From the IMG/VR virus record IMGVR_UViG_3300042885_000900: DNA of 64,000 nt, one strand, 5' to 3'. Below the pieces are notes generated by a model. That model saw only the letters and a list, made by a program, of their open reading frames with translations, had not been told where the DNA came from and did no database searches. Below are positions 1 to 64,000 of this stretch, piece by piece. The stretch's first letter is position 1, and the number at the start of each line of letters is the position of its first letter. Both the position numbers and the translations under genes were made by a program. Source of the stretch: a virus. Taxonomy: Duplodnaviria > Heunggongvirae > Uroviricota > Caudoviricetes.

Positions 1-40
1 TTAAATAGTTTTTCGTACTGTGATTCTGTAATTATTATTT

Positions 41-541
41 TCATTTCTTTTTGTAACTTGTCATTGTTGGTTTATTTCCTGTTCCCACCTTTGGGTCTTT
101 CTTTTCCGCTCTTCTTTTTTGTTGGGTCATTGATTTTTTCTCATCCTTATCATATGATGATGCCACCTTTGGAGTTTCCGATGATACCTTTTTTGATGGA
201 CGACATTTTGGGTAAGCCTTTCCATCAGCATCCTTTCTTCCACAAGGAGGATGTTTTCCATCAACTTTTTTACTTACATCAACCCACTTTTCTTTAAACC
301 ATCTTTTCAAATCTTCATTAACAGCTTCGTTGGTTGATTTCTTTTTTCTCCAACCACCACCTTTTGATTTATATCGTTTGGCAGCAGCACCATTACAATA
401 CGCACTTGGACATACTTTATATTTTGACCTTGCCCAAGCCAAACATTGAGCCCATAATTTTGGGTTGGTTGGTTTATTCTCACCTTCGGTCAAATAACCT
501 TCCAATATGGTATGTTGTCTTTCTGTAATTATAAGTTTCAT
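41..541 (-). CDS. MKIIITE-family paralog with a Lys-rich basic C-terminal tail. Start taken at the internal Met (MKLIITERQ). Possible DNA-binding protein.
   Basis: ORF track. The N-terminal motif MKLIITE is shared with at least 11 other genes. The C-terminal half is very Lys-rich. Confidence 0.5.
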   Translation of the reverse strand: MKLIITERQHTILEGYLTEGENKPTNPKLWAQCLAWARSKYKVCPSAYCNGAAAKRYKSKGGGWRKKKSTNEAVNEDLKRWFKEKWVDVSKKVDGKHPPCGRKDADGKAYPKCRPSKKVSSETPKVASSYDKDEKKSMTQQKRRAEKKDPKVGTGNKPTMTSYKKK

Positions 542-815
542 ATAAATAAATATCCCCCAATTCAAAAAGAAACTGGGGGATTACATATAATTTATATTTC
601 TCGGAGAACCATTTATTTACCACTTTATGATAATTTCCTGACCCAAACCAACTTACTAAATCTAAATGAACCTTACCTACTACACCAATTTGATTAAGAC
701 TTTTATGATATATCAAAACACCATTAATACCAATAGATTTTTCATTTTCATATACTTCTCTATTGCCATAGGTAAGTTCCAAATATTTTAGTATAATTTT
801 TTCTTTCTTATCCAT
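480..815 (-). CDS. Hypothetical protein. Its 3' end overlaps the next gene and contains a GC hairpin.
   Basis: ORF track. Minus-strand gene series. Internal motif KWFSEKYKLYV resembles the C-terminal motif of the MKIIITE family. Confidence 0.4.
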   Translation of the reverse strand: MDKKEKIILKYLELTYGNREVYENEKSIGINGVLIYHKSLNQIGVVGKVHLDLVSWFGSGNYHKVVNKWFSEKYKLYVIPQFLFELGDIYLYETYNYRKTTYHIGRLFDRR

Positions 816-1072
816 TACAAAACCATTAATACCGGTAAATTATACCTCTCTTTAAACCACTCACCCAAATAATCCTGAAATTCTTTTCTTTCAACACCAA
901 ACATTGCTGAAACCTCGTCAAGTAAATCACCTCCATAAAATACAATTTCAGTCTCATGCGAATATCCAAACCCTTTTTTATTATTGGGTTTTAACCAACC
1001 AGGGTCGTTAACATCCCCAATTAGTTCCCCATAATAAAACACATCAAAATATTTGAATATTGACTTTTTCAT
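815..1072 (-). CDS. Hypothetical small protein. Its C-terminus (EWFKERYNLPV) matches the MKIIITE-family C-terminal motif.
   Basis: ORF track. A 'caaagata' box sits immediately upstream. Confidence 0.55.
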   Translation of the reverse strand: MKKSIFKYFDVFYYGELIGDVNDPGWLKPNNKKGFGYSHETEIVFYGGDLLDEVSAMFGVERKEFQDYLGEWFKERYNLPVLMVL

Positions 1073-1096
1073 TTGGCAAAGATAATTAAAAAAAAT

Positions 1097-1492
1097 TTAT
1101 CTACCAAACAATTCAAAAAATTTATCTTGATTAGTTTTCTCTGGGGGGATAATTAATGATTCAACCTTAAATGTTACAAAATCCATACCAGCATATGTCA
1201 TCTTGAAATAATCATTTAACATTAACTCATAACTCGCCTTATCTCCCATAACCAACCAATTCTCATGACAAAATATATTAACACCAACAAGAAATTTTTT
1301 AATAGGTTCAAAAGTTTGGGGGTCATATACTGATGTCGTTCTAAATCCAGCTGATTCAATATCTCTAATCTCCGGACGAGTCCTTAAGACAACCGATTTA
1401 AAAGTATCCGGTATAACAATTTCCCTATTTTCTAAAGATTTCTCGCATAATACCCGAATCTCATCCATACTTAAATTATATTCATTTTCCAT
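1097..1492 (-). CDS. Hypothetical protein
   Basis: ORF track. Minus-strand series. Confidence 0.55.
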   Translation of the reverse strand: MENEYNLSMDEIRVLCEKSLENREIVIPDTFKSVVLRTRPEIRDIESAGFRTTSVYDPQTFEPIKKFLVGVNIFCHENWLVMGDKASYELMLNDYFKMTYAGMDFVTFKVESLIIPPEKTNQDKFFELFGR

Positions 1493-1496
1493 AACC

Positions 1497-1580
1497 TATT
1501 TCTTTTTAACAAATTCAATAACCAATCTTATCATAAGCCCGGCAATAATACCAAACAAAGCAAATATAGTTTCTCTCATA
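1497..1580 (-). CDS. Possible 27-aa hydrophobic micro-protein (MRETIFALFGIIAGLMIRLVIEFVKKK)
   Basis: I translated the short minus-strand ORF between two genes myself. It has a single predicted transmembrane helix. Confidence 0.2.
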
Positions 1581-1591
1581 ACTTTTATTTT

Positions 1592-1999
1592 TTAATTTCT
1601 CCCCCAACCATAATTCACAATATCACCATTAATATATTCTTTCCATTTTTTTCTCCAAGGACCCGAAAATAATATTGTCATACATCCGTTGCTGTTGGAG
1701 ATTCTATGATATGAATCCCGGGGGAAATAAACTAATGTCTTTTCTCTTCTAACGATGTGAAAATCGCCGGTTAATTCATTGTCTAGTATATGCTCATCAT
1801 ATTCACCAAACAGTTTCACAGACCACGCATTAAAAGCGTGGGTATGAAACCTATCCTGACTACCAAAGGATTTATGAAAATAAAAAAAGATGATGGAGAA
1901 TAACCATTTACATTCAAATAATACAAATTGACTAACGATTTGGTCCCCGAATTCAAATCTATTGTATTTTAATAGGGAAATTGTTTTTGTTTTTACCAT
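1592..1999 (-). CDS. Hypothetical protein. Weak resemblance to a cupin, with His-rich motifs.
   Basis: ORF track. Confidence 0.5.
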   Translation of the reverse strand: MVKTKTISLLKYNRFEFGDQIVSQFVLFECKWLFSIIFFYFHKSFGSQDRFHTHAFNAWSVKLFGEYDEHILDNELTGDFHIVRREKTLVYFPRDSYHRISNSNGCMTILFSGPWRKKWKEYINGDIVNYGWGRN

Positions 2000-2062
2000 A
2001 ATTACTGTGTATCTTATGGAATTAAAATATAATCACAATATTTGGTTTAGTCAAATAAAAAA

Positions 2063-2078
2063 CCCCCAATCAAGGGGG
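2063..2078. terminator. Intrinsic terminator hairpin (cccccaatcaaggggg) flanked by an A-run and a T-run. Usable on both strands.
   Basis: It lies immediately after the stop of 2086..2412. Similar hairpins lie at 2746-2767, 4453-4471, 22023-22040, 30347-30362, 37548-37565, 40330-40348, 43377-43402 and 61971-61984. Confidence 0.55.
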
Positions 2079-2085
2079 TTAAATT

Positions 2086-2412
2086 TTATTCTTCTTCTTC
2101 GTCATCATCCTCATCGTCGTCCTCATCAACATCAACAAAGAATATTTCTTTTTCTTCGTCATAAATTTTGTCTTTGGTTTCATACATATTAGTCAAATCA
2201 TCATACAATGAGTCGCTATACGATTCCTCACCCTCTTCTTCAATTGGGTCCATATCCCAAAAATTTTCTTCAATATATTTTTTCATTTCGTTTTCGGTCA
2301 TACCATCCAATTCTGGGTAGTCCGATACGGTAATGGTTACAGGTGCGTGCCAAACGGCAATACAATGGGATTCTAATAATCCAAAACTGAGTTTTTTAGG
2401 TGCTTCTGACAT
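2086..2412 (-). CDS. Highly acidic small protein with a poly-Asp/Glu C-terminal tail. Candidate DNA mimic.
   Basis: ORF track. It ends DEDDDEDDDEEEE. A terminator hairpin lies at 2063-2078. Confidence 0.6.
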   Translation of the reverse strand: MSEAPKKLSFGLLESHCIAVWHAPVTITVSDYPELDGMTENEMKKYIEENFWDMDPIEEEGEESYSDSLYDDLTNMYETKDKIYDEEKEIFFVDVDEDDDEDDDEEEE

Positions 2413-2414
2413 AA

Positions 2415-2708
2415 TTAAAACATTTTAGCCACAGCGTAAATTTCTTGGGTCTCATTCGTAATTTTGTCTCTACGAATATCCATATCGTTAAGTTGTTCCT
2501 CAAGTGAATCATAACCAAATTCATCATTGGTTGGTTTCATTTTCGAAGCGTTGAATTCAACATAATCAATAGATTCTTCTTTACTCATACCTTCCAATTC
2601 AGGATAATCTTCAAGGTTTAATTCCACCGGTTCTTTTGTAATTGATGTTTCATAATATTCTCTAGCGAATACTGCAATTGTTTTTGGGTTTTCTGTTTGT
2701 TCTGACAT
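2415..2708 (-). CDS. Acidic small protein, a paralog of 2086..2412.
   Basis: Both share the motif DYPELEGM / DYPELDGM. Promoter box at 2727-2734. Confidence 0.6.
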   Translation of the reverse strand: MSEQTENPKTIAVFAREYYETSITKEPVELNLEDYPELEGMSKEESIDYVEFNASKMKPTNDEFGYDSLEEQLNDMDIRRDKITNETQEIYAVAKMF

Positions 2709-2771
2709 AATTTTTAAGTTTTTTTATAAAGATACAAATAAAAAACCCCACTGTCAAGGTGGGGGGTTAAA

Positions 2772-3050
2772 TTATTCTGAAATATCTTCAATACCGGCTT
2801 CAGGAAAATTATCTTGGAGATACCTCAACATTAAATCATTTGAGTTTTTCCCAAATATATCCTCTAATTTATCTTCCATATCATAACTTGAGAATATAAA
2901 ACTTTTACCATTTTTCCACCCATAAACTTCCCCATGATTCTTCCAATTTCGAAACTCCCTATGCTCGGGGACATAAATTAAATTTGTTCGGTGATTGATA
3001 TATTTAACGAACGCATCATACATTCTACTTTCTGTTATTAGTATTTTCAT
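2772..3050 (-). CDS. MKIIITE-family paralog (MKILITESR)
   Basis: Conserved N-terminal motif. Terminator at 2746-2767. Confidence 0.65.
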   Translation of the reverse strand: MKILITESRMYDAFVKYINHRTNLIYVPEHREFRNWKNHGEVYGWKNGKSFIFSSYDMEDKLEDIFGKNSNDLMLRYLQDNFPEAGIEDISE

Positions 3051-3051
3051 A

Positions 3052-3387
3052 TTAATAATTTAATTCTTGTATATATAATAATGTACTTAATAAATTGGGT
3101 TGACCGAATTTATCGGCAACATATTCTTTACAAATATCTACCAATTCGGGGATGCCAATACCAAACATATTTTTAGCAGTACCAAAGTCATCACTATTAA
3201 AGACAATAATTTCAGTTTCTGTGTCATAATGAAAAGCAACACGACCATCACCATTCATATATTCAAATAGAACATGGGGTGCTTTCATATTTATCGCTCG
3301 TCTTCCGTGTTTTTCGTAACCTCTGAAAACCGAATCAAAAAATTTAAACACAAGTCGTTTTATTTTATCCATATTATTCATCAACAA
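3052..3387 (-). CDS. Hypothetical protein
   Basis: ORF track. Confidence 0.55.
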   Translation of the reverse strand: MLMNNMDKIKRLVFKFFDSVFRGYEKHGRRAINMKAPHVLFEYMNGDGRVAFHYDTETEIIVFNSDDFGTAKNMFGIGIPELVDICKEYVADKFGQPNLLSTLLYIQELNY

Positions 3388-3736
3388 AGTTATTTATAAT
3401 ATAATCTAATTCAATACCCAAATGTTGGATACCAAGAACTTTTAAAAAATCATATTCGTCAATTTTACGATTTTGTTTTTCGCTTAAAACCAATATACCA
3501 TATTCTTTACCTTGAGGTTGAACATAATAATTATTACCATCAATATGAAACAAATACATTGGACCAAAATTGTTAAGTAACCATCTAAACTCCTCTCTAC
3601 CATCAGAGAACAAGTGTTGACCTTTAGGTCCTAACTCAATCCAATTTGTAATTATCTCAATACGGTCAGACAAATCATATCCCACCACCTTGGTAATTAA
3701 ATCTTTTATTTTATTCTCCGTAATTATAAATTTCAT
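3374..3736 (-). CDS. MKIIITE-family paralog (MKFIITENK)
   Basis: Conserved N-terminal motif. Confidence 0.65.
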   Translation of the reverse strand: MKFIITENKIKDLITKVVGYDLSDRIEIITNWIELGPKGQHLFSDGREEFRWLLNNFGPMYLFHIDGNNYYVQPQGKEYGILVLSEKQNRKIDEYDFLKVLGIQHLGIELDYIINNFVDE

Positions 3737-3862
3737 ATTAATAAATATAACAACATCCCAAAAAAAAAGGGGGGCGGGGGGTTTGAATACGACCGGAGGG
3801 AGTTCGGGTTATGTGAGACATCAATAAAAAACCCCCAACTACTTAAAGCGGGGGTATCAATA

Positions 3863-4417
3863 TTAATTAAACACATAATCATTCATCGTTGACATAGGGG
3901 TAAGATACTCCAATTGTTTAAAACCCTTTTCATGAGAGTACCTTTGTAATAAACTTTTAATTTGAACACAAGAATCAAACCACTCATGACTCATTATTTT
4001 AATATCCGATTTAATTGAAATAGAAACTTCGGGGGGGTATACCTCACTACCTTTCCTACGATAAAAATTTATTGACTGTATAGATTTACCATAAATGGAT
4101 TTCTTAATATATTCCTTCAATTGAATAACATACTTATTGAAAAATTTATCCTTATTAACAATATTCAAAAATATATACTGTAAATCAAACCCAAAAGTAA
4201 CATAATCCCCTTTATCATTTAATTCCTCAAGAATTTCCTCCATATGTAATTCCCCAAAAACATAGGACTCACAATCAATGTTTAATGTTAAACAAATTTT
4301 ATCTTTACCATCTTTTATCTCCTCACTAAAATACTCAAACTCATACCCCTCTTTAGAACCCTTATTTAAAAATCCCAAATAGTATCCCGCTTTCTTTGAT
4401 ACCTCTTTTTTATCCAT
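3863..4417 (-). CDS. Hypothetical protein
   Basis: ORF track. Promoter box at 4434-4441 and terminator just beyond. Confidence 0.6.
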   Translation of the reverse strand: MDKKEVSKKAGYYLGFLNKGSKEGYEFEYFSEEIKDGKDKICLTLNIDCESYVFGELHMEEILEELNDKGDYVTFGFDLQYIFLNIVNKDKFFNKYVIQLKEYIKKSIYGKSIQSINFYRRKGSEVYPPEVSISIKSDIKIMSHEWFDSCVQIKSLLQRYSHEKGFKQLEYLTPMSTMNDYVFN

Positions 4418-4477
4418 ATTATTATTTTTTAATTAAAGATACAAATAAAAAACCCCACAATCAAGTGGGGGTATAAA

Positions 4478-4948
4478 TTAATATCCAATATGTTCCCTTA
4501 ATCCCGGAATAATAATACCGTACTGTTCATAGACAAGATAATTCATAACTCCGGTTCCCTTTGTTAATTGGGTAATCTTCTTATGTTCATCCTTAGTCAA
4601 CAATATAGTTGAAGAATATTTTTTAATTAATTCAGTAAACTCATCAACCCCCATATCAGGATTCTTATGTAACTCCTCAAACATAATCTCAGTAGACTTA
4701 ACTCTCGGAATGTAATGTTCGTTAACAGGTGTTCCCCCATTCTCAATTAACCCATTAGATTTAAACCCCGTTTTAAAATACTTAATTGTTGTAATATCAA
4801 ATAAAGGATTCCTATTCCTTGAACAGAACTCTTTTACCAATTCATCACCCCCACGATATTTACGGTATCTAACCAATAGACATTTGAAATCCTCTAAGGT
4901 TTCCTCAATCATTCTCTGCTTTAACTTACTAATCTTTGGGATACCCAT
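4478..4948 (-). CDS. Hypothetical protein
   Basis: ORF track. Promoter box at 4965-4972. Confidence 0.6.
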   Translation of the reverse strand: MGIPKISKLKQRMIEETLEDFKCLLVRYRKYRGGDELVKEFCSRNRNPLFDITTIKYFKTGFKSNGLIENGGTPVNEHYIPRVKSTEIMFEELHKNPDMGVDEFTELIKKYSSTILLTKDEHKKITQLTKGTGVMNYLVYEQYGIIIPGLREHIGY

Positions 4949-4964
4949 AATCGTTTATTTTTTA

Positions 4965-4972
4965 CAAAGATA
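4965..4972 (-). promoter_or_regulatory. TATCTTTG box, read on the minus strand, 17 nt upstream of the gene starting at 4948
   Basis: The + strand text reads caaagata. Equivalent boxes lie at 1077-1084, 2727-2734, 4434-4441, 5406-5413, 41197-41204, 41512-41519, 43341-43348, and near 32437, 32929 and 38352. Confidence 0.55.
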
Positions 4973-5058
4973 ATACATCCCCCCCTTATAATCAAATTTT
5001 CTTATCCGGAAATTTTCCGGATTATAAACCATTATTTCCGGATTCCCCAAAATGGGGG

Positions 5059-5379
5059 TTAATTTACAAATCTCATTAGGTCACCCATTTTTTTTATATT
5101 ATGTTTATCCCCAAACCAATCTCTAATAATTCTTGACACATCATCAGGATTCATTAAAAAGAAAGTGGATACCATATTGGTTAATTTACTACCCCTAAAA
5201 ATAAGAATACCCCCCGATGAATTAAAAATATTGAAATATAGTATAAGGGATTTATTCTTTTTTGATATAATATCATAAGTGTTATATTTCTCTCTTGGTT
5301 TTCCCTTAATACAAACCACCTCATCCCCCAAATAATTATCCAAGAACTTATATATTATTTTTTTCATATTATTTTCCAT
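5059..5379 (-). CDS. Hypothetical protein
   Basis: ORF track. Promoter box at 5406-5413. Terminator hairpin near 5045-5060. Confidence 0.6.
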   Translation of the reverse strand: MENNMKKIIYKFLDNYLGDEVVCIKGKPREKYNTYDIISKKNKSLILYFNIFNSSGGILIFRGSKLTNMVSTFFLMNPDDVSRIIRDWFGDKHNIKKMGDLMRFVN

Positions 5380-5429
5380 AATTCTATATTTTGGGACAAA
5401 GATAATACAATTTATTTAATAACCAAACA

Positions 5430-5715
5430 TTATTTTCAGACATCCCCAAAATGGGGGGATTTTTTCCCCAAAAATTTTTCCAGAATTTTTTAGACAAATT
5501 TTCTATAAAAGTTTTTTTTACCCATACACAATGTAGAGAGGATTATCCCCCCTTTTGACGCCCAAAATACCCATATGGGGAGGGGGGATACCCCCCCGGG
5601 AGGGGGTGTAGGGGGTATATACGGGGGGATGGGAGGGTGTTTGGACAAAAAACCCCCTGTAAATAGATGGGGGGTGAGGGGGTATATTTGATTTATCCTA
5701 ATAAATGGGGGAAAA
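5430..5715. other. GC-rich island without ORFs, containing G6/C7 runs and nested inverted repeats such as gggggg-ata-ccccccc
   Basis: Composition differs sharply from the AT-rich surroundings. It lies between the stop of 5752..6309 and the promoter of 5059..5379. Confidence 0.5.
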
Positions 5716-5751
5716 GTTATCAACATGACATGGTGTCAGTTGTTCATAACT

Positions 5752-6309
5752 TTATTCATTATACACAATAAAGTTATGAACACTTGGTTGAGCTGGGTAT
5801 ATTCTATCGGGGTTACCCCACTTTGATTCATAGGTATACATTCTTTTGAGTTCATCGGGGATGTATTGATAAGTATTCTTGTAGTGGTCGCTTATCTTGG
5901 TTCGGAACTTGTGCATATCATCATCTTGAGTTGGGGATAGTTCCTCAAGGAACCCCCCAATTGCGTAAGAGGAGTTGTAGTCATTCTCTGGGTCCTTAAG
6001 TTTTATCTTCCAATAGGGGTTTAATGGAATGTTGAGGTAATCGGATAACATATAGAAGTCAACGTATAGGTCAATGACTGTTATAGAATCATACTTCTTA
6101 TAATCATCCCCATACTTCCATCCTTTAATGAATGGGTATTTCTTTGCTGTAGCTTTGGTTGTTATATCAAACCCTTTATCTATTAATTTATTTTCTTTCA
6201 TATTGTATAAATATATTGAAATAATGTTTGTGTATGTAATATATAATTTGAATTTATTTGGTATTGTGAAAACAATATCATATCTTTGTACCACAGAATC
6301 GGTAATCAC
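5752..6309 (-). CDS. Hypothetical protein
   Basis: ORF track. Confidence 0.6.
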   Translation of the reverse strand: MITDSVVQRYDIVFTIPNKFKLYITYTNIISIYLYNMKENKLIDKGFDITTKATAKKYPFIKGWKYGDDYKKYDSITVIDLYVDFYMLSDYLNIPLNPYWKIKLKDPENDYNSSYAIGGFLEELSPTQDDDMHKFRTKISDHYKNTYQYIPDELKRMYTYESKWGNPDRIYPAQPSVHNFIVYNE

Positions 6310-6387
6310 TCCGGATGGGGGCGCGACGATAGGGTTGGAAGAGTAGACTCCACAGCGCTTTATATATTTTTATATAAATCCCCCATC

Positions 6388-6819
6388 CTATTCATTGAAA
6401 GATATCCCTTTCATATCTTCAGATATCTTTAATCCCCCCACTATCCATTGGTTCTTAACATCTATCTCACATATAATATTCTTATTTAAATTGTCACTCC
6501 ACCATAACATCTGTAGATTATCCGGGTGAGCAATATGTTTCTCCGGGATGTTATGGTCAAACCCCCATTTCACACTTATCTTATGGTCTATGTGATATTT
6601 GTGCCAACCCCTGTTCTCCACCCCCTCGATAAGATGTTTCACCTGTTCGGTTAGTTCATTAACCCTTATCCTATACTTATCGTATTTGGTTAAAGGTTTT
6701 TTAACTTTCTTCTTCCTTGTTGTTTTAGTTGGGGGTTTATAGTGTTTACTCTTGTTAGATTTTAATGGACTCTCACTCCATATCGGAGTCAAATCAGTCT
6801 TTTTTGGTATTAATCCCAT
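6388..6819 (-). CDS. HNH endonuclease, likely a homing endonuclease
   Basis: The H-N-H arrangement is visible in HKYHIDHKISVKWGFDHNIPEKHIAHPDNLQMLWWSDNLNKN. Confidence 0.6.
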   Translation of the reverse strand: MGLIPKKTDLTPIWSESPLKSNKSKHYKPPTKTTRKKKVKKPLTKYDKYRIRVNELTEQVKHLIEGVENRGWHKYHIDHKISVKWGFDHNIPEKHIAHPDNLQMLWWSDNLNKNIICEIDVKNQWIVGGLKISEDMKGISFNE

Positions 6820-7053
6820 AGTTTATAATGTTTCTTTATTATATATATCATAATAATGAGGAAAAGACAATTATATCTCGACATTCATTGATAATTTAAT
6901 AAAATATACTCGACATTCACTAATAATTAGGTAATTGTGGGGGATTAATATGATTTTGTCGTACATTTGTCTATACTTATGTATTAAACATCTATACTAT
7001 GAAAAAAATTACACATTGGTTGAAGTTATTATGGGTGTCCATTAAAGAGACAT

Positions 7054-7341
7054 CTAAGAATTGTCCCCGAGAGACAAAGTGGTAATGTAATCCTCCACCC
7101 TACCAAGGGAATCAGTCCTTATTTCCATATTAACCCCATTGAAGTCTTCACTCGATAGGGGGGTTTTCTTATGTATCATCTCTATCACATCCCCCATGTC
7201 AACATCCACAAGCAATAATACATCCTGTTTTATTCTCTTCCCCGATTTAAACATCCGGTAAACACATTTCCCATATCCATAATCCACCACATAGGTATCA
7301 CCCGACATAGTGACAGTAGCATTCATTTCATTTAAGTACAT
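7054..7341 (-). CDS. Hypothetical protein
   Basis: ORF track. Confidence 0.5.
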   Translation of the reverse strand: MYLNEMNATVTMSGDTYVVDYGYGKCVYRMFKSGKRIKQDVLLLVDVDMGDVIEMIHKKTPLSSEDFNGVNMEIRTDSLGRVEDYITTLSLGDNS

Positions 7342-8173
7342 AATTGTTCATATCTTTTTATAAATATAGTTATTAACAATTGGGTTTTAAATACTAACAG
7401 AGGGGATTGTTAATAACTTTTTATGTTAAATTTCTTGTTTTTGACAAAATGTCAGTCTCTCTTTACGATGGGGATAATCCTTTTCCCCCATTTTAATAAT
7501 ACAACCTTACCATCTTCTACCACATATTCCCACCAAATATGGTCCTATGAATAGTTAAACATCAATTTATCCCCTCTGTAGGGGTCTGTAGGACCAATAA
7601 ATTAGGTATATACATTTCCCAGTGATTTATGTTAGTTATGGTACATAACGCGTGAGAACCGTTAGGTGTTAGGATGATTACTCTTCAACCTGACTGAAAG
7701 GAAGTTCAACGACCCGTCAGGGGGTATTTTGTTCCATTTAATAGACTCCCTACGTGTCGGTCAGGACACGAACTTAATGGGTGTGGAATGGGACACCACA
7801 GAGACAGATAATACCATTAAAACTTACCTTTCGTATCAGTCCTGTGAGTTTTAAACTGACTACAATGATACAAAACATAAGTTATTATAACATCCCGTAG
7901 TATGTTCATTTCATTTGATTGTTCATTAACAATGAACATCCACTAACAATGAACGCCATACCGGATAACTAAACCTGTCCCTCATTTGTCCCCCCTTAAA
8001 AGGGGGATTAGTTAAATGGGGGGTAAAATGATTATATGTATAAATTATTGAGTTTTTTATACATATGGAAGTTGATGTGTATAGATAAATGGATTTCTTA
8101 TACATATATCCGTATTGATACGATAATATACGAAAATGATACGATTAATTATTTGAGAGATATATTTATATAT

Positions 8174-8527
8174 ATGAAATTTATTATAACAGAGAATAAA
8201 AGGAATCAGATTGTCACTGATTGGTTGGATAAGAACTATGGTAATTTAAAACCTGAACAACATAAAATTGCTTCCGTTACGTCTTATGTGGATGATAATG
8301 AAAATGAGATATTCACATCTAATTGGTCCGGATTAGTTACCATACATAACTCTGATTTACAAACAATGTTATTTACCGTATTTAATTTGGATAAGGATAG
8401 TTTAAATAGTATCTTTATACCTTGGATGATGGAGAGATATTATATAAAAGTTAATGATGTTCGGTATACCACTTGGCATTGTAATAAGTGTGGTGAATTT
8501 CATCCTACTAAATATCATATTGATTAA
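8174..8527 (+). CDS. MKIIITE-family paralog (MKFIITENKRNQIVTDWLDKNYGNLKP). It has a CxxC...H C-terminal stretch. Start taken at the internal Met.
   Basis: Its N-terminus aligns with 15391..15732 (WLNKNYGDLEP). The upstream part of the ORF is AT-rich junk. Confidence 0.6.
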   Translation: MKFIITENKRNQIVTDWLDKNYGNLKPEQHKIASVTSYVDDNENEIFTSNWSGLVTIHNSDLQTMLFTVFNLDKDSLNSIFIPWMMERYYIKVNDVRYTTWHCNKCGEFHPTKYHID

Positions 8528-8623
8528 TCCCCCTCGTTTTAAAATAGTAAAGGATGGAACTATGAGTGAAATTCCGGAACGGTAGTGTAGGAATGATAAC
8601 GAATGGTTTTATCGTTTAGTATT

Positions 8624-8980
8624 TTATTCACACTCTTTAATGTATTTTGGGAATATATCCACATCTTTTCCTATGTAATCCCATACTATGTCCCATACCT
8701 CATCTATTAAGTCATCATATCTACGCTGTACCGCTTGGGTTTGAGGCCAAAACTTGGTTCCTATTCCCCCGATAAATATTATGTCAACCCTGTAGGATAA
8801 GTAATTATTATCCGAATGTGGTAATTTGGTTCTGTTGTCCGGGTGTTTAACTTTTACACCACAGATAATATCTTGGTTATCCTTAACCAACATCTTATTT
8901 AATAACTTCTCTAATATTGGAGACAAATCCTTATTTACTTCTTCTATTAATATTCTTCTTATGGTTGTTTGTAAGTTCAT
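8624..8980 (-). CDS. MNLQ-leader family protein (MNLQTTIRRILIEEV)
   Basis: Shares the conserved N-terminal leader. Tight gene tandem. Confidence 0.6.
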   Translation of the reverse strand: MNLQTTIRRILIEEVNKDLSPILEKLLNKMLVKDNQDIICGVKVKHPDNRTKLPHSDNNYLSYRVDIIFIGGIGTKFWPQTQAVQRRYDDLIDEVWDIVWDYIGKDVDIFPKYIKECE

Positions 8981-8983
8981 ATC

Positions 8984-9547
8984 TTAATAGAATGTTTTTA
9001 ATTTCATATATGGTTCCAAATTATACTTGTCTATTATCTGTTTGAAGATTTGTTGTCTGTGTCTTAAACCTAATGTATTTTTTTGAGTGATAAAACCATA
9101 ACCAAATCCTGAATCCCCACTTAACCCCACAACTTTATAATAGGGTTGGTCATGAAGTTTTATTGGGTATAATCTTGCGGTGAACTTATACATCATATGG
9201 TCTTTGGCTCCGAATCTAAAATCACCCAATTCTTTTTCACCACGATGTTGTAGTCGTGTATTATCATTTAACCCAAGTTTTTCTACCAACGCGTCATGTA
9301 AATATAAAGACTTTTTGTCTACCGACATATATGCAAGTGGTGTGTGAGTATCTTCACTGAACTTCATAATATCTCCATCATAAAGAACACTTATTAAATA
9401 ATCAATCCCACCTATTAATTTAGATGTTACATCCATCCCTAATTTTTTTAACATGGATTTCATGGAATCTTTTTTTGATTCAGATTCTTCGGATATAACC
9501 CCACCCATCATTTGTTTTACTCTATCTATGTTCTCTTGTAAGTTCAT
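8984..9547 (-). CDS. MNLQ-leader family protein. Function unknown.
   Basis: N-terminus MNLQENIDRVKQMMGGVISE. Confidence 0.65.
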   Translation of the reverse strand: MNLQENIDRVKQMMGGVISEESESKKDSMKSMLKKLGMDVTSKLIGGIDYLISVLYDGDIMKFSEDTHTPLAYMSVDKKSLYLHDALVEKLGLNDNTRLQHRGEKELGDFRFGAKDHMMYKFTARLYPIKLHDQPYYKVVGLSGDSGFGYGFITQKNTLGLRHRQQIFKQIIDKYNLEPYMKLKTFY

Positions 9548-9550
9548 AAT

Positions 9551-9985
9551 TTATATCTTTATTTTACCAACAAAACATATTATTGACGTTAAACCTAATT
9601 CTCTTAACGCGTTTGCTCTGTGTGTCCCATCAATAATATCATACTCTTTAGTTAAAACTATTGGTGGATATGATTGTAATTCTTTGAATAATTCTATATA
9701 TTCCTCTAAATCATCTTCATCAATTTGATATACATCCATATCTATCTCATCAATAGGTATCTCTCTTACAACATAATACGGGTATTCCTCAATTCTATCC
9801 CCTAAATCCCCCTCCCAAAAATCTTCCTTTCTTTTATAATGTAACTTTTGGACATATGTATAAATTTCCGATTCTTCATATACATCACCAACCATTACAT
9901 TTGTGTTTGTAAATATGTGTGAGGTATTCTCATTAATAACCCCCATCATTTGTTTTATCCTGTTTGTTTGCTCTTGTAAGTTCAT
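9551..9985 (-). CDS. MNLQ-leader family protein with a ParB-like nuclease domain
   Basis: N-terminus MNLQEQTNRIKQMMGVINE. The motif IIDGTHRANALRELG is ParB N-terminal-like. Confidence 0.6.
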   Translation of the reverse strand: MNLQEQTNRIKQMMGVINENTSHIFTNTNVMVGDVYEESEIYTYVQKLHYKRKEDFWEGDLGDRIEEYPYYVVREIPIDEIDMDVYQIDEDDLEEYIELFKELQSYPPIVLTKEYDIIDGTHRANALRELGLTSIICFVGKIKI

Positions 9986-10033
9986 ACATATAAATATAAA
10001 AAAAAGGGAAATGTTACTTTCCCCCTCTTTTAA

Positions 10034-10660
10034 TTATCTTCTTATAAAGAAACTATCATCATCTCTCCTTATCTTCTTCATAAAGGAAAGGTAATCACCT
10101 GAATCTCTATACCCTAATGTTAATACAAGCGTGGATTTTAATCCTAATTCATCAAGCCCTAATACCTCATCTACTTGTTCCGGTATAAATCCCTCCATTG
10201 GCGTTGAATCTATTCCCTCTAGTGCTGATGCAACTAATGAGAACCCTAACCCTATATATGTTTGTTTCTGAGCCCATATTGTCTTCTGTTCCTCCGACAT
10301 ATTATTGATTGTTCCTATCATCATATTTTTGAAATCATTTAACCCCTCTATAGGAATATTTCTTTGTGTTGCCGTATCATTGATATATTTCTCCACCGAT
10401 TCTTCGTTGATTGTTTCCCATACAGCAAACACCAATACAGTTGATGAATCCTTTAGTTGTGGCTGTCCGTAGCACGCCGGAACCAATCGTTCTTTTAACT
10501 CTTGGTCCTCGATGACTATCACCTGATATGGCGTTAGCCCGTATGAACTAGGTGCCAACTTGGTTGCCTGCAATATTCTATCTAATTTGTCTTGAGGTAT
10601 TTTATCCCCATTCATTTTCTTGGTGGCATATCTCCACTCTAACGACTCTAATAATCCCAT
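10034..10660 (-). CDS. Nitroreductase-family protein
   Basis: The N-terminal RYATKKM...IPQDKLDRILQA..LAPSS.GLTPYQVIVI pattern is typical of NfsB-type nitroreductases. Confidence 0.65.
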   Translation of the reverse strand: MGLLESLEWRYATKKMNGDKIPQDKLDRILQATKLAPSSYGLTPYQVIVIEDQELKERLVPACYGQPQLKDSSTVLVFAVWETINEESVEKYINDTATQRNIPIEGLNDFKNMMIGTINNMSEEQKTIWAQKQTYIGLGFSLVASALEGIDSTPMEGFIPEQVDEVLGLDELGLKSTLVLTLGYRDSGDYLSFMKKIRRDDDSFFIRR

Positions 10661-10758
10661 AATATATCTTTTTGTTAATGAATAAGTAATTCTTCCCGGA
10701 TAATCAATATTATTGTTTTAATTTTGTCAAATAATTTGGTGGGATAGTTTTTATTACT

Positions 10759-10766
10759 TATCTTTG
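10759..10766 (+). promoter_or_regulatory. TATCTTTG box (Bacteroidota -7 consensus TAnnTTTG), 18 nt before the ATG of 10785..11507
   Basis: The same octamer appears upstream of plus-strand genes at 15366-15373 and 17765-17772. Confidence 0.55.
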
Positions 10767-10784
10767 CCCTCTAATTTAATTACT

Positions 10785-11507
10785 ATGAAAAACATACACG
10801 TATTACCAACAGAAAATTCAAGTAGAGTATCTTACAACAAAGATGGTGTTTTAGAATTACATAGACTTCAATGGAGAAAGAATACTCAAAACATCTATAT
10901 CACTTCTGATGAAGAAATTAAAGAAGGGGATTGGTATATTCATAAACAAATCAATTATTTGAGAGTATCTAATTCAAATTCTATACCAATGGATGCTAAA
11001 AAAATCATCCTAACAACAGACCAAGACCTAATCAAAGATGGTGTACAAGCTATTCCTGATGAGTTTTTAGAATGGTTTGTTAAGAATCCAAGTTGTGAGA
11101 AAGTTGAGGTTGTTAAAGAAATTAATAAATCTATATCTGCAAAAGAACCTTATTATAAATACAAAATCATCATTCCAGAAGAAGAACAAAAACAACATCT
11201 TATTGATATGATGGAACAAGATGAGCAATTAGGATTGTATCAAGAACCTAAAAAAGAAACACTTGAAGAAGCTGTTGCTAAAAAATTATATCCACTTAAT
11301 GATGGGTTTCAAGTAATGGATATTGATATTAGTGAAGAATTACAATTAGCTTTCCTTAACGGTGCTAAATGGCAACAAGAAAGAAGTTATAGTAAGGAAG
11401 AGGTTGAAACAATAGCTAAAGATGCTTATACTATGGGTAGAAATAATATTCTTATAGGAGTATTTAATAAATGGTTTGAGCAATTTAAAAAGAAAATAAG
11501 TATATGA
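10785..11507 (+). CDS. Modular-array protein A: N-module (MKNIHxLPT...IYITSDEEIKEGDW...KIILTTDQ) plus C-module (GAKWQQE...FEQFKKK)
   Basis: TATCTTTG box at 10759-10766. Paralogous to 11791.., 13493.. and 18057... Confidence 0.7.
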   Translation: MKNIHVLPTENSSRVSYNKDGVLELHRLQWRKNTQNIYITSDEEIKEGDWYIHKQINYLRVSNSNSIPMDAKKIILTTDQDLIKDGVQAIPDEFLEWFVKNPSCEKVEVVKEINKSISAKEPYYKYKIIIPEEEQKQHLIDMMEQDEQLGLYQEPKKETLEEAVAKKLYPLNDGFQVMDIDISEELQLAFLNGAKWQQERSYSKEEVETIAKDAYTMGRNNILIGVFNKWFEQFKKKISI

Positions 11508-11794
11508 AAAAAACAATTGAAGAAGTTGCTGAAAGATTAGTAAAAGAAACTACATTGTACGGAAGCCAAGAAGCTAGTATTGGAAGTTCTGCTAGAAGTT
11601 ATTTTGAAACAGAATTACGATGTGTGTTGTTGGGTATGAAATGGCAACAAGAACAAGACAAGAAAATGTATAGTGAGTTGGTTGATTTATTGGAAAGATT
11701 AACGACAATTTATAAAGAAGATTGTCATTTAGATATTAAGTACGATAAAAAAAGATTAGAATTTATTGAACAATTTAAAAAGAAATCATTATGA
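11504..11794 (+). CDS. Modular-array protein B. Free-standing C-module (KWQQEQDK...EQFKKK).
   Basis: ATGA overlap with both neighbours. Shared motifs. Confidence 0.6.
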   Translation: MKKTIEEVAERLVKETTLYGSQEASIGSSARSYFETELRCVLLGMKWQQEQDKKMYSELVDLLERLTTIYKEDCHLDIKYDKKRLEFIEQFKKKSL

Positions 11795-12540
11795 AAAACA
11801 TACATTTATTACCAACAGATAAACCAAGTAGGTTATACTTAACAAAAGAAGGGTTTTATTTTTTATTACCTAACATTAAAGGTAATGCTGTGAAATTTCA
11901 ACACATTTACATCACTTCTGATGAAGAAATTAAAGAAGGAGATTGGTTTTATAATATAATATCTTTAAAACCTGAACCATTTAAGGCTTGTGAAAATGGT
12001 AATGGATATGTAAATTGTAGTAAATATTCACATAATAGAATTGATTGTAAAAAAATCATCCTAACAACAGACCAAGAATTAATCAAAGAGGGTGTACAAG
12101 CTATTGATGAGGATTTTTTAGAATGGTTTGTTAAAAATCCAAGTTGTGAAAAGATTGAAGTAAATAAAAGTTATAGCGGTATTTATTATATCAAATATCC
12201 TTACAAAATCATCATTCCACAAGAAGAACCTAAACAAGATGAAATTGATTTTATGGCTAATGAACTAGTTATAGAAAAAGAAAAATTTGAAAGTAAAGAA
12301 ACACTTGAACAAGAAACTTGTAATTTTTGTGGTAAAACATTAAGAGAACAGATGAAAGGTTGTGGTGAAATAACTTGTTATAGACAGTTTTTACCTAAAC
12401 AAGAAACACTTGAAGATTTCTGCACTAGAGAACTATCAAATTTTAATGATAATGTAAGAAATACTCAGTTCGATTTAGGTTTTAGAACTGGAGCCATTAT
12501 TGGACTTAGATTTCCAAAAGAAAGAAGTTATAATGAGTAA
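11791..12540 (+). CDS. Modular-array protein C: N-module plus a Cys-rich segment. It is truncated by an in-frame TAA relative to its paralogs.
   Basis: Paralog alignment. The downstream in-frame remnant ends IIEQFKKK. Confidence 0.6.
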   Translation: MKNIHLLPTDKPSRLYLTKEGFYFLLPNIKGNAVKFQHIYITSDEEIKEGDWFYNIISLKPEPFKACENGNGYVNCSKYSHNRIDCKKIILTTDQELIKEGVQAIDEDFLEWFVKNPSCEKIEVNKSYSGIYYIKYPYKIIIPQEEPKQDEIDFMANELVIEKEKFESKETLEQETCNFCGKTLREQMKGCGEITCYRQFLPKQETLEDFCTRELSNFNDNVRNTQFDLGFRTGAIIGLRFPKERSYNE

Positions 12541-12687
12541 GAAGCTAGATCTTCTTTAACAGATTTGTCGTTAGTTAATCCTGCTCATTTAACAATGACA
12601 AGTGATGGTTATGGAGAGTTTCCTGATAGTTATAAATTAACTGAAAAAGGCATTAACTACATTATTGAACAATTTAAAAAGAAATAA
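12541..12687 (+). pseudogene. In-frame continuation of gene C after its stop. It encodes ...MTSDGYGEFPDSYKLTEKGINYIIEQFKKK, a detached C-module remnant, or a site of stop-codon readthrough.
   Basis: I translated this region myself. It is in the same frame as 11791..12540 and ends with the family-typical EQFKKK stop. Confidence 0.4.
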
Positions 12688-12688
12688 G

Positions 12689-12997
12689 ATGAAAAAAGAA
12701 ACACTTGAAGATTTTACCAAAGAAGTATTGCAAGATGAATTTTTTACAAATATGGCTGAATACGGAAAAGCTGAAAGACTTATTGAAATTGGAGCTAAAT
12801 GGCAACAAGAACAAGACAAGAATAAGTATAGTGAACAAGATATTTTAGATATAAATAATTGGTATTTGGAAACTTTTTTAGATGATGCTCTAGGTTTAAA
12901 TGGTAATGATGCTGAACAAAAAGTAAAGCATTTATCAGGTAAAGGTCTTACAAAAGAAGTTTTAGATTATTGGTTTGAACAAATTAAAAAGAAATAA
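12689..12997 (+). CDS. Modular-array protein D, C-module only (MKKETLED...GAKWQQEQDK...WFEQIKKK)
   Basis: ATG start chosen over the TTG start in the ORF track. Confidence 0.55.
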   Translation: MKKETLEDFTKEVLQDEFFTNMAEYGKAERLIEIGAKWQQEQDKNKYSEQDILDINNWYLETFLDDALGLNGNDAEQKVKHLSGKGLTKEVLDYWFEQIKKK

Positions 12998-12998
12998 G

Positions 12999-13262
12999 AT
13001 GAAAGAAACACTTGAAGAAGTAAAAGATTTAGCATACTACAGAGCTAATGCAGAAGAAGATTATTTGCAAGTGCCAATAAGTGTATTGAGGTATATCTCT
13101 GAGCTTGAAGAAAAAAGTTATAGTGAGGAAGATATGAAACAATTTGCTTGGGAATGTGTTGCCAATTTTCTTTCTAATAGTGATAATAAGGTGGAAATGG
13201 CACTTGTAGAAGTTATTATGGATAGAAACAGTAAACAGTTTGAACAATTTAAAAAGAAATAA
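12999..13262 (+). CDS. Modular-array protein E, C-module variant (MKETLEEV...FEQFKKK)
   Basis: ATG chosen over the TTG start. Confidence 0.55.
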   Translation: MKETLEEVKDLAYYRANAEEDYLQVPISVLRYISELEEKSYSEEDMKQFAWECVANFLSNSDNKVEMALVEVIMDRNSKQFEQFKKK

Positions 13263-13265
13263 GAT

Positions 13266-13496
13266 ATGGACTTTAGAACAGAATTATCAAAATGGGGCTA
13301 TAATAAAGGAAATTCAGTTGATGTTGAAACATTAATAGATGAAATATTGCCTGAATTATTTCTTAAACAAGAAAGAAGTTATAGTGAGGAAGAGGTTGAA
13401 ACAATAGCTAAAGATGCTTATACTATGGGTAGATATAATATTCTTATAGGAGTATTTAATAAATGGTTTGAACAATTTAAAAAGAAATCATTATGA
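13266..13496 (+). CDS. Modular-array protein F, C-module only. Its 45-aa C-terminus is nearly identical to that of protein A.
   Basis: ERSYSEEEVETIAKDAYTMGRYNILIGVFNKWFEQFKKK. Confidence 0.6.
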   Translation: MDFRTELSKWGYNKGNSVDVETLIDEILPELFLKQERSYSEEEVETIAKDAYTMGRYNILIGVFNKWFEQFKKKSL

Positions 13497-14443
13497 AAAA
13501 CATACATTTATTACCAACAGATAAACCAAGTAGGTTATACTTAACAACACACGAATATATTTTTGAAGAAGGATACTCTTTATCAACTGATGAATGTGAA
13601 AACAAACATATCTACATCACTTCTGATGAAGAAATTAAAAAAGGAGATTGGTATTATCTTCCAAGAACAAATTCAGTTTATAAATGTATTGAAGCAACTG
13701 AATTAAACTTAGAAAGAAGTTATGGCGTAGCTAAAATCATTCTAACAACAGACCCTGAGCTTATCAAAACTGGTGTACAAGCTATTGATGATGAGTTTTT
13801 AGAATGGTTTGTTAAAAATTCAAGCTGTGAGAAGGTTGAAGTAAATAAAAGTTATAGCGGTATTTATTATATCAAATATCCTTACAAAATCATCATTCCA
13901 CAAGAAGAACCTAAACAAGATTGGTATTGTCCTAAATGCCAAAGTTATGTTAGTTCAGAAAGTGTAACATTTGAAGAAACACATCAAATATGTAATACAA
14001 GTGTTGTTATAAAAGAACCTAAACAATCAACTAAAGATAGAATATTATCTGAAACACCTGAGTTAGTAAAACAAAAAGTAAGAGAAACTGCTAATAAGTT
14101 AGTGGAACCTAAACAAGAAACACTTGAAGAAGTCGCATTAAAATTATATCCAATTATTTTAGAATATGATGATTGGGATAAAAATAAGCAATACAGAGAT
14201 GAATGGATTAACGGTGCTAAATGGCAACAAGAAAATATACCCATTTGTATTTATGCTGAAAATATTTACTGTCATATTGAAAATGGAGTTGTAATTGTTG
14301 AGAAAAATGATAAATCGGTAATAAGTTATAGTGAGGAAGATATGAGAAAAGCTATTCAAGAAACAATTACTTTGATGAGGTATAAAGCCACTGAATTTAG
14401 AGAACACGAAAATACTATAATTGGACGATTTAAAAAGAAATAA
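13493..14443 (+). CDS. Modular-array protein G: N-module, CxxC segment and C-module
   Basis: Paralog of A and C. Ends RFKKK. Confidence 0.7.
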   Translation: MKNIHLLPTDKPSRLYLTTHEYIFEEGYSLSTDECENKHIYITSDEEIKKGDWYYLPRTNSVYKCIEATELNLERSYGVAKIILTTDPELIKTGVQAIDDEFLEWFVKNSSCEKVEVNKSYSGIYYIKYPYKIIIPQEEPKQDWYCPKCQSYVSSESVTFEETHQICNTSVVIKEPKQSTKDRILSETPELVKQKVRETANKLVEPKQETLEEVALKLYPIILEYDDWDKNKQYRDEWINGAKWQQENIPICIYAENIYCHIENGVVIVEKNDKSVISYSEEDMRKAIQETITLMRYKATEFREHENTIIGRFKKK

Positions 14444-14469
14444 ACCATTCTTATTTATCTCCCCTCGTA

Positions 14470-14736
14470 TTACCATAGAACCGCATTACAATAACTATGG
14501 ACCGCACCTTCAGTCATATTGGTTTTATGACAATGTTGTAGATGTATTGGGTTATTTAAAAATCCCTCCGGAAACAATCGCCAATTTATTGGCTTCTTTG
14601 TTATTCTTTCAGGGGCAACCTCATCTAATGTCTCCCCACAATACATACATAGATTATCCTGTTCTTTGATATATTGTATTCTAACCTCTCTTCGTTGTTG
14701 AGGTTTTAATTTTGTATAATCTGTTGGTAATTTCAT
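14470..14736 (-). CDS. Small HNH-type zinc-finger nuclease
   Basis: CMYCG ... HLQHCH ... HSYCN matches the CxxC/H-N-H arrangement. Confidence 0.45.
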   Translation of the reverse strand: MKLPTDYTKLKPQQRREVRIQYIKEQDNLCMYCGETLDEVAPERITKKPINWRLFPEGFLNNPIHLQHCHKTNMTEGAVHSYCNAVLW

Positions 14737-14737
14737 A

Positions 14738-15304
14738 TTATTGGAGTCTCACAGGTATCTTATGTTTGGCACCATCGGTTCTTGAATATACAGCATATTG
14801 TGGTGTCATTATCATTTCATTATGCTCATCACCCAACATATTAATATAATCATTACCTTTGCCAGGTTTAAGATATGCAATAGTCATATGTGGATAATAG
14901 TCAGGGTAATCACTTGTGAATGGAAATTGTTTTAATTCCTCGTTTGTATCATTTAGATTATCCCCCATTATATCATACTTTAATACATCATACTTTGGGC
15001 TGTTGAAACAAGATAGGTTATGAGCTTTACAATTTGTGTATGTATATTTGTTTAACACATTAATTATGTCGTCAATACTCACCTCGTTATCGTGTAATCC
15101 GTATAATAATGTACAATGTGATTCCGGTTCTAAACCAAACCCCTCTTCTTCGGTGTATAAGTCATCAGGGTTTATCTTGTTGTGTAATTCCGTAATAGTA
15201 TCAGGGTTAAAGTATAACATTGCACAAGAATATGGATATACTTGTTTGTTCTCATTTATCCCCATCATTGTTTTGATTTTTGTTATCTGTTCGTTTAATT
15301 CCAT
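14738..15304 (-). CDS. 2H phosphoesterase (LigT-like) carrying a variant of the MNLQ leader (MELNEQITKIKTMMGINE)
   Basis: Two H-x-T-x motifs are present, HCTLLYGL and PHMTIAYL. Confidence 0.6.
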   Translation of the reverse strand: MELNEQITKIKTMMGINENKQVYPYSCAMLYFNPDTITELHNKINPDDLYTEEEGFGLEPESHCTLLYGLHDNEVSIDDIINVLNKYTYTNCKAHNLSCFNSPKYDVLKYDIMGDNLNDTNEELKQFPFTSDYPDYYPHMTIAYLKPGKGNDYINMLGDEHNEMIMTPQYAVYSRTDGAKHKIPVRLQ

Positions 15305-15390
15305 ATATGTTTCTTTTTATTTATAATAATAAGTATTTTTTACCACGTTATCAATAGGAATGTTTTATCTTTGTATGATATTTATTTAAT

Positions 15391-15732
15391 ATGAAAATAA
15401 TAATAACTGAAAGTAGATTGGGACAAATCGCCATTAATTGGTTAAATAAGAACTATGGTGATTTGGAACCATATGAAACCGGAAAATATCCTGAATATAT
15501 TTTCTATAAAAAAGGTAATGAAATAATCTTTGATTACAATAAAAAAAATGGGTTTGTTAATGTGAATTACGATGAAATTTGGTCATATTTTCAATCGTTT
15601 TTTGGTATGGAATATAAACAAATTCAAGACTTAACAAAGGTATGGGTGGAGGAACGTTACAATTTAAGGGTGACAAGAACCAAAACCATTGTATTCCTCG
15701 GGATTGATGGGTGGAGGAACGTTACAATTTAA
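15391..15732 (+). CDS. MKIIITE-family paralog. Its 3' end lies within a 32-bp direct repeat.
   Basis: TATCTTTG box at 15366-15373. Family C-terminus VWVEERYNLRV. Confidence 0.65.
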   Translation: MKIIITESRLGQIAINWLNKNYGDLEPYETGKYPEYIFYKKGNEIIFDYNKKNGFVNVNYDEIWSYFQSFFGMEYKQIQDLTKVWVEERYNLRVTRTKTIVFLGIDGWRNVTI

Positions 15733-15740
15733 GGGTGACA
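15644..15740 (+). repeat. 32-bp direct repeat gggtggaggaacgttacaatttaagggtgaca, two copies (15644-15675 and 15709-15740), with a degenerate third copy at 15772-15798
   Basis: Read directly from the sequence. It overlaps the 3' end of 15391..15732. Confidence 0.6.
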
Positions 15741-15987
15741 GAAACAACCTTTGCGACTTTAGCGTCTTTGCGGTGGTGGAGAAGGAACATTACAAATTAA
15801 TAGTAAATAGTAAAAACATAATAAGCTATAGATGTATTCTATAACTTATTATGGCTATAAGGTTCGGGACTTATTTTGTGGGTTTATAAGGTTTGGAACT
15901 TATATTACACATTTTGGTAATATGTGGTGAATTATACTTATCTTTGGTGAATTGTGGTTATATTAATCACCCGATGGTGAAATATAC

Positions 15988-16452
15988 TTATTTGTAATAG
16001 TTTAATGTGTCAAGCATAAATAGGAAAACATCATTTAATGTGTGATTATCAAAATTTTTGTATTTCTCCTTAAAATCTGATTCATGATAACCCTCGTAGT
16101 AAACATCTATTACAGCAGATTCCGGACCAAAATACTCTATCTGTCGTACCTCATCGCCTGATATACTATATGGGACAGGACTTAAACCTAATTCATATAT
16201 AGAAATTCCGATTGTATTATAAGGTTTTGCTAAATGTTGAACCGAATCTTTAATGAAATCAATCTTATCTTCTTTTGTTAAATTAAAACTATCACCATAC
16301 ATATTCTTAATAGTATCATAACCACCGAAAAGTTTAATGGTGTAATATAACCCCATCTTATCAATCATTTTTTGTATCTTTGTGGTCTTATCATCCTCAT
16401 TGATAACCCTCATCATTTGGTGGATTCTATGTATATTCTCTTGTAAGTTCAT
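15988..16452 (-). CDS. MNLQ-leader family protein. Start taken at the MNLQENIHRIHQMM Met.
   Basis: Conserved leader. The nucleotide context ttgtaagttcat is shared by all members. Confidence 0.6.
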   Translation of the reverse strand: MNLQENIHRIHQMMRVINEDDKTTKIQKMIDKMGLYYTIKLFGGYDTIKNMYGDSFNLTKEDKIDFIKDSVQHLAKPYNTIGISIYELGLSPVPYSISGDEVRQIEYFGPESAVIDVYYEGYHESDFKEKYKNFDNHTLNDVFLFMLDTLNYYK

Positions 16453-16453
16453 A

Positions 16454-17227
16454 TTATTTTTCTTCCGGTAATTTAGTATCTTTGATAAATTTCTTATGTG
16501 AATCCTTATATGATTTTTCTGTCTCATCATTCACATCTTTGGTATATTGCCAATTCCAATATAAATCATCGTTTGGTTTGAATCCGTAGAACTTATGAAC
16601 TTCTTTTTGTGTTTCACTTACAACTTCACCATTCCAATTCTGACCAACACAGATGAATCCTGTCTCAATATCCTCAACAAGATTTGATTCCCCCAATGTT
16701 GCGTGTCTGTTCTCAATCCAAGTCAATCTCTCAATTAAGTTTTGGTAGAACATATTGGTTTGTCCCCACCTTACCGAACTAAAGAATATAACTGCGTCTG
16801 ATTCAAATAACTCTTTGGATATCTTCCATAGTTCGTCTTTAGGATTATTAATACTTGCCCAACATCTATGGTCTCCGGATGGATTCTTTTTCTTATCTTT
16901 GAGCATTGACTTTAATATCCCACAGCTGTTCCCGTCTTTTCTTGATACATTCCCCTCACAAGGAACAATATTAAGTTCGGAAACATCAATTAATACTGAC
17001 TTATCACCCAACTCATCGTTAAGATACATTGCAATCATCTTTGATTTTGGTATGTCAAGGTTTTTTTCATCCCAATTATATCTGTTGGAACAACTCAATA
17101 ACAATACCTTTTTCTTTTTCTTTAGAATGTCTAATGTTTTCTTTATTGATTTCCATGCGTCCGATTGAACCATCTCCTCAGCAATCATCATCTCCCTTAT
17201 TCTTTGTATATTTTCTTGTAGGTTCAT
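16454..17227 (-). CDS. MNLQ-leader family protein with a flavodoxin-like / NAD(P)H-dependent FMN reductase-like domain
   Basis: N-terminus MNLQENIQRIREMMIAEE. The KKVLLLSCSNR...VIFFSSVRWGQ pattern is flavodoxin-like. Confidence 0.5.
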   Translation of the reverse strand: MNLQENIQRIREMMIAEEMVQSDAWKSIKKTLDILKKKKKVLLLSCSNRYNWDEKNLDIPKSKMIAMYLNDELGDKSVLIDVSELNIVPCEGNVSRKDGNSCGILKSMLKDKKKNPSGDHRCWASINNPKDELWKISKELFESDAVIFFSSVRWGQTNMFYQNLIERLTWIENRHATLGESNLVEDIETGFICVGQNWNGEVVSETQKEVHKFYGFKPNDDLYWNWQYTKDVNDETEKSYKDSHKKFIKDTKLPEEK

Positions 17228-17724
17228 TCTAAATTAAGTATTTCTTGTTTAATCTTTAAGGTTTCCTGTTTTAGTAAATCAAAATACTTATATAACTCAT
17301 CATTTCTATCGTATAACTTTTCTATTTCCTCTGTATAGTCCTCATCAGGGTGTGTGTTATATAAAAGTTCAAACACTCTATCATCATTTTTATCGTGCTC
17401 TCTTCTATAATTGTTATACTCAATCAATTTGGATATATCAATATTTAAATTCTTATCTTTGACGTAAGATATTAGTTTTTCAACTAGTGAGTCCGATGTA
17501 AAACTGTTCTCATCATCTAAGAACGATTCCACGGAACCAATCTGAAATTCAAATTTGTCTATGTTGTTTATAATGTTTTCTATGCTCGTGTTTATAGTCA
17601 CATCATTGTCCTTTGCAGACTTGTTTAACCCCTTCTCTATTTGTTTTACAGTGTATGACGATTTAACCTCGGAGATAATCCCCATCACTTCCTGTATTCT
17701 AATTATATTTTCCTGTAAGTTCAT
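17224..17724 (-). CDS. MNLQ-leader family protein. Function unknown.
   Basis: N-terminus MNLQENIIRIQEVMGIISE. Confidence 0.6.
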   Translation of the reverse strand: MNLQENIIRIQEVMGIISEVKSSYTVKQIEKGLNKSAKDNDVTINTSIENIINNIDKFEFQIGSVESFLDDENSFTSDSLVEKLISYVKDKNLNIDISKLIEYNNYRREHDKNDDRVFELLYNTHPDEDYTEEIEKLYDRNDELYKYFDLLKQETLKIKQEILNLE

Positions 17725-17788
17725 AATAATAAATATATTGTTTGGTAGAATAGTTTTTATTTCTTATCTTTGCTCTCTAAATAATAAT

Positions 17789-18052
17789 ATGATGAATACC
17801 ACCGAATTGTATATTAGTCCGAATTTTGATAAGAATGAATCGTCCCATAAACCGGGACACACCGAAAGATGTGTCTGTTGCAATAAACCTATGAAGGTTG
17901 AGCAAGTTAAGTTTATGGTTCATATGACAACCGATTGGGTTGCCGTTGATACCGATGATTTATCTATCGTATCTAATAGCCAAGGATTCTTTCCTATTGG
18001 CTCTGAATGTAAAAAGAATATGAACAAGGAATTTATCTTTAAAAACAAATAA
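17789..18052 (+). CDS. Small Cys-containing protein (CVCCNKPMK). Start taken at the internal Met, downstream of the promoter box.
   Basis: TATCTTTG box at 17765-17772. The upstream part of the ORF overlaps the minus-strand gene. Confidence 0.5.
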   Translation: MMNTTELYISPNFDKNESSHKPGHTERCVCCNKPMKVEQVKFMVHMTTDWVAVDTDDLSIVSNSQGFFPIGSECKKNMNKEFIFKNK

Positions 18053-18056
18053 AACT

Positions 18057-18866
18057 ATGAAAAACATACACTTATTACCAACACAATCAAAAACAAGATT
18101 ATTTTTATCTGACTATGGTAAAATACTTAATTTAGCGAGTTATCCTGAAACATTTTACACTACAGGTCAAAACATCTACATCACTAATTCAGAAGAAATT
18201 AAAGAAGGAGATTATGTATGTGCTTCAGGTGGATTTAGATTTGTTAAAACTTTAAATAATGATGCAAGAACATTTAAAGATGATGGAATTGTAAGCAAAG
18301 AAAGTCCATCAAACAGTTGTCATTTATCTAATTATAAAAAAATCATACTAACAACAGACCAAGACTTAATTAAAGATGGTGTACAAGCTATTGATAATGA
18401 TTTCCTTGAATGGTTTGGTAAGAATCCAAGTTGTGAGGAGGTTGATTTTGAGGTTGTTGATGATAATATACAATGGTATAAAATAATCAATCCAAGAAAG
18501 AATTTCTATTGTGGTGATGAAGTTGATTATGGTGATAAATGTTCAGAGCAATGTGTCCAATGTGTAAACGCCACCGGTGTTGATTACGGATATCTTCCGA
18601 AAGAACATGTTGAATTTATTAATGATAATATTGATGAATTTGATGAAAAGATTAAGGAGTTCAAACAAATAGACCAAAATAATCCTGTCACAAGAGGTAG
18701 TACTGCTTTAGTATATAAACAAGAAACACTTGAAGATATTAAACTTGAAGAAGTGGTTGGGAGTAAGCATTGTCGATATTCGGTCATCGAAAATAAGTTA
18801 TCTGTACTCTATAGAAATCAAGAACAAATTTTAAAAGCTATTAAAATGTTAAACAATGGAAAATAA
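18057..18866 (+). CDS. Modular-array paralog: N-module, a Cys-rich segment and the KQETLED junction
   Basis: MKNIHLLPT...NIYITNSEEIKEGD...KKIILTTDQDLIKDGVQAIDNDFLEWF. Confidence 0.7.
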   Translation: MKNIHLLPTQSKTRLFLSDYGKILNLASYPETFYTTGQNIYITNSEEIKEGDYVCASGGFRFVKTLNNDARTFKDDGIVSKESPSNSCHLSNYKKIILTTDQDLIKDGVQAIDNDFLEWFGKNPSCEEVDFEVVDDNIQWYKIINPRKNFYCGDEVDYGDKCSEQCVQCVNATGVDYGYLPKEHVEFINDNIDEFDEKIKEFKQIDQNNPVTRGSTALVYKQETLEDIKLEEVVGSKHCRYSVIENKLSVLYRNQEQILKAIKMLNNGK

Positions 18867-18873
18867 TACATAG

Positions 18874-19272
18874 ATGAGACATAAATTCCCTTCGACACAT
18901 ATAGACGATAATTCTTATTCAACTAAAATAGTTCCTTTAATGAGGAAAATCATTAAAAAACATCCGTGGTCCGGAGAATTAGAAGCCGAAAGGTGGTTTA
19001 AATATGATTATAAAATTGTTGGTATGACTCTTAATACCGATTACTATGAACCAAAATTATTAATTCACATTGAGATTAGTAATTTTAGAACATATCATAA
19101 GGATAGAATGAACGATACTTTTAAATGGAACCCCCCTAGATTTCAGCTTTGGTCATCAAGACAAAGAAATGAATATGTTAGAACTTGGGGTTTAACGGAA
19201 ATGAAATTATTTGTTAAATTGTTCTCATTCCCACATAGAATTGAAATTGGGAAAATTAAATTGGTTCGATAA
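18874..19272 (+). CDS. Hypothetical protein
   Basis: ORF track. Confidence 0.55.
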   Translation: MRHKFPSTHIDDNSYSTKIVPLMRKIIKKHPWSGELEAERWFKYDYKIVGMTLNTDYYEPKLLIHIEISNFRTYHKDRMNDTFKWNPPRFQLWSSRQRNEYVRTWGLTEMKLFVKLFSFPHRIEIGKIKLVR

Positions 19273-19305
19273 AATCTTTGCCATTAGTACCGCTTTCCGG
19301 TACTT

Positions 19306-19641
19306 ATGGCAATAATTTACTTTAAAATGGAAAAGATAATCATACAATACCTCAATCTTACTTATCCCAATAAACTCACATTTAGTCAATCCAACTATCA
19401 TAATAAATCAATTGTATTTAGGCATGGCGACACTGAAATTGGAATAATGCGGTCGGATATGGTTAATTTTATTAGAATTAATAACCAAATACATAAAGAA
19501 ATATTTATGTGGTTGGGGGATAATTTAGATTCCAAATTTATCAGCGAATGCGCCTTTAAATGGTTATTGATGAAGCATAACTCTAATAATGCTGGAGAAA
19601 TACTTATGTCGGAATGGTTTGGAGTTGATTCATTAAATTAA
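19306..19641 (+). CDS. Hypothetical protein. It could start at the internal MEKIIIQYL Met at 19327.
   Basis: ORF track. Confidence 0.5.
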   Translation: MAIIYFKMEKIIIQYLNLTYPNKLTFSQSNYHNKSIVFRHGDTEIGIMRSDMVNFIRINNQIHKEIFMWLGDNLDSKFISECAFKWLLMKHNSNNAGEILMSEWFGVDSLN

Positions 19642-19668
19642 TTAAATTATTATTATAAAAAACAAATT

Positions 19669-20508
19669 ATGAACTATCATTTAGAGAACGCAAAGAGATA
19701 CCTAATTTATATGTATCATCTTATTAAAGGAGGAGATTCTTTATCACGATTACTTAATCAATACGATAAATTAAATGAGGATGAAAAACAAATGTTTAAC
19801 GAAAAATCCATTATTGACCCATCAGATTCTCATGTTGGACTTTTTAGTATTCTAAATAATAAATGGGGTGAATGGAAATTAAGAAAAGGTGAAAAGTATA
19901 GTCAATCCATTTTTAAATCCCATACCACCATAGGTTGGAGATATTTAACACCAAACAAAAATAGAGGTGTGATAGGATATCCGGAGCTATTCATAGGGAA
20001 ATCCCCATTTGGAGGAGAATCAACCAATGAATACTTCCCAAAAAAGATAGACGATATTAATATTCTAAACGCCACTTACGATGTATCAATGTATGTCGAA
20101 CCTAAAAAATACAATTTAGCATTTGATTTATGGGTAACTAAAGAAGGTAAGAATCAAACAAGTGATATCTCCCATGAAATAATGATATGGGAAGATAGAA
20201 ATGTGGCAATGCCAGCAGGAAAATTCATAAGGGAAGTAAACACAACTTCAGGAATATATAGAATGTATCACACTTGGATGGACAGAACATCAGAAAATTT
20301 AGGAACAGATGGATGGTACTTTACAGCATTTATTAGAAAAGATAGACGAAGAGGTGGTATAGTTAATTTAAAAGAATTTATTTACATTATGTTAATAGAT
20401 AATTTATTAAATGAAAACCACTTTGTGTCAACAGTAGAGTTTGGAAATGAAATTTACAATGCATGTGGATATACAATAGTCAATGATTATAAATTAGATA
20501 TAAAATAA
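19669..20508 (+). CDS. Hypothetical protein, 279 aa
   Basis: ORF track. Confidence 0.6.
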   Translation: MNYHLENAKRYLIYMYHLIKGGDSLSRLLNQYDKLNEDEKQMFNEKSIIDPSDSHVGLFSILNNKWGEWKLRKGEKYSQSIFKSHTTIGWRYLTPNKNRGVIGYPELFIGKSPFGGESTNEYFPKKIDDINILNATYDVSMYVEPKKYNLAFDLWVTKEGKNQTSDISHEIMIWEDRNVAMPAGKFIREVNTTSGIYRMYHTWMDRTSENLGTDGWYFTAFIRKDRRRGGIVNLKEFIYIMLIDNLLNENHFVSTVEFGNEIYNACGYTIVNDYKLDIK

Positions 20509-20553
20509 CCCCCAATGTTTGTATGTCTTGGTGTTATATTGTATCTTTGACAT

Positions 20554-20838
20554 ATGAAACTACTTAAATATTTGATTATCCGGACAACAACAAAGGGTTC
20601 TAATGAGGCAATTAATATATATAATACATTATATAACACTAATGTGGTTATGACCCCTATAAAACCCTTACCCGTTGTTAAACCTACTGTGACTGTTCAT
20701 AACTCCCCACTGAAACCTACAGATAAGAAACAGGAAATGATAGATTCTTTGGAATACCTTAAAGGTAAAACTGTGAAGACAAAAAAAGACAAGGAATCAA
20801 TCTCTATGTTGGAAGCTATCTTGAAGAATATGACATAA
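20554..20838 (+). CDS. Hypothetical protein. The start is uncertain because the promoter box ends only 4 nt before this ATG.
   Basis: ORF track. TATCTTTG at 20542-20549. Confidence 0.4.
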   Translation: MKLLKYLIIRTTTKGSNEAINIYNTLYNTNVVMTPIKPLPVVKPTVTVHNSPLKPTDKKQEMIDSLEYLKGKTVKTKKDKESISMLEAILKNMT

Positions 20839-21210
20839 TTACCAATTATGTATATCTCCAATACCCATATTCTCCCAATCTAATGAACCCGGATTTGAAA
20901 AATATACCTCATCAGGTTCAATATTCGCTCTACTTTTAAACCATCGGGAGATTAATTGGGTTTTCTCATTTTCATCAAATGAGAAGATATCTAAAATATT
21001 CTCAAAACTATTTGTAACATATAAATGGTCTCTCTTTTCAGACCATCTCATAATAATATCACCATCATTGTTTTTGAACACCACTTGTTGATTACTATAT
21101 ACAGAATCTCTATTTGAATCAAAATCTTCTCGAGTTAACTCATTAAAGATATCGTCTAATAACTTATACGCCAAATCTTTTCTTTTATTCTCTGTTATTA
21201 ATATTTTCAT
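20839..21210 (-). CDS. MKIIITE-family paralog (MKILITENK)
   Basis: Conserved N-terminal motif. Confidence 0.65.
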   Translation of the reverse strand: MKILITENKRKDLAYKLLDDIFNELTREDFDSNRDSVYSNQQVVFKNNDGDIIMRWSEKRDHLYVTNSFENILDIFSFDENEKTQLISRWFKSRANIEPDEVYFSNPGSLDWENMGIGDIHNW

Positions 21211-21611
21211 TATATTTTTAAATAATCATCCGTTATTTGTTTAACCTCTAATCCCGTATTTTCTTCAAACCACTGTTTAAACACCGGTTTCCATCTATTT
21301 CCAAATAAAGAAGTTAGTTTTTCACCAATCACAGGATATATGTGTAATAAAGGACAGTCATAGTTGTGTAAACGACCATAACCCGCAAAGTATTCATCTT
21401 CCGGGCCAGCATTTGCATTACAACCATAATAAATGTAAGAATCATCATCATTTATGAAAAAAACAAGGTCTCCAAATCTATCAACATCATCTTGGTAAGT
21501 ACCAGCTATCGTCCTCATATTCTCATACCACCCATAATCCGGAATATAGTTATTATCCAACCACTTGCGTATTAAATTATCAACCTTATTTTCTGTTATT
21601 ACTATTTTCAT
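21210..21611 (-). CDS. MKIIITE-family paralog (MKIVITENK)
   Basis: Conserved N-terminus. The C-terminus WFEENTGLEV fits the family. Confidence 0.65.
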   Translation of the reverse strand: MKIVITENKVDNLIRKWLDNNYIPDYGWYENMRTIAGTYQDDVDRFGDLVFFINDDDSYIYYGCNANAGPEDEYFAGYGRLHNYDCPLLHIYPVIGEKLTSLFGNRWKPVFKQWFEENTGLEVKQITDDYLKI

Positions 21612-21994
21612 TCTTCTATATGGATTGATAGTGTTTTAACCGGTAATCCAAAAGTATTCTCAAACCATTTAATAAACGGTTTATCCCATCTATTACCAAA
21701 TAATGAATCTAATTTTTCAAATAAATCTTTATCAGATAATTCTAATATAGGAGCTTCTTTTCTAAAACTTATTGATGATGGGCCTTTATAATATTCCGGA
21801 GTATAATAACTAAAAAGAAAATCAGTATTTGAATATCCACCACCCCAAAAATAATCAATCACCGATTCATCCCCATTATCATCGTCATCAACACTATCAG
21901 GGTGAGACCAACGAATATTATCAACATCAATTATTGATTCTATATATTTATAAATTGCGTCGTCTAATTTACTTTCTGTTATTACTATTTTCAT
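21608..21994 (-). CDS. MKIIITE-family paralog (MKIVITESK)
   Basis: Conserved N-terminus. C-terminal motif WFENTFGLPV. Confidence 0.65.
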   Translation of the reverse strand: MKIVITESKLDDAIYKYIESIIDVDNIRWSHPDSVDDDDNGDESVIDYFWGGGYSNTDFLFSYYTPEYYKGPSSISFRKEAPILELSDKDLFEKLDSLFGNRWDKPFIKWFENTFGLPVKTLSIHIEE

Positions 21995-22027
21995 ATAAAT
22001 AAATATCCCATAAATTAAAAAACCCCA

Positions 22028-22264
22028 TTAATCTTGGGGGTTATCTTTTTCTTTATTATACACTACATAAAAATTATGTCCAAAGTAAGGTAAATCAATA
22101 TTATCACCAAACCCCAATGTCTCAACCATATTTTCAAGGTCTCTATTGGACATCTTATTCAAAACCTCCACACCAACCTTTAATAGTATCAGTTCTATAA
22201 CCTCATCTCTACTAATTTCTACTGTTGATTTCCACCCCATATCACATTTTAGCTTTACCCACAA
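22028..22264 (-). CDS. Hypothetical small protein
   Basis: ORF track. Terminator at 22023-22040. Confidence 0.45.
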   Translation of the reverse strand: MWVKLKCDMGWKSTVEISRDEVIELILLKVGVEVLNKMSNRDLENMVETLGFGDNIDLPYFGHNFYVVYNKEKDNPQD

Positions 22265-22442
22265 ATTCTATTAATTCATTCGCCAATCGTATTGCCTCAT
22301 CATAGGACATATACAATCTTGAGTCAATACTTTTGTCCTGTCTCTCTACAACTCGTAATACAATAGCATTTTGAGTTTCATTTTCTTGGATAACCACTTC
22401 TTGATACCCACCATCCATTATTATTTTTGTTTCTACCCACAT
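22242..22442 (-). CDS. Hypothetical small protein
   Basis: ORF track. Confidence 0.4.
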   Translation of the reverse strand: MWVETKIIMDGGYQEVVIQENETQNAIVLRVVERQDKSIDSRLYMSYDEAIRLANELIEFVGKAKM

Positions 22443-22443
22443 A

Positions 22444-22818
22444 TCATTTAATTGAATTAGTTAATTTTTCTTTATAATCGTTGTCGTTCTTTTCAATATG
22501 GTATTTCGCCATCTCACTCATTGCTTTACGTAACCTTGAAGATTGTTTATTAAACGGATTGTAATACATCCAAAATGGAATTTCCCAAGCAAGTTTACCA
22601 TCAATATAAGCACTAACAAAATCTCTATCAGAAAAAGATAATGTTCCTTCATTTGTTGTTGGATATTTCGGACTATAATAATCCACAAAACACCCATCCA
22701 TTCCACACATAACTTCTCTATTCCAAAGTTCTTTGTCATTCTCTAATGACTCAATAATACGATTAACATATTTCTCGTTAATCTCCTTCATAGTCAATTT
22801 TTCACTCATAATCATCAA
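22444..22818 (-). CDS. Hypothetical protein
   Basis: ORF track. Confidence 0.55.
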   Translation of the reverse strand: MMIMSEKLTMKEINEKYVNRIIESLENDKELWNREVMCGMDGCFVDYYSPKYPTTNEGTLSFSDRDFVSAYIDGKLAWEIPFWMYYNPFNKQSSRLRKAMSEMAKYHIEKNDNDYKEKLTNSIK

Positions 22819-23308
22819 AATATTTATTCATCGGTATTGGTTTTTCATAACTTCCGATTTTTTTTAATTCCTTTTTCATTGTTGATATATCATCTTTAGT
22901 GTAATGTGGTGGAAAAGTTGGTTTCATCCCATATGGCATGTTATGTCTCTCTTCCCAAATTTTCAACCTGTGTTCAGCAGTTGATATCTCGTTAGCCAAT
23001 TCCGTCCCTAATAACCATTTATCGTACTCATCTTTAGATTTAATAAGCATTATATCACCACCATAATTGGTGATTTTAGCATCCGGATTGGTTGTATAAA
23101 CATTTACAATACCATCTTGACCATTGTAATCCTCACATAAATCATTCACCGCAAGTTCATTGGTTAATCTGTTTTTCCATTTACTACCATATGACCTAAC
23201 CTCACAGATATAAATAAACCCATCTTCACGATTTTGTAAATAATTACCTATTTTGTTTTGAAGCTCTCTTAATTCTTCTACCGAGTATTTTATAAAATCT
23301 ATTTCCAT
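22802..23308 (-). CDS. Hypothetical protein
   Basis: ORF track. Confidence 0.55.
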   Translation of the reverse strand: MEIDFIKYSVEELRELQNKIGNYLQNREDGFIYICEVRSYGSKWKNRLTNELAVNDLCEDYNGQDGIVNVYTTNPDAKITNYGGDIMLIKSKDEYDKWLLGTELANEISTAEHRLKIWEERHNMPYGMKPTFPPHYTKDDISTMKKELKKIGSYEKPIPMNKYFDDYE

Positions 23309-23361
23309 AAGGCAAATATAGGTATAAAAAAAAGAACTACCAAGTAGTTCCTTCTTTTTTT

Positions 23362-23691
23362 TTATTGTAAAACACCTTTTTGTGTGTGATGTATAATTTT
23401 AACCGGTAATTCAAACTTATCTTCAAACCAATTTTTTATCAATTTTTTATATTCCGGTGGTGTATAACCGAAATAAACTATAGGTGCAAGAATATCATCA
23501 CAAATATATAAAGCTCTTGTCTTTTCACCGTAAATCATTATAACACCATCACCATTTCTATAATCAATTCTCTTATGTTCTCCTGTTGAATCTGTAATAT
23601 AATCAACATCAATATACATATTAGAAAATGCTTTATCCAATTCTTTTTTTGCTAATTCGTCTCTACGACTTTCTTTTATTACTATTCTCAT
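23362..23691 (-). CDS. MKIIITE-family paralog (MRIVIKESR)
   Basis: N-terminal motif. C-terminus NWFEDKFELPV. Confidence 0.6.
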   Translation of the reverse strand: MRIVIKESRRDELAKKELDKAFSNMYIDVDYITDSTGEHKRIDYRNGDGVIMIYGEKTRALYICDDILAPIVYFGYTPPEYKKLIKNWFEDKFELPVKIIHHTQKGVLQ

Positions 23692-24308
23692 ACATCATTT
23701 GATTTTATATTATAGACACTTCTGTATCTACTTTTTAAGTCATAATCACTCAAAGCTTCTAACTCACTAATCCCATATAACGCATTTTTATAAAGATAAT
23801 TAATCATTTCTTCTCTACTTAAATTATCAGTACTAACCATTTGATAACATTTATGCCAAGCATCTAATCCGTGAGTTTCATCAATCTCTATTTCCGGATG
23901 ACCAATCTCTTGTCCAAACTTGGTTGTGTATTTATCGTCATACCATTCAGTAATAACATTAAATATAAAGGTTTTTCTAACCTGTAATATTTTAGATAAA
24001 TAATTAATCTCTTCTTTATCAACATATAAATCACCGGCAAAAAACTTTACATCCTCCACATAATCGGGACCATAATTTTCATCACCATCATTCATAAAAT
24101 TATACCTCGCCTCAATAATAATTTTATCTCCTTTACACCATTCCTCATTATAGTTCCCGTAATTCTCTTCAGTAGGTGGAGTGACTCTTGTTGTATTAGA
24201 GATAATTTTCTCCATATGTTTAATAATAATTGATTTAGCAGCGTCTGTACCTCTGATAAATCGTTTACTAACTTCTTCTCTTAATATCTTTTTAATTAAA
24301 TCTTTCAT
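23688..24308 (-). CDS. Hypothetical protein with the N-terminus MKDLIKKILREE
   Basis: ORF track. The N-terminal motif is shared with 38424..39362. Confidence 0.55.
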   Translation of the reverse strand: MKDLIKKILREEVSKRFIRGTDAAKSIIIKHMEKIISNTTRVTPPTEENYGNYNEEWCKGDKIIIEARYNFMNDGDENYGPDYVEDVKFFAGDLYVDKEEINYLSKILQVRKTFIFNVITEWYDDKYTTKFGQEIGHPEIEIDETHGLDAWHKCYQMVSTDNLSREEMINYLYKNALYGISELEALSDYDLKSRYRSVYNIKSNDV

Positions 24309-24309
24309 A

Positions 24310-24918
24310 TTATTTAATAATTCTGAACCTTAATAATGGTTTGCCATTTATTGTTATATCACCTTTTTCATTCTTATCTATTGTCTTAACAACAACCTTT
24401 TTGTTTTTGAATTTTCCACCCATTATGGTATCACCAACTTTAATATCCAATTTAATCATTTCACTTAATGTTAATTCTCTATTATCATCTTGAGTGTTCC
24501 AAATATCTTGCCCGGTTCCCTTGTGAATTAATTTAATTGAGTCTCTTGGTATATCATCAAAGGTAACAATATGTTTATACTTATCATCAAAATGAGCATC
24601 TTTATACCATTGAACATTTGATTTTTCTGTATCTATCACCCATATGTCATCATCATAAGTTGAATCAAACATATCTTTTTTCTTTAAACTATTGGTGGCA
24701 AATACTGCAGGAACACATTCTTCATCGTCACTGTATTCACTGGCTGCGTGAGTTAAATAACAATCACCTAACACCGCTCTAATCCCATAGTCCATAATAC
24801 TATCTCGGTTAGACTTATTAGAGGAATGGACAACATATTTCCCGGGAGTAATCTCTTCTCCCTTAACCCTTTGTTCTTGCAACAATTTATATTGTAATTC
24901 TGTTATAATTATTTTCAT
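24310..24918 (-). CDS. Hypothetical protein (MKIIITELQ N-terminus), 202 aa
   Basis: ORF track. Confidence 0.55.
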   Translation of the reverse strand: MKIIITELQYKLLQEQRVKGEEITPGKYVVHSSNKSNRDSIMDYGIRAVLGDCYLTHAASEYSDDEECVPAVFATNSLKKKDMFDSTYDDDIWVIDTEKSNVQWYKDAHFDDKYKHIVTFDDIPRDSIKLIHKGTGQDIWNTQDDNRELTLSEMIKLDIKVGDTIMGGKFKNKKVVVKTIDKNEKGDITINGKPLLRFRIIK

Positions 24919-24919
24919 A

Positions 24920-25297
24920 TTATTCTATAGCTCTTTCTAAAAATATAACATCTTCTATCTCTTTATCACCATAAATACTTGGGTATTTACTAGTATAAAT
25001 TTTAAAAATTCTTTTAATTAAATCTTTTCTTATTGCATTATAAATTTTACGGGAACCAAAAATTGGACTAATCAAATCATAAAAATAATCATCACTCACT
25101 TTAATAAATTTTTTGGTATCAAATCCGTAATATTCCGCTATCACATGTTTTCTTGTTCCCGGAGTTACAAATTGGATTTTTTTTCCATTCATTCTTACTT
25201 GGAAGGCTCTTATTAAACTATCCTTATCAATATCAAGACTACTAATAATAATATCTTTTAATTTTTCTATTTTTTCTTCACTAATCTTAATATCCAT
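24920..25297 (-). CDS. Hypothetical protein
   Basis: ORF track. Confidence 0.55.
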   Translation of the reverse strand: MDIKISEEKIEKLKDIIISSLDIDKDSLIRAFQVRMNGKKIQFVTPGTRKHVIAEYYGFDTKKFIKVSDDYFYDLISPIFGSRKIYNAIRKDLIKRIFKIYTSKYPSIYGDKEIEDVIFLERAIE

Positions 25298-25929
25298 ATG
25301 TATAAATATAACACGAGAGTAAAAATTACTCCCATCTTTTGAACGAAGGTAATTTTGAGTTCTTTTTACTCTCGTTTAATTCTTTTTATCTTATATTTCG
25401 TTTGCAAAATGGAACACAATGCGTAGAAAAGGGCGAATGAAATATATTACCAATCACCGCAAGATGAACCTTAATTTTTAGGGTTTATATTACCACCAAA
25501 AGTAATAAACCCCCAACAATGTGAGGGTTTACTTTTTTTTCATAAGTTCTCTTATTTCTATCTGTAATTGATGTAGTTCAGGGTCAGTCATAAGTAGATA
25601 ACGCGATTTAATATCCCGATAATTATTTCGTATATCATTGATTGTCCATTTTAAAAATAGAGTAATTAAGTCAATTTTTATTTTTAGGTTTCTCATCTCT
25701 TAATATATCGTAAATCGCTAGACAGCAAAAAATAACCAACAATAATATAAAACCGTACAACGGGAATATTGGGTCGGGTATCACAACTTTTATGGTAATA
25801 GATTAGGGAAGATTAAGATATCTTCGTCTGATAAATACTCATCATCATCGAATTGTTCCATTTTTTTGTGATATTATTTCAATTATTTAAATATATTTGT
25901 ATTTTTCTGTTAAATATTCTTTTTTTTCA

Positions 25930-26130
25930 TTAAAATATAACAGAAAAGATACCATAAACTATTGATGATACGATAAAACCTATTATACATCCTTTTAAAA
26001 AACCATAATCCAAATTTGAGTTTATTGGAATTTTAATTTTACATCGTTGTCCATCACATATGACATTCCAATAATTTTTAATCATCTCATCAACAACAAA
26101 ATCATCATTGTTTTTTACTTTTTCATCCAT
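25930..26130 (-). CDS. Small membrane protein (one predicted TM helix)
   Basis: Hydrophobic C-terminal segment GCIIGFIVSSIVYGIFSVIF. Confidence 0.4.
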   Translation of the reverse strand: MDEKVKNNDDFVVDEMIKNYWNVICDGQRCKIKIPINSNLDYGFLKGCIIGFIVSSIVYGIFSVIF

Positions 26131-26289
26131 AACTTTTATTTTTCTGATTCACCAATTATTAAAAAACCTAAAACACCCAATACAAACCATACATTAACAA
26201 AATAAGTTAATGCGCCACATAATAGCATTAAAATATCGTACCTATTGTTTAATATAAATTGTTTTATTTTATTCATAATTTTAAATAGT

Positions 26290-26475
26290 TTAACAAACAC
26301 AGTTTCCGTCACCACCTTTAGCTGGATTGCAAACGCATTCTTTTTTTTCTTTAACTACTCCGGTAATTAGAGTATATCCCTTGAATATCTCTAATAAAGA
26401 TTTAATTTCATCAACTCTACCTTCACTATTGTGAACGGTAATTGTTTTATTTTCGTGATTTATAGTATGTTTCAT
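26290..26475 (-). CDS. Small Cys-containing protein
   Basis: ORF track. Confidence 0.35.
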   Translation of the reverse strand: MKHTINHENKTITVHNSEGRVDEIKSLLEIFKGYTLITGVVKEKKECVCNPAKGGDGNCVC

Positions 26476-26632
26476 ATCAAAATTATTATATATAGAATAA
26501 TAATAAATATTATTTGAGCAATCAATATTTTGGTACCCAACCTACTTTGTTTTCCAACTCTTAAATATTCTTGTCTTGTCATCTTAAAACATTTACGATA
26601 CAAAGATATTCATTTATTCTTAATTATCAAAA

Positions 26633-27349
26633 TTATTTATGGAATTCTATTATTTTCCATTTACCTTTACGGGTCTCAACAAGTGCGGTACAATTCTCAC
26701 ACCAATCTCCACTATTCATATAATTATCTTTAATCTCCGGTTGATGTATATGTCCGCATACGGCAACATCACAACCTTTTTTATATGTCAATAGTATTGC
26801 ATTATGTTCAAAATCATTTATAAAATTAACGGCTTTTTTAACACCATTCTTTATATCTTTGGAGATAGAGTAATAAGGTAATCCTCTCATCTCACGATAT
26901 TTGTTGTATACCCTGTTCATCCATAAAGCAAAGTCATAACCCATTGAGCCAATCTTTGCTAACCATTTTACTTTGGTGATAAACACATCTAACACATCTC
27001 CGTGAAACACATACATTTTACGACCATCAACAGATGTGAATGTATAATCCTCATCTATTGTGATGTTAGATAATTTGAATGGTATAAAATCTTTAATAAA
27101 ATCATCGTGATTACCTCTGAGCCAAACGACATTTACATCTTTCTCACTCATCTTTATAATCTTTCTCAATACTTTGGTATGACTTTCTTTCCATTTACCA
27201 CCTCTATTAAGAGCCCAACCATCAATGATATCACCATTTAATATTAATGTCTCTGTGGTGTTCTTTTCAAGGAATGAGATAACATCGTTGGCTCTACTTG
27301 ATTTGGAACCCAAGTGTATGTCCGATAGAATTATTGTTTTATATTTCAT
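26633..27349 (-). CDS. Calcineurin-like metallophosphoesterase
   Basis: Metallophosphatase signature: SDIHLG ... GDIIDGW ... GNHD. Confidence 0.7.
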   Translation of the reverse strand: MKYKTIILSDIHLGSKSSRANDVISFLEKNTTETLILNGDIIDGWALNRGGKWKESHTKVLRKIIKMSEKDVNVVWLRGNHDDFIKDFIPFKLSNITIDEDYTFTSVDGRKMYVFHGDVLDVFITKVKWLAKIGSMGYDFALWMNRVYNKYREMRGLPYYSISKDIKNGVKKAVNFINDFEHNAILLTYKKGCDVAVCGHIHQPEIKDNYMNSGDWCENCTALVETRKGKWKIIEFHK

Positions 27350-28059
27350 TATGTCCAGTAATTATGTTCCTTTGTAAAGAACTCATCATTATTTCTATTA
27401 AACCAAGATTTAATCATCATCTTAACCATATAGAATAATCCTTTATTCTTAAATCTTCTTGATGTGGTGTAAACAATTTCGTTATCCACATAAAACTTAT
27501 TTGGCGTTATCTTTGAACTTAAATGGTAATCCTCGGCAAACTTATCATCCGGATTAAATCCTCCTAATGAATTAAACACCTCTCTATTAAATAACATAAA
27601 TCCACCTACAGCAAATGGTGTGGTGAATTTGGTTAAGTATTGGATAACATCAAATGATTTATATACATAATTGTAATGTCCATCATCTGTTCTCATTTTA
27701 GTTGTGGATAAATGATAATCGTTATTTTTCATTACCTTAACCATATGGGATAATAAATTAAGGTCAGTAATGAATATGTCGGCATCCAAAAATAAAACAT
27801 AAGGTGTTTTTATCTTTTTGGTTCCGTTGTTTCTGGCTTCAGCTGGAAATCCACCTTTAACTATTTTTACATTAATGTTATTATGAAATGAATGAAGAAT
27901 ACAATTCTGTGTGAATCCGTTGTCTGTTGAAGAGTCGGCAACCATAACATTCACATTTTTAATATTAGTTTGCAAGTTTATTAACTCCAAAGTTTTCTTT
28001 ATGATTAAACCCTCATTTTTACAGGGTATGACTATCGTTAAATCCTTACTTAAACTCAT
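27349..28059 (-). CDS. Family-2 glycosyltransferase
   Basis: Typical GT-A pattern: IVIPCKNEG near the N-terminus, then DAD. Confidence 0.6.
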   Translation of the reverse strand: MSLSKDLTIVIPCKNEGLIIKKTLELINLQTNIKNVNVMVADSSTDNGFTQNCILHSFHNNINVKIVKGGFPAEARNNGTKKIKTPYVLFLDADIFITDLNLLSHMVKVMKNNDYHLSTTKMRTDDGHYNYVYKSFDVIQYLTKFTTPFAVGGFMLFNREVFNSLGGFNPDDKFAEDYHLSSKITPNKFYVDNEIVYTTSRRFKNKGLFYMVKMMIKSWFNRNNDEFFTKEHNYWT

Positions 28060-29648
28060 ATACTAATATCGTCTAATCTGTAATTAACATTTTCATTTAC
28101 TACATCATAATCAGGTGATGGATACCATCTATCATCAGGACTATAATCAGGTTTTTCAATATAATCTTCTGAAATTAATGTATCAAGGACGCCTTCTAAA
28201 TTATAACCTCCATCTCTACTTAGATTATCTTCAAATATTACATCAATATCTTCATCATCAACATCAACTAAATTACTTAAATCAATTTGGATTTTGGCTC
28301 CATCACTATTAAAGAAAAACACATTACCATAAAACTCTAACGCCGATTTTATTTCATCCTGTAAATGATTAACATAATCGTCAGCGTCAGCATCATTTAT
28401 TGCACCACCAATAGCATTTTTAATTTCATAATCACCATCAACTTCTCCTATCGCGTCTTCTAAAGATAAACTATCGTCTAATTCAATACCATCTCTTTGA
28501 GACATGTCTCTAACAATCGCCCATAACTTTTCTTCTGTTGGTTTATCCATTACATATTCAAAATAACTTGGTAAATCTTCATTATCGTGTTGACCCCATA
28601 AATTCCAAGCATCACCTTCCATTATCTCTTCAAAAATACTAACCCTTTTTACCACACCTGTTGTTCTATTAGTATAACTATTGTAAGTTCCCCCATCAAT
28701 ATACCTGTGAAAATCATCCGGGGTAATATCTAATGTAAATGTTGTTGGGAGTGGTTGGACATCAACAATTCCCATCTTACCTAACAATCGTTGCATGGTT
28801 CTTGATGAGAATAACTCCGGTCTGTTTTTATATAAATCTTTGATTGTTTCTTCTGGTAAATCAGATAGTTTAAAGTCCTGTTCTGATGCGTATTCTGTTC
28901 CAAATCCTTGAATTAAGTAATCCTCTTCTTCTCCTGAACCACCTAACACATAGAATAATGGTAAAATATATTGATGGTATTCATCTTTTGGTTTAGAGTT
29001 CTTAACACCCTTTAATTGATATAAAATACCATCCTCACCGATTGCGGCAGTTAGAACCGATTTATTTAATTTATATTTATTATTAATTGGGATATTTTGT
29101 CTTAATGAATAAAGATACCCATAACTACTTCTTCCACAATGCCCCATCCTGTTGCACTCAGCTTCTGAATTTTTTGTATTCAAATCCGCCCAATAAAACC
29201 CATTTCCGTTCTCATCTGTAAAATCTAATATGGTAGGGTTTGTTTCTTTATAGTTAATATCTCCCTGACCAACTTCTAAACTATCGTGCCATACCTCCGA
29301 TTTTCCCCATAATTCTTTGAATGGTAAATTTTGGTATTCTTTGACATTACCATTTAACCCGACTCTAATCCAATCCATAATAGATTGTATCTTACTACGA
29401 TGTCCGGTAATAAAACGATTACTATTCATTTTATCAACCAATGCTTGACCCTGACTAGCTGGCTTACCCCAACCTAACTCAATATTTTGCTGAAACTCCA
29501 TCACTTTTTTAGCCATCCAAATTGCTAACGGACCACAAACAGAATCTAATATTTCAGCGTTCTCTTCGTTAAACCCAATCTTATCCAATAAGATTTGTTT
29601 CTTGGATGCTTCAGATATAATTTGTTTTATACTTTCTATTAATTTCAT
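28056..29648 (-). CDS. Large hypothetical protein, 530 aa, with an acidic C-terminal region
   Basis: ORF track. Overlaps the start of the GT2 gene. Confidence 0.6.
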   Translation of the reverse strand: MKLIESIKQIISEASKKQILLDKIGFNEENAEILDSVCGPLAIWMAKKVMEFQQNIELGWGKPASQGQALVDKMNSNRFITGHRSKIQSIMDWIRVGLNGNVKEYQNLPFKELWGKSEVWHDSLEVGQGDINYKETNPTILDFTDENGNGFYWADLNTKNSEAECNRMGHCGRSSYGYLYSLRQNIPINNKYKLNKSVLTAAIGEDGILYQLKGVKNSKPKDEYHQYILPLFYVLGGSGEEEDYLIQGFGTEYASEQDFKLSDLPEETIKDLYKNRPELFSSRTMQRLLGKMGIVDVQPLPTTFTLDITPDDFHRYIDGGTYNSYTNRTTGVVKRVSIFEEIMEGDAWNLWGQHDNEDLPSYFEYVMDKPTEEKLWAIVRDMSQRDGIELDDSLSLEDAIGEVDGDYEIKNAIGGAINDADADDYVNHLQDEIKSALEFYGNVFFFNSDGAKIQIDLSNLVDVDDEDIDVIFEDNLSRDGGYNLEGVLDTLISEDYIEKPDYSPDDRWYPSPDYDVVNENVNYRLDDISI

Positions 29649-29709
29649 ATCACTATAAATATATCAAAATTAAATAATAGGTTAATATATTTATTATAAA
29701 ATAACCTTT

Positions 29710-30342
29710 ATGAAAATCCTTACATTATTTTTATTTTTAGTATTTTCGTTATCATCTTATTCTCAAGATTTGGTAACCATCAAACATACCAATTATACCA
29801 CAACATTTAGTAAATCATTAAAATATCCAATCGTTGTTGAGTGGTGGGAGACAAAAGATAATGTTGCTTGTCCAACACCGTTAAAAAGAAAAGACCAATT
29901 TCAACCTGACCCCCAATTATTAGACGATACTAACTTAATATCAGATTATGTTGGTTCAGGGTTTGATAGAGGACATATGAGCCCTGCTGCATCCAATTTA
30001 TGTAGTGGTGATAAAGTTCTAACAGAATGTTTTTACTTCTCTAATATGTCTCCCCAGACACACGCATTAAACGCTGGTTCGTGGAAATTGTTGGAGGTGG
30101 AGACAAGAGCAATTGCAACAGAAAAAGATAGTATGCATGTGTGGTGTGGGAACATCGGAGAATTAAAGAAAATTGGTAGAGTTTCTGTCCCAACCAAATG
30201 TTGGAAGGTAATCTATATCAAAAAGACAAAAACATTTAAAGCGTATCTTTTCATTAACAATACATCTAAATCGGATGGTATAATAGACAACGAAGTAAGT
30301 GTTCTCTTCATCTCAAAACTAACCGGATTAACATTTAAATAA
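29710..30342 (+). CDS. Secreted DNA/RNA non-specific endonuclease (Serratia-nuclease family) with an N-terminal signal peptide
   Basis: Signal peptide MKILTLFLFLVFSLSSYSQ. Active-site motif GFDRGHMSPAA. Terminator at 30347-30362. Confidence 0.7.
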   Translation: MKILTLFLFLVFSLSSYSQDLVTIKHTNYTTTFSKSLKYPIVVEWWETKDNVACPTPLKRKDQFQPDPQLLDDTNLISDYVGSGFDRGHMSPAASNLCSGDKVLTECFYFSNMSPQTHALNAGSWKLLEVETRAIATEKDSMHVWCGNIGELKKIGRVSVPTKCWKVIYIKKTKTFKAYLFINNTSKSDGIIDNEVSVLFISKLTGLTFK

Positions 30343-30369
30343 AAAACCCCCTGAAATGGGGGTTTTGTT

Positions 30370-30657
30370 TTATAGATTAAAAGAGAAGTGATTAGTCCCA
30401 TCAAAATCAAAAGTCGCTATTACATCATCACGACCCCAAACAAGCCGAATATATAAACTAATATCGGGATATAAATTACCGGAGTTCCCTGGAAATGTAA
30501 TGATGAGTTTTGTTTTATAACCTCTCATCACACCAACATAACCTATCGTAGGAATATCATAATCACACTCAATTAATGTGTTAATAGACACGGAATTAAC
30601 ATACTTCGGATGGTATCGTTTCAATATCTTTCTAAAACTTTCAACTCCTGATACCAT
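30370..30657 (-). CDS. Hypothetical protein
   Basis: ORF track. Confidence 0.45.
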   Translation of the reverse strand: MVSGVESFRKILKRYHPKYVNSVSINTLIECDYDIPTIGYVGVMRGYKTKLIITFPGNSGNLYPDISLYIRLVWGRDDVIATFDFDGTNHFSFNL

Positions 30658-31196
30658 TACCCTTTATACCAATCTATCTTTGGACAATACTTGTTATATT
30701 TAGCCTTCACAAATTCCACCACCAAATAAGTTTTTTGTTCCTTTGGTTCACCCCATATTCTCCAACCATTCTCATCGTATTCTATCTTACAGTTCCATTC
30801 TTTAAGTTCTTTAACACCTTCAATAACACCAATAACAATCGCAGCCGCCCATATCATAACACCAAGTGTCACCATAAACATATAAAAAGAGTCTTTTTCA
30901 GGTTTAATAAAAAACCATCCGATAACCGATAACATAGATGAAACACAAAATAACAAAAAATAAATCAAGACACTAAAACCAATGCGTTTTCCGGTACTGT
31001 TATCGTTATAATTATAATCTTTACCCATTATTAATTCCACTATGATTACCGGAGCACATACCAACGAATAAGGGATTAACACTAACCAAGCTAAAACTAA
31101 TTTCCAAAAATATGGACATAAGTTGTTTGGTAAAATATTTGTTCCGTAGAACCATCTGTACAGTTTTGAACTGATTGAATTTTGATTTAATTTCAC
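30657..31196 (-). CDS. Integral membrane protein (about 4 TM helices)
   Basis: Several hydrophobic stretches. Confidence 0.55.
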   Translation of the reverse strand: MKLNQNSISSKLYRWFYGTNILPNNLCPYFWKLVLAWLVLIPYSLVCAPVIIVELIMGKDYNYNDNSTGKRIGFSVLIYFLLFCVSSMLSVIGWFFIKPEKDSFYMFMVTLGVMIWAAAIVIGVIEGVKELKEWNCKIEYDENGWRIWGEPKEQKTYLVVEFVKAKYNKYCPKIDWYKG

Positions 31197-31546
31197 AATC
31201 CTAATTTTTGTCTTTTTGTTTTACTTTTCTTTGGTTCTCTCAACTTAACATATAGTTTTTTAATCTCACCATACGACTTATACCATCTTGGTATTGCTCC
31301 CACACCCTGAATATAACAACCAATTAAACAAGACCGTACGGAATTTGAAATATAAGGGTTATCAGTAGAACCGAGTAATATTTGTGGTTTTGACCCATCC
31401 ATCATATACGGATTAGATTCTCTAACTTTCTCAAGGAACTCTAAAACATCTTTATCTTTAGGTGGAAATCCCACAACCGAAATAACTCCAATTTCATTCA
31501 CAATTAAACCAAGACATAATAACGATAAAATAATTTCTACAAACAT
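31193..31546 (-). CDS. Small protein with an N-terminal hydrophobic or signal segment
   Basis: N-terminus MFVEIILSLLCLGLIV. Confidence 0.5.
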   Translation of the reverse strand: MFVEIILSLLCLGLIVNEIGVISVVGFPPKDKDVLEFLEKVRESNPYMMDGSKPQILLGSTDNPYISNSVRSCLIGCYIQGVGAIPRWYKSYGEIKKLYVKLREPKKSKTKRQKLGL

Positions 31547-31552
31547 AACTTT

Positions 31553-32410
31553 CTAATTTCTATTTAACAATATTCCTTGAGTCGAACCGAAAACATTATT
31601 AGAACCATAAGGTGATTTACCTTTATTCGCCCATACTCGTTCAGTTTCCGCTCTATACAACTCCAACATTTTAGGTTGAGATAGTATCTCTTTTGTTTTA
31701 GCATCATAGATAGCCGCCTCATAGTTACCTTTAGCAGTTGCGACTTTCTTCAGAGCCGTTTGTTCTGCTTGTTTTGTTTGGGAGATAATAGTTGCTGTCT
31801 CTTGGAGAACGGCAATCTTTCTTTCAATAGCCTTTTTATATGATGGTGGTAACGCCATTTTAAGGATTGCAATGTTATTTAATATAAACCCTTCTTTCTC
31901 TAAAGATGTAGTTAATGTTTTGGTCACATTTGCCTCATATATATTTCTATGTTGTAATAAACTATCTGACGCAAAATTAACAGCGTTATCCAATAATTCT
32001 TTTCTAACAATAGTTCTCACACGAGTATTAATTAAATCTTCCATATCTACTCTGTATTTAATGAACAACTCAGAAGCTCTAGCTCTCTGTAATTGTAAAT
32101 TAATGGAAACATCTAAACCAAATGTCGCCCCGTCAGATGATGTCACATCAATATGTTCATCTGCTGGTGAATCTTCACTTATGTCTGCCGTCCATACTTT
32201 GTGTTGGACCGATGTTGGATACATAAACACATCCTGTGTTGGGGGAAAATAAAAGATAAACCCGGACGCCATCTCAATGTTGGGAACCCCTTTATTTGTC
32301 CCAATTTGGTCAACAACCAACGCAACTTCTGCCGAATCGGCAATTTTACAAGAACTAACTCCCGCAATCAACAATAACACTAAACTTACCGCTACTAAAA
32401 TTCTTTTCAT
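31553..32410 (-). CDS. Lipoprotein with an SPFH/band-7-like domain
   Basis: Signal peptide and lipobox-like cysteine in MKRILVAVSLVLLLIAGVSSC. The body looks prohibitin/HflC-like. Confidence 0.5.
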   Translation of the reverse strand: MKRILVAVSLVLLLIAGVSSCKIADSAEVALVVDQIGTNKGVPNIEMASGFIFYFPPTQDVFMYPTSVQHKVWTADISEDSPADEHIDVTSSDGATFGLDVSINLQLQRARASELFIKYRVDMEDLINTRVRTIVRKELLDNAVNFASDSLLQHRNIYEANVTKTLTTSLEKEGFILNNIAILKMALPPSYKKAIERKIAVLQETATIISQTKQAEQTALKKVATAKGNYEAAIYDAKTKEILSQPKMLELYRAETERVWANKGKSPYGSNNVFGSTQGILLNRN

Positions 32411-32476
32411 TTTTATTTTTTTTAAATTAATTTGAGTACAAAGATACTACATTTTTTTTAATACACAACTTTTTTA

Positions 32477-32716
32477 TTATTTTTTTTCTTTATCAAAGAA
32501 AACACCCCACATATTCTTCAGAAACATTACAATATTATCCAAATAATAAATTATAGGACCAACAGTAATTAACGCTAACATTAAAACTCCACCAAAAAAA
32601 TAATGGGTGTTAGGTAATGTCATAAGGTTGAATGATAAGTTAACCAATTCTACCCAAATAAAGAGTCCAATTAGAACTCCGATAAATTTTAATACATTTT
32701 TCATCTTACTTTTCAA
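32477..32716 (-). CDS. Small two-TM membrane protein, holin-like in topology
   Basis: Two hydrophobic helices within 79 aa. Confidence 0.4.
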   Translation of the reverse strand: MKSKMKNVLKFIGVLIGLFIWVELVNLSFNLMTLPNTHYFFGGVLMLALITVGPIIYYLDNIVMFLKNMWGVFFDKEKK

Positions 32717-32915
32717 TTAACATATTTGTATTCGCAACCGGAACTCTTAATACCGGAACCACCGAACTTGCCGATTTTTGCATTATTTCGTAATACCCAT
32801 TCTCAATTCTTACCGTTGGCACATCCTTAAAAGAATATAGGTTAAATCCGTCAGCCCCGGATAAAAGGTTTACTGTTTTTTCTGTCGTATTAAATACGAG
32901 TGTTTGTACATTCAT
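32706..32915 (-). CDS. Hypothetical small protein
   Basis: ORF track. Promoter box near 32929. Confidence 0.4.
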   Translation of the reverse strand: MNVQTLVFNTTEKTVNLLSGADGFNLYSFKDVPTVRIENGYYEIMQKSASSVVPVLRVPVANTNMLIEK

Positions 32916-33009
32916 AGTTATTTTTTTTTACAAAGATAATCATTTTTTTTAAATAAAAATAGTGTTTTACATTTTTTTTTATTATACCATATTTATTGTA
33001 AAGAATTTT

Positions 33010-33837
33010 ATGGAAAAAGATAGATTGTTAAAACTTGTGAGTAAAAGCTCTAAATCATTCAAAGATTTAACTCCAACACAAATTTACAATAAAATACAAT
33101 CCGACTCAATATTTGAACCTTTTTTGTCTATATTACAACCTAACGATATTGTATTATATTGTTTTTTAGTTAATCAAAACCAATTAAAAAAAGATATTGA
33201 TGAGATGTATGACCGAATAACTAGTGGTCTATACGCTGTTCAAATTGCTGAAATAGACGAACAAAACCCTGAAGTGGATTGTTCATATTGTGATGCTGGC
33301 ATTGTTAATTGTAGTAATTGTGATTCATCAGGTGTTATCCCTTGTGGTCAATGTAATGAAACCGGTGAAGTCCCTTGCCATTATTGTGAAGGTAGTGGCA
33401 TGAGTGATAATGAAACCGAATGTCGAGAATGTGAAGGTGATGGTAATGAAACTTGTAATGATTGCAATGGAAATGGTGAAGTTGATTGTCACTGGTGTGA
33501 TGATGGTTATAACCTTTGTGATGAATGTGGTGGAAGTGGTGAAATACCCGACTATGATTTAACATCAGTTGTCTATTCAGAGTTTGTATCTTGGAGCGAA
33601 GGTTGGAGAAATAATTTTGACACCTATGTTTCAGATGAAATCATTGATACTGATGATTACCATAATTTTATTGATAATAATCAAACTTTATTACTTCACT
33701 ATGTTACACTCAAGAGCGAACATTATAAAGATTTTGAAGTTGGGGATTTAGTTTTTGATGAATTGGTATTTCAACCAACAATCAGTAGAGCAGGAACAAT
33801 AGGAAATAAATTAGTAGTTAAAAACTTTAGACATTAA
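33010..33837 (+). CDS. Cys-rich protein with at least 6 DnaJ-type CxxCxGxG zinc-finger repeats. Start taken at the internal Met.
   Basis: CSYCDAGIVNCSNCDSSGVIPCGQCNETGEVPCHYCEGSG...CRECEGDGNETCNDCNGNGEVDCHWCDDG. Confidence 0.6.
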   Translation: MEKDRLLKLVSKSSKSFKDLTPTQIYNKIQSDSIFEPFLSILQPNDIVLYCFLVNQNQLKKDIDEMYDRITSGLYAVQIAEIDEQNPEVDCSYCDAGIVNCSNCDSSGVIPCGQCNETGEVPCHYCEGSGMSDNETECRECEGDGNETCNDCNGNGEVDCHWCDDGYNLCDECGGSGEIPDYDLTSVVYSEFVSWSEGWRNNFDTYVSDEIIDTDDYHNFIDNNQTLLLHYVTLKSEHYKDFEVGDLVFDELVFQPTISRAGTIGNKLVVKNFRH

Positions 33838-33838
33838 A

Positions 33839-34486
33839 ATGGAAAAAATTATCGCAATGTATTACAAATCCCTTAAAAAACCAACAAATATAAATGGTCT
33901 TTTACTTTATCCATTTATGGAAGATGGAAAAATAAGATGGGAATACGATAACCAAAACAATGTATCATTTAATATTGATACAATAGAAGGATATTTAGAA
34001 CAATTAATTTATGATTTTTTTAAGTTAGTTGGTATTGAACCTGATTTTAGAGAACTAACCCCTAAATATTGTAAAATAGATTCTCCTAAAACTTTATATA
34101 TTAATAATGAATTAAAATCAAAACTTGAAAAGTCATTATCTAAAATAAAAACAATGCATCTTTTTGATGGTGAAAAGAATTTTAAATGCAATTCACAAAT
34201 GATTAATTGGGAATTAAAAAGACAGGACAACGAATCATTATCTCTTTATGTTAGTTTTAAAATTTACAACGCATCTATAGATAAAGAACCTGTTGACGAT
34301 ATTAAAGCGAGTAAGTGGTTACAAGAATTTACTTATTCTGATTGGGCAATGGAAAGTGAAGAAGATGTGATACACGAAGCGACAAGTATCATATACTATG
34401 AAAAAAATATATATGATAAAGATTATATGTCTATCAATACGGTACTAGATTATTATGATACTGAAGGTAATCCAATGCTTCGTTAA
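33839..34486 (+). CDS. Hypothetical protein
   Basis: ORF track. Confidence 0.55.
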   Translation: MEKIIAMYYKSLKKPTNINGLLLYPFMEDGKIRWEYDNQNNVSFNIDTIEGYLEQLIYDFFKLVGIEPDFRELTPKYCKIDSPKTLYINNELKSKLEKSLSKIKTMHLFDGEKNFKCNSQMINWELKRQDNESLSLYVSFKIYNASIDKEPVDDIKASKWLQEFTYSDWAMESEEDVIHEATSIIYYEKNIYDKDYMSINTVLDYYDTEGNPMLR

Positions 34487-34848
34487 GTGAAATCAATATC
34501 AACACAAACCATTGGTAACCATTTTTCTATTTCATCAAGAATACTATCCTTAACATCATCTTCAACCCAACTTGGTAAATCTGTAATGTATTTCATATAT
34601 TCCCAATCACCTTCAAACCCAACCTTAATTTCAATTGGTTCAAGATATATTGTCCCACTATATATACAATTATTGTATTTTTTAGTTTCCCAAATATTAA
34701 CACGGTCAATCCTATAAATCACAGACCAATTGGCATAATCATTATTAGTGGAATACGGCATCATATATTTTCCCTCCATAGTCATAACTTTATTAAATAA
34801 TTTAGTTATTAACTTTTTAATTTTTTCTATTTTTTCTTCAGGATTCAT
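34483..34848 (-). CDS. Hypothetical protein
   Basis: ORF track. Confidence 0.5.
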   Translation of the reverse strand: MNPEEKIEKIKKLITKLFNKVMTMEGKYMMPYSTNNDYANWSVIYRIDRVNIWETKKYNNCIYSGTIYLEPIEIKVGFEGDWEYMKYITDLPSWVEDDVKDSILDEIEKWLPMVCVDIDFT

Positions 34849-35882
34849 TATATGTAGTCAGGGAATAATTCATTTATGTTTTGAATAGTACGTCTATAAT
34901 CCGGATAATCAGGGATTCTAAAATCAAGACGATTTTCCTCTCCATCATCCATAAGTTCATTCATCATAGTTAACCAAGACCCTATATAATCAATATTATA
35001 CTCATAACTTCCCCACAAATTTCTATCCCCAACATATTTTTTAATTGAGTTCTTAACTTCATTGGGATTAAATTTGATATAATAATATTCTATAAGTTGG
35101 TCAGGATAATTTCTTTTAGGTTCTGATAACCATTGTGTTGATTTAGTATCAAAAAAAGTCTCTAACTCATTCATAACCATATCGTAAATTTCAGATTCTA
35201 ACGCGTTATTATAAGCATTGTTATGAATATTATATAATTCACTTTCTAAATCTTCTAAATAACCTTCATTCATCAAATAGTTCATTGATTCCTCATCACC
35301 TATAACATCACCAACATTATCAGATTCTAAATAAAAAACACCCTCATCATCTACAAAATTTTGAAATAAGTCAGGACTATCATCATCAACCTCAATCTTC
35401 CAATTGGTTAATTTATCTAAAATATATGTTTTTAATAAATTAAGATTATTTGGATTTAATTCACTAATAACATCACGATAAACATCATCCGTTGTATTAT
35501 CATATGGATGCCAACTATCTTCACCCAATACCGATATAGCCACTTGAGCCGCAGTTAAATCTCTACCTCTATCATCAAATAAAATTGATAAATCTTCTCG
35601 GTCACCCATTTTTAAATAATAACCATCTTCTTTTTGAACAATATTTGACAATTGTTTTATACATTTTTGAAGAACCTCCTCACTACCTAATGTGTTAATC
35701 ATATAGTCAAGTAATTCTAATTGCTCATCCTCTAATTCACCAATAAATGGGTCAATTAAATGAATTAAGTTTTTAGATTTGAAGAATCTTAATACACTGT
35801 TAATATCCCCAAATATATCAACAAGATGATTAAGTTCTCCTCTATTAAATTCCTCAACATATTTTAATAATTTATTATCCAT
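34848..35882 (-). CDS. Hypothetical acidic protein, 344 aa
   Basis: ORF track. Confidence 0.6.
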   Translation of the reverse strand: MDNKLLKYVEEFNRGELNHLVDIFGDINSVLRFFKSKNLIHLIDPFIGELEDEQLELLDYMINTLGSEEVLQKCIKQLSNIVQKEDGYYLKMGDREDLSILFDDRGRDLTAAQVAISVLGEDSWHPYDNTTDDVYRDVISELNPNNLNLLKTYILDKLTNWKIEVDDDSPDLFQNFVDDEGVFYLESDNVGDVIGDEESMNYLMNEGYLEDLESELYNIHNNAYNNALESEIYDMVMNELETFFDTKSTQWLSEPKRNYPDQLIEYYYIKFNPNEVKNSIKKYVGDRNLWGSYEYNIDYIGSWLTMMNELMDDGEENRLDFRIPDYPDYRRTIQNINELFPDYI

Positions 35883-36411
35883 AATTGAATTCAGTTTTAC
35901 TCGTATATTCCGGTGTTCCGTAGATGACTTTTATTCCAGTGTTTGTTGTTATATTATCTTTAAAATAATCATTTATACCCCAATCTACCTCATCTCTTAT
36001 TTCCCACCCAAAAATATCATCATTTAATGCGTCTTCTAATGTCCTGTGTCCATTACCTAAATCAACACTACCCGCCATATCATCCACCTTTATTCTAACA
36101 ACAACAAATGGTTCGTCATCATCTAAATCCCAATTATCAATATCCACAACCTCAAAAAAGAAATCATAATTACCATAATCATCTATATGATGGGGATTTT
36201 GAAGTAATAAAGATTTTGCTAACTCTTTTGCTTGGTCATTACCTCTAAACTCAACTAAATATTTATATGCTTGGTCATAAGTAACCATTGGATTACCGCT
36301 ATCTAATCCGAACAAACTAATGAAAGTTTTGTCTACTTTCCATTTTCCGGTCTTACCCCAATATTTAAAAAAGATGTTTTTTAATTTGGATTCTGTCAGT
36401 ATAAATTTCAT
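35875..36411 (-). CDS. MKIIITE-family paralog (MKFILTESK), extended to 178 aa
   Basis: Conserved N-terminal motif. Confidence 0.6.
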   Translation of the reverse strand: MKFILTESKLKNIFFKYWGKTGKWKVDKTFISLFGLDSGNPMVTYDQAYKYLVEFRGNDQAKELAKSLLLQNPHHIDDYGNYDFFFEVVDIDNWDLDDDEPFVVVRIKVDDMAGSVDLGNGHRTLEDALNDDIFGWEIRDEVDWGINDYFKDNITTNTGIKVIYGTPEYTSKTEFNYG

Positions 36412-36467
36412 TGATTAATCGGTTCTTTATATTATAATTATAATGATAAATACTTAAAACTACAGAA

Positions 36468-36818
36468 ATGGCACATCCAATATTACATTCTAAATCATCC
36501 GCCAAAAAGTTTGGTGGTATATGGGAAGATTATATTCACCTACATAATTGGTTAGATGAGACCAAGGCGTGGTACGGACACTCATTACATAGAATTTTCC
36601 GGCATCATTCTGAAGGTATTTTTGAAATGGAACAGAAGTTTGGACCATCCTTTACAAATAGTGATGGAAAAATTGTTTATACCCGATATGTGGGGGAACA
36701 ACATATTAAAGAAGATTGTTATAATTATATTCCAACAGCCCGTGAGTGGTTACAAGCATTAGAAAATAAAGAAAAGCCTATGTGGATGATAAGAACTTTA
36801 GATATTAATGTAGATTAA
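36468..36818 (+). CDS. Hypothetical protein
   Basis: ORF track. Confidence 0.5.
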   Translation: MAHPILHSKSSAKKFGGIWEDYIHLHNWLDETKAWYGHSLHRIFRHHSEGIFEMEQKFGPSFTNSDGKIVYTRYVGEQHIKEDCYNYIPTAREWLQALENKEKPMWMIRTLDINVD

Positions 36819-36841
36819 CATATTTATAATAAAAAAAGATT

Positions 36842-37540
36842 ATGCAACCAGAAATAACAGAAGACCAATTAAAATCCCTTAAATTATTCGCAATCTATTG
36901 TCAAGGTTATGGAGCCGATGAAGTTAATCACACCATATACACAATGAATTGTGAGGAAGATTGGAGAGATAATGAATTTTATCCAACTAACGGGATTAGT
37001 AGTATAGAAGGATATGATAGAATTAATGAAGTTCTTGACCAAATTATTGACCAAAACGAGTTATTTGAAAATAGTGTTACTGATTGTGAAAATAGAGGAC
37101 AATTAGTGTTTAACATTGATTGTAAAGAAAGAACATTAACTATAAACGCTTGGGAATGGCAATATGGTTATAACGAATCTTCAGCATCTTGGACATTAGA
37201 AGAGATTAAAGAGGATGATGAAGATTATTATAATGAAGTTATTCAGGTATTTGAAATGTTAGGTGATGGTAGAACAGCAAGTGTTAGTTTTGAAGGAGGT
37301 GGTGATTCAGGTTCTTTAGATAATTATATGGATATTGAGGGTCAAAGTGAAGATATTTCAGCAGGTCTTGAAGATTTATTATATAGATTATTAGCTAGTC
37401 ATTATGGTGGTTGGGAAAATAACGAAGGTTCTAGAGGAGATTTTATATTTAATCCCTCCGATGGTGAGATACAATTAGAATTCCTTGAAAATACTGAAGA
37501 AGAAGTTTCAGTCCCACTAAATTTCACAATAAAGTTTTAA
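36842..37540 (+). CDS. Hypothetical acidic protein
   Basis: ORF track. Bidirectional terminator at 37548-37565. Confidence 0.55.
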   Translation: MQPEITEDQLKSLKLFAIYCQGYGADEVNHTIYTMNCEEDWRDNEFYPTNGISSIEGYDRINEVLDQIIDQNELFENSVTDCENRGQLVFNIDCKERTLTINAWEWQYGYNESSASWTLEEIKEDDEDYYNEVIQVFEMLGDGRTASVSFEGGGDSGSLDNYMDIEGQSEDISAGLEDLLYRLLASHYGGWENNEGSRGDFIFNPSDGEIQLEFLENTEEEVSVPLNFTIKF

Positions 37541-37547
37541 TAAAAAA

Positions 37548-37565
37548 CCCCACCGAAAGATGGGG
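37548..37565. terminator. Bidirectional terminator hairpin (ccccaccgaaagatgggg) between convergent genes
   Basis: An A-run precedes it and a T-run follows. Confidence 0.55.
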
Positions 37566-37578
37566 TTTTTATTTATAA

Positions 37579-38325
37579 TTAAATCATTTTAAGGATGATT
37601 TCAGTTTTACCCTCCCATTTTATGATTTTAGATTTTGGTATCCAAAAGTTCATTACACCTATCTCATCAACCTTTTTTAGATACTCCTCTCTAAATCTTT
37701 CAGTCTGACTTCTGTCAGTGATGTAAGGAATACCCATATGTTTAGAACATAACTTACCAACTCCGGTTAACATAGAGAACTCATCGGTCAATGTTTTAGC
37801 ACAACATCTACAAATATCACCTCTCTTAATAGTCATCTTACCTTCAAATTTAACCGCTTTTGGAGAAACACCCAATACTTTGGTAATATCAATCAAAATT
37901 GGGTTAAACTTTAATCCGTATTTTTCTTTCAAATCTTGACCAATTGTTCTACCAATTTTAAGAGTCTCACCAGGAGTAGGAATTTTTAATTGGAGAGTTT
38001 GTTTTTTATCAGATTCTTTTTGAATTTGATTCAGTGCCGCTCTAACTTGACTATCAGTTAAAGTCCCGTAGGTCATTAATTTATTTTTAATGTCCGCCAT
38101 AAATACATTAGTACCATCGTATTTAGCGATTTTCTGTAAATCTTCAGACATAGTCTCAATTTTAACTGACTGAATCCCTTTAAGAGCCTTTTCCGCCGAC
38201 TCAAGTTGTTTTGGGGTTAGATTACCCCATTTTTTTAATGAAGCTTTAAGATTTAAAAGAAATGGAGTAGTACCTTCGTAGTTTCTTACTCTTGAGAAAA
38301 TAGTCGATGTTGATGTAGTTGTCAT
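37579..38325 (-). CDS. Hypothetical protein, 248 aa
   Basis: ORF track. Promoter box near 38352. Confidence 0.6.
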   Translation of the reverse strand: MTTTSTSTIFSRVRNYEGTTPFLLNLKASLKKWGNLTPKQLESAEKALKGIQSVKIETMSEDLQKIAKYDGTNVFMADIKNKLMTYGTLTDSQVRAALNQIQKESDKKQTLQLKIPTPGETLKIGRTIGQDLKEKYGLKFNPILIDITKVLGVSPKAVKFEGKMTIKRGDICRCCAKTLTDEFSMLTGVGKLCSKHMGIPYITDRSQTERFREEYLKKVDEIGVMNFWIPKSKIIKWEGKTEIILKMI

Positions 38326-38423
38326 AGGATGTTTGTTTTTAGTTTTGTGAGTACAAAGATAAGCCTTTATTTCATATAACCAAACTTTTTATAAAAAAAA
38401 AAGGAACAAAATGTTCCTTTAAT

Positions 38424-39362
38424 TTAATGTATGAATTCAAATGTTGAATTATCCTCTGATAAATACTTTTCATTACTTGAGATTATTTGTCGTTTTATCC
38501 CATTTTCAACCTCTTCAACAAATCCCGGAATATTTTGGTAGTCATTATCAACAACCATTTTATTATTAACAACTTTACCGGCTTTAATTATTGTAATAGT
38601 AATTTTAATTTTCCCACCTTCTTCTTTAATATCTGAAATGGTATAACTTACTTTTTTTGCCGTATCACCATAACCCAAAGTCAATAATTTTTTAGAACCA
38701 ACTAATTCAGATTTAATTTTTGTTGTAAAATTTACCACTTTTGCATTATTAATCTCCTCTAAAGTATAAACACCATACATAAGACCTTTAATATCGTCTT
38801 GAGTAACTTTTATAACATCACTCTTTAAATCTGAACTATAACTTATCGGATTAACTTGGGACATTTGTTTGGATGTTGACATAGAATAAGTGTCTGACAC
38901 TTTAAACCACATATTATTGATAAATAAATAAATTGGATACCATCCATATGATGTTATAACATAATACCATTCATTTTTTCTATTAACATCCCATTTACCC
39001 TCAAGATTAGACCCTTTAAATGGCATTTTAGCCGAAGCATACTCTGAAGCTTTATTATTTGGTGTCTTACTTTGTTTAAATAATCTATAATCTTTGAAGT
39101 TCTCTTTGGTTAAATTTTCATAGTCCCCATCTTCCCTAAAATTTGCAGTATAAACTTCATAATAAAATAAAGCATCTCTGGATGGTAATCCAAAAACATC
39201 CATCATCCTTTTAATTAAATCAACTAATATTTTTTTAGTCTTTGCCTGATGTTTGTGTTTGTTAAGGTATTTGAAAAGTAATATTTCCTTTTTTGATAAA
39301 GGATTTTCATTTTCACCACCTTCAAGCTGTTCTTTTAATATTTTCTTAATTAAATCTCTCAT
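38424..39362 (-). CDS. Hypothetical protein. Start taken at MRDLIKKILKEQ.
   Basis: Its N-terminal motif is shared with 23688..24308. The start abuts the stop of the upstream gene. Confidence 0.55.
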   Translation of the reverse strand: MRDLIKKILKEQLEGGENENPLSKKEILLFKYLNKHKHQAKTKKILVDLIKRMMDVFGLPSRDALFYYEVYTANFREDGDYENLTKENFKDYRLFKQSKTPNNKASEYASAKMPFKGSNLEGKWDVNRKNEWYYVITSYGWYPIYLFINNMWFKVSDTYSMSTSKQMSQVNPISYSSDLKSDVIKVTQDDIKGLMYGVYTLEEINNAKVVNFTTKIKSELVGSKKLLTLGYGDTAKKVSYTISDIKEEGGKIKITITIIKAGKVVNNKMVVDNDYQNIPGFVEEVENGIKRQIISSNEKYLSEDNSTFEFIH

Positions 39363-39363
39363 T

Positions 39364-39960
39364 TTAAAAATATGTTTGTTCAAAATATAACACCTGGAAT
39401 TTATCGTTCTTATCAATTAAGTTACCAGCATTGATTAAATCATTGTATTCTACAACAGCATTTTTTTGAAATTTTCTAAATTTAGTTAAAACATCAAAAG
39501 TTGTAATATCATCATTAAATAATGATTGTGAGTTTTTATTATACTCATTCATTAAACCTAACTCCATTTTATATGCTCCGTGAACAATATCAATTAGGTT
39601 AGAAAAATCGTGTTTAGTTGGTGCTTGGGGTATTTCCGGTTGGACATTAAAATCCACCATATATTCCTGTAGAGTTTGAGCATGTGTTAATTCATCCGCC
39701 GCTTCATTTGTGAAAAATTCTGCAGCTTTCTTATAATTCATATCCTGACACCAATTGGCTGCCGCTCTATAATAATAATGAGCCGTGTATTCATCTTTAA
39801 TTCTATCTGTAATAATTTTAATTGTTTTTGTATCTAATTTATACAAAGTAACCTTACTAATTTTAGCCAAAGTATTATCAGCCTCACTTATTATTTCGTC
39901 GTTTGATGACATATTCTTAATCTGTTGGAACATTTTGTCCGTTAATGATTTATTTTCCAT
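39364..39960 (-). CDS. Ferritin-like (four-helix-bundle di-iron) protein
   Basis: The spacing of E/H/Q residues resembles ferritin (EAADELTHAQTLQEYM ... ELGLMNEY). Confidence 0.45.
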   Translation of the reverse strand: MENKSLTDKMFQQIKNMSSNDEIISEADNTLAKISKVTLYKLDTKTIKIITDRIKDEYTAHYYYRAAANWCQDMNYKKAAEFFTNEAADELTHAQTLQEYMVDFNVQPEIPQAPTKHDFSNLIDIVHGAYKMELGLMNEYNKNSQSLFNDDITTFDVLTKFRKFQKNAVVEYNDLINAGNLIDKNDKFQVLYFEQTYF

Positions 39961-39972
39961 ATTTAATTATTT

Positions 39973-40326
39973 TTATTTCCCAATTATTATGTCACTATAA
40001 TCTAATTTATTCATACCGTCAATTTCTTTCTCATCAACAACCTCATCATACATAAATGCTTTCACAACAGATGTTATACTTTCCTCCGCCTGAGCAATTT
40101 TACTTTCCATCCAATCATCCAATTGAACGCTTCCATTTTCATCCATCTTTTCCCACATTTTTTCAGCTAATTTAAATATAGTGAAAAGGTGTTGGCGACT
40201 CATATAAGAACCTTGACCTTCATTTTCTTTAATGGTTTTCATTTTATCCACCAACTTTTCAAGTTGTTTTTCTGTTAATATAATGTTTTTCATATTCAGT
40301 TTATTTATAAATATATCATAAAACAA
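39973..40326 (-). CDS. Hypothetical protein
   Basis: ORF track. Terminator near 40330-40348. Confidence 0.5.
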   Translation of the reverse strand: MFYDIFINKLNMKNIILTEKQLEKLVDKMKTIKENEGQGSYMSRQHLFTIFKLAEKMWEKMDENGSVQLDDWMESKIAQAEESITSVVKAFMYDEVVDEKEIDGMNKLDYSDIIIGK

Positions 40327-40402
40327 AAAACCCCCACTATTGTGAGGGTTAATTTTGGACCGACAGATGTCGGCGACTCCACCATCCTATTTTTAAAGAG
40401 AA

Positions 40403-40891
40403 TCAGGAAAACTCCGTGTGTGATGAAACTCTAAGACCATCAACTTCTTTATCATAATATGATGATATATATGACGAATAACTAGATTTATGTTTATCAA
40501 TATATTCTTGATTGAGAACATAACCATCCGGTTGGCCCCACTCTAAAGCCATCTTAATAAACTCTTCGGTGTTTTGTATTTCACCATACTCATTAACTAT
40601 TCTACCTGAACGGATGAACGTTAATAGTTCTTCTTTATTGGTATAGAATTTATTGTCTTGGAAGTTCCATAGAAATTTCCAACCTGAACTTCTTTTTCCG
40701 ATATGAATTTTCATATTTTCCAAGAAGACATCCCAAGGAGATAGGTTTTCAAACCCTCTCTCTATTGTTCTGAAGTCATTTCTAATGTTATTTGGACTCC
40801 ATATATCCAAATCATTTATTTGTTCCACCAAATCAAGGTATTTGAGTCTAACCTCACTTGGTTTTGGTATACGAAAATAATTTGTGCTCAT
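40403..40891 (-). CDS. Hypothetical protein
   Basis: ORF track. Confidence 0.55.
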   Translation of the reverse strand: MSTNYFRIPKPSEVRLKYLDLVEQINDLDIWSPNNIRNDFRTIERGFENLSPWDVFLENMKIHIGKRSSGWKFLWNFQDNKFYTNKEELLTFIRSGRIVNEYGEIQNTEEFIKMALEWGQPDGYVLNQEYIDKHKSSYSSYISSYYDKEVDGLRVSSHTEFS

Positions 40892-40897
40892 ACCTTA

Positions 40898-41176
40898 TTA
40901 TTGTTTAGTTACTAACGCCTCTACTTTACTTCTCATATGGTCCGCCAAATCATAATCATTAACTGATGTTACGATAATGGAATCTACCAAATATTTGTGG
41001 GGGATGTGGATTAAGAAATCCATCCCGTTGAAGAACGACAAATCATTCTTTAATTCAATACAACCTTGAATCATCTTCAAAAATAACTTGAATTGGGTCG
41101 TGTCCACGAATGTTTCGTGTAATAGTTTTCCGAACTTCTCGTTCTCAATTCTGATAGTGTGAGTGTTTGTCGTCAT
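40898..41176 (-). CDS. Hypothetical protein
   Basis: ORF track. Promoter box at 41197-41204. Confidence 0.5.
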   Translation of the reverse strand: MTTNTHTIRIENEKFGKLLHETFVDTTQFKLFLKMIQGCIELKNDLSFFNGMDFLIHIPHKYLVDSIIVTSVNDYDLADHMRSKVEALVTKQ

Positions 41177-41233
41177 ATGTTTTAGTTTCTATGGTACAAA
41201 GATAATCTTTTTTTTAATAATACCAAACATTTT

Positions 41234-41488
41234 TTAATATTTTTCAATATTATATGAACCACAGATTCTGTGCTCTCTATTATACTCATCTTTGAATGTA
41301 ATACATCCGTTTTTCTCCACATATGTATTAGTGAAAAAATTTGTGTTCTGAGTTCTATTACCCGAAATGGTAATTTCATAATAGTGACCATTTATTGAGA
41401 CACGACTTACCATATACATTCTGTGTCCAATAATAACAAATACAAATAAAAAAATAACACCCACCAAAGTCAATAACTTATTTACCAT
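41234..41488 (-). CDS. Small N-terminally anchored protein, a paralog of 41791..42045
   Basis: One TM helix followed by the conserved ...YEITISGNRTQ...KNGCITFKDEYNREHRICGSYNIEKY. Promoter box at 41512-41519. Confidence 0.6.
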   Translation of the reverse strand: MVNKLLTLVGVIFLFVFVIIGHRMYMVSRVSINGHYYEITISGNRTQNTNFFTNTYVEKNGCITFKDEYNREHRICGSYNIEKY

Positions 41489-41552
41489 ATTAATTTAATT
41501 TAAATTCCCGACAAAGATAATCCTTTTTTTAATAATACCAAACTTTTTTATA

Positions 41553-41789
41553 TTATTTTTTCATCGGATATAAAATTGTTTCCAAAGTTGCTTTATACGC
41601 CGAAGATTTAAATGGGTCTTTTTGATGTTGTATAGCAGCACCCTCAAATAACTCAATTGCTTTATCTAACCCATCATATTTAACAATCATTCTACCCGCA
41701 GCGGGAATCGTAAATGGATTACTCACTTTATGTTTATCACATATGTTATCAATCGTCTCTTTAATTCTCTCTTGAAATGTCTTTTCCAT
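41553..41789 (-). CDS. Hypothetical small protein. Start taken at MEKTFQERIKE.
   Basis: ORF track, trimmed so it does not overlap the upstream paralog. Confidence 0.45.
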   Translation of the reverse strand: MEKTFQERIKETIDNICDKHKVSNPFTIPAAGRMIVKYDGLDKAIELFEGAAIQHQKDPFKSSAYKATLETILYPMKK

Positions 41790-41790
41790 C

Positions 41791-42045
41791 TTAATATTCT
41801 GTAATGTTATACATACCACATATTCTATGTGACCTACTAAACTCATCTTTAAATGTTATACACCCGTCTTTCTCCGCATACTTTTCAGTATAGAAACTTG
41901 TCTCTTGACGTTTATTACCCGGGATGGAGATTTCATATAAATGTTCCCCCTTTTTTAACCCACTAACCAAATATACTTTGTAACCTACAGAAGTTATAAC
42001 AAGTAAAAAAATTATCACTATAAAACCTATCACACTATTTCTCAT
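41791..42045 (-). CDS. Small N-terminally anchored protein, a paralog of 41234..41488
   Basis: ...YEISIPGNKRQ...KDGCITFKDEFSRSHRICGMYNITEY. Confidence 0.6.
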   Translation of the reverse strand: MRNSVIGFIVIIFLLVITSVGYKVYLVSGLKKGEHLYEISIPGNKRQETSFYTEKYAEKDGCITFKDEFSRSHRICGMYNITEY

Positions 42046-42046
42046 C

Positions 42047-42553
42047 TTATCTAAATTTTTCCATTCGTTTTTTAATCAACTCCGCAGTATCGTAGTCCTC
42101 ATTCTCAATCGATTGTTTTAAATAAACCTCACACTCAACCTCATTCATCAAATCCACCGGTTTGCCATCAACTTTTTTACCGGTAGATTTACTAGTTTCA
42201 CCAACACCACCTGTAAATCCTGGCTCACAACCCATCACTTCTTTAGCTTTATCATAGTTTTCTCTCCAAGTTGCAGATTTGTTAAAATTCATGACTGACC
42301 AATTGACTTGATAAGTCATCTTATCACCACAACTAATATAAAGTTTATCCAAATCCCAACCTTCAAGGATTGCAAATTCCTTATTATTTTTTTCCAATAT
42401 TCTATAATAATCACTTCTAATCAGAGATAATTTATCACCAACTTTCCAATTTTTACATATTGATTTTCTATTTTTTTCTTGAATGGCACCAATGATACCA
42501 ATCAACATCAATATTACCACAATAACACTTAAAATAATCCCTAATACTATCAT
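42047..42553 (-). CDS. Membrane-anchored protein (N-terminal TM helix)
   Basis: MIVLGIILSVIVVILMLIGIIGAI. Confidence 0.55.
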   Translation of the reverse strand: MIVLGIILSVIVVILMLIGIIGAIQEKNRKSICKNWKVGDKLSLIRSDYYRILEKNNKEFAILEGWDLDKLYISCGDKMTYQVNWSVMNFNKSATWRENYDKAKEVMGCEPGFTGGVGETSKSTGKKVDGKPVDLMNEVECEVYLKQSIENEDYDTAELIKKRMEKFR

Positions 42554-42583
42554 AATTTATTTTTTTATTTATTTGTCCATATT

Positions 42584-43312
42584 TTATTGTTCTGTAGTTG
42601 GTTTCAACCACAATAGTTTGTTTTCAAAAATGTAATTCTTTAATGTTGGGAAGTAGTATAATGTCTCCAAAGTTTTTAATGTGTCGTGTTTGAAACATTT
42701 TAATAATTCCTCCCGGATTCTTTCCGTTGAAACGACCCCCATTTTAGTTTCATAGTCATAGTTATTGATATAGTAATCCAAAAACTTTAAACTAAAACCT
42801 TTTGTTATTGAGAATCTAATTGCTCTTAAAATACGGAGGGGGTCATCATCAAAAGTTTCTTTACAGGACTTTGGAGTGATTAAAACTCTTCTTTCCAAAT
42901 CAAGTCGTCCACTGAAATAATCAATGATGGTACCATCCTCATCTTTGGCAAGAGCATTTAATGTGAAGTCACGTCTCTCTAAATCATCGTATAGTGTCCC
43001 TGGTTTAACAATTGGTGTTCTTGTTCCGGGAATGTACCCAACTTCTTTACGAGCCATCACAAAGTCAGCAACACCACTATACTTATGGTCTTTTGGGAAC
43101 TTTGCTCTGATAGTAAAACAATCGGCAGTGATTAAGAACAATTCAAACTTCTCATCCTTCAGGTATTGTTCCAACATAGAGAACATAGATTCCGCAGTAT
43201 CAAAGTCCTGCAACAATTTGTCATTAGGAACCGCAACATAATCCACATCTTTAGATTCAAGACCTAAAATCTCATCTCTAACCTTTCCCCCGACTTCGTA
43301 AAACTTAAACAT
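42584..43312 (-). CDS. tRNA nucleotidyltransferase (CCA-adding enzyme) / poly(A) polymerase head-domain protein
   Basis: GGKVRDEILGLESKDVDYVAV matches the GGxVRD...D.D nucleotidyltransferase motif. RRDFTLNALA is also present. ATG start at MFKFYEV, although a GTG at 43321 is possible. Confidence 0.65.
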   Translation of the reverse strand: MFKFYEVGGKVRDEILGLESKDVDYVAVPNDKLLQDFDTAESMFSMLEQYLKDEKFELFLITADCFTIRAKFPKDHKYSGVADFVMARKEVGYIPGTRTPIVKPGTLYDDLERRDFTLNALAKDEDGTIIDYFSGRLDLERRVLITPKSCKETFDDDPLRILRAIRFSITKGFSLKFLDYYINNYDYETKMGVVSTERIREELLKCFKHDTLKTLETLYYFPTLKNYIFENKLLWLKPTTEQ

Positions 43313-43479
43313 ATTTTCCACTTTCTATTATTTTATTCGACAAAGATAATACTATTATTTATATAAACAAAAAAAACCTCAACAAATTTTACTCTGTTGA
43401 GGTTTTTATTATTCCAACCAGTTAAAGAAAGGGGTTGTTGGCTAAATGAGTATATAAATATGCGGTAAAATTAGAAAAA

Positions 43480-43905
43480 TCAATCTTTTTTCAATAATCT
43501 CATAATTAATTTACATAATTGGTCCGATTTATTATCAAATGGCAGATTTTCAAGGTTAAAATATCCACATTCTGTATGTTCTTCTCCATCCTTCGCACTT
43601 TCTAAATCCGGATTTATTGGTTCGTCTGTCTCCATCATAAAAACATACATCAACCCTTTTATTTCCGTACCATCCCGATTATATCTTTTAACAAACCCAA
43701 CTAATTTTAAATCATTATCTAATGTATAGTTAGTCTCTTCTTTGAATTCGCGTTTCACACCATCCATAGGGTGTTCCCCCTTTTCCAAATGACCACAAGG
43801 AATACTCCATTGTCCTGGTAATTCACCTGTAGCGTTTCTTTTACAAAGCAAAACCTCGTCACCACATTTAACTATTACTCCGGAATATCGTTTAACCTCT
43901 TTCAT
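43480..43905 (-). CDS. Nudix hydrolase
   Basis: Nudix box GHLEKGEHPMDGVKREFKEETN. Confidence 0.75.
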   Translation of the reverse strand: MKEVKRYSGVIVKCGDEVLLCKRNATGELPGQWSIPCGHLEKGEHPMDGVKREFKEETNYTLDNDLKLVGFVKRYNRDGTEIKGLMYVFMMETDEPINPDLESAKDGEEHTECGYFNLENLPFDNKSDQLCKLIMRLLKKD

Positions 43906-43917
43906 TTTATTAAATTT

Positions 43918-44274
43918 ATGATATTTATCTATATGATAATAAATATAGGCAATTCAGAATTCAATGTCAAAGTAGTTTTTTCAAAAAAAGATACATCAAA
44001 TGGTATGATGGGTAAGAGATTTGATAAAACTTTTAATGGTATGTTATTTTTAATGTCTGATGGTCAACACGGATTTTGGATGAAAGATTGTATCATACCT
44101 TTAGATATAATTTTCATATCCAATAATGTAATTACAAAAATATACCATAAGTGTCCACCTTGTAATACCAACGAATGTAAATCATATATTGGTGAAGGAG
44201 ACACAATTCTTGAAGTTCAAGGGAACACCTGTAAAAAATTAGGTATTAAAATTGGTGATAAAATATCCGCATAA
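43918..44274 (+). CDS. Hypothetical protein with a CPPCNTNEC motif
   Basis: ORF track. Confidence 0.45.
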   Translation: MIFIYMIINIGNSEFNVKVVFSKKDTSNGMMGKRFDKTFNGMLFLMSDGQHGFWMKDCIIPLDIIFISNNVITKIYHKCPPCNTNECKSYIGEGDTILEVQGNTCKKLGIKIGDKISA

Positions 44275-44311
44275 AAAATGACCCATTATAGGTCATCTCT
44301 TATTTTTCATA

Positions 44312-45259
44312 TTATATCAAACCCTTTACCGCATTTCCTAACAATGGAGCCAATAGAGTTGTTATTGGGTCAGACCCTGTTTTAGGTTGAGTTGGAGGTG
44401 TTGGTTTCATTTCCTTATTTTCACCACCAAATTCACTATTAAACAATTCTTTATTTTTTGGGTCACTATTAAATTTCTCAACCTTTTGGTCTATGTCCGT
44501 AACCTTTTGTTCCAATTCATCCGGACCAACAAAGTTATGAATACCTAACATATCTAATAATGCCAAATACCATTTACTTCTTCTCATTAATGACCTTGTC
44601 GCCGCATTACCACCAATTCTTGGGACACCACCAACAAGTCTATTAAGGAAGGATGGTTTTAACGCCTCATAACCTCTGAAAGCCTTGAATTTACCTGTCG
44701 TACCCATTTCTTTACTTGCTTTAGTAAATAATTTCACATATTCTTCCAATAAATTAACAAATCTACTACCTAAATAAGGAACTTTACCAATAGAAGACCT
44801 TAATGTAGTTATTAATTTCTCACCCCAAGCCGGAGATTTTTCTACCATTTTAGCAATTGGCCCACCAACTGATTTGGCAGCTCCAGCAACTTTAACAGCA
44901 TCACCAGTAAGAGTCGCCGCTTTAAACGCTTTTGCTCCTTCACCACCTAATTTCATAACACCTACAACCGGTTTAGCTATAATATCACCAAAAATAGGTA
45001 AAGCAGCAATAAAAGATAAAATCGCAAACAATTTATCTCCTTGTCTCCAATAACTAATACCATTAACTAAATCCACAACACCTGTTGGGTCAAATATACC
45101 CGCAATATCACCAACGGTATTATACCATTTTGACTCTGAAAGTAATTTTTTCTTTTCAGGGTAAAGAGTTTTCATTACCTCAACAACAAAAATTTTCTCA
45201 CCACGAGTTAAACCTTCCCACTTTTCAGTTAACTCATTAATTTGATTTAATTTTTTCAT
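44312..45259 (-). CDS. Hypothetical protein, 315 aa (Gly/Ala/Lys-rich C-terminal half)
   Basis: ORF track. Confidence 0.55.
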   Translation of the reverse strand: MKKLNQINELTEKWEGLTRGEKIFVVEVMKTLYPEKKKLLSESKWYNTVGDIAGIFDPTGVVDLVNGISYWRQGDKLFAILSFIAALPIFGDIIAKPVVGVMKLGGEGAKAFKAATLTGDAVKVAGAAKSVGGPIAKMVEKSPAWGEKLITTLRSSIGKVPYLGSRFVNLLEEYVKLFTKASKEMGTTGKFKAFRGYEALKPSFLNRLVGGVPRIGGNAATRSLMRRSKWYLALLDMLGIHNFVGPDELEQKVTDIDQKVEKFNSDPKNKELFNSEFGGENKEMKPTPPTQPKTGSDPITTLLAPLLGNAVKGLI

Positions 45260-45261
45260 AA

Positions 45262-45621
45262 TTAATCTAACCCCAAGAAATGAATACCTTTATCAATAAT
45301 ACTACCTTCTTGAGATACACAACTTTTGAATATTTGAACATCTGAGTCAGGCATTTTACTTTGTGTTGCAGGACCCCAAATACCGTCCACAGGATAAACA
45401 CCAATTTTAGATTGGTATTTACTCAATGCTTGTTTAACACTATCACCCAAGAGTCCATCAACTTTTAGTGGTTGATTCTTATCATCTCTATGTCCTTTTT
45501 TATTTAAAAAACATTGAATACCTTTCTTTAATTCAGGACTTTCATTTTGTTCAGTAACCAATCCGTATATTGAACGGATATCACTTCTTTCTTCTTCGGA
45601 AATTATAAATCTTTTTGCCAT
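45262..45621 (-). CDS. Protein with a peptidoglycan-binding (PG_binding_1-like) domain
   Basis: LKVDGLLGDSVKQALSKYQSKIGVYPVDGIWGPATQ. Confidence 0.5.
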   Translation of the reverse strand: MAKRFIISEEERSDIRSIYGLVTEQNESPELKKGIQCFLNKKGHRDDKNQPLKVDGLLGDSVKQALSKYQSKIGVYPVDGIWGPATQSKMPDSDVQIFKSCVSQEGSIIDKGIHFLGLD

Positions 45622-45664
45622 AATAAATCTTTTAGTTATAAATATACAGAAAACAAAAAAGAGG

Positions 45665-47572
45665 TTATAACACCTCTTCTTTTAATTCTAATTTTGTCTG
45701 TTTCTTATCATCAATGAATGCTTGAACTCTTTTCCGAGCAACTTCCGTATAATCCGGAGATAACTCAATTCCAATCCATCGTCTCTCTAATACTTCTGCC
45801 GCTACAGCTGATGTTCCACTTCCCATAAAGGGGTCAAGAACAATATCATCCTTATATGTAAGTATCTTAATCGCCTTCCCAGGTATATCCATTGAGAATG
45901 TGGCTTTAGTTAATGATTTAGTATCTGCAAAATATTCCCACCTTCCAAACACCAAGTTCATAAACTCTTTCTTGTCCTCATCCTTATAAACCATCTTATT
46001 TTTGATGGTTCCATCTTCCTGAATTACTTTAGTTGGTTCTCCTTCCCATTGGGATTGTCCTTTAAGTAATTTCTTACTCGTTTTCTTATAAGCCAATATG
46101 ATACACTCTTTTGGGTTATAAATATAGGGGCTCGACGCTGACATCCATGAGTTACCACACCACACTAATTGTCCTGATTTTTCAACTAATAATGTTTTAT
46201 TAGGTACTGACACACAATAAACTTTATCATCATAATCAATTGTGGTAACATTTTTTTTCTTTATATAACTTTGTTCTTTGTTGAGGATTTGAATTGTTGT
46301 CATTGGGTAATTAGATTTTATTATTTTACCATTCCAAAGTCTATCTTTCGCAAAATAACTATATAATGAACAAATTCTCCCCGATTCAAATAATAATCTA
46401 AGAATTTGGTCTTTCATTATCTCACTACATACAGAAATTTTCCACAATTCATTGTCTTTAGTAAAAGACCCATCACCATAAAATATCCATAATAATAATA
46501 TTTCTTTCTGTCTTTTAGACATATTAAAAACATAATCAGGTATTGTTCTTAAATTTTTACTTTTTGTATCAAGTAAAAACGACGCCAATTGTTTTGAACA
46601 ACAAAAATATTCGTTTTTTTGTTTTTTATATTCAAAATTAAATGGCAATCTCTCCAACAATTCTTCAATTTCTTTTAAAAATTTTATTTTTGTTTGATAA
46701 ATAGATATTTTGTATATACCTCGTTTAACATCATACGTTAATGAACCATCTGTTAGAAAAATACCTAAAAATCTCATCCAATCATCCGCATCAACAATTA
46801 CCGAATCTTCATTTCTATATATTTTTTTACTTCTTAACCCATACTCTACAGGAGGTATCACAACAGTTTTCACATCCACAACATTATTTAACCCATTATG
46901 ACTTCTAGGTATTGTGAAAACCTCTTGAGTTATCTCATTAAATGGTATAACGTCTATTTTAGAGTTGTCTACTCTAACCATATTATGGTTTTCTGTTATA
47001 GTAAGATTAACCGAACGAGTTTTAATATTTACTAATTTACCTTTAAATGGTTTTTCAATATAATCAAAAGCCTTTTGATACTCAATTTCTTTAGTTGTAG
47101 GATTTAATGTCATAAATAAATCCGTCTTAATATCAACATCCTTAAAAAATTTAAGACCATTATTTGTCATAACTTTAGTTTCATTATCATAACAACCCCA
47201 AGCAGTTTGTCTCACTCGGTGTGGTGAATCCTCAGTTAAATCAACCATCCCGTAAAATTTAAAACCAACTTCCTTCATCTTCATCCAAAATTCAGCGTTG
47301 AATAATATTCTACCTCCTCTTTCTTGAACATTCACTTCTATTGGAACATTGATGGCGATTCTTCCGTCATCCTTTAACACTCTATACGCTTCAGTTAACC
47401 ATTTTGTCGTAAAATCCCAATACTCATCCATTGGAATACTATCATTATACACATCGTATTTGATGTTAACAGAATATGGTGGACTAGTCACCACTAAATC
47501 CACACAACCTTCAGGAAATGTTCCCATAACCTCAACACACTCACCATTTATAATCTTCCCTGTCTCTATCAT
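45665..47572 (-). CDS. Orphan DNA methyltransferase (N6-adenine/N4-cytosine beta class) interrupted by a 348-aa intein carrying a LAGLIDADG endonuclease
   Basis: Extein motifs are DLVVTSPPY (motif IV) and DPFMGSGTS (motif I). The intein starts at CYDNETKVMT and ends at VWCGN followed by S. LAGLIDADG blocks are LGIFLTDGS and LLWIFYGDGS. Confidence 0.75.
   Translation of the reverse strand: MIETGKIINGECVEVMGTFPEGCVDLVVTSPPYSVNIKYDVYNDSIPMDEYWDFTTKWLTEAYRVLKDDGRIAINVPIEVNVQERGGRILFNAEFWMKMKEVGFKFYGMVDLTEDSPHRVRQTAWGCYDNETKVMTNNGLKFFKDVDIKTDLFMTLNPTTKEIEYQKAFDYIEKPFKGKLVNIKTRSVNLTITENHNMVRVDNSKIDVIPFNEITQEVFTIPRSHNGLNNVVDVKTVVIPPVEYGLRSKKIYRNEDSVIVDADDWMRFLGIFLTDGSLTYDVKRGIYKISIYQTKIKFLKEIEELLERLPFNFEYKKQKNEYFCCSKQLASFLLDTKSKNLRTIPDYVFNMSKRQKEILLLWIFYGDGSFTKDNELWKISVCSEIMKDQILRLLFESGRICSLYSYFAKDRLWNGKIIKSNYPMTTIQILNKEQSYIKKKNVTTIDYDDKVYCVSVPNKTLLVEKSGQLVWCGNSWMSASSPYIYNPKECIILAYKKTSKKLLKGQSQWEGEPTKVIQEDGTIKNKMVYKDEDKKEFMNLVFGRWEYFADTKSLTKATFSMDIPGKAIKILTYKDDIVLDPFMGSGTSAVAAEVLERRWIGIELSPDYTEVARKRVQAFIDDKKQTKLELKEEVL
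46151..47194 (-). mobile_element. Intein (Hint domain plus LAGLIDADG homing endonuclease) inside the methyltransferase gene
   Basis: Cys at +1, N-terminal splice junction after ...RQTAWG, C-terminal Asn then Ser. I mapped the boundaries myself by translating both junctions. Confidence 0.65.
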
Positions 47573-47573
47573 A

Positions 47574-47870
47574 TTATTCTGTTAATTGGTATTCCCAACC
47601 ATCTTCTTTTTTTATTGGTGTAATCTCTAAATCTAAAAACACCGCATTCTGTTCTCCCGCATATAACCCTAATATGTTATAATCATAAAACTCTTCAGCC
47701 TCACCATAAGTCATCAGGTCTCTCTCTTGTAGGATGTGTAATATTCTTGGTTTGGAATATAACATTTTCCTTCCAGGGGAACCAAAATCCTCAACAATCC
47801 CAATGATAGCATCCTCTAACCCATCTAATAAAACCGCACCTTCCGCGTACTCATCAATATCAACTAACAT
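47574..47870 (-). CDS. Hypothetical protein
   Basis: ORF track. Confidence 0.5.
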   Translation of the reverse strand: MLVDIDEYAEGAVLLDGLEDAIIGIVEDFGSPGRKMLYSKPRILHILQERDLMTYGEAEEFYDYNILGLYAGEQNAVFLDLEITPIKKEDGWEYQLTE

Positions 47871-48096
47871 TCTTGTTATTTTTTTCTAAATTTTCAATTC
47901 TACGATTAAGATACCAAGCCGCCTTGAGTAAATCTTCCAATTCTTTCTCCGGATATTTCTTACCCGCTCTTGAGATATATTTCACCGTATTACCCAAATG
48001 AAAATCTAAAGACCAATTCTCTATTACCTTAATCGCCTCATAAGGATTTTCCGCACCCCCATAATGGTCTGGGTTTTTCACCATTTCTTTACTCAT
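47860..48096 (-). CDS. DUF3310-like phage protein
   Basis: NPDHYGG...NPYEAIKVIENW...GNTVKYISRAGKK...ELEDLLKAAWYLNRRIE fits the DUF3310 pattern as I remember it. Confidence 0.45.
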   Translation of the reverse strand: MSKEMVKNPDHYGGAENPYEAIKVIENWSLDFHLGNTVKYISRAGKKYPEKELEDLLKAAWYLNRRIENLEKNNKNVS

Positions 48097-48317
48097 AATT
48101 TTACTATATAATATTTACCTAATTTAATATTTTTTTTATACCCCTGTCTAACAGAAAACAATGGTTTTGTTGTTATTTTAAACCCAACCCCACTCTTACC
48201 TGAAGTAATATAAAACTGAGTTTTAGATTTACCTATTAAGAGGGGAAAGTTAAATATTCTAACCACTGTTTGACTACAACCACTACCAATATGATATGTT
48301 TTTTTAGATAACCACAT
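48093..48317 (-). CDS. Hypothetical small protein
   Basis: ORF track. Confidence 0.4.
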   Translation of the reverse strand: MWLSKKTYHIGSGCSQTVVRIFNFPLLIGKSKTQFYITSGKSGVGFKITTKPLFSVRQGYKKNIKLGKYYIVKL

Positions 48318-48486
48318 AATAATCTTTCGCTACTTTACTTTCTACAATAATACCGGATTCTATCAAAAAATCCAGCTCTTTTTTTGTTTCTTCAATATTT
48401 TTTTTGAGAATATACTTTGAAATATAAGTAATGTGAATTGGTTGTCTTAATTTACCAATCAAATTGTTAATTTGTTTTTCGTCCAT
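48304..48486 (-). CDS. Hypothetical small protein
   Basis: ORF track. Confidence 0.4.
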   Translation of the reverse strand: MDEKQINNLIGKLRQPIHITYISKYILKKNIEETKKELDFLIESGIIVESKVAKDYYVVI

Positions 48487-48667
48487 AATTAAGTTTTTCT
48501 TTAATTTTATCTTCAGGTAATCCTTTATTATACCATTTATAAACTTTAGACGATATTTTATCCGACAGAATTAACATATCCGATTTAAACAACAAAGTTA
48601 AACCTAAATTATTATTAAAACAATTTTTTATTGATTTTTTATTAATTATTCTTTTATTAAATCCCAT
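48467..48667 (-). CDS. Hypothetical small protein
   Basis: ORF track. Confidence 0.35.
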   Translation of the reverse strand: MGFNKRIINKKSIKNCFNNNLGLTLLFKSDMLILSDKISSKVYKWYNKGLPEDKIKEKLNYGRKTN

Positions 48668-49437
48668 TAAGATAATAATCTTTTATTTTGTTTTCCACTT
48701 TGACTTATATACGCTAATATTTTCCTTTTAAAGATTGGTACTAATGTTTCCTCTAATGGAAAAATATCACTACAAAAAACTTCAAATAATGGATGTGATT
48801 CTTCATTATTCTTTTCATAAGTTTTAGAAAATTTAGATATAATTTGGGAAATTGTCAAATCGTCTTGGACTCCTTCGTAAATTAATTTTAAGGATGTTTT
48901 GGTTTGATTCTTTGTTTTGTAAATTTTTCTATTAGTATATTGCCAAATATATAATTTATCCGGTAATTTGTAGTAAAAAAAACCTGACTTGTTTGATAAA
49001 TTACTTTTATTTTTCTTCATCACAACATCTATGGAGTCATAAACAATACTCCAAATAGACTTTGCAAAATTAAAATAGTCGTATAATTGGGGTTGACTAT
49101 TTTTTAAAATTTTTCGGTATTCAATTACTTCTTCGTCCGCTAGCACGGGAATATCCTTAACTTTTAAATCTGAAAAAATTAATTCATCATCTTTTGATGA
49201 TAATTTTCTATCAATATAAAGTATTTTGTTTTGTGTCAATAAGGTTTGCATATTACCCAAATGTAATGAAAGTTCAATAAACATTGGGTAAACCTCCATT
49301 CTCTCAAGATGTTTATTCATCTTTTGGAAGTAATCTAATAGAACATATTGTTTTTGTTCTGCATCAAGCACACCATCAAACAACCAATCGGTGTTCATTA
49401 TAAATGATGTCTTTTTATTTTTTTGTTTCTTTTCCAT
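48667..49437 (-). CDS. Hypothetical protein, 256 aa
   Basis: ORF track. Confidence 0.6.
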   Translation of the reverse strand: MEKKQKNKKTSFIMNTDWLFDGVLDAEQKQYVLLDYFQKMNKHLERMEVYPMFIELSLHLGNMQTLLTQNKILYIDRKLSSKDDELIFSDLKVKDIPVLADEEVIEYRKILKNSQPQLYDYFNFAKSIWSIVYDSIDVVMKKNKSNLSNKSGFFYYKLPDKLYIWQYTNRKIYKTKNQTKTSLKLIYEGVQDDLTISQIISKFSKTYEKNNEESHPLFEVFCSDIFPLEETLVPIFKRKILAYISQSGKQNKRLLS

Positions 49438-49486
49438 ATATTACTAATTTAAATATATGAAACCATAATAAATAAATGAATAGTTA

Positions 49487-50845
49487 TTAATTAATCCTCA
49501 TAATATTATAACTATCATCGTTAATATAAACATTGTCGTAATTACCATTGTAACCATTCATCATGCCCCAACCATCTTCATCCACTAATCCTTGAGCTAA
49601 AGCGTCTTTATCAACATACTCTGATATATCTAACCCAAAATCAGACATATAACTTTTAATGTTATATCTAACCTCATCTAACATTGAATCAACCTTATTA
49701 TCAATCATTTCTTGGGATGGTTCCATATCAACCTCAATATTATCTAATTCTTCTTGAAGATATTCTATATGGTCTTGTGTTTGTTCGTATTCTGTTGAGT
49801 CCGAATCATCCATATTTCTTAATCTTTCTTCATATTCCTCAATTTCAGATTCAAGTTGTTCTTTCCTTTCTTCTTGTTCTGAGGTTAACTCAAAATCATC
49901 ATCACTAAAATATATATCCGGTTCATTAGCTATATCATTTTCATAATAATCTCTAAAATAATCAAGAACCTCATCTTCGTTAATATAATAATCAATAAAA
50001 CCACTTCTAAATCCATCAACACCTATATCATCAATTAAATCTTTTGCATATTCTAAAGCCGAACTATCCATCTCATCATCAGAACCAACGGTATATTCTT
50101 GGTCTTTAAATCCAGGTGATAACACCTCAAATTGTGTTAAATCATGATAACCATAACCATAAGGATACAAATCATAAACATCAATTTTATTATCAGTTAA
50201 TTCAGTTATCTCTTCTTCAATTTCTTCAATGGTATTTAATATTTCAACATTTTCATCGGGGTCACCATCTCTTTCTTCATCATCATAAAGAGACTCAAGG
50301 TCTTCTTTCTTTTTTGTTAAAACTTTTAATTTTTCTTCATCATCTTCATCTAAAGTTTCAACCTCACCACTATCAACTAAATATTTTAATAACGCTTGAG
50401 CCTTTAACCCTAACTCATCACCTTTTTCAATACTCCAATCATCACCATCTCTATATTGATTCATTGTTTGTTTCTTATTGTTCAATTCCTCTATTTCTCG
50501 TTTTTTTTGTATAGGTGAACCATAATCACTAATATAACCTGTAATCTCCATTTTAGGTAATTTAGATACATTAGTATAACTAATATTTAAATTACCATCA
50601 ATACGACCAATATTACCCAACGAATTTGTTGGAGTATTTGAAAGGTCTAAAGTTCCTGTTATCCATAATGGCTTTCCCATAAATTTCTTAAGACTCGTTA
50701 TTGAGCTCCCATTGTAACTGGTTAAAACCATTAAGTCAACATATTGTTTAGGTGTCATTTTATAATAATCGTCTTCAACTTGTTCAACAATTGTTTTAAT
50801 AAAACGATATAACTCTTTTTCCGTAAGTCTAATTTTTCTACTCAT
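49487..50845 (-). CDS. Large, highly acidic, probably helical protein, 452 aa. Scaffold-like composition.
   Basis: ORF track. Long Asp/Glu-rich stretches. Confidence 0.6.
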   Translation of the reverse strand: MSRKIRLTEKELYRFIKTIVEQVEDDYYKMTPKQYVDLMVLTSYNGSSITSLKKFMGKPLWITGTLDLSNTPTNSLGNIGRIDGNLNISYTNVSKLPKMEITGYISDYGSPIQKKREIEELNNKKQTMNQYRDGDDWSIEKGDELGLKAQALLKYLVDSGEVETLDEDDEEKLKVLTKKKEDLESLYDDEERDGDPDENVEILNTIEEIEEEITELTDNKIDVYDLYPYGYGYHDLTQFEVLSPGFKDQEYTVGSDDEMDSSALEYAKDLIDDIGVDGFRSGFIDYYINEDEVLDYFRDYYENDIANEPDIYFSDDDFELTSEQEERKEQLESEIEEYEERLRNMDDSDSTEYEQTQDHIEYLQEELDNIEVDMEPSQEMIDNKVDSMLDEVRYNIKSYMSDFGLDISEYVDKDALAQGLVDEDGWGMMNGYNGNYDNVYINDDSYNIMRIN

Positions 50846-50935
50846 AATAATAAATATGTAAAATTAAAAAAAAATCTTTACATATTACCATTATAACAGA
50901 TATTTATTGATATAAACATTTAAAAAAATATATCA

Positions 50936-51082
50936 TGGGATGCGGTTGCAAAGGAAATTCGAATCAAACACAAACAACACAACAAACGAGCCAGTCTCAA
51001 CCTAAAGCTCCTGAGCCTAAAACTCAGCCTATACAAGAATCAATTCGTAAAGTTGTTGAGAAATATTATAATAAAAAATAAT
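50936..51082 (+). CDS. Possible 48-aa protein MGCGCKGNSNQTQTTQQTSQSQPKAPEPKTQPIQESIRKVVEKYYNKK
   Basis: I translated it myself. A GC hairpin terminator follows at 51093-51125. Confidence 0.3.
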
Positions 51083-51182
51083 ATTTATTGTGTTAAAAAT
51101 CTGAGGGACTTTATGTCCCTTTTTTTATTTTCTATTTAGAATTAATATAATTTTAATTATTAATTGGTATAAGTTTAAAATT

Positions 51183-52007
51183 ATGAAATATATTAACGAA
51201 AAATCAAATAGAGGTATTGTGAATTTATTCTCCGATTACCTATTAAAAGAATTAACTAAAGAAAATAATATTGATGCAGTTATAGAAGTAACCGATTGTG
51301 GTAAATTTTTTATCGTTAACGGATTAACTAATTCAAATAAGATATTAGATATGACTAAATTAAAATCTTCTTTCTTGGAAGAATATAAAGAACTATTATC
51401 TGAATTTGGTTATACACAAATAAATATTATTGATGTTATTAGTTATGGTCACGAATTAGTTAAGAAATCTGAATACACTTATGAGTTTTATGATTCAGTT
51501 AGACCAATATATTCACAATCAATCATTGATTATGTCTCTAATGATACTCAAGGATTAAAATATCATTCTATCTCTGATATTAATGGTTTAAACCTTGAAT
51601 TAGATTATTCTGAAGAGAATACTAAAGATTTAACAACTTTTAATTATTCACCTTTAAACATCACATCCGAATTCCCACACGGATATAGTTTAGATATGGG
51701 TAGATTAGAATTTTATTATTCAGAATATATCACCAATCATTTATTTTGTCATTCAATCACCGATAAAATACAATTCAAATATTCTAACATTAAAAATAAT
51801 GATGACGATTACATGATTAATATTAATACAACATCTGTCCATAATAATGAATCTATCGTTTCAATGGTATTAGATGTGTTTGATTTTGATATGTTGAAAT
51901 TTAAATCTACAATAAAATCATATGATATAATAGAAGACTTAACAAAACCTTTCGATAAAAAACCTTGGTTAATAAAAGACCGTATAAAAGATTTGGTTAT
52001 ATTTTAA
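51183..52007 (+). CDS. Hypothetical protein, 274 aa
   Basis: ORF track. Confidence 0.6.
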   Translation: MKYINEKSNRGIVNLFSDYLLKELTKENNIDAVIEVTDCGKFFIVNGLTNSNKILDMTKLKSSFLEEYKELLSEFGYTQINIIDVISYGHELVKKSEYTYEFYDSVRPIYSQSIIDYVSNDTQGLKYHSISDINGLNLELDYSEENTKDLTTFNYSPLNITSEFPHGYSLDMGRLEFYYSEYITNHLFCHSITDKIQFKYSNIKNNDDDYMININTTSVHNNESIVSMVLDVFDFDMLKFKSTIKSYDIIEDLTKPFDKKPWLIKDRIKDLVIF

Positions 52008-52011
52008 CTAA

Positions 52012-54279
52012 TTAGGGAATACAGGTGTTTGATTTTACGAAGGTACCTGTAGATAAAGTATATGTAAAAAATCCAACACAATCAGTACCTGAACACGTAG
52101 CATTCGATATTAATATTGTAGAATCAGCAAATGTATAAGTCGTCCCTATTTGTGTACCTCCGGAAGTTATAAAACCATAATTACCATCACTAATCATTGT
52201 TCCACCAGAATAAGCTTTCATTTGTATTTGAACAATGCCCGTACCTGTATTTGGAGTGTTTCTATACCAATTCGCTCGACAATTTAACTGTATTGAGGTA
52301 ACACTTCCACTAAGTTTTAATTGTTTAATATCTACATACACACTTTCGGAACCACCCGTATTTTGATTATCACCACCCCACCATAAATTAGGACCAACAC
52401 GTTTACCTGACGCCAGATTTCCAGTAGTACAAAACCCAACTGGGTTAAAAGTATTCGCATATGTTGTCCCCGTCACATTATTCACATATAAATAAGTAAG
52501 AGTGTCTAAATCTTTCCCACTAGTAATTGGGAATGTATATGTAAAAACAAGATAATCAGCATTAAGTATTATCGGAGCCTTTGTTGGCGTAACCGTTGGC
52601 GTATATGTTGGTGTAGGTGTTTGAGTTGGTGTTTTAGTCGGTGTAAGCGTTTGTGTTGGTGTTTGTGATGGTGGGAGCACATCTTTAATTAAACGAACTG
52701 AAAAACCAACTGTTTTATTAGTATTAATTCTACTAACACTTTGACTACTATTACTCATCTGACGACTCCACGAACTAACAGTATTAGCCGATGATGAAGT
52801 CCACCAATACCCACCATTACGAATGTCAGTAAATACCCCGCTAATACTTCTATTACCTCCTGGAAGAGCAGTAAAACCATAAGTGTTAACAGCACCCGTA
52901 TTTGGAGTGTTCCAATATGTGGTACCAGTTCCTTTCAATATTCCCCCTGATACCGATTCACCACCTAAAAAAGTTGTTAAAGTAGTCCATTCAGCATCTG
53001 TAGGAATATGATAACCTAACGGAGCTAATCCACCATTTGCGGTATTATTAACCGCATACCAATTATATAACATACCATAAGTATTTCCTGTTGTTGTACT
53101 ACCGCTGTAATAACACCAAGCCCCCGTGGTTAATCCTGACCAAATAGCCGGGTCAGTCACTTTTGGAATTACAGTACCATCTCTATAAGTAGGAACATTT
53201 AAATTACACGCCGTCCAAGTTTGAGTTCCAATTGTCACATCATTTAATGAACAAAGATATGGTGAGGGTGCATTTAAATTAGTCGTTAAACAACTAGGAA
53301 CTTGAGACGCACCAGCAATTGTTTTATTAATTTCTGTAACATATACTAAATTGTATGGCGAATTTTTATTAATTATATATAATTTTGTATTTATACCATC
53401 AAGATTAACCGATGTTATGTAAATATTTCCATTCGACTCAAAAATACCATAAGTATTACAAGGAATTGTTAGAACAACATCAACTTCTAAAGTCCCTGTT
53501 AAATAATTCCACTGACTTAAATAACAAATCTCATTAACAGGGTCATTATTAAGTACCAAAAATTTATTAGTTGTTGTTTTATAAAAATCACCAGTAATAG
53601 TTCTACCAGCCGTTAAAGGAAATTTAGTTGTCATAACAGGACTTACACCTGATACATCTATTTCAACAACTTCGTTAGGATTATTGAGTGTATTTACCGC
53701 TAAAATAACTGTGTCCGAAATCGCCGCAAGACCCGCAGAATTACTAAAATTTAATGGAGAGGGGATATTACGATTAAATATCGCACTAAATGATGGTAAA
53801 GTTATATTATATTCGTTAAAACTAATACCAGTTGGTTCCCAAAGTTTATTTGAGGTATGAGCAATATCATTACCTCCAGAATATTCCGCCGGCATTGTTA
53901 ATAATGTTGAAGTGTTTGCAGAAACATTATAATAATAAACTTTATCTTGATTATCATTATATAGTACAGCACAAGTCGGTACAACAGGATTACTCGTTGG
54001 TGTTGGTGTTTTTGTCGGTGTTATACTTGGCGTTGGAGTTTGAGTTTTAGTGATTGTTGGTGTTGGTGTTTGAGTTGGTGTAACTGTTGGAGTTAATGTT
54101 TTTGTTGGTGTAACTGTTGGAGTTTGCGATGGCGATGCATTTGGTGTTTGAGTTGGTGTTGGGGTACCGATTGGTAATAAAACACCATTAATTCTAATGG
54201 TGTTTGGTATAGGATTATTGTTGGCTTTTTTCATAGAAGCCAATAATACATTATCAAATTTTTTAAGTAATTGTGCCAT
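52012..54279 (-). CDS. Fibre/receptor-binding-like protein with two Pro/Thr linkers, a beta-rich middle region shared with 59423..61882, and an internal Fibrobacter succinogenes major paralogous (FISUMP) domain
   Basis: PT linkers (TPTQTPTPTITKTQTPTPS...). FISUMP motifs GMLYNWYA, GYHIPTDAEWTTL, GFTALPGG, GFSVRLIKD. Confidence 0.75.
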   Translation of the reverse strand: MAQLLKKFDNVLLASMKKANNNPIPNTIRINGVLLPIGTPTPTQTPNASPSQTPTVTPTKTLTPTVTPTQTPTPTITKTQTPTPSITPTKTPTPTSNPVVPTCAVLYNDNQDKVYYYNVSANTSTLLTMPAEYSGGNDIAHTSNKLWEPTGISFNEYNITLPSFSAIFNRNIPSPLNFSNSAGLAAISDTVILAVNTLNNPNEVVEIDVSGVSPVMTTKFPLTAGRTITGDFYKTTTNKFLVLNNDPVNEICYLSQWNYLTGTLEVDVVLTIPCNTYGIFESNGNIYITSVNLDGINTKLYIINKNSPYNLVYVTEINKTIAGASQVPSCLTTNLNAPSPYLCSLNDVTIGTQTWTACNLNVPTYRDGTVIPKVTDPAIWSGLTTGAWCYYSGSTTTGNTYGMLYNWYAVNNTANGGLAPLGYHIPTDAEWTTLTTFLGGESVSGGILKGTGTTYWNTPNTGAVNTYGFTALPGGNRSISGVFTDIRNGGYWWTSSSANTVSSWSRQMSNSSQSVSRINTNKTVGFSVRLIKDVLPPSQTPTQTLTPTKTPTQTPTPTYTPTVTPTKAPIILNADYLVFTYTFPITSGKDLDTLTYLYVNNVTGTTYANTFNPVGFCTTGNLASGKRVGPNLWWGGDNQNTGGSESVYVDIKQLKLSGSVTSIQLNCRANWYRNTPNTGTGIVQIQMKAYSGGTMISDGNYGFITSGGTQIGTTYTFADSTILISNATCSGTDCVGFFTYTLSTGTFVKSNTCIP

Positions 54280-54290
54280 TTTATTTAGAT

Positions 54291-57200
54291 TTACAGTACC
54301 TCAACCCAACTATTATCCGGACAGAAATATATTATGTCGTTTGTTGCGTCAGTACAATAACCAATGATTCTAACATTATTACCAGTAGCCGGTGGTGATG
54401 TCGAACTAAACTCACCCGCAGTTGTTGATACATATAATATAGAACCTAAAGTCACACTAGTAAATGATGTTGTACTAAATTTAGCATAACCTCTTAACAA
54501 CATTCCACTCGCAATTGTTGTCCCTAACGCCATACCTAATAATCCTGTTGACCCAGAAACTGTTGTAGCATTTGCCAATGTCCAAGTACCTCCAGTACTA
54601 TAATAATAAACTGACCCGGCAGTTAATGTTGCTCCAATACCAAAATAAACAACTTCTCCGGCACCACCATTAGATGTTGGAACTGTAAATATTTTATTGT
54701 TTGTAATATTAATATTATTGACAAATGTTGTACACCCTCTATCTGCAGTAATGTTAGAACCTACAATAGTTGCAAAAGTAATACCTGATGGTATTCGATT
54801 ACTACTACCACCAAGAATTGACGAAAAACAACTTCCTATACAGTTATTATAACCACCCGCAATAGTTGACCAATTACCATATATACGATTCGACACTCCA
54901 CCTGCAATAGTTGAATAACTTCCCACAATTTTTTGAAATTCAGGATTACCATTAACATAAGTAAATCCACCACCACCAATTGTTGAACAATTTCCACTAA
55001 CAGAAACATAACATCCACCACCAATGGTTGAAGCATTACCGGAAACCCTATTAAAACGACCTCCACTAACTGTTGAATAAGTAGCACCTAATAAAATCTC
55101 ATTACCACAACCACCACCAATAAATGAATCATTCCCTCTAGCGGTATTACCTTGACCACCCCCGATTGTCGCAAAACTTCCAGAAGCAGTATTACTATAA
55201 CCATACCACCCACCACACTGGAAGCGTTGACCACCCCCTCCAATAGTTGAAGCCATCCCTGACGCTTTGTTATAACCACCTCCACCAATTGTTGAGGTAC
55301 TACCGGAAGCAATGTTTCCACCACCACCACCTACTGTTGAAACATAATTAGACACTGTGTTGATTCTACCTCCACCAATGGTTGAATAGTTACCCGTCGC
55401 ACAGTTTTTACATCCACCACCAATTGTTGAATTTACACCATAAGCAGTATTTCCAACACCACCACCAATAAATGAATTACTTCCACCAAAACTAGATTTT
55501 GTTAGATTTCTAACTAATGGTTGATTTCCAATTGCAAACACATCAACCGAAGCTGTTGCTCCGGTAACATTTACTGTGGTGAATCCTGCGGAGTAAGTTG
55601 ATGCCGTTACCACAACATTTCTTGAACAAGTATTATTATCAAAAGTTAATAATAAATCATTAGTTACAAAACAACTAGTTAAATTACCAGTAAACCTTAA
55701 CGAACAATTACCAAGGACTGTAGATGTTTCTATTTTTGGAGAATTACCCACCATATTTAAAACACCTCCGTTAATACCTCCTTGATACCCACAGACAATA
55801 TTCACATGACCACCACCTACAAAAGCAAATTTGGTAGCCGATTTATTATTATTACCTGAAACTATCCCTGAACCATAACCTGTTGCGTAATTACCACAAC
55901 CACCTAAAATAGCCGCTCTAATACCATTGGTCTTATTAGAAAGACCACCACCAATAACAGCATCTTCATGAACTGTTATATTATTACATCTACCACCACC
56001 TATAAACGATGCCGCACTTGTATTACAATTGTAAGAACCTCCAACAACAACTGATTGATTTGAAGACACTGTATTACTAAGTCCACCTCCGAGAAATCCA
56101 CCACCTGAACCACAACTAAGAATCTTACCACAATATCCACCGGCAATTGTTGTTGCAACACCATAGTTTCTATTACAATTTCCTCCACCAACTACAGAAC
56201 AGTTACTTCCTGAACTTACACAATTATTTTTCCCACCACCAATTGTTGAATAAGTACCAATAGCATTATTACATCGACCCCCACTAACTGTTGAAATAAA
56301 ACCAAAAGCAGTATTTGTAAAACCACCACCAATGAATGAACGATTACCAGAAGCAGTATTACCTTGACCACCACCAATAAACGATTGTTCACTTATATTA
56401 CAATTGTATTGACCTCCAACAATAACTGAACTATATGAAGATACTGTATTACAATAACCACCACCTATAAACCCACCTACTCCATTACAATTAAGTATAC
56501 TATTAGTATTACCACCGGCGATAGTTGATGAGTGACCATAATTTTTATTTTGGTATCCACCACCAACAACAGAATATTCTTTTTTTATACAGTTTAATTT
56601 ACCTCCACCGATAAATGAATTGTTATTATTATCAATAATGTTGGAACAACCACCACCTATGGTTCCATAAGATGTAGTGACACCACTTATTATATTACAT
56701 TTACCACCACTGATGGTTGAACTACAATGGTATTGACCAAAAATTTTATTAGAAAGACCACCACCAATAACTGAATTTTGTATTTGACGACCATATATAG
56801 TATTTGATAACCCACCACCTATAGTATTGTCATATAAATAACCATTATTACCACTATTAGATAGACCCATTTTGTTTAAATGACCACCACTTATAGTATT
56901 ACGACCACCTATATACAAAATATTAGACAACATTGTATTATCACTACCACCACCAATAAAAGATTCACAATTTGAACTTATAGTATTCGAACAACCACCG
57001 CCAATAAATGAACGACTAGCACCTGATAAAATATTATTACAACCACCCACGATTGTTCCATGAGGAGATAAAATATCTACTATATTAAGTTGACCACCTA
57101 AAGATGCTGAACAATTTCCATTTGATTGATTACTAACACCACATCTAACCGATGAGTATGTACCTACACCTAATACGATTACCGGAGGTGTTGGGCTAAA

Positions 57201-59081
57201 ACCACTCGTTCCTGATGAACCTGCCGCACCTGTTGCTCCCGATGTTCCTGACGAACCACTAGTACCTGATGTACCTCTTGTTCCTGAAGAACCACTAGTT
57301 CCTGAAGAACCACTTGTTCCTGAAGAACCACTTGTTCCGGATGTACCTCTTGTTCCCGATGTACCACTAGAACCATTTGCACCCGATGTTCCACTAGAAC
57401 CTGTTGCTCCCGATGTTCCTGACGAACCACTAGTACCTGATGTACCTCTTGTTCCTGACGAACCACTTGTTCCGGATGTACCTCTTGTTCCCGATGTACC
57501 ACTAGAACCATTTGCACCCGATGTTCCACTAGAACCATTTGCACCCGATGTTCCACTAGAACCCGTCGCTCCCGATGTTCCTGACGAACCACTTGTTCCG
57601 GATGTACCTCTTGTTCCTGAAGAACCACTTGTTCCGGATGTACCTCTTGTTCCCGATGTACCACTAGAACCATTTGCTCCCGATGTTCCACTAGAACCCG
57701 TCGCTCCCGATGTTCCTGATGAACCACTTGTTCCCGAAGAACCACTAACCCCACTAGCACCAGATGTCCCTGACGAACCACTAGTACCTGAAGTACCTCT
57801 CGTTCCTGAAGTTCCACTAGAACCACTAACACCACTAGTCCCCGAAGACCCACTATTTCCACTAGTACCTGAAGTTCCTCTCGTTCCTGAAGTCCCACTA
57901 GAACCACTAATACCACTTGTTCCTGAAGAACCACTACCACCAGTGCTTCCGGATGTTGTAACCAATAAACCATTAGAACCCACACACACCAAACATCCTG
58001 ATGAACTAGTGAAACTACATACAGATAAATCATTAACAAATGTGGTACATGCTCTGTTTGCGGTTATATTACTACCAATAATATTGGTATGTGTAAATGA
58101 GGAAGATATTGTATTACCTATACCACCTAATATTGATGAACAATTACCATTTGCACAATTACAACAACCTCCACCAATTACAGAATAACAACTGGTTATA
58201 GTATTTAGATAACCACCACCAATTGATGAATAAGATGCACTAATACAAAGTTTATTACCATAACCACCCGATATAGTTCCTAGTCCAGATAAAACACGAT
58301 TAGAATAACCACCACCAATGAATGACCTAGTACCTGAAACTATATTATCATGACCTCCGCCAATAAATGAGGAAGATACTAACTCACAAATTATATTAGA
58401 TAAACCACCACCAATTGATGAGGTAGTTCCTGATACGCGATTACTAAAACCACCACCAATAAATGAAAAACATTCTGATACGGTATTTCCACTACCTCCT
58501 AATGCTGCCGAAAAATTTCCTGATGCGGTATTTCCAACACCACATCTAACAGATGAGTTAATACCACCACCTAATATTATTACCGGAGGATTAGGACTTG
58601 TTCCACTAGTACCAGCCGAACCCGTTATACCTGAAGACCCCGATGAACCATTAATTCCACTAGTACCTGAAGAACCACCGGCACCTGATGTCCCCGATGT
58701 CCCTGATGTCCCACTATTACCCGATGTTCCTGATGTTCCCGATGTCCCACTATCACCTGATGAACCACTAGGTCCTGAAGTACCATTAACACCTGAAGTA
58801 CCATTAGCACCTGAAGTACCATTAGCACCAGATGTTCCCGATGTACCATTAATAAAACCTGTTATTGTAACTATACCACCCGTTGAGTCGTATAGTTCCA
58901 ATGTTGTTGCAGCAGAGAAATAAGTTCCTCCTGTAATATATGGGAATATATTTAATACTTGACCTATTTCGGCCTTATATGATGACCCTTGAGGACTTTG
59001 CGTCGTATCATAAGGTTTAACAATATGTATTAAGTCATTAACAGTTACGCCAGTCGCTAAAAGTCTATCGGTTAATCTCAT
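54291..59081 (-). CDS. Giant fibre-like protein, 1596 aa. It has collagen-like G-X-Y tracts, long beta-helix-like IGGGxxN repeats (about 14-aa period) and a C-terminal globular domain.
   Basis: GTSGTSGSSGTRGTSG... tracts, and more than 50 copies of S(F/I)IGGG(x)xN. Confidence 0.8.
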   Translation of the reverse strand: MRLTDRLLATGVTVNDLIHIVKPYDTTQSPQGSSYKAEIGQVLNIFPYITGGTYFSAATTLELYDSTGGIVTITGFINGTSGTSGANGTSGANGTSGVNGTSGPSGSSGDSGTSGTSGTSGNSGTSGTSGTSGAGGSSGTSGINGSSGSSGITGSAGTSGTSPNPPVIILGGGINSSVRCGVGNTASGNFSAALGGSGNTVSECFSFIGGGFSNRVSGTTSSIGGGLSNIICELVSSSFIGGGHDNIVSGTRSFIGGGYSNRVLSGLGTISGGYGNKLCISASYSSIGGGYLNTITSCYSVIGGGCCNCANGNCSSILGGIGNTISSSFTHTNIIGSNITANRACTTFVNDLSVCSFTSSSGCLVCVGSNGLLVTTSGSTGGSGSSGTSGISGSSGTSGTRGTSGTSGNSGSSGTSGVSGSSGTSGTRGTSGTSGSSGTSGASGVSGSSGTSGSSGTSGATGSSGTSGANGSSGTSGTRGTSGTSGSSGTRGTSGTSGSSGTSGATGSSGTSGANGSSGTSGANGSSGTSGTRGTSGTSGSSGTRGTSGTSGSSGTSGATGSSGTSGANGSSGTSGTRGTSGTSGSSGTSGSSGTSGSSGTRGTSGTSGSSGTSGATGAAGSSGTSGFSPTPPVIVLGVGTYSSVRCGVSNQSNGNCSASLGGQLNIVDILSPHGTIVGGCNNILSGASRSFIGGGCSNTISSNCESFIGGGSDNTMLSNILYIGGRNTISGGHLNKMGLSNSGNNGYLYDNTIGGGLSNTIYGRQIQNSVIGGGLSNKIFGQYHCSSTISGGKCNIISGVTTSYGTIGGGCSNIIDNNNNSFIGGGKLNCIKKEYSVVGGGYQNKNYGHSSTIAGGNTNSILNCNGVGGFIGGGYCNTVSSYSSVIVGGQYNCNISEQSFIGGGQGNTASGNRSFIGGGFTNTAFGFISTVSGGRCNNAIGTYSTIGGGKNNCVSSGSNCSVVGGGNCNRNYGVATTIAGGYCGKILSCGSGGGFLGGGLSNTVSSNQSVVVGGSYNCNTSAASFIGGGRCNNITVHEDAVIGGGLSNKTNGIRAAILGGCGNYATGYGSGIVSGNNNKSATKFAFVGGGHVNIVCGYQGGINGGVLNMVGNSPKIETSTVLGNCSLRFTGNLTSCFVTNDLLLTFDNNTCSRNVVVTASTYSAGFTTVNVTGATASVDVFAIGNQPLVRNLTKSSFGGSNSFIGGGVGNTAYGVNSTIGGGCKNCATGNYSTIGGGRINTVSNYVSTVGGGGGNIASGSTSTIGGGGYNKASGMASTIGGGGQRFQCGGWYGYSNTASGSFATIGGGQGNTARGNDSFIGGGCGNEILLGATYSTVSGGRFNRVSGNASTIGGGCYVSVSGNCSTIGGGGFTYVNGNPEFQKIVGSYSTIAGGVSNRIYGNWSTIAGGYNNCIGSCFSSILGGSSNRIPSGITFATIVGSNITADRGCTTFVNNINITNNKIFTVPTSNGGAGEVVYFGIGATLTAGSVYYYSTGGTWTLANATTVSGSTGLLGMALGTTIASGMLLRGYAKFSTTSFTSVTLGSILYVSTTAGEFSSTSPPATGNNVRIIGYCTDATNDIIYFCPDNSWVEVL
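57180..57960 (-). repeat. Collagen-like G-X-Y (GTSGSSGTRG...) coding tandem repeats, about 230 residues
   Basis: Near-perfect 18- and 27-nt tandem repeats are visible in the DNA. A second shorter tract lies at 58600-58862. Confidence 0.7.
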
Positions 59082-59113
59082 TTTTTAAATAATATTTATA
59101 TGTGATAAATAGT

Positions 59114-59419
59114 TTAATTTTGGAAATCGTACAAGATATTATCCATAAATTCAAAATCTACCAAATCTTGGAATTCCTTACCGGATACAGTAACAACACA
59201 AGAATAGATTTTAAACTCCTCACAACCATCTGAAGTAATTAATTTAATACCCAATGAAGGAGCATTATCAAATTGCGGTGGTAAAAATATATTTACATAC
59301 GGAGAAGGAGGTACGTTAATGATTGACACCAAAATGCATTGGTTTCCGTATATATCACAAGCATAAACTGTGTATGGAGGATTTAACCCTGATACTGAAT
59401 ATATCGCAACTGCTTTCAT
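59114..59419 (-). CDS. Hypothetical small protein. Possibly a fibre accessory or chaperone, judged only from its position.
   Basis: ORF track. Confidence 0.4.
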   Translation of the reverse strand: MKAVAIYSVSGLNPPYTVYACDIYGNQCILVSIINVPPSPYVNIFLPPQFDNAPSLGIKLITSDGCEEFKIYSCVVTVSGKEFQDLVDFEFMDNILYDFQN

Positions 59420-59422
59420 CTA

Positions 59423-61882
59423 TTAATCTTTTATTAATCTTACTGAGAAACCATATATTTTATTGTAACCATATCTATTAGCAACACTGGTATTAGCAGC
59501 CAAATATAGAAGCCAAGCAAAATCACTATCAACTTCTGTTGAACTCCAAAACCCACCATTGTTTCTAATATTATTAAATCCTCCAAAGTTTGAACGCCAA
59601 CCTCCAGGTAATCCTGTAAAACCGCTAGAGTTAGAGGCTCCTGTATTGGGACTTAACCAGTGTACTGTACCTGTTTCTTTTAATTTACCACCCGCAACAC
59701 TATTTCCACCTAAATAAGTGGTTAAAGTTGTCCATTCTGTATCAGTTGGAATGTGATATCCTGATGGTGCCAATTGTTTTCTTTGACCTACATCAGTTTT
59801 TGAGGCCTCATTCCAAATTCCCATCACAGCATACCAATTATATAACTTACCATATGTGTCTCCCGTTGTTGTACTACCGCTGTAATAACACCAAGCACCT
59901 GTTGTTAATGTCGCCCACTGGCTTGTTCCTGTGATTTGTGGAATTAATGTACCATCTCTATAAGTAGGAACATTTAAATTACACGCCGCCCAAGTTTGAG
60001 TTCCAATTGTTACATCATTCAATGAACAAAGATATGATGAGGAAACATTTAAATTAGTTAATAAACAACTAGGTATTTGAGACGCTCCTGAAATAACTTT
60101 TGAAACACTATTAACAGATGTTATATTATATGGATAATTTTTACCAATCATATATAGATTTGTGGTTATACCATCAAGGTTAACCGATGTTATATAGATA
60201 TTACCACTATCCTCGAAAATACCATATGTCGCACAACTATTATTCGGTAATAATAATTCAACATCAACTTCTAAAGTTCCTGTTAAATAATTCCATTGAC
60301 TTAAATAACATTTATCAGTAAAAGCATCAGTATTAAGTACCAAAAATTTATAAGCGAGTGTTCTATAAAAATCTCCAGTGATATATCTACCAACTATTAA
60401 AGGAAATTTAGTTGTCATAACAGGACTTACACCTGATATATCTATTTCAACAACTTCGTTAGGGCTATTAAAAGTATTTACCGCTAAAATAACTGTGTCC
60501 GAAATCGCCGCAAGACCCGCAGAATTACTAAAATTTAATGGAGAGGGGATATTACGATTAAATATCGCACTAAATGATGGTAAAGTTATATTATATTCGT
60601 TAAAACTAAGACCAATTGGTTCCCAAAGTTTATTTGAGGTATGAGCAATATCATTACCACCAGAATATTCTGCAGGCATTGTTAATAATGTTGAAGTATT
60701 TGTCGAAACATTATATGACCAAACTTTATCTTGATTATCATTATATATTACAGCACAAGTCGCTATAACAGGACAAGATTCAATATCAGTAAAATTAATT
60801 ATTGAATCAATAACTCCCAAAGTGGTATGAACAACATATCTACCAGGATATGTATATCCAGGTGTTGGTCCTAAATCAGTATCTAAAATAAATTTAGTCG
60901 TTCCAAGATATATCGTGTTATTAAAATTATATAATTGAACCCCAATACCAATATTTACAAATGTTTTAAAATTAAAACCATTTGGGTCACCATTTAAATT
61001 CACATAATAACTTTCCCATAAACATTTAGCCTCGTAATCCGTTGTTGAATTATTAATATTATGGGTTGTCTCATTTTGAGTAACAGATGTTGAAAAATAA
61101 GTATATATCGATGGTGTTGCCGGTTTTGTTGATGAAGGTGTCATTGTCATTGTTGGAGTCATCGTCATTGTTGGAGTTATTGTAGGTGTTTGAGTTGGAG
61201 TTTGGGAAGGTGACGCACCAGGTGTTGAGGTCATAGTAGGTGTTATAGTAGGTGTAGGTGTCATGGTAGGAGTTTGAGTTGGCGTTGGAGTTTTAGATAC
61301 TTCGGCAGGGTCAGTTAAAGTACATACCGTTATTGCCGTATAATCAAGCCAAAAATCTGTTGTTGTTGCCGTATATAACCCGGCAGGTAAATTCTGAATT
61401 GCCGGTGATATACTACCTTTATTATCTACACCCCCATTCCACCATACAGTTTTATACGGTGGTGTACCACCACTTATTGTAACCGACGCCTTACCATCAA
61501 TAGCTCCAGGGTATGATGGGTCTCTTGTATCATTTGGATTACAAGCAACCCCCATTGGGAAAATGGTTATTACATTACATTCATTTGATAGAGTATATGC
61601 TGTTATTACTGGTGATGGCGGAGGAAAACAACTAACGGAGTCATCACTACCAATACAAGTAACACAATCATCATAGTTTGTTAATATCGCATCACTTCCA
61701 TTATATATTTTTGAATTACTTGGGATAGGTTCATCAATCACATATCCACAAGCACTAAATTCAGGTGTTATTATAGAATAAACCTGATTAAGATTAGGTG
61801 TATCACCAACATAATTACTTAACCCAAAATAATTATCTGAATTATTAGATTTAGTACAACAAGTTTGAAAATAATAAGTCAT
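59423..61882 (-). CDS. Fibre/receptor-binding-like protein with a PT linker and a C-terminal FISUMP domain. Its C-terminal 445 aa are paralogous to the middle of 52012..54279.
   Basis: GKLYNWYA ... GYHIPTDTEWTTL ... GFTGLPGG ... GFSVRLIKD. Confidence 0.75.
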   Translation of the reverse strand: MTYYFQTCCTKSNNSDNYFGLSNYVGDTPNLNQVYSIITPEFSACGYVIDEPIPSNSKIYNGSDAILTNYDDCVTCIGSDDSVSCFPPPSPVITAYTLSNECNVITIFPMGVACNPNDTRDPSYPGAIDGKASVTISGGTPPYKTVWWNGGVDNKGSISPAIQNLPAGLYTATTTDFWLDYTAITVCTLTDPAEVSKTPTPTQTPTMTPTPTITPTMTSTPGASPSQTPTQTPTITPTMTMTPTMTMTPSSTKPATPSIYTYFSTSVTQNETTHNINNSTTDYEAKCLWESYYVNLNGDPNGFNFKTFVNIGIGVQLYNFNNTIYLGTTKFILDTDLGPTPGYTYPGRYVVHTTLGVIDSIINFTDIESCPVIATCAVIYNDNQDKVWSYNVSTNTSTLLTMPAEYSGGNDIAHTSNKLWEPIGLSFNEYNITLPSFSAIFNRNIPSPLNFSNSAGLAAISDTVILAVNTFNSPNEVVEIDISGVSPVMTTKFPLIVGRYITGDFYRTLAYKFLVLNTDAFTDKCYLSQWNYLTGTLEVDVELLLPNNSCATYGIFEDSGNIYITSVNLDGITTNLYMIGKNYPYNITSVNSVSKVISGASQIPSCLLTNLNVSSSYLCSLNDVTIGTQTWAACNLNVPTYRDGTLIPQITGTSQWATLTTGAWCYYSGSTTTGDTYGKLYNWYAVMGIWNEASKTDVGQRKQLAPSGYHIPTDTEWTTLTTYLGGNSVAGGKLKETGTVHWLSPNTGASNSSGFTGLPGGWRSNFGGFNNIRNNGGFWSSTEVDSDFAWLLYLAANTSVANRYGYNKIYGFSVRLIKD

Positions 61883-61991
61883 TGTCTCTTTATATATAAA
61901 TAATCGTTTATTTGATTTTTAAATAAAAAGATACAAACAATTTTATTTTTATAAATGGGACAAAAAAAATCCCCAATCAAGGGGATTATAT

Positions 61992-62276
61992 TTATTTTCC
62001 AAAATGTTCTTTGATTATTGCAATTCCTTCATCAATTTCATTGTAATCTCTTTCGGGAGCAAATAATAAACTATTCGGTTTAACATCCGGAGATTCAACA
62101 ATCATAAATGCGGGAACAAAATCATTTTCTGTTATCTCCACAAACATATCGTATTCGTCCTTATGTTCATTAATATCTCTTTCAACAAAGAATATGTCGG
62201 ACTCAACTAGTTTGTCCTTCATTTGGGTACAAAAAGGACACCCTTCCATTGTGAAAAGAATTAATAACTTATCCAT
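61992..62276 (-). CDS. Glutaredoxin-like protein
   Basis: KLLILFTMEGCPFC gives a beta strand followed by a CPFC active site. Confidence 0.6.
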   Translation of the reverse strand: MDKLLILFTMEGCPFCTQMKDKLVESDIFFVERDINEHKDEYDMFVEITENDFVPAFMIVESPDVKPNSLLFAPERDYNEIDEGIAIIKEHFGK

Positions 62277-62592
62277 TTAGTAAGTTATCAACTAATTCTT
62301 TTATTTGGGATTCCATTTGCATTCCTGGTTGAGAATAAACTTCTTTACCTTCTGAAAATGATTTTACAGTGGGTATTGCTCTAATACCTAAAGAAGAAGC
62401 GAATTCTTGATTTTTATCGACATCCATTGTATATAGTTGAACCTCGGAATTTTGATTTCTATATTCTTCTGAAAGTTTTTCAAAGGCAGGTTTCATTACG
62501 CGGCAGGGTTGGCACCAAGTGCCCCAAAAGTCCACGATTAATTTATCACCATTCTCAATTTTTTGTTTTAATTCTTCTGTTGTAATTTCCAT
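62269..62592 (-). CDS. Thioredoxin
   Basis: WGTWCQPCR active site, about 107 aa. Confidence 0.75.
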   Translation of the reverse strand: MEITTEELKQKIENGDKLIVDFWGTWCQPCRVMKPAFEKLSEEYRNQNSEVQLYTMDVDKNQEFASSLGIRAIPTVKSFSEGKEVYSQPGMQMESQIKELVDNLLNG

Positions 62593-62596
62593 AATT

Positions 62597-62935
62597 TTAA
62601 TCTTTTTTTATTGTTAATCGTTTTAATTGTGATATCATATAATCCACCACATTTTTTTTATCCACCGTTGTTAAAATAAATATATCAGTTTCCATTCTTC
62701 TATAAATTAAAATTCCGGTTGAGTCATATTCATATAATCTACCTTGATGCAATGTCATATATTCATCATTCATCCAATCTTCATACCATAATAGATGGGA
62801 TTTACTTAAAAATGTATCCATATCTTTTGGAGATATTGGTGTAACTCGTAAGTCAATAATGCTCGGGTATAAACCAAACCTTTCCTTGAAGGTGTCTATA
62901 CAATTTTGTGGTATTTCTTCCATATTAAAAATCAA
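62597..62935 (-). CDS. Hypothetical protein
   Basis: ORF track. Confidence 0.5.
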   Translation of the reverse strand: MIFNMEEIPQNCIDTFKERFGLYPSIIDLRVTPISPKDMDTFLSKSHLLWYEDWMNDEYMTLHQGRLYEYDSTGILIYRRMETDIFILTTVDKKNVVDYMISQLKRLTIKKD

Positions 62936-63983
62936 ATAAGTTATCGTTGTTTTCTATCTCTACAGCCCAATTAGAATTATAAGAATTCATTTTATAAATT
63001 AAATCGTTCTCCCACCCTAAATTATAAACTATTGGTGGTGTGGTACCAGCAATGTGTAATCCTATTCCTTTTGTTGTTTTATAATCTGATTGTATTTCTT
63101 TTCCCTTAACTTTAGCAATAATCTCTAAAGTATCAAATAATTTATTATCAACCAAAGTTGAAATTCTATCATCCAACACATTCAAAACTTTATCCCAACT
63201 ATTATCTAACAATTTATTATATCTACCTAAAGTTTGAACTCTATGTAAATTAAATTTTTTACCATTATGCGATATACAATATTCTATTGATGCTCTATCA
63301 CTAGAATCAATATCACCTCTTCGTAATGATATTAATAAAGATTGTGGTGTTTTTATATATATCTTAACACAATTAGATTGAGATATTGATTCCGTATTAT
63401 AATCTTTGGTGGTTTGTAATACAAGAGGTATATAACAATCATCCGCTTGAAGGATGACATCATTTACTTCTTGGATAAATTTCTCATTATAAACCCTTGT
63501 GAAATCCCCCGAATGATAATGAGAATGTTTTTCTGACCATTCAAAATGTTCCTCAATAAATTCAGTATGTGTGTTTGATTTCCATTTAACCGGTTCTTCA
63601 AATCTTTTTAATGAATCATAAAATCTAAAATGGTCTCTATAAGTCGCACTACTAATTTCCCCATCAATAACTAACTTAAAAATTTCAAAAGCGTTACTTT
63701 TCTCTTTATTATTTAAAAACTCACTACCAACGCCAATATAAAACCCCATTATGGGATTCTCCAACATTTTTTTAATTATGTCATCATTTTGAGAAGTTAT
63801 ATAATTTTTCCCAAATAATTTACAAGCAAAATCATAAGTCTCAAAATTACAAGATTTAACGGTATGTAATATTCGTTTTAATTTATCACCACTAACATTA
63901 TGAACATCCATAAAGGCGTCAATATATTTAAAATCTCTTTTCACCAAATCTTTTTTCTTTGGTTGCGGAAATACCGTCATCAA
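62925..63983 (-). CDS. Hypothetical protein, 352 aa
   Basis: ORF track. Confidence 0.6.
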   Translation of the reverse strand: MMTVFPQPKKKDLVKRDFKYIDAFMDVHNVSGDKLKRILHTVKSCNFETYDFACKLFGKNYITSQNDDIIKKMLENPIMGFYIGVGSEFLNNKEKSNAFEIFKLVIDGEISSATYRDHFRFYDSLKRFEEPVKWKSNTHTEFIEEHFEWSEKHSHYHSGDFTRVYNEKFIQEVNDVILQADDCYIPLVLQTTKDYNTESISQSNCVKIYIKTPQSLLISLRRGDIDSSDRASIEYCISHNGKKFNLHRVQTLGRYNKLLDNSWDKVLNVLDDRISTLVDNKLFDTLEIIAKVKGKEIQSDYKTTKGIGLHIAGTTPPIVYNLGWENDLIYKMNSYNSNWAVEIENNDNLFDF

Positions 63984-64000
63984 CTCAAACCAATTATTTG

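What the first reader, a model, noticed from the sequence alone, without database searches (positions are those of the whole stretch)
46151..47194. An intein with a LAGLIDADG homing endonuclease splits an orphan DNA methyltransferase.
The methyltransferase, with DPPY-like motif IV (SPPY) and FxGxG motif I, is interrupted after ...RQTAWG by a 348-aa insertion. The insertion begins with Cys (CYDNETKV...), contains two LAGLIDADG-like blocks (LGIFLTDGSL and LLWIFYGDGSF) and ends ...VWCGN with Ser at +1. These are canonical intein features, except that the penultimate residue is Gly rather than His. No cognate restriction enzyme is nearby, so the spliced methyltransferase probably protects the phage genome from host restriction. 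The intein is a selfish element worth recording because it is active-site adjacent and because of its unusual G-N terminus.
Basis: partly seen in the sequence, partly recalled or inferred. Interest (0 to 1): 0.6.

Follow-up and report, generated by a model that had tools for sequence, protein, structure and literature searches.

The report
Mobile intein in phage DNA methyltransferase
A self-splicing, self-copying protein insert (an intein carrying a homing endonuclease) interrupts a DNA methyltransferase gene of an uncultured giant phage; sister phages carry the same gene without it. It is a well-supported but ordinary example of a known kind of selfish element.

Summary
ORF 45665..47572 (-) encodes a 635-aa precursor. 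Residues 127-474 (window 46151..47194) are a 348-aa intein set in a beta-class N6/N4 DNA methyltransferase at ...RQTAWG|C...N|SWMSASSPY. A 322-kb viral contig, syntenic at 91-94% nt identity, lacks exactly these 1044 bp. Its 287-aa product differs from the predicted spliced protein at one residue.

The AlphaFold model (pLDDT 96.6) matches endonuclease-containing inteins (TliVMA, PI-PkoII, PI-SceI, PI-PfuI) and then I-DmoI.

The Gly-Asn end is not an oddity. The intein belongs to a family of at least 6000 50%-identity clusters in many host proteins. In 60 aligned members Cys1, block-B Thr/His, the penultimate Gly and the final Asn are invariant. Block F position 4 is Cys in 59/60 and +1 is Ser in 57/59. 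The Bethlehem RDF intein, a relative with the same Cys1, F:4 Cys and Gly-Asn|Ser residues, splices well in published work.

In all ten comparable pairs of intein-bearing alleles the inteins are at least as similar as the exteins, and more so in nine (100% versus 95.7% in the closest non-identical pair). The endonuclease domain has dN/dS about 0.06-0.11. This points to recent homing.

Inteins in phage N6_N4 methylases, apparently at the homologous site, are already published. Verdict: new member of a known kind.

The parts
45665..47572 (-). Precursor gene: 635-aa DNA methyltransferase with intein, stop codon at 45665..45667
   Evidence: An identical protein (P0001) is seen on 16 contigs, the longest 312.8 kb.
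47195..47572 (-). N-extein, aa 1-126, ending ...RQTAWG
   Evidence: With the C-extein it gives a continuous PF01555 match.
47474..47488 (-). Methyltransferase motif IV, TSPPY
   Evidence: Read directly from the sequence. It aligns to the SPPF motif of M.PvuII and the SPPY motif of TTHA0409.
46151..47194 (-). Intein, 348 aa, from Cys1 to Asn348
   Evidence: Empty-site allele in L014. AF2 model with pLDDT 96.6. Foldseek top hits are endonuclease-containing inteins. Family alignment.
47156..47194 (-). Splicing block A, CYDNETKVMTNNG (Cys1 nucleophile)
   Evidence: C1, T10 and G13 are invariant in 60 sequences.
46976..47008 (-). Splicing block B, NLTITENHNMV (Thr67, His70; Met72 at B:12)
   Evidence: T67 and H70 are invariant. 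B:12 is M, L or I and never W.
46310..46858 (-). LAGLIDADG homing endonuclease domain (about intein residues 113-295)
   Evidence: PF14528 scores 25.2 bits, above its 22.5-bit cut-off. Foldseek matches I-DmoI and I-SceI. dN/dS is 0.06-0.11.
46742..46780 (-). LAGLIDADG motif 1, WMRFLGIFLTDGS (acidic Asp149)
   Evidence: The acidic position is D or E in 59/60; G150 is invariant.
46466..46501 (-). LAGLIDADG motif 2, ILLLWIFYGDGS (acidic Asp241)
   Evidence: The acidic position is D in 58/60 and E in 1/60.
46178..46225 (-). Splicing block F, KVYCVSVPNKTLLVEK (Cys327 at F:4; no His at F:13)
   Evidence: F:4 is Cys in 59/60. In a wider sample it is Cys in 116 of the 127 copies where the block could be located.
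46148..46171 (-). Splicing block G plus the +1 residue, QLVWCGN|S (Trp345, Cys346, Gly347, Asn348, Ser+1)
   Evidence: G347 and N348 are invariant. W is 55/60, C is 55/60 and +1 Ser is 57/59.
45668..46150 (-). C-extein, aa 475-635, starting SWMSASSPY
45809..45835 (-). Methyltransferase motif I, DPFMGSGTS (AdoMet binding)
   Evidence: It aligns to motif I of CcrM, TTHA0409 and M.PvuII.
46044..47217 (.). Tract 100% identical to viral contig L009: the intein plus 23 nt of N-extein and 107 nt of C-extein. The N-extein is about 9% diverged (35 of 378 nt), with the nearest mismatch at 47218.

Best explanation
The 1044-bp insert is a bifunctional intein. Its splicing (Hint) domain is split by a double-motif LAGLIDADG homing endonuclease. 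It sits in frame in a conserved loop of a beta-class N6/N4 DNA methyltransferase, in what appears to be an uncultured jumbo phage.

Likely mechanism (inferred). The 635-aa precursor is translated. Cys1 makes the N-terminal thioester, helped by block-B Thr67 and His70. Ser+1 takes over the N-extein. Asn348 cyclises and releases the intein. The result is a 287-aa methyltransferase that differs at one residue from the protein encoded by intein-free sister phages. Block F position 4 is Cys327 rather than the usual Asp, and there is no His at F:13 or at the penultimate position. These are family-wide traits, so Asn cyclisation must be assisted in some other way.

The excised LAGLIDADG enzyme probably cuts intein-free alleles at ...GCTTGGGGT|TCTTGGATG... 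during co-infection. Repair then copies the intein in. This would explain the presence/absence polymorphism and why the inteins are younger than their host genes.

Shown here: the boundaries, the fold, the empty site, the family conservation and the population pattern. Inferred: splicing itself, endonuclease activity, and the specificity and role of the methyltransferase.
For: Boundaries and empty site. L014 (IMG/VR contig, 322 kb) aligns to the window at 91-94% nt identity. The alignment breaks at window 47191/46147. Its 287-aa product reads ...RQTAWGSWMSASSPY... and differs from the predicted spliced protein at one residue. Of the 86 junction matches found in the fetched loci and the window, 75 are intein-free and 11 intein-bearing, with an almost invariant junction sequence; one of the 75 is a spurious out-of-frame match, and L001-L004 and the window are copies of one allele.

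Fold. AF2 pLDDT is 96.6 and pTM 0.93. Foldseek against PDB puts TliVMA, PI-PkoII, PhoVMA, PI-SceI and PI-PfuI inteins on top (E 1e-15 to 1e-10), then I-DmoI. Profile hits include PI-PkoII at 1.3e-17 and VMA inteins at 1e-15.

Family. Homologous inserts with CYDxxTEvLT...RNGKxxWCGN|S occur in class III RNR, MCM, ThyX, RpoB, epimerases, glycosyltransferases and at other methyltransferase sites. The exhaustive search found 6048 cluster representatives at E<=1e-3. Invariant residues are C1, T67, H70, G347 and N348.

Splicing competence by homology. The Bethlehem RDF intein has C1, TANH, VWC at block F and HLTGN|S. It is homologous to the family (hhalign probability 96.4%, E 1.3e-9). It splices efficiently, and G316H slows it (PMC5050341).

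Mobility and selection. Intein versus extein nt identity to the window is 100.0 versus 95.7 (L008/L009), 98.5 versus 92.5 (L011) and 90.8 versus 80.8 (L010). dS is 0.057 for the intein and 0.40 for the exteins. dN/dS of the endonuclease domain is 0.06-0.11. The identical tract ends 24 nt from the N junction. The nearest extein relatives of L010 and L011 are intein-free alleles.

Host gene. PF01555 scores 120 bits against a 26.7-bit cut-off. Full-length alignments to TTHA0409, M.PvuII and CcrM.
Against: Splicing and DNA cleavage were not and cannot be tested here.

The Pfam Intein_splicing and TIGR intein N- and C-terminal models score below their curated cut-offs (23.4 versus 35.8 bits; 16.9-18.5 versus 24.5; 13.4 versus 15.6).

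The penultimate His and the F:13 His, which usually assist Asn cyclisation, are absent.

Phage genomes are mosaic. Some non-intein stretches near the gene are also only about 2.5% diverged from L011. The excess identity of the intein could therefore partly reflect ordinary recombination rather than endonuclease-driven homing.

The genome is called a phage only from IMG/VR membership and PHROG hits. No hallmark capsid or terminase gene was identified in the parts of the window that were scanned.
Confidence: 0.9

Rival explanations
1. Same intein, different chemistry. The family splices by a class-3-like or hybrid route. Block-F Cys327 would form a branched thioester with the N-extein, either directly or after relay from Cys1, before transfer to Ser+1.
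For: F:4 is Cys in 59/60 family members, and in 116/127 of a wider sample. F:4 Cys is the hallmark nucleophile of class 3 inteins (PMC2807308, PMC4031507). In the 60-sequence alignment +1 is Ser in 57/59 (in the wider sample Ser or Thr in about 86%, Cys in about 14%), as in class 3. The closest solved Hint domain by profile is the AceL NrdHF class 3 intein (E 9e-9). That intein also has Met at B:12 and lacks both the F:13 and G:6 His (PMC7891396).
Against: Cys1 is invariant (60/60, and 184/186 in the wider sample), whereas class 3 inteins typically lack an N-terminal nucleophile. B:12 is never Trp, and G:5 is Cys or Ser rather than Thr. The related Bethlehem RDF and other mycobacteriophage inteins of this type were treated as class 1 (PMC5050341). 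Grafting a WCT triplet onto a class 1 intein did not produce class 3 splicing (PMC7664689).
Confidence: 0.15
2. The intein splices, but its homing endonuclease is dead. It would be inherited vertically or moved only by general phage recombination.
For: Cleavage was not tested. Phage mosaicism can move segments without an endonuclease. Extein and intein identities roughly co-vary across the deeper homologues.
Against: Both catalytic acidic residues are conserved, D or E in 59/60 at each motif. The endonuclease domain has dN/dS of 0.06-0.11. The intein is 1044/1044 nt identical between genomes whose exteins differ by 4.3%, with a breakpoint 24 nt from the junction. Presence and absence are interleaved on the extein similarity ranking.
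Confidence: 0.2
3. The intein is splicing-defective because it lacks the penultimate His. The methyltransferase gene would then be effectively inactivated in this phage.
For: Gly replaces the canonical His, and there is no F:13 His. Generic intein models score below their cut-offs. The Chlamydomonas ClpP intein, also with penultimate Gly, is a reported case of poor splicing (from my own recollection of the work cited as ref. 75 in PMC4031507; not read here).
Against: Gly347 is invariant across the family. Both exteins remain under strong purifying selection (dN/dS 0.04-0.09), which would not be expected for a dead gene. A homologous Gly-penultimate intein splices faster than its G->H mutant (PMC5050341).
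Confidence: 0.06
4. The insert is not an intein. It would be a permanent accessory domain of the methyltransferase, for example a LAGLIDADG-derived DNA-binding module.
For: LAGLIDADG domains are sometimes domesticated as DNA binders. A non-intein LAGLIDADG insert exists in actinophage methylases (PMC9957025).
Against: A complete Hint domain flanks the endonuclease. All splicing residues sit at the exact boundaries. The same insert occurs in unrelated host proteins. Near-identical phages carry the gene without it.
Confidence: 0.01

Closest known systems
Actinophage / mycobacteriophage N6_N4_Mtase inteins (DNMT-1/2 of Kelley et al. 2016, PMC5050341; Dorothy_75-type methylase intein of Gosselin et al. 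2023, PMC9957025), e.g. Mycobacterium phage Atcoo gp55, annotated 'DNA methylase + intein'
   Same: The host family is the same (PF01555). The insertion site appears homologous: IAWLYG|C in Atcoo against TAWG|C here, in a BLASTP alignment that runs through the junction and the whole intein. Both have a LAGLIDADG endonuclease, Cys1, F:4 Cys, a Gly-Asn end and Ser+1. The population pattern is also the same: identical inteins in diverged exteins and a patchy distribution.
   Different: Identity is only about 20%. The host is an uncultured AT-rich jumbo-phage lineage, not an actinophage. The methyltransferase is a compact 287-aa SPPY enzyme rather than the larger DPPY protein of Atcoo. G:5 is Cys here and Thr in Atcoo.
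Mycobacteriophage Bethlehem RDF (metallophosphoesterase) intein
   Same: It is homologous in the splicing domain (hhalign probability 96.4%). The catalytic layout is the same: Cys1, T-x-x-H, F:4 Cys, penultimate Gly, Asn, Ser+1. Published experiments show it splices, and a Gly->His change slows it.
   Different: The host protein and insertion site differ. G:4-G:5 is Leu-Thr there and Trp-Cys here.
AceL NrdHF class 3 split intein (PDB 6zgq; PMC7891396)
   Same: It is the closest solved Hint domain by sequence profile (E 9e-9). Block B is S-P-N-H-R-M against T-E-N-H-N-M here. Both have F:4 Cys, no F:13 or G:6 His, and Ser+1.
   Different: AceL starts with Ala, is naturally split, has no endonuclease, has Thr at G:5 and is proven class 3. 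The window intein has an invariant Cys1 and is contiguous.
Archaeal endonuclease-containing inteins with solved structures (TliVMA/PhoVMA 7qsu/7qst, PI-PkoII 2cw7, PI-PfuI 1dq3) and yeast PI-SceI
   Same: The overall two-domain architecture is the same: a Hint domain with a double LAGLIDADG domain inserted in it. They are the top Foldseek hits, with TM about 0.6.
   Different: Sequence identity is 10-15%. From my own knowledge, not tested here, these inteins generally carry a penultimate His and the usual Asp at F:4; this intein has Gly and Cys. No extra DNA-recognition or stirrup domain was evident from the secondary-structure summary.

Membership tests
Intein (Hint-domain protein-splicing element, class 1) | N-terminal nucleophile (Cys/Ser/Thr) as first residue | tested here: met
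   Cys127 of the precursor is intein Cys1. It is invariant in 60/60 family members.
Intein (Hint-domain protein-splicing element, class 1) | Block B T-x-x-H | tested here: met
   T67-E-N-H70. Both residues are invariant.
Intein (Hint-domain protein-splicing element, class 1) | C-terminal Asn followed by Ser/Thr/Cys at +1 | tested here: met
   Asn348|Ser. Asn is 60/60. +1 is Ser 57, Thr 1, Cys 1.
Intein (Hint-domain protein-splicing element, class 1) | Penultimate His (G:6). Common, but not obligatory. | tested here: not met
   Gly347, invariant in the family. Published inteins lacking this His do splice (PMC5050341, PMC4031507).
Intein (Hint-domain protein-splicing element, class 1) | Hint fold | tested here: met
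   AF2 pLDDT 96.6. Foldseek top 16 hits are inteins, E 1.6e-15 to 1.9e-8. The generic sequence models (PF14890, TIGR01445, TIGR01443) are below their cut-offs.
Intein (Hint-domain protein-splicing element, class 1) | In-frame insertion whose precise removal restores a contiguous host protein; intein-free alleles exist | tested here: met
   The L014 allele lacks exactly 46151..47194. Its protein differs from the predicted spliced product at one residue. 75 of the 86 junction matches are intein-free (one of them spurious).
Intein (Hint-domain protein-splicing element, class 1) | Protein splicing demonstrated | not testable with these tools
   Needs expression and a gel or mass spectrometry. There is only indirect support from the homologous Bethlehem RDF intein.
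LAGLIDADG homing endonuclease (single-chain, two motifs) | Two LAGLIDADG helices, each ending in a catalytic acidic residue | tested here: met
   LGIFLTD149G and LWIFYGD241G. The acidic residue is conserved in 59/60 at each motif. PF14528 scores above its cut-off.
LAGLIDADG homing endonuclease (single-chain, two motifs) | LAGLIDADG fold | tested here: met
   Foldseek matches to I-DmoI (target-normalised TM about 0.65, rmsd about 4.3 A) and I-SceI. Profile hits to I-DmoI at 6.5e-7 and I-Tsp061I at 1.1e-6.
LAGLIDADG homing endonuclease (single-chain, two motifs) | Site-specific cleavage of the intein-free allele, and homing | tested here: inconclusive
   Cleavage is not testable. The population signature fits homing: intein identity at least equals extein identity in all ten comparable pairs and exceeds it in nine, there is a 100%-identical tract with a breakpoint 24 nt from the junction, and the distribution is patchy. 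Ordinary recombination is not excluded.
Class 3 inteins | No N-terminal nucleophile is required or present | tested here: not met
   Cys1 is invariant.
Class 3 inteins | WCT triplet (Trp B:12, Cys F:4, Thr G:5) | tested here: not met
   The triplet here is Met72, Cys327, Cys346. Only the F:4 Cys is present. The proven class 3 AceL NrdHF intein has an MCT variant.
Class 3 inteins | Block-F branched thioester intermediate | not testable with these tools
   Needs mutagenesis and mass spectrometry.
Beta-class N6/N4 DNA methyltransferase (Pfam PF01555) | Motif IV (D/N/S)PP(Y/F) N-terminal to motif I FxGxG, and a model score above the cut-off | tested here: met
   SPPY lies at aa 30-33 and FMGSG at aa 582-586 of the precursor. 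The spliced sequence scores 120.4 bits against a 26.7-bit cut-off over profile 1-220/221. Full-length alignments to TTHA0409 and M.PvuII.
Beta-class N6/N4 DNA methyltransferase (Pfam PF01555) | Methyl transfer to DNA; base (m4C or m6A) and sequence specificity | not testable with these tools
   SPPY is the variant typical of N4-cytosine enzymes (from my own knowledge of the family). The best profile hit in PDB is a chain deposited as DNA cytosine-N4 methyltransferase (8s9n, E 2.9e-26). CcrM and other m6A enzymes score similarly with the single sequence.
Orphan (solitary) phage methyltransferase | No cognate restriction endonuclease in the neighbourhood | tested here: inconclusive
   None of the 10 flanking proteins hit a PADLOC restriction-modification model. 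None has a nuclease Pfam domain on record. Restriction enzymes are often undetectable by sequence.

The most novel reading that the evidence does not exclude
This intein represents a very large, mostly uncharacterised clade: at least 6000 50%-identity clusters in phages, archaea and candidate phyla. Its catalytic signature is a hybrid of class 1 and class 3. It has an invariant Cys1 and also a near-invariant block-F Cys at F:4. It has an invariant penultimate Gly, no F:13 His, Trp-Cys at G:4-G:5, and Ser (less often Thr or Cys) at +1. Its nearest solved relative is a proven class 3 intein. The clade may therefore splice by a two-thiol relay (Cys1 to Cys F:4 to Ser+1), or be the class 1 stock from which AceL-type class 3 inteins arose. 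It may also cyclise Asn by a mechanism that needs no histidine.
Probability: 0.15. Interest if true: 0.55.

Novelty: new member of a known kind. Interest (0 to 1): 0.33.

Why it matters
For annotation, the gene should be recorded as a methyltransferase precursor with an intein, not as a 635-aa 'DNA modification methylase'. The mature enzyme is 287 aa.

For biology, the window and its sister contigs give a clean natural snapshot of an intein that is polymorphic within one lineage of uncultured 200-320-kb phages. The empty site is intact. One pair of intein copies is identical at all 1044 nt while the host genes differ by 4.3%, and a breakpoint lies 24 nt from the junction. This extends to freshwater-type metagenomic jumbo phages the pattern described for actinophage methylase inteins.

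For intein enzymology, the copy is one more member of a large family in which penultimate Gly and block-F Cys are the rule. That makes the family a reasonable target for mechanistic work and for mining compact Ser+1 inteins as tools.

None of this overturns current knowledge.

Tried and rejected
1. Megablast of the gene against 50,697 GenBank phage records found nothing. The phage has no cultured close relative. tblastn gave only distant intein or methyltransferase hits.

2. I looked for a second intein in the window with phmmer on all ORFs of at least 100 aa and a C-terminal motif scan. None was found.

3. I looked for a restriction enzyme or defence partner among 10 neighbours with PADLOC. 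There was no restriction-modification hit, only a NUDIX protein matching candidate PDC-S07.

4. I looked for phage hallmark genes in 20 of the larger or neighbouring ORFs with PHROGs and Pfam. Most had no hit. The hits were collagen repeats, Fib_succ_major domains, tRNA nucleotidyltransferase, NUDIX, DUF3310 and a PG-binding domain. There are no tRNA genes.

5. I considered a group I intron or a free-standing endonuclease gene. This was rejected because the reading frame is continuous and a Hint domain flanks the endonuclease.

6. I considered class 3 membership. This was rejected as a classification because Cys1 is present and there is no Trp at B:12 or Thr at G:5. It is kept as a mechanistic possibility.

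7. I tried to read Tori & Perler 2011 (PMC3133030) on WCT inteins that start with Ser or Cys. The paper is not held.

8. I could not measure distances between Cys1, Cys327 and Cys346, or from the insertion site to the methyltransferase pocket. The structure tool returns no coordinates.
Full report
OBSERVATION. The minus strand carries one uninterrupted ORF, 45665..47572, of 635 aa. It starts CYDNETKV and ends LVWCGN. It is preceded by ...PHRVRQTAWG and followed by SWMSASSPY. The cited motifs are all present: TSPPY, DPFMGSGTS, LGIFLTDGS and LLWIFYGDGS. With the insert removed, the 287-aa product matches Pfam N6_N4_Mtase continuously (profile 1-220 of 221, 120 bits against a 26.7-bit cut-off). 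The precursor matches the same model in two pieces.

THE EMPTY SITE. A scan of IMG/VR with the protein returned 80 viral loci. Contig L014 is 322,477 bp. It is syntenic with the window at 91-94% nucleotide identity on both sides, and the alignment breaks at window 47191/46147. Its gene is 864 bp. The 287-aa product reads ...RQTAWGSWMSASSPY... and differs from the predicted spliced protein at one residue, with 70 mostly synonymous nucleotide differences. A search for the junction across the fetched loci and the window gave 86 matches: 75 intein-free and 11 intein-bearing. One of the 75 is a spurious out-of-frame match, and five of the 11 are copies of the window's own allele. The junction DNA is almost invariant (...AC-N-GCTTGGGGT|TCTTGGATG...). 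This is the strongest single piece of evidence. The 1044 bp are a discrete element with exactly the boundaries proposed.

WHAT THE INSERT IS. Generic sequence models are weak. LAGLIDADG_3 passes its cut-off (25.2 against 22.5 bits). Intein_splicing (23.4 against 35.8) and the TIGR intein N- and C-terminal models do not. Homology and structure settle the question.

- The protein search found the same insert in about 100 proteins. Some are methyltransferases with 33-100% extein identity and the insert at the same site. Others are unrelated hosts: class III ribonucleotide reductase, MCM, ThyX, RpoB, epimerases and glycosyltransferases. Others again are N6_N4 methyltransferases with the insert at different sites, including inside motif IV (T|SPPY) and motif I (FVG|SGTT). 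All share CYDxxTEvLT at the start and RNGKxxWCGN|S at the end.
- An AlphaFold model built on 60 of these sequences has pLDDT 96.6 and pTM 0.93.
- Its best PDB matches are all endonuclease-containing inteins: TliVMA, PI-PkoII, PhoVMA, PI-SceI and PI-PfuI, at E 1.6e-15 to 1e-10. LAGLIDADG enzymes such as I-DmoI follow (target-normalised TM about 0.65), then mini-inteins.
- A profile search of PDB sequences agrees.

The insert is therefore a Hint splicing domain interrupted by a two-motif LAGLIDADG endonuclease.

THE GLY-ASN END. Within this family it is the rule.

- In the 60-sequence alignment C1, T67, H70 (block B T-x-x-H), G347 and N348 are invariant. Block F position 4 is Cys in 59/60. G:4-G:5 is Trp-Cys in 55/60. 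The +1 residue is Ser in 57/59. B:12 is Met, Leu or Ile and never Trp. The position equivalent to F:13 is never His.
- An exhaustive HMMER search of 1.84 billion cluster representatives found 6048 proteins at E<=1e-3 and 2919 at E<=1e-10. Many carry several copies.
- In 139 new representatives the end is Gly-Asn in 167 of 183 copies. The first residue is Cys in 184 of 186. F:4 is Cys in 116 of the 127 copies where the block could be located.

Published work already covers this. Kelley et al. 2016 (PMC5050341) reported that the penultimate His is poorly conserved in mycobacteriophage inteins. They showed that the Bethlehem RDF intein, with penultimate Gly, splices efficiently, and that G316H slows it. 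I translated that protein. It has Cys1, T-A-N-H, V-W-C at block F and H-L-T-G-N|S. It is homologous to the present family (hhalign probability 96.4%, E 1.3e-9). The Gly-Asn end is therefore not evidence of decay.

LIKELY MECHANISM. This section is inferred. Cys1 forms the thioester with help from Thr67 and His70. Ser+1 attacks it. Asn348 cyclises. The ester then rearranges to a peptide bond, giving the 287-aa enzyme. What replaces the two usual histidines in Asn cyclisation is unknown.

One feature deserves a note. F:4 is usually Asp in class 1 inteins and is the obligate Cys nucleophile in class 3 (PMC2807308, PMC4031507). The closest solved Hint domain by profile is the AceL NrdHF class 3 split intein (E 9e-9; its block B is SPNHRM). 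That intein also has Met at B:12, Cys at F:4, no F:13 or G:6 His, and Ser+1 (PMC7891396). The window intein fails the class 3 definition, because Cys1 is invariant and it has neither Trp B:12 nor Thr G:5. I file it as class 1. A class-3-like or relay use of Cys327 remains open as a minority possibility.

MOBILITY.

- Both LAGLIDADG acidic residues are conserved, D or E in 59/60 at each motif.
- Between the window and L011, synonymous divergence is 0.057 in the intein and 0.40 in the exteins. Against L010 it is 0.47 and 1.16. dN/dS of the endonuclease domain is 0.06-0.11.
- In all ten comparable pairs of intein-bearing alleles, intein nucleotide identity is at least equal to extein identity, and it is higher in nine. 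The values against the window are 100.0% against 95.7% (L008/L009), 98.5% against 92.5% (L011) and 90.8% against 80.8% (L010). The nearest extein relatives of L010 and L011 are intein-free alleles.
- Against L009 the window is identical from 46044 to 47217. That tract is the intein plus 23 nt upstream and 107 nt downstream. The N-extein as a whole is about 9% diverged (35 of 378 nt), and the nearest mismatch is at 47218, 24 nt from the junction.
- Intein G+C is 26.2%, against 37% for the exteins. That is the 3rd percentile of equal-sized windows.

These patterns are what homing with short co-conversion tracts would produce. They mirror what Gosselin et al. 2023 (PMC9957025) described for actinophage methylase inteins. 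One caveat applies. Phage genomes are mosaic, and some non-intein stretches nearby are also only about 2.5% diverged. General recombination could therefore contribute.

HOST GENE AND GENOME. The spliced protein is a beta-class enzyme, with motif IV before motif I. It aligns along its full length to TTHA0409 and M.PvuII, and over its conserved N- and C-terminal motifs to CcrM. The SPPY form of motif IV is typical of N4-cytosine enzymes (from my own knowledge of the family). The best PDB profile hit is deposited as a cytosine-N4 methyltransferase (8s9n, E 2.9e-26). Specificity remains open.

By alignment, the insertion lies in the conserved loop between the motif VIII strand and the E-x-I-L strand. 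I could not measure its distance to the catalytic pocket.

None of ten flanking proteins hit a restriction-modification model. Neighbours hit phage families: tRNA nucleotidyltransferase, NUDIX, DUF3310 and a PG-binding endolysin-like domain. The identical protein occurs on contigs up to 312.8 kb. Close alleles lie on IMG/VR contigs of 208-322 kb. 'Orphan methyltransferase of a jumbo phage' is therefore reasonable. It is not proven, and the anti-restriction role is inference.

COMPARISON WITH WHAT IS KNOWN. Inteins in phage N6_N4 methylases are published: DNMT-1/2 in Kelley 2016, and the Dorothy_75 family in Gosselin 2023. Mycobacterium phage Atcoo gp55 is annotated 'DNA methylase + intein'. 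It aligns with the window protein through the N-extein, the junction (IAWLYG|C against TAWG|C) and the entire intein, and ends FITGN|S. The insertion site therefore appears homologous.

The window element differs in four ways. Its host lineage is uncultured, AT-rich and very large. Identity to Atcoo is only about 20%. The methyltransferase is a compact SPPY enzyme. G:5 is Cys rather than Thr. It is a new member of a known kind.

VERDICT. The finding is correct and well supported. It is of modest interest. Its main value is correct annotation, a clean natural presence/absence polymorphism with signs of recent homing, and a pointer to a very large intein family with a Cys1 / F:4 Cys / Gly-Asn signature that has been little studied mechanistically.

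Noticed in passing
window 47574..47870 (-), the 98-aa gene immediately upstream of the methyltransferase: This is a local divergence hot spot. It shows 22-33% nucleotide mismatches against contig L011 in 47600..47799, while neighbouring genes are 0-12% diverged. The protein matches only phrog_13182, of unknown function. Contig L056 (309 kb) shares just this gene plus the N-extein with the window at 92% identity, plus a 187-nt stretch at 85% just upstream. That suggests a recombination module boundary.
   Followed up: partly
proteins P0063, P0077, P0078, P0079, P0067, P0081: The same intein family is inserted at other sites of N6_N4 methyltransferases. These include directly before the catalytic SPPY (..VVT|C...N|SPPY) and inside AdoMet motif I (DPFVG|C...N|SGTT). 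In these six proteins the next residue is always Ser. This enzyme family is a multi-site intein target.
   Followed up: partly
proteins P0122-P0259 from the exhaustive search: Many large proteins of 1000-3300 aa carry two to eight matched stretches of this intein family, for example P0197 (2602 aa, 8 stretches) and P0144 (3308 aa, 6). Their host proteins and organisms were not examined.
   Followed up: no
window 54291..59081 (-), 52012..54279 (-), 59423..61882 (-): There is a 1596-aa protein with collagen triple-helix repeats (7 stretches, E 2e-37). It is flanked by two proteins with C-terminal Fib_succ_major domains, 755 and 819 aa. They are possibly fibre or host-recognition proteins. The 1596-aa protein also contains two chance matches to the intein C-terminal motif pattern, with no intein.
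   Followed up: no
window 43480..43905 (-): A NUDIX hydrolase (phrog_1198) also matches the PADLOC candidate defence model PDC-S07 (E 1.2e-12). It sits next to a tRNA nucleotidyltransferase gene at 42584..43321. No tRNA gene is present anywhere in the 64 kb.
   Followed up: no
L006 (Prevotella phage Lak-A1, MK250016), locus about 1748..3850: The 540-kb Lak megaphage has an intein of the same family (...IKEKFG|CYDEQTEV...GVWCGN|SLRWY) in an unannotated protein. The same QVKEKFG|...|SLR host site recurs in several metagenomic proteins (P0086, P0087, P0091, P0093, P0094, P0098, P0101). The host protein was not identified.
   Followed up: no
window junction codon 46148..46150 compared with L014 and other loci: The +1 Ser is encoded by TCA or TCT in all intein-bearing alleles. 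In a subset of intein-free alleles, including the closest one (L014), it is AGT. These are two different Ser codon families at the first base pairs of the presumed endonuclease target. Whether AGT alleles resist cleavage was not examined.
   Followed up: no

Follow-up and report, generated by a model that had tools for sequence, protein, structure and literature searches.

A probable host-adsorption fibre locus with exchangeable distal modules, in what appears to be an uncultured jumbo phage

What is the role of four adjacent genes, three of them long and of mosaic composition, found in a 64,000-nucleotide stretch of viral DNA (here called the window)? The reading considered probable is that they encode the receptor-binding fibres by which an uncultured jumbo phage adsorbs to its host, most likely a member of the Bacteroidota. 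It draws on features established directly, namely open reading frames, domains, folds, homologies and the shuffling of modules. All four open reading frames listed in the preliminary description (755, 1596, 101 and 819 aa) were found where it had placed them, on the minus strand:

59423..61882 (-): P819 (819 aa), anchor C, SprB-like repeat, Pro/Thr (PT) linker, mid domain, five-bladed beta-propeller, FISUMP
59114..59419 (-): P101 (101 aa), free-standing anchor B without distal cargo (homology to proteins of related contigs)
54291..59081 (-): P1596 (1596 aa), anchor D, collagen, beta-roll 1, collagen, beta-roll 2, insert, beta-roll 3, tip
52012..54279 (-): P755 (755 aa), anchor A, PT linker, beta-propeller, FISUMP, PT linker, beta-sandwich tip

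The four genes are co-oriented, with gaps of 3, 32 and 11 nt in the ORF map. Given the GC content of the window, about 31%, and the length of the three large frames, a chance origin is ruled out: composition-only estimates of the log10 probability of a stop-free frame are about -27 (P755), -56 (P1596) and -29 (P819). So tightly packed, the genes would constitute a single transcription unit; a predicted terminator, found by consensus scan and sequence reading between the glutaredoxin gene and P819, may mark its upstream boundary:

61968..61987 (-): terminator-like GC hairpin with a T-run

Thioredoxin, glutaredoxin and ORFans are the neighbours of the locus, with DnaJ, Dam and a LRR protein farther off; no recognisable tail or baseplate genes adjoin it in this genome.

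For P819, the following modules were identified:

61589..61882 (-): residues 1-98, Cys-rich N-terminal anchor C
61298..61588 (-): residues 99-195, SprB-repeat-like Ig-type domain, GGTPPY motif (Pfam SprB, E 0.002)
61121..61297 (-): residues 196-254, Pro/Thr linker (repeat and composition analysis)
60773..61120 (-): residues 255-370, mid domain (65% identical to residues 278-394 of L1_600)
60038..60772 (-): residues 371-615, five-bladed beta-propeller, paralogue of the P755 propeller (phmmer E 2e-125)
59429..60013 (-): residues 624-818, FISUMP (Fib_succ_major, C-type-lectin-fold class), at the extreme C-terminus (PF09603, E 1.1e-38, 134 bits)

The SprB-like assignment is suggestive only, its 18.2 bits lying under the 28-bit cut-off, and the mid domain has no match in the Pfam search. 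P755 carries similar modules in a different arrangement:

54172..54279 (-): residues 1-36, anchor A (MAQLLKKFDNVLLASMKK...RINGVLL), also present in L2_965, P0039, P0040 and P0042
53989..54171 (-): residues 37-97 (to about 104), Pro/Thr linker 1 (repeat and composition analysis)
53260..53988 (-): residues 98-340, five-bladed beta-propeller, uncharacterised family
52684..53238 (-): residues 348-532, internal FISUMP lectin-fold domain (PF09603, E 3.2e-38, 132 bits)
52582..52680 (-): residues 534-566, Pro/Thr linker 2 (repeat and composition analysis)
52015..52581 (-): residues 567-755, C-terminal beta-sandwich tip (189 aa), phrog_24956 family

The FISUMP modules and PT-rich linkers recognised earlier are thus present, the linkers twice in P755 and once in P819. 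Both FISUMP matches, well above the PF09603 cut-off of 33.9 bits, span the full profile (positions 1-187 of 187 in P819). The lectin-like domains had been described as C-terminal: this holds for P819, which ends with FISUMP, while in P755 the domain is internal, and P1596 ends with a different tip. Two parts had been missed, the five-bladed beta-propeller (model pLDDT 94.7) and the beta-sandwich tip (pLDDT 95.0); the latter model has structural matches in Caudovirales, and in its 306 relatives the domain is mostly C-terminal. Residues 96-533 of P755 and 369-819 of P819 are 71% identical, and DNA repeats common to the two genes are 78-89% identical.

P1596 is built differently:

58851..59081 (-): residues 1-77, N-terminal anchor D (95% identical to residues 1-77 of L1_2459)
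58596..58847 (-): residues 79-162, collagen-like tract 1, 28 G-X-Y triplets (Pfam and repeat count; length differs among assemblies)
58026..58595 (-): residues 163-352, beta-roll block 1, cap motif IIGSNITANRACTTFVNDL (repeat analysis)
57195..57950 (-): residues 378-629, collagen-like tract 2, 84 triplets (Pfam and repeat count)
55728..57194 (-): residues 630-1118, beta-roll block 2, about 30 repeats of 15-18 aa (repeat analysis)
55497..55727 (-): residues 1119-1195, non-repetitive insert between beta-roll blocks, conserved in L1_2459 and L2_2463, with no match in the Pfam search
54711..55496 (-): residues 1196-1457, beta-roll block 3, cap motif IVGSNITADRGCTTFVNNI, including a stretch aligning to the UspA1 head
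54294..54710 (-): residues 1458-1596, C-terminal tip domain (homology to immuto gp047)

The collagen-like tracts of the preliminary description are confirmed by PF01391 (127 bits) and by the 28 and 84 uninterrupted triplets, chiefly GTS and GSS, with proline nearly absent; since tract lengths differ among otherwise identical metagenome assemblies, these lengths, and the total of 1596 aa, are approximate. The version in L005, of 1479 aa, is devoid of residues 482-592. The three blocks contain 42 copies of the motif [IVLF][GSA]GG, within the consensus S-T-I-G-G-G-x-x-N-x-x-x-G-x-x; the modal period is 15 aa (45 nt), rather than the 14 aa or so first reported. For the shaft, either a beta-helix or a beta-roll had been suggested: a beta-roll of the UspA1/YadA-type adhesin head is indicated, and the beta-helix is not. 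Residues 1199-1284 align to chain residues 11-96 of 3pr7_A, the UspA1 head (phmmer E 4.6e-20). Trimer-forming shaft motifs occur, among the locus proteins, only in P1596, which is predicted to be a homotrimeric long fibre. If they form triple helices throughout, its two collagen tracts would be about 24 and 72 nm long; they would alternate with the three left-handed beta-roll blocks, estimated at about 30 nm altogether.

In the related contigs L001, L002 and L003, flanking genes (77-100% aa identity) and N-terminal anchors (72-95%) are conserved, while the cargo differs: distal modules are swapped, missing or substituted, with switch points at Pro/Thr linkers and collagen tracts. Anchor A is found in the orders A-pt-tip, A-pt-propeller-FISUMP and A-pt-FISUMP-pt-propeller-FISUMP-pt-tip, and its bearers L2_965, P0039, P0040 and P0042 all differ in their downstream modules. 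The first 195 residues of P819 recur in L1_600 (86% identity) and L3_474 (72%), with other cargo downstream; anchor C is seen as C-pt-mid-FISUMP and C-pt-other. Anchor D is found as D-collagen... and D-other: residues 1-43 of P1596 are 79% identical to L2_368, whose 325-aa C-terminal part is unrelated. Anchor B occurs alone, as B-pt-tip and as B-propeller, being fused to a propeller in P0007 and to a beta-sandwich tip in P0047 and P0049. P101 is 87% identical in L001; in its L003 counterpart the first 73 aa are 79% identical, and a PT linker follows. By these homologies P101 is part of the fibre system, as a bare anchor domain. Fixed N-termini with variable distal modules correspond to the classic anchor/tip plan of receptor-binding fibres. 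No homologues of the anchor domains were detected in isolated phages; each type, A to D, would dock at a virion site of its own, the tail or baseplate being the likeliest place.

Homologies of two tip domains point to the tail. Over about 126 aa, the C-terminal end of P1596 shares 49% identity (E 4e-36) with that of gp047, the annotated tail fibre of the Flavobacterium myophage vB_FspM_immuto, encoded in the same tail module as the sheath, tube, baseplate hub and tape-measure genes; 7 IMG/VR contigs (98-322 kb) carry the P1596 tip at 86-91% identity. The P755 tip, assigned to phrog_24956 by PHROG matches (E 1e-20 to 1e-24), recurs in crAssphage gp62, a "putative tail protein" inside a tail gene block, where each tblastn match taken singly is weak (E 7e-4 to 8e-3). 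PHROG matches of the collagen region are mostly annotated as tail fibre, with low-complexity similarity underlying them. Together with the anchor/cargo pattern, the two tip homologies suggest a location in the virion, probably on the tail. YadA-domain structural proteins have been found by LC-MS in cyanophage virions (PMC9146016). The earlier view of these genes as tail-fibre or receptor-binding mosaics affecting host range gains support from tip homology and module exchange.

The same proteins might instead be head fibres or tail-sheath "hairs", which would attach the phage loosely and reversibly to cells, mucus or polysaccharide matrices rather than commit it to a receptor and so trigger infection. 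Such decorations are frequent on jumbo phages, among them the head fibres of the Tenacibaculum (Flavobacteriaceae) phages PTm1 and PTm5, and hairs on sheaths (PMC7824862, PMC13282480). That no tail or baseplate genes adjoin the locus would fit, as would P755 and P819, linker-joined lectin-type modules without trimerisation motifs, unusual with respect to classical tail fibres. Both terminal domains, however, have their homologues in tail-module genes, and the collagen-region matches, for what low-complexity similarity is worth, also favour tail fibres; this reading is regarded as unlikely.

Far less probable is a function outside the virion, as adhesins or surface proteins of the infected or lysogenised cell that alter host adhesion or exclude other phages, like the prophage-borne Eib trimeric autotransporters. 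UspA1/YadA-type head repeats are indeed best known in bacterial surface adhesins, and bacterial FISUMP proteins are usually lipoproteins (PMC5758913). Yet signal peptide and lipobox are absent from all four N-termini, Pfam searches of the full proteins revealed neither a YadA_anchor beta-barrel nor a Por_Secre_tail type-9 sorting domain, and the conserved-N/variable-C pattern and tail-fibre tip homology suit virion fibres.

Host range could also be tuned by mutagenic retrohoming, rather than by module swapping, if the FISUMP domains were targets of a diversity-generating retroelement (DGR). FISUMP/DUF1566 C-type-lectin-fold domains are a recognised target class, with examples from phages of Bacteroides uniformis and from metagenome-assembled genomes of freshwater origin (PMC5758913, PMC8143477, PMC11661182), and in P819 the domain lies at the extreme C-terminus, where DGR variable regions sit. 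Beyond the two FISUMP coding regions themselves, however, the window holds no additional copy that could serve as a template, and outside the locus no Pfam match was obtained for its five largest ORFs (315-530 aa), so that none is a recognisable reverse transcriptase: a DGR within this 64-kb part of a genome of over 200 kb is largely refuted. At least 14 metagenome contigs encode exactly the same P819, six of these occurrences coming from six different samples, and SNPs between near-identical contigs gather in the collagen tracts, not in FISUMP; diversification of this kind is very improbable.

That the window derives from a giant virus of eukaryotes whose capsid bears collagen-like fibrils, or from a bacterial chromosome with surface adhesins, is hardly credible: AT-rich, ORFan-rich DNA and collagen-like genes do recall Mimivirus fibrils, and the tip domains have relatives in Pedobacter and Chitinophaga genomes, but the window carries phage-type accessory genes (DUF3310, anti-CBASS Acb1, tRNA nucleotidyltransferase), a peptidoglycan-binding domain and PHROG families, has small, co-oriented genes at 89% coding density, and contains neither tRNA genes nor, among the Pfam families listed for its ORFs, housekeeping genes, while the tip homologues include tail proteins of isolated phages. 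Relatives are catalogued viral contigs, of 12-322 kb overall and including IMG/VR contigs of 208 and 322 kb, and by these sequence criteria the source is an uncultured jumbo phage, with a genome of over 200 kb.

The assignment of the host to the Bacteroidota, the most likely one, is circumstantial. Tip homologues are seen in the Flavobacterium phage, crAssphage, Pedobacter and Chitinophaga; the SD core is found in 0 of 93 genes, as compared with 7.6% of positions taken at random; among bacteria, FISUMP is characteristic of Fibrobacteres/Chlorobi/Bacteroidota, as it is, among phages, of those of Bacteroides (PMC11661182, PMC8143477).

As parts of a receptor-binding fibre locus, P819 and P755 would act as beads-on-a-string adhesins, with flexible Pro/Thr linkers joining propeller and FISUMP, and P755 adding its beta-sandwich tip. 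Since propeller, FISUMP and beta-sandwich are typically carbohydrate-binding folds, multivalent, reversible binding of host glycans by both proteins is probable. The locus is a clear example of the ordinary host-recognition kind, not a new type of system, and its host range would shift by recombination at the repetitive DNA of PT linkers and collagen tracts, leaving anchors and flanks unchanged.

The fibre locus comprises four open reading frames, named here by the length of their products in amino acids. Coordinates and lengths, re-derived from the window, agree exactly with the preliminary description, and all four frames lie on the minus strand.

Features of the fibre locus (coordinates, strand, description)
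59423-61882, minus: P819, ORF of 819 aa
59114-59419, minus: P101, ORF of 101 aa
54291-59081, minus: P1596, ORF of 1596 aa
52012-54279, minus: P755, ORF of 755 aa
61968-61987: terminator-like hairpin, between the fibre cluster and the upstream glutaredoxin gene

The genes of the cluster are separated by gaps of 3, 32 and 11 nt, and a convergent gene ends 4 nt past P755. At the GC content of the window, about 31%, the lengths of these frames far exceed chance. GC content is 35–40% over positions 52001-60000, against 26–32% in the flanks; the increase is explained by the codons needed to encode Gly, Pro, Thr and Ser, and is therefore not evidence of a foreign origin. Sigma-70 promoter counts are not enriched relative to shuffled sequences, a result which is uninformative, being expected if the host is a member of the Bacteroidota. 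Directly upstream of the fibre operon lie thioredoxin and glutaredoxin genes (61992-62592, minus), an arrangement common to all related contigs (L001, L003, L005-L010). Of the residues of P1596, 49 (3.1%) are cysteines, many of which recur at the same positions within its beta-roll repeats, and it may be speculated that the redox genes are tied to the folding of disulfide-rich fibres. A very acidic protein of 452 aa (26% Asp+Glu; 49487-50845, minus), without a family match and 77% identical in L003, also adjoins the locus.

A FISUMP domain (PF09603), already named in the preliminary description, covers the full profile (positions 1-187 of 187) both at residues 348-532 of P755 (132.3 bits) and at residues 624-818 of P819 (133.8 bits), about 100 bits over the Pfam cut-off of 33.9. 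The Pro/Thr-rich linkers, also anticipated, are located at residues 37-104 (approximately) and 534-566 of P755, and 196-254 of P819. Residues 96-533 of P755 and 369-819 of P819 constitute a duplicated module, 71% identical at the amino acid level and 78–89% identical, blockwise, in DNA; each copy is composed of a domain of about 240 aa without a Pfam match, under which olfactomedin and GH43 are listed, followed by FISUMP. For the former, structure prediction, proposed in the same description as a check, produced a confident model of a five-bladed beta-propeller, and its top structural matches are themselves five-bladed propellers. A weaker assignment concerns residues 99-195 of P819, which appear to resemble a SprB repeat: the PF13573 match, at 129-150, is sub-threshold (18.2 bits versus a cut-off of 28, E 0.002).

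The C-terminal beta-sandwich, or tip, of P755 matches phrog_24956 (PHROG E 4e-15), which in turn matches a gp62-like crAssphage protein on contig L015 (E 9e-20). The tip thus belongs to the same family as gp62 of crAssphage (Carjivirus communis), with about 30% identity over part of the domain only; the domain is placed near the N-terminal half in gp62, and at the C-terminus in P755. P755-type tips are also borne by four contigs of about 90–98 kb (L013, L015, L016, L017), binned with Clostridia or 'bacterium' metagenome-assembled genomes: their match pattern is that of the crAssphage gp62 region, and they therefore look like mis-binned crAss-like contigs.

Neither P755 nor P819 contains trimerisation motifs. 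The N-terminal lipoprotein signal typical of bacterial FISUMP members is absent from both sequences, where neither a signal peptide nor a lipobox is present, as would suit a virion protein assembled in the cytoplasm; the FISUMP domain itself is not defined by such a signal. The two proteins look like flexible strings of carbohydrate-binding-type folds, which would probably provide multivalent, reversible binding to surface glycans.

PF09603-type domains occur in phage proteins implicated in tropism (PMC8143477, PMC5758913). With the targets of diversity-generating retroelements (DGRs) in Bacteroides uniformis (Bacuni) siphophages ('CLec2' FISUMP/DUF1566), P755 and P819 share a full-length, high-scoring PF09603 domain at or near the C-terminus. 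They differ from them in the lack of a detectable DGR, in a sequence invariant across metagenomes, and in the FISUMP domain being duplicated in two genes and paired with a propeller. Diversification of FISUMP by a DGR was considered and rejected for the window, where neither a template repeat nor a reverse-transcriptase-like ORF is found, and SNPs are not clustered in FISUMP as they would be in a variable region.

P1596 is differently built. Its collagen-like tracts, noticed in the preliminary description, match PF01391 above the gathering threshold (127.2 bits, cut-off 27.2), and include uninterrupted runs of 28 and 84 consecutive G-X-Y triplets, where GTS and GSS predominate and proline is almost absent. 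Three further blocks contain 42 copies of an IGGG repeat, with consensus STIGGGxxNxxxGxx; the modal period is 15 aa (45 nt), and not the approximately 14 aa originally proposed. The blocks match the UspA1 head (3pr7_A; phmmer E 4.6e-20), and the repeat, in the form STIGGGxxNxAxGxY (about 15 aa), aligns with it repeat by repeat over 86 residues (E 6e-14); the Pfam models YadA_head and UspA1_rep remain below threshold, the latter with E 0.021. By sequence, the IGGG blocks are therefore assigned to the YadA/UspA1-type left-handed beta-roll, so that, of the "beta-helix or beta-roll" shaft first suggested, the beta-roll is retained and the beta-helix is not. Two of the three blocks, the first and the third, are closed by a conserved cap motif, I[IV]GSN[IV]TA[ND]RxCTTFVN.

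The beta-roll repeat is shared with the heads of trimeric autotransporter adhesins (TAAs) such as UspA1 of Moraxella (PDB 3PR7) and YadA. Unlike TAAs, P1596 lacks a signal peptide at its N-terminus and a coiled-coil stalk, and it does not end in a YadA_anchor barrel (no Pfam match at E <= 0.01 for the full protein, or at E <= 1 for the C-terminal segment); its beta-rolls are interleaved with collagen tracts and carry a cap motif of their own. Lacking both signal peptide and barrel, P1596 is not a TAA, and reuses a TAA-type head fold. Domains of YadA type are known in cyanophage virion proteins and in pelagiphage tail fibres (PMC9146016, PMC3909814). Long, Thr-rich G-X-Y tracts are found also in collagen-like phage tail fibres (phrog_5073, 6320, 366, 1806) and in BclA of Bacillus; the likeness is compositional. 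The tracts of P1596 are almost Pro-free (GTS/GSS) and vary in length between assemblies.

P1596 would form a homotrimer, since trimerisation is obligatory both for collagen helices and for adhesin heads of this type. If fully structured, the collagen would extend for about 24 + 72 nm (0.286 nm per residue) and the beta-roll for about 30 nm in total (roughly 0.48 nm per turn), therefore giving a fibre longer than 100 nm. A 1479-aa version of P1596, found in L005 (12802-17241), differs from that of the window (54291-59081) by in-frame deletions of 2 and 37 G-X-Y triplets, confined to the collagen tracts, with zero substitutions elsewhere. Differences among near-identical contigs generally cluster in these tracts, where most of those of L007 and L008 are found; they may be either a real polymorphism or the result of repeat collapse in short-read assembly.

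Comparison with related contigs separates the proteins of the locus into conserved and exchanged parts. The genes flanking the locus are 77–100% identical, at the protein level, in L001, L002 and L003. Conservation extends to the N-terminal segment 1-195 of P819 (86% and 72% identity in related contigs), to residues 1-77 of P1596 (95%) and to P101 (87% and 79%); the first 36 or so residues of P755 are found also in four relatives (L2_965, P0039, P0040, P0042). All parts distal to these segments differ between the window and the three contigs. The N-terminal segments, or anchors, are thus 72–95% identical among relatives, with their cargo exchanged. The architectures found are reported below.

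Architectures of retrieved proteins, by anchor. The modules of the window were mapped onto every retrieved protein; "pt" indicates a Pro/Thr linker.
Anchor A (P755 type): A-pt-tip; A-pt-propeller-FISUMP; A-pt-FISUMP-pt-propeller-FISUMP-pt-tip; A-FISUMP-pt-FISUMP-pt-propeller-pt-tip
Anchor B (P101 type): B alone; B-pt; B-pt-tip; B-propeller
Anchor C (P819 type): C-pt-mid-FISUMP; C-pt-other
Anchor D (P1596 type): D-collagen...; D-other

Break-points fall at Pro/Thr linkers and collagen tracts. The P101 domain is fused to a propeller in the relative P0007, and to a beta-sandwich tip in P0047 (E 2e-12 with P101) and P0049. P101 thus represents, in free-standing form, an anchor domain that bears cargo in other contigs; it may serve to plug an attachment site as a blank, or be what remains of a truncated fibre gene.

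The four anchors would be expected to dock at distinct virion sites, and recombination at the repetitive linker DNA may drive the evolution of host range. It is conceivable, if rather doubtful, that the locus encodes a four-socket, plug-and-play adsorption apparatus, where each of the anchors A-D would fill a dedicated virion site. Its bearers would be a widespread lineage of Bacteroidota phages of 100–320 kb. Any anchor could be joined, through Pro/Thr linkers, to any cargo from a shared glycan-binding pool, made up of the FISUMP lectin fold and two new families, one of five-bladed propellers and one of beta-sandwiches that may be TerD-like. Anchors left bare, P101 for instance, would serve as blank plugs, and expansion or contraction of the collagen would tune the reach of the long fibre. 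Host range would then be combinatorial, generated by linker-mediated domain shuffling and repeat-length variation, rather than by point mutation or DGR.

For this locus, the order of the genes, the identity and fold of their domains, their homologies and the exchange of modules are established. That it encodes adsorption fibres is supported by two tip homologies. Over 126 aa, the C-terminal domain of P1596 shares 49% identity (E 4e-36) with the end of gp047 from Flavobacterium phage vB_FspM_immuto_2-6A (NC_055915; Immutovirus, a 160-kb myovirus); when full-length proteins are compared by BLASTP the match is hidden by compositional adjustment, and it is recovered with C-terminal segments. The "tail fibre" label of gp047 is a bioinformatic annotation, and its gene is surrounded by tail-fibre-like, structural, sheath, tube, baseplate-hub and tape-measure genes. 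In both proteins the domain occupies the extreme C-terminus. Beyond it, BLASTP finds no significant likeness between P1596 and gp047 (578 aa), collagen and beta-roll included, and the two genomes are otherwise unrelated in DNA: the tip looks like a horizontally exchanged module. The P755 tip family, in turn, is represented by gp62 of crAssphage, annotated as "putative tail protein" and located among other tail proteins, a BACON-domain protein, a tail needle and a collar fibre. Gp45, the receptor-binding protein of Staphylococcus phage phi11 (PDB 5EFV), is also listed among the closest known systems. What the preliminary description observed is confirmed, with minor corrections, and its tail-fibre or receptor-binding reading is supported by these homologies and by the conserved N-terminal and variable C-terminal parts; the proteins would be virion components.

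A serious alternative is that the same proteins decorate the virion elsewhere, as head fibres or sheath hairs. Such decorations are borne by jumbo phages, Tenacibaculum phages among them (PMC7824862). The locus, moreover, is not beside tail genes: none is recognizable in the window or within about 10 kb past either end, where only accessory genes and ORFans are present. Structural genes of jumbo phages are commonly scattered. A scan of viral contigs for the immuto sheath retrieved immuto-like contigs only, none from the lineage of the fibre locus. Searches of isolated phages by tblastn gave no match for the propeller, nor for anchor D and beta-roll block 2, whose repeats may be masked by the BLAST low-complexity filter. 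A non-virion surface adhesin is unlikely, because export and anchoring signals are absent from the proteins of the locus; a giant-virus or cellular origin of the window is contradicted by its gene content.

Coding sequence makes up 89% of the window, whose genes are small and for the most part share one orientation, and no tRNA genes are present; a megablast search of 24 kb of it against 50,697 phage records gave no match. Phage accessory functions include DUF3310, the anti-CBASS protein Acb1, tRNA nucleotidyltransferase, NUDIX, thioredoxin and a peptidoglycan-binding domain. Along with Acb1 and the nucleotidyltransferase, Pfam and PHROG matches among the 89 ORFs outside the locus include ferritin/rubrerythrin, nitroreductase, a cysteine-dioxygenase-like protein, a non-specific endonuclease, an SPFH/Band-7 protein and a GT2 glycosyltransferase, which could in principle glycosylate the Thr/Ser-rich fibres. 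A 635-aa N6/N4 DNA methyltransferase (45665-47572, minus), with methylase matches at both ends, seems to be interrupted by an intein-like insert featuring LAGLIDADG homing-endonuclease motifs (LAGLIDADG_3 above threshold, Intein_splicing below). Just outside the right end of the window, the genes upstream of the locus in L005/L006 (552-6873) include those for a protein with a chlamydial histone-like (Hc1) domain, a complete DnaJ co-chaperone, a Dam-type methylase, which adjoins a LAGLIDADG-like ORF, and a leucine-rich-repeat protein of 459 aa.

IMG/VR viral contigs of 208 and 322 kb carry relatives of the locus. The propeller is present at 31 loci on IMG/VR contigs of 12–322 kb, in two copies on some, and the P1596 tip on 7 such contigs (98–322 kb). 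At least 14 contigs encode an identical P819, with six of its occurrences in six different samples (JGI 3300037519, 3300009169, 3300027721, 3300042465 and 3300042898; ENA ERZ27271740). Several clues indicate that the host is probably a member of the Bacteroidota. Shine-Dalgarno cores of at least 4 nt are present in 0 of 93 gene upstream regions of the 94-ORF window, versus 7.6% of random positions, and upstream regions are A-rich at -10 to -14, which fits translation initiation of Bacteroidota type. The terminal domains have homologues in crAssphage, in a phage of Flavobacterium and in genomes of Pedobacter and Chitinophaga, the last of these retrieved by scanning a genome collection with a 12-sequence alignment as query. 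FISUMP is characteristic of the Fibrobacteres/Chlorobi/Bacteroidota group and of its phages (PMC11661182, PMC8143477).

All classes of parts described (collagen tract, YadA-type beta-roll, C-lectin fold, propeller) have precedents in phage adsorption proteins, and the logic of anchor and tip is textbook knowledge. For YadA-type and C-lectin-fold domains, the precedents are in phage virion or tropism proteins (PMC9146016, PMC3909814, PMC8143477). New is the chimera itself, a protein of 1.5–2.5 thousand residues built of alternating collagen and UspA1-type beta-rolls. New are also two uncharacterised families of domains whose folds are confidently predicted, the propeller and the phrog_24956 beta-sandwich; the presence of FISUMP lectin-fold domains in a jumbo phage, since a survey of 224 jumbo phage genomes reported no FGS-type C-lectin domains (PMC7824862); and an unusually clear four-anchor combinatorial pattern.

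Fibre loci set which bacteria a phage can attack. The one described here is carried by very large phages that form a recurrent, uncultured lineage and whose prey are probably Bacteroidota. One of the domains of the locus, the phrog_24956 beta-sandwich, is also found in crAssphage tail proteins. The finding widens existing knowledge and overturns nothing. Domain shuffling is unusually legible in this locus, with conserved anchors, exchangeable carbohydrate-binding cargo and break-points in linker DNA, and the pattern could guide both host prediction and the engineering of receptor-binding proteins.

What the first reader, a model, noticed from the sequence alone, without database searches (positions are those of the whole stretch)
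53245..60760. Near-identical DNA blocks shared by two fibre genes suggest recent gene conversion or duplication.
Residues 102-533 of 52012-54279 align with residues 375-819 of 59423-61882. Within this region there are runs of about 100-250 nt that are identical or differ by only a few substitutions. For example 53640-53890 matches 60420-60670, and 53170-53260 matches 59945-60040. The flanking parts are unrelated. This mosaic pattern is what recombination between paralogous fibre genes would produce. It is also a hazard for assembly collapse.
Basis: seen in the sequence. Interest (0 to 1): 0.55.

Follow-up and report, generated by a model that had tools for sequence, protein, structure and literature searches.

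The report
Gene conversion between two paralogous phage genes
Two neighbouring genes of a large uncultured phage share an old duplicated beta-propeller plus lectin-like module, and short stretches of it are still being copied from one gene to the other, an ordinary process that also misleads short-read assemblers.

Summary
Gene A (52012-54279, minus strand) residues 96-533 align with gene B (59423-61882, minus strand) residues 369-819 at 71% amino-acid and 86% nucleotide identity. The flanks are unrelated. The longest perfect run is 136 nt (53690-53825 = 60474-60609), not 250.

The shared module is a six-bladed beta-propeller followed by a FISUMP (PF09603) domain.

Three results point to gene conversion rather than selection or misassembly:
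- Synonymous divergence rises from 0 to 0.18 in the first ~120 codons to 0.88 in the FISUMP domain (permutation p<1e-4).
- Upstream of A residues 220-227, A groups with paralog B at 48 of 54 informative sites. Downstream, it groups with its ortholog from a related phage at 203 of 242.
- Strains about 99.9% identical differ in these genes almost only by paralog-matching changes, and one pair of variants sits in A in one strain and in B in two others.

The two-copy layout recurs in independent assemblies. Three public contigs carry an A-5'/B-3' hybrid that switches inside the 136-nt run, most likely a repeat-induced misjoin.

There is no reverse transcriptase and no adenine-biased mismatch pattern, so it is not a diversity-generating retroelement. 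The "fibre" role is inferred, not shown. This is a well-documented case of a known process.

The parts
52012..54279 (-). Gene A, 755 aa. Layout: N-terminal segment 1-40, Pro/Thr linker 41-95, beta-propeller X 96-340, FISUMP 343-533, Pro/Thr linker 534-566, C-terminal domain Y 567-755.
   Evidence: ORF. Pfam PF09603 at residues 348-532, E=3e-38. phrog_24956 at residues 551-740. The identical protein P0171 occurs on 10 public contigs, the longest 312,799 nt.
59423..61882 (-). Gene B, 819 aa. Layout: N-terminal domain 1-195, Pro/Thr linker 196-249, domain Z 250-368, beta-propeller X 369-616, FISUMP 619-819.
   Evidence: ORF. Pfam PF09603 at residues 624-818, E=1e-38. The exact protein occurs on at least 14 public contigs. 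The N-terminal domain recurs with other C-termini in P0121-P0125.
52681..53994 (-). Shared module, copy in A (propeller 53260-53994, FISUMP 52681-53253).
   Evidence: AlphaFold2 model with pLDDT 86.7. Foldseek matches to six-bladed YWTD, Kelch and designed propellers.
59426..60778 (-). Shared module, copy in B (propeller 60035-60778, FISUMP 59426-60028).
53614..53991 (-). Main conversion tract in A (residues 97-222, about the first three propeller blades). It corresponds to 60398-60775 in B.
   Evidence: A-B is 91% identical in amino acids here, against 70% for A and its ortholog P0004. dS is 0.10 for A-B and 0.39 for A-ortholog. 48 of 54 informative sites group A with B.
53690..53825 (-). 136-nt perfectly identical core in A (= 60474-60609 in B). 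It is the switch point of the three hybrid contigs.
   Evidence: In strain L013/L015 A carries B's base at 53826 and 53831; I calculate from the run lengths that this extends the identical run to about 185 nt.
60474..60609 (-). 136-nt perfectly identical core in B.
   Evidence: Strains L016 and L017 carry G>A at 60506 and 60518. Strain L014 carries the same two changes at the homologous A positions 53722 and 53734.
53599..53622 (-). Breakpoint, between A residues 220 and 227. Here A's affinity switches from paralog B to ortholog L012/P0004.
   Evidence: Maximum chi-square 112.7, permutation p<2e-4.
53470..53532 (-). Second, short patch where A resembles B (A residues 250-270).
   Evidence: Nucleotide identity in residues 255-269 is 0.91 for A-B against 0.73 for A-ortholog, with a run of informative sites grouping A with B.
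53182..53271 (-). High-identity island at the propeller/FISUMP junction (A residues 337-366). It is conserved in A, B and the ortholog alike.
   Evidence: A-B 0.91-0.98, A-L012 0.98, B-L012 0.89-0.96. dS is 0.15. It is either an older conversion or a constraint; this was not resolved.
54291..59081 (-). Collagen-like gene between the paralogs, 1596 aa, with 9-nt and 45-nt periodic repeats. Its length varies between strains.
   Evidence: PF01391, E=2e-37. PHROG tail-fibre families match over residues ~74-652, largely its collagen-like stretch. It is 1479 aa in L014. Many public contigs end inside it.
59114..59419 (-). 101-aa ORF between B and the collagen-like gene.
   Evidence: It is conserved in all related contigs. 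No family match.

Best explanation
A and B are old paralogs in a very large uncultured phage. Both lie on the minus strand, 6.78 kb apart, on either side of a collagen-like gene.

Each carries the same two-domain module, a six-bladed beta-propeller followed by a FISUMP domain. The module is attached by Pro/Thr-rich linkers to different N-terminal and C-terminal domains. The modular layout is that of a receptor-binding protein.

Homologous recombination during replication repeatedly copies short patches, tens to a few hundred nucleotides long, from one copy into the other. This is non-reciprocal gene conversion.

The largest and most recent tract covers the first ~125 codons of the propeller. 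The simplest reading is that it went from B into A in this lineage, after the lineage split from the one represented by contig L012.

The distal FISUMP domains have escaped homogenisation and are strongly diverged. They presumably give the two proteins different ligand specificities.

What is shown: the homology, the domain make-up, the mosaic of synonymous divergence, the breakpoint against an ortholog, and the paralog-matching strain polymorphisms. What is inferred: the direction of transfer, the recombination machinery, and the virion or receptor-binding role.
For: Homology and domains:
- Homology between the modules.
- FISUMP above Pfam's cut-off in both proteins.
- Propeller fold from a confident model.

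Synonymous divergence:
- dS in 30-codon windows runs from 0 (A residues 157-186) and about 0.16 (residues 97-216) to 0.5-0.6 (residues 247-336) and more than 0.65 or saturated (residues 397 onward).
- Among codons that keep the same amino acid, 12.8% differ before residue 408 and 55% after (permutation p<1e-4).
- There is a run of 58 unchanged synonymous codons (p=3e-4).

Comparison with the ortholog:
- Contig L012 is syntenic and 85-98% identical to the window over 39.8-53.9 kb.
- Amino-acid identity A-B against A-ortholog is 91 against 70% in segment 1, 67.5 against 85% in segment 2, and 61 against 87% in FISUMP.
- dS for A-B against A-ortholog is 0.10 against 0.39 in segment 1 and 0.88 against 0.23 in FISUMP.
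- Informative sites grouping A with B number 48 of 54 to the left of the breakpoint and 39 of 242 to the right (p<2e-4).

Strain level:
- The window and L013/L015 differ at 7 sites in 14.8 kb. Three of these lie in A's module, and all three carry B's base.
- The same two G>A variants occur in A of L014 and in B of L016 and L017 at homologous positions.
- L011 carries an A-type patch of about 37 nt inside B-type sequence. The patch is flanked by shared runs of only 11-14 nt.

Layout:
- The B / 101-aa ORF / collagen gene / A layout was assembled independently in ENA ERZ27271740 (k141, 68 kb) and JGI 3300037519 (52 kb).

Precedent:
Against: - Direction of transfer rests on one ortholog whose contig begins at A residue 129. 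The B gene of that lineage is unknown. A replacement of segment 1 in the L012 lineage combined with an A-to-B transfer here is not excluded.
- In segment 1, the L012 sequence is at an intermediate distance from A and B (dS 0.39-0.47), not the distance of 0.8-0.9 seen between the old paralogs. Its own history there is therefore unclear.
- All strain data come from short-read metagenome assemblies, where consensus errors between paralogs could imitate small conversion patches.
- No direct evidence places A or B in the virion. PHROGs give only families of unknown function for them.
Confidence: 0.8

Rival explanations
1. There was no recombination. The 5' part of the module is simply under much stronger purifying selection, on the protein or on the DNA/RNA, than the 3' part.
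For: dN also rises from 5' to 3'. The island at A residues 337-366 is conserved in A, B and the ortholog alike.
Against: - Synonymous sites show the same gradient.
- The ortholog differs from A by 30% of residues in exactly the stretch where A and B are 91% identical, so that stretch is not intrinsically constrained.
- Strain variants match the paralog.
Confidence: 0.04
2. The repeat or its mosaic is an assembly artefact, meaning one gene duplicated or two genes blended by the assembler.
For: Hybrid A-5'/B-3' contigs exist in three public assemblies and switch inside the 136-nt run. So assemblers do stumble at this point.
Against: - The copies differ by 14% overall and have unrelated flanks.
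- The same two-copy layout occurs in independent assemblies at 99.3-100% identity, including one at k=141, which exceeds the 136-nt run.
- The exact B protein is found on at least 14 contigs.
Confidence: 0.03
3. Segment 1 was brought in from a third phage. Either it entered both A and B, or the L012 lineage replaced its own segment 1. Intragenomic conversion was not involved.
For: The propeller is a mobile module. It is found fused to DUF285, to PA14 and to other domains in related viruses. Related viral contigs carry up to four propeller copies within 6 kb.
Against: - It needs at least two events where intragenomic conversion needs one.
- It does not explain variants shared across paralogs or paralog-matching variants among strains about 99.9% identical.
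- No database protein is closer than 70% to segment 1 apart from A and B themselves.
Confidence: 0.1
4. The blocks are the template and variable repeats of a diversity-generating retroelement acting on the FISUMP domain.
For: Fib_succ_major belongs to a recognised class of targets of these elements (PMC5758913).
Against: - No reverse transcriptase appears among the 25 listed of 30 Pfam families hit by 68 ORFs of 100 aa or more in the window.
- Mismatches between A and B are not biased to adenines.
- There is no extra copy of the FISUMP 3' ends.
- The near-identical part lies in the propeller, not at the C-terminus of the lectin-like domain.
Confidence: 0.01

Closest known systems
LtfA/LtfB lateral tail fibre genes of T5-like phages DT57C and DT530 (PMC4728585)
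   Same: Two adjacent fibre genes in one phage share identical sequence. Homologous recombination between those stretches was observed and produced a fused gene.
   Different: There the outcome was a deletion selected in the laboratory and the fibre role was proven genetically. Here the outcome is patchy non-reciprocal transfer seen across natural strains. The protein domains (propeller plus FISUMP) are unrelated to Ltf, and the fibre role is only inferred.
Domain shuffling and recently emerged mosaicism in phage receptor-binding proteins (PMC10684548). Also the mosaic tail fibre genes of T-even and P2-like phages, from my own knowledge.
   Same: The pattern is a conserved N-terminal anchor with exchangeable distal modules and near-identical fragments in otherwise unrelated proteins. 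The propeller and FISUMP modules here recur with many partners.
   Different: Those studies mostly describe exchange between genomes. Here the exchange is between two genes of one genome and is traceable at strain level.
Interparalog gene conversion in bacterial gene families, such as tufA/tufB and pilE/pilS-type antigenic variation (from my own knowledge)
   Same: Non-reciprocal patch transfer between repeated genes, giving low synonymous divergence in tracts and polymorphisms shared between copies.
   Different: There is no sign here of silent cassettes or of a dedicated recombinase. Both copies are full-length genes.
FISUMP/DUF1566-type target proteins of diversity-generating retroelements (PMC5758913)
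   Same: The same Pfam domain, which is expected to bind ligands at a surface.
   Different: The defining parts of such an element are absent from the window.

Membership tests
Pfam PF09603 Fib_succ_major (FISUMP, TIGR02145) | Match to the family HMM above the gathering score, covering the full model. | tested here: met
   A scores 132.3 bits and B 133.8 bits against a cut-off of 33.9. Both match model positions 1-187 of 187.
Six-bladed beta-propeller fold | A confident all-beta model that superposes on known six-bladed propellers. | tested here: met
   The propeller part of the model has pLDDT of about 79-97. Foldseek PDB hits include LRP6 YWTD, KLHL12 Kelch and designed SAKe6/Pizza6 proteins at E of 1e-7 to 1e-5. 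This rests on a predicted model, not a solved structure.
Interparalog gene conversion | Synonymous divergence between the paralogs is significantly heterogeneous along the alignment. | tested here: met
   Maximum chi-square 54.4, permutation p<1e-4. A run of 58 unchanged synonymous codons, p=3e-4.
Interparalog gene conversion | Within the tract the paralogs are closer to each other than to orthologs. Outside the tract the reverse holds. | tested here: met
   This is based on one ortholog, P0004 on L012.
Interparalog gene conversion | Variants among close strains match the paralog or are shared between the paralogs. | tested here: met
   3 of 3 variants in A of L013/L015 equal B's base. The same two G>A changes occur in A of L014 and in B of L016/L017. 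L011 carries a 37-nt A-type patch in B-type sequence.
Interparalog gene conversion | Non-reciprocity and direction of transfer. | not testable with these tools
   This needs B orthologs from the L012 lineage or single-molecule data. Transfer from B to A is the simplest reading only.
Phage tail fibre / receptor-binding protein | Presence in the virion and a role in adsorption. | not testable with these tools
Phage tail fibre / receptor-binding protein | A conserved N-terminal anchor joined to exchangeable distal domains. | tested here: met
   B residues 1-195 recur at 50-86% identity with other C-termini. A residues 1-335 recur with DUF285 (P0042, P0065).
Phage tail fibre / receptor-binding protein | Sequence or fold match to a known fibre family. 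| tested here: not met
   PHROGs give only families of unknown function for A and B. The PDB sequence search gave one linker-only hit. The model of B's N-terminus was too poor to search with, pLDDT 44. The neighbouring gene's tail-fibre matches cover residues ~74-652, largely its collagen-like stretch.
Diversity-generating retroelement | A reverse transcriptase gene nearby. | tested here: not met
   No RVT family appears among the 25 listed of 30 Pfam families hit by 68 ORFs of 100 aa or more. Only this 64-kb window was tested.
Diversity-generating retroelement | A template/variable repeat pair that differs at adenines. | tested here: not met
   The mismatch spectrum is unbiased. There is no third copy of the region.

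The most novel reading that the evidence does not exclude
The A-5'/B-3' hybrid gene found in three independent assemblies may be real rather than a graph artefact. One of these contigs runs collagen-gene 3' end, hybrid, 101-aa ORF, collagen-gene 5' end, and wraps a 6784-nt cycle whose overlapping ends differ at 3 of 278 positions.

If real, part of the phage population carries a tandem duplication or an excised circle of the cassette (101-aa ORF, collagen gene, hybrid gene). Unequal crossing-over at the 136-nt identical core would generate it.

This would give the population a standing, reversible polymorphism in the number and make-up of its putative receptor-binding genes.
Probability: 0.15. 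Interest if true: 0.5.

Novelty: new member of a known kind. Interest (0 to 1): 0.3.

Why it matters
It gives a clean natural example, resolved to strain level, of how a large phage keeps one part of two putative host-recognition proteins uniform while the distal lectin-like domains diverge.

It also has a practical use. It flags a 136-185-nt perfect repeat that produces hybrid genes, such as the database proteins P0005 and P0167, in public short-read assemblies built with k of 127 or less. Those hybrids could be mistaken for real domain shuffling.

It does not reveal a new mechanism.

Tried and rejected
- Megablast of 50-64 kb against GenBank phages gave no match.
- tblastn of A against phages found only distant FISUMP hits at 34-41% identity.
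- PHROGs and Pfam on neighbouring ORFs gave no structural hallmark, so the position of the locus within a virion module could not be established.
- The PDB sequence search gave only a linker match.
- The AlphaFold2 model of B residues 1-368 was too poor (pLDDT 44) for a fold search.
- No tRNA genes were found in the window.
- The diversity-generating retroelement idea was tested and rejected.
- A single copy duplicated by the assembler was rejected.
- Selection alone was rejected on synonymous sites and the ortholog comparison.
- I could not decide whether the hybrid contigs are misjoins or real recombinants. All three switch inside the 136-nt run. That run is at least as long as k=127 (contig name k127_) and shorter than the k=141 implied by the name k141_ of the assembly that resolved the locus. 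This favours misjoins.


Full report
**Observation.**
Two minus-strand ORFs share a long internal module. They are A (52012-54279, 755 aa) and B (59423-61882, 819 aa).
- BLASTP aligns A 96-533 with B 369-819 at 71% identity.
- blastn gives 86% over 949 nt.
- The rest of the two proteins is unrelated apart from Pro/Thr-rich linkers.
- The longest perfect run is 136 nt (53690-53825 = 60474-60609), followed by runs of 43, 42 and 40 nt.
- A codon alignment shows identity falling from 93-100% at the start of the module to 50-70% at its end.

**What the genes are.**
Both proteins end their shared module with a full-length FISUMP domain (PF09603, E about 1e-38). The roughly 245 residues before it had no family.

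An AlphaFold2 model built from 39 homologs has pLDDT 86.7 and shows an all-beta domain. Foldseek places this domain with six-bladed propellers of the YWTD, Kelch and designed SAKe6/Pizza6 kinds. Among viral models, it matches uncultured tailed-phage proteins named for the FISUMP domain, uncharacterised proteins of Virus NIOZ-UU157 and Kelch-like phage proteins.

Domain layouts:
- A: short N-terminus, linker, propeller, FISUMP, linker, C-terminal domain Y (phrog_24956, function unknown).
- B: N-terminal domain 1-195, linker, domain Z, propeller, FISUMP.

Database relatives reuse each piece with other partners:
- A residues 1-335 occur with DUF285.
- The propeller occurs with PA14.
- B's N-terminal domain occurs with other C-termini.
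- Domain Y occurs behind other modules.
- Related IMG/VR contigs carry up to four propeller copies within 6 kb.

Between A and B lie a 101-aa ORF and a 1596-aa collagen-like gene. The PHROG tail-fibre matches of that gene cover residues ~74-652, largely its collagen-like stretch.

The window has small ORFs on both strands, 31.5% G+C, and genes such as Acb1, NUDIX, a poly(A)-polymerase-like enzyme, thioredoxin and methyltransferases. A protein identical to A sits on a 312.8-kb contig. A very large phage is therefore likely.

The receptor-binding role of A and B is an inference from their modular layout and their neighbourhood.

**Is the mosaic due to recombination?**

Synonymous sites.
- In 30-codon windows, dS is 0 to 0.18 over A residues 97-216 and 0.5-0.6 over residues 247-336.
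- It dips to 0.15 at residues 337-366 and is above 0.65 or saturated from residue 397.
- Among codons that keep the same amino acid, 12.8% differ before residue 408 and 55% after (permutation p<1e-4).
- A run of 58 unchanged synonymous codons has p=3e-4.

Comparison with an ortholog.
- Contig L012 (JGI 3300021164) is syntenic and 85-98% identical to the window. Its protein P0004 is the ortholog of A.
- In A residues 97-222, A-B is 91% identical and A-P0004 is 70%.
- In residues 226-340 the figures are 67.5% and 85%.
- In FISUMP they are 61% and 87%.
- dS for A-B against A-ortholog is 0.10 against 0.39 in segment 1, and 0.88 against 0.23 in FISUMP.
- Informative sites switch between residues 220 and 227. 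To the left, 48 of 54 group A with B. To the right, 39 of 242 do so (p<2e-4).
- A second short patch where A resembles B lies at residues 250-270.

The converted tract is therefore younger than the split of the two phage lineages. The duplication is much older.

**Strain-level evidence.**
- The exact B protein occurs on at least 14 contigs from many samples.
- The window differs from L013/L015 at 7 sites in 14.8 kb. Three of these lie in A's module, and all three carry B's base. Two of them flank the 136-nt run; I calculate from the run lengths that this lengthens the run to about 185 nt in that strain.
- Strain L014 has G>A at 53722 and 53734 in A. Strains L016 and L017 have the same two changes at the homologous positions 60506 and 60518 in B.
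- Contig L011 carries an A-type patch of about 37 nt inside B-type sequence. The patch is flanked by shared runs of only 11-14 nt. From my own knowledge, this is shorter than the smallest k-mers such assemblers normally use.

These patterns are what ongoing short-patch conversion produces.

**Assembly issues.**
The layout B, 101-aa ORF, collagen gene, A is reproduced in ENA ERZ27271740 (k141, 68 kb) and in JGI 3300037519 (52 kb) at 99.3-99.95% identity. The two copies differ by 14%. A duplicated single copy is therefore excluded.

Three other contigs encode a 546-aa hybrid (P0005/P0167):
- L011, from ENA ERZ922586, assembled at k127.
- L020, from JGI 3300042401.
- L021, from JGI 3300001272.

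The hybrid is A-type up to 53826 and B-type from 53689, so the switch lies inside the identical run.

L020 runs collagen-gene 3' end, hybrid, 101-aa ORF, collagen-gene 5' end. It wraps a 6784-nt cycle, and its ends match at 98.9% over 278 nt.

The 136-nt run is at least as long as 127 and shorter than 141. A loop in the assembly graph is therefore the simplest explanation. A real tandem duplication or an excised circle cannot be excluded without reads.

Most contigs break inside the collagen repeats, and the length of that gene varies between strains.

**Rivals.**
- Selection alone fails on synonymous sites and on the divergent ortholog.
- A diversity-generating retroelement fails on three counts. 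No reverse transcriptase is seen in the window, the mismatches are not biased to adenines, and there is no template copy. FISUMP is nevertheless a known target class for such elements (PMC5758913).
- Import of segment 1 from a third phage needs more events and does not explain the strain data.

**Mechanism (inferred).**
The two genes are direct repeats with 136-185 nt of perfect identity, 6.78 kb apart. They are substrates for strand invasion during phage replication.

Repair of the resulting heteroduplex, or synthesis-dependent annealing, transfers patches without crossing over. Crossovers would instead give a B-5'/A-3' deletion or an A-5'/B-3' duplication.

Falling identity towards the FISUMP domain limits how far the tracts spread. 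The distal domains therefore stay different.

**Comparison with what is known.**
The closest precedent is recombination between identical sequences in ltfA and ltfB of T5-like phages (PMC4728585). The general background is shuffling of fragments among receptor-binding proteins (PMC10684548).

This case is a new member of a known kind. It is well supported, it is useful as a warning for assemblies and domain-shuffling surveys, and it is mechanistically ordinary.

Noticed in passing
window 10764-11507, 11791-12540, 13493-14443, 18057-18866 (+ strand): A second family of four paralogous genes, with N-termini of the form MKNIH.LPT. It has its own mosaic of near-identical blocks. For example, 11374-11495 = 13366-13487 (98%), 12052-12240 = 13733-13921 (92%), and 11766-11862 = 13468-13564 (92%, including sequence upstream of the start codon). 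Exchange between paralogs may be common in this genome.
   Followed up: partly
window 54291-59081 (-): The collagen-like gene has 9-nt (Gly-X-Y) repeats at about 57147-57950 and many 45-nt repeats. Its length differs between strains: 1596 aa here and 1479 aa in L014. Most public contigs of this phage end inside it.
   Followed up: partly
L020 1-7062 (JGI 3300042401), L021, L011: These contigs encode an A-5'/B-3' hybrid gene. L020 wraps a 6784-nt cycle, and its overlapping ends differ at 3 of 278 positions. It is either a graph loop through the 136-nt repeat or a real duplication or circle.
   Followed up: partly
window 9488-9548, 9926-9986, 15245-15305, 16393-16453, 17665-17725 (- strand gene starts): Five minus-strand genes share a conserved 5' end of about 60 nt, at 64-80% identity. 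This is another small paralog family.
   Followed up: no
window 2712-2775 and 4419-4482: A repeated A-rich stretch followed by a G+C-rich hairpin (AAAAAACCCCAC...GTGGGG), resembling an intrinsic terminator.
   Followed up: no
window, ORFs of 100 aa or more: Auxiliary genes typical of large phages: anti-CBASS Acb1, NUDIX, poly(A)-polymerase head domain, a non-specific endonuclease, ferritin/rubrerythrin, nitroreductase, thioredoxin/glutaredoxin, glycosyltransferases and an SPFH domain. No tRNA genes were found. Contigs upstream of the window add DnaJ, an Hc1 histone-like protein, a LAGLIDADG-like ORF and an LRR protein.
   Followed up: no
window 60378-60644 (+): An 88-aa GTG ORF lies antisense to gene B and overlaps the near-identical tract. 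No ORF of 80 aa or more lies antisense to A. It is probably spurious.
   Followed up: no
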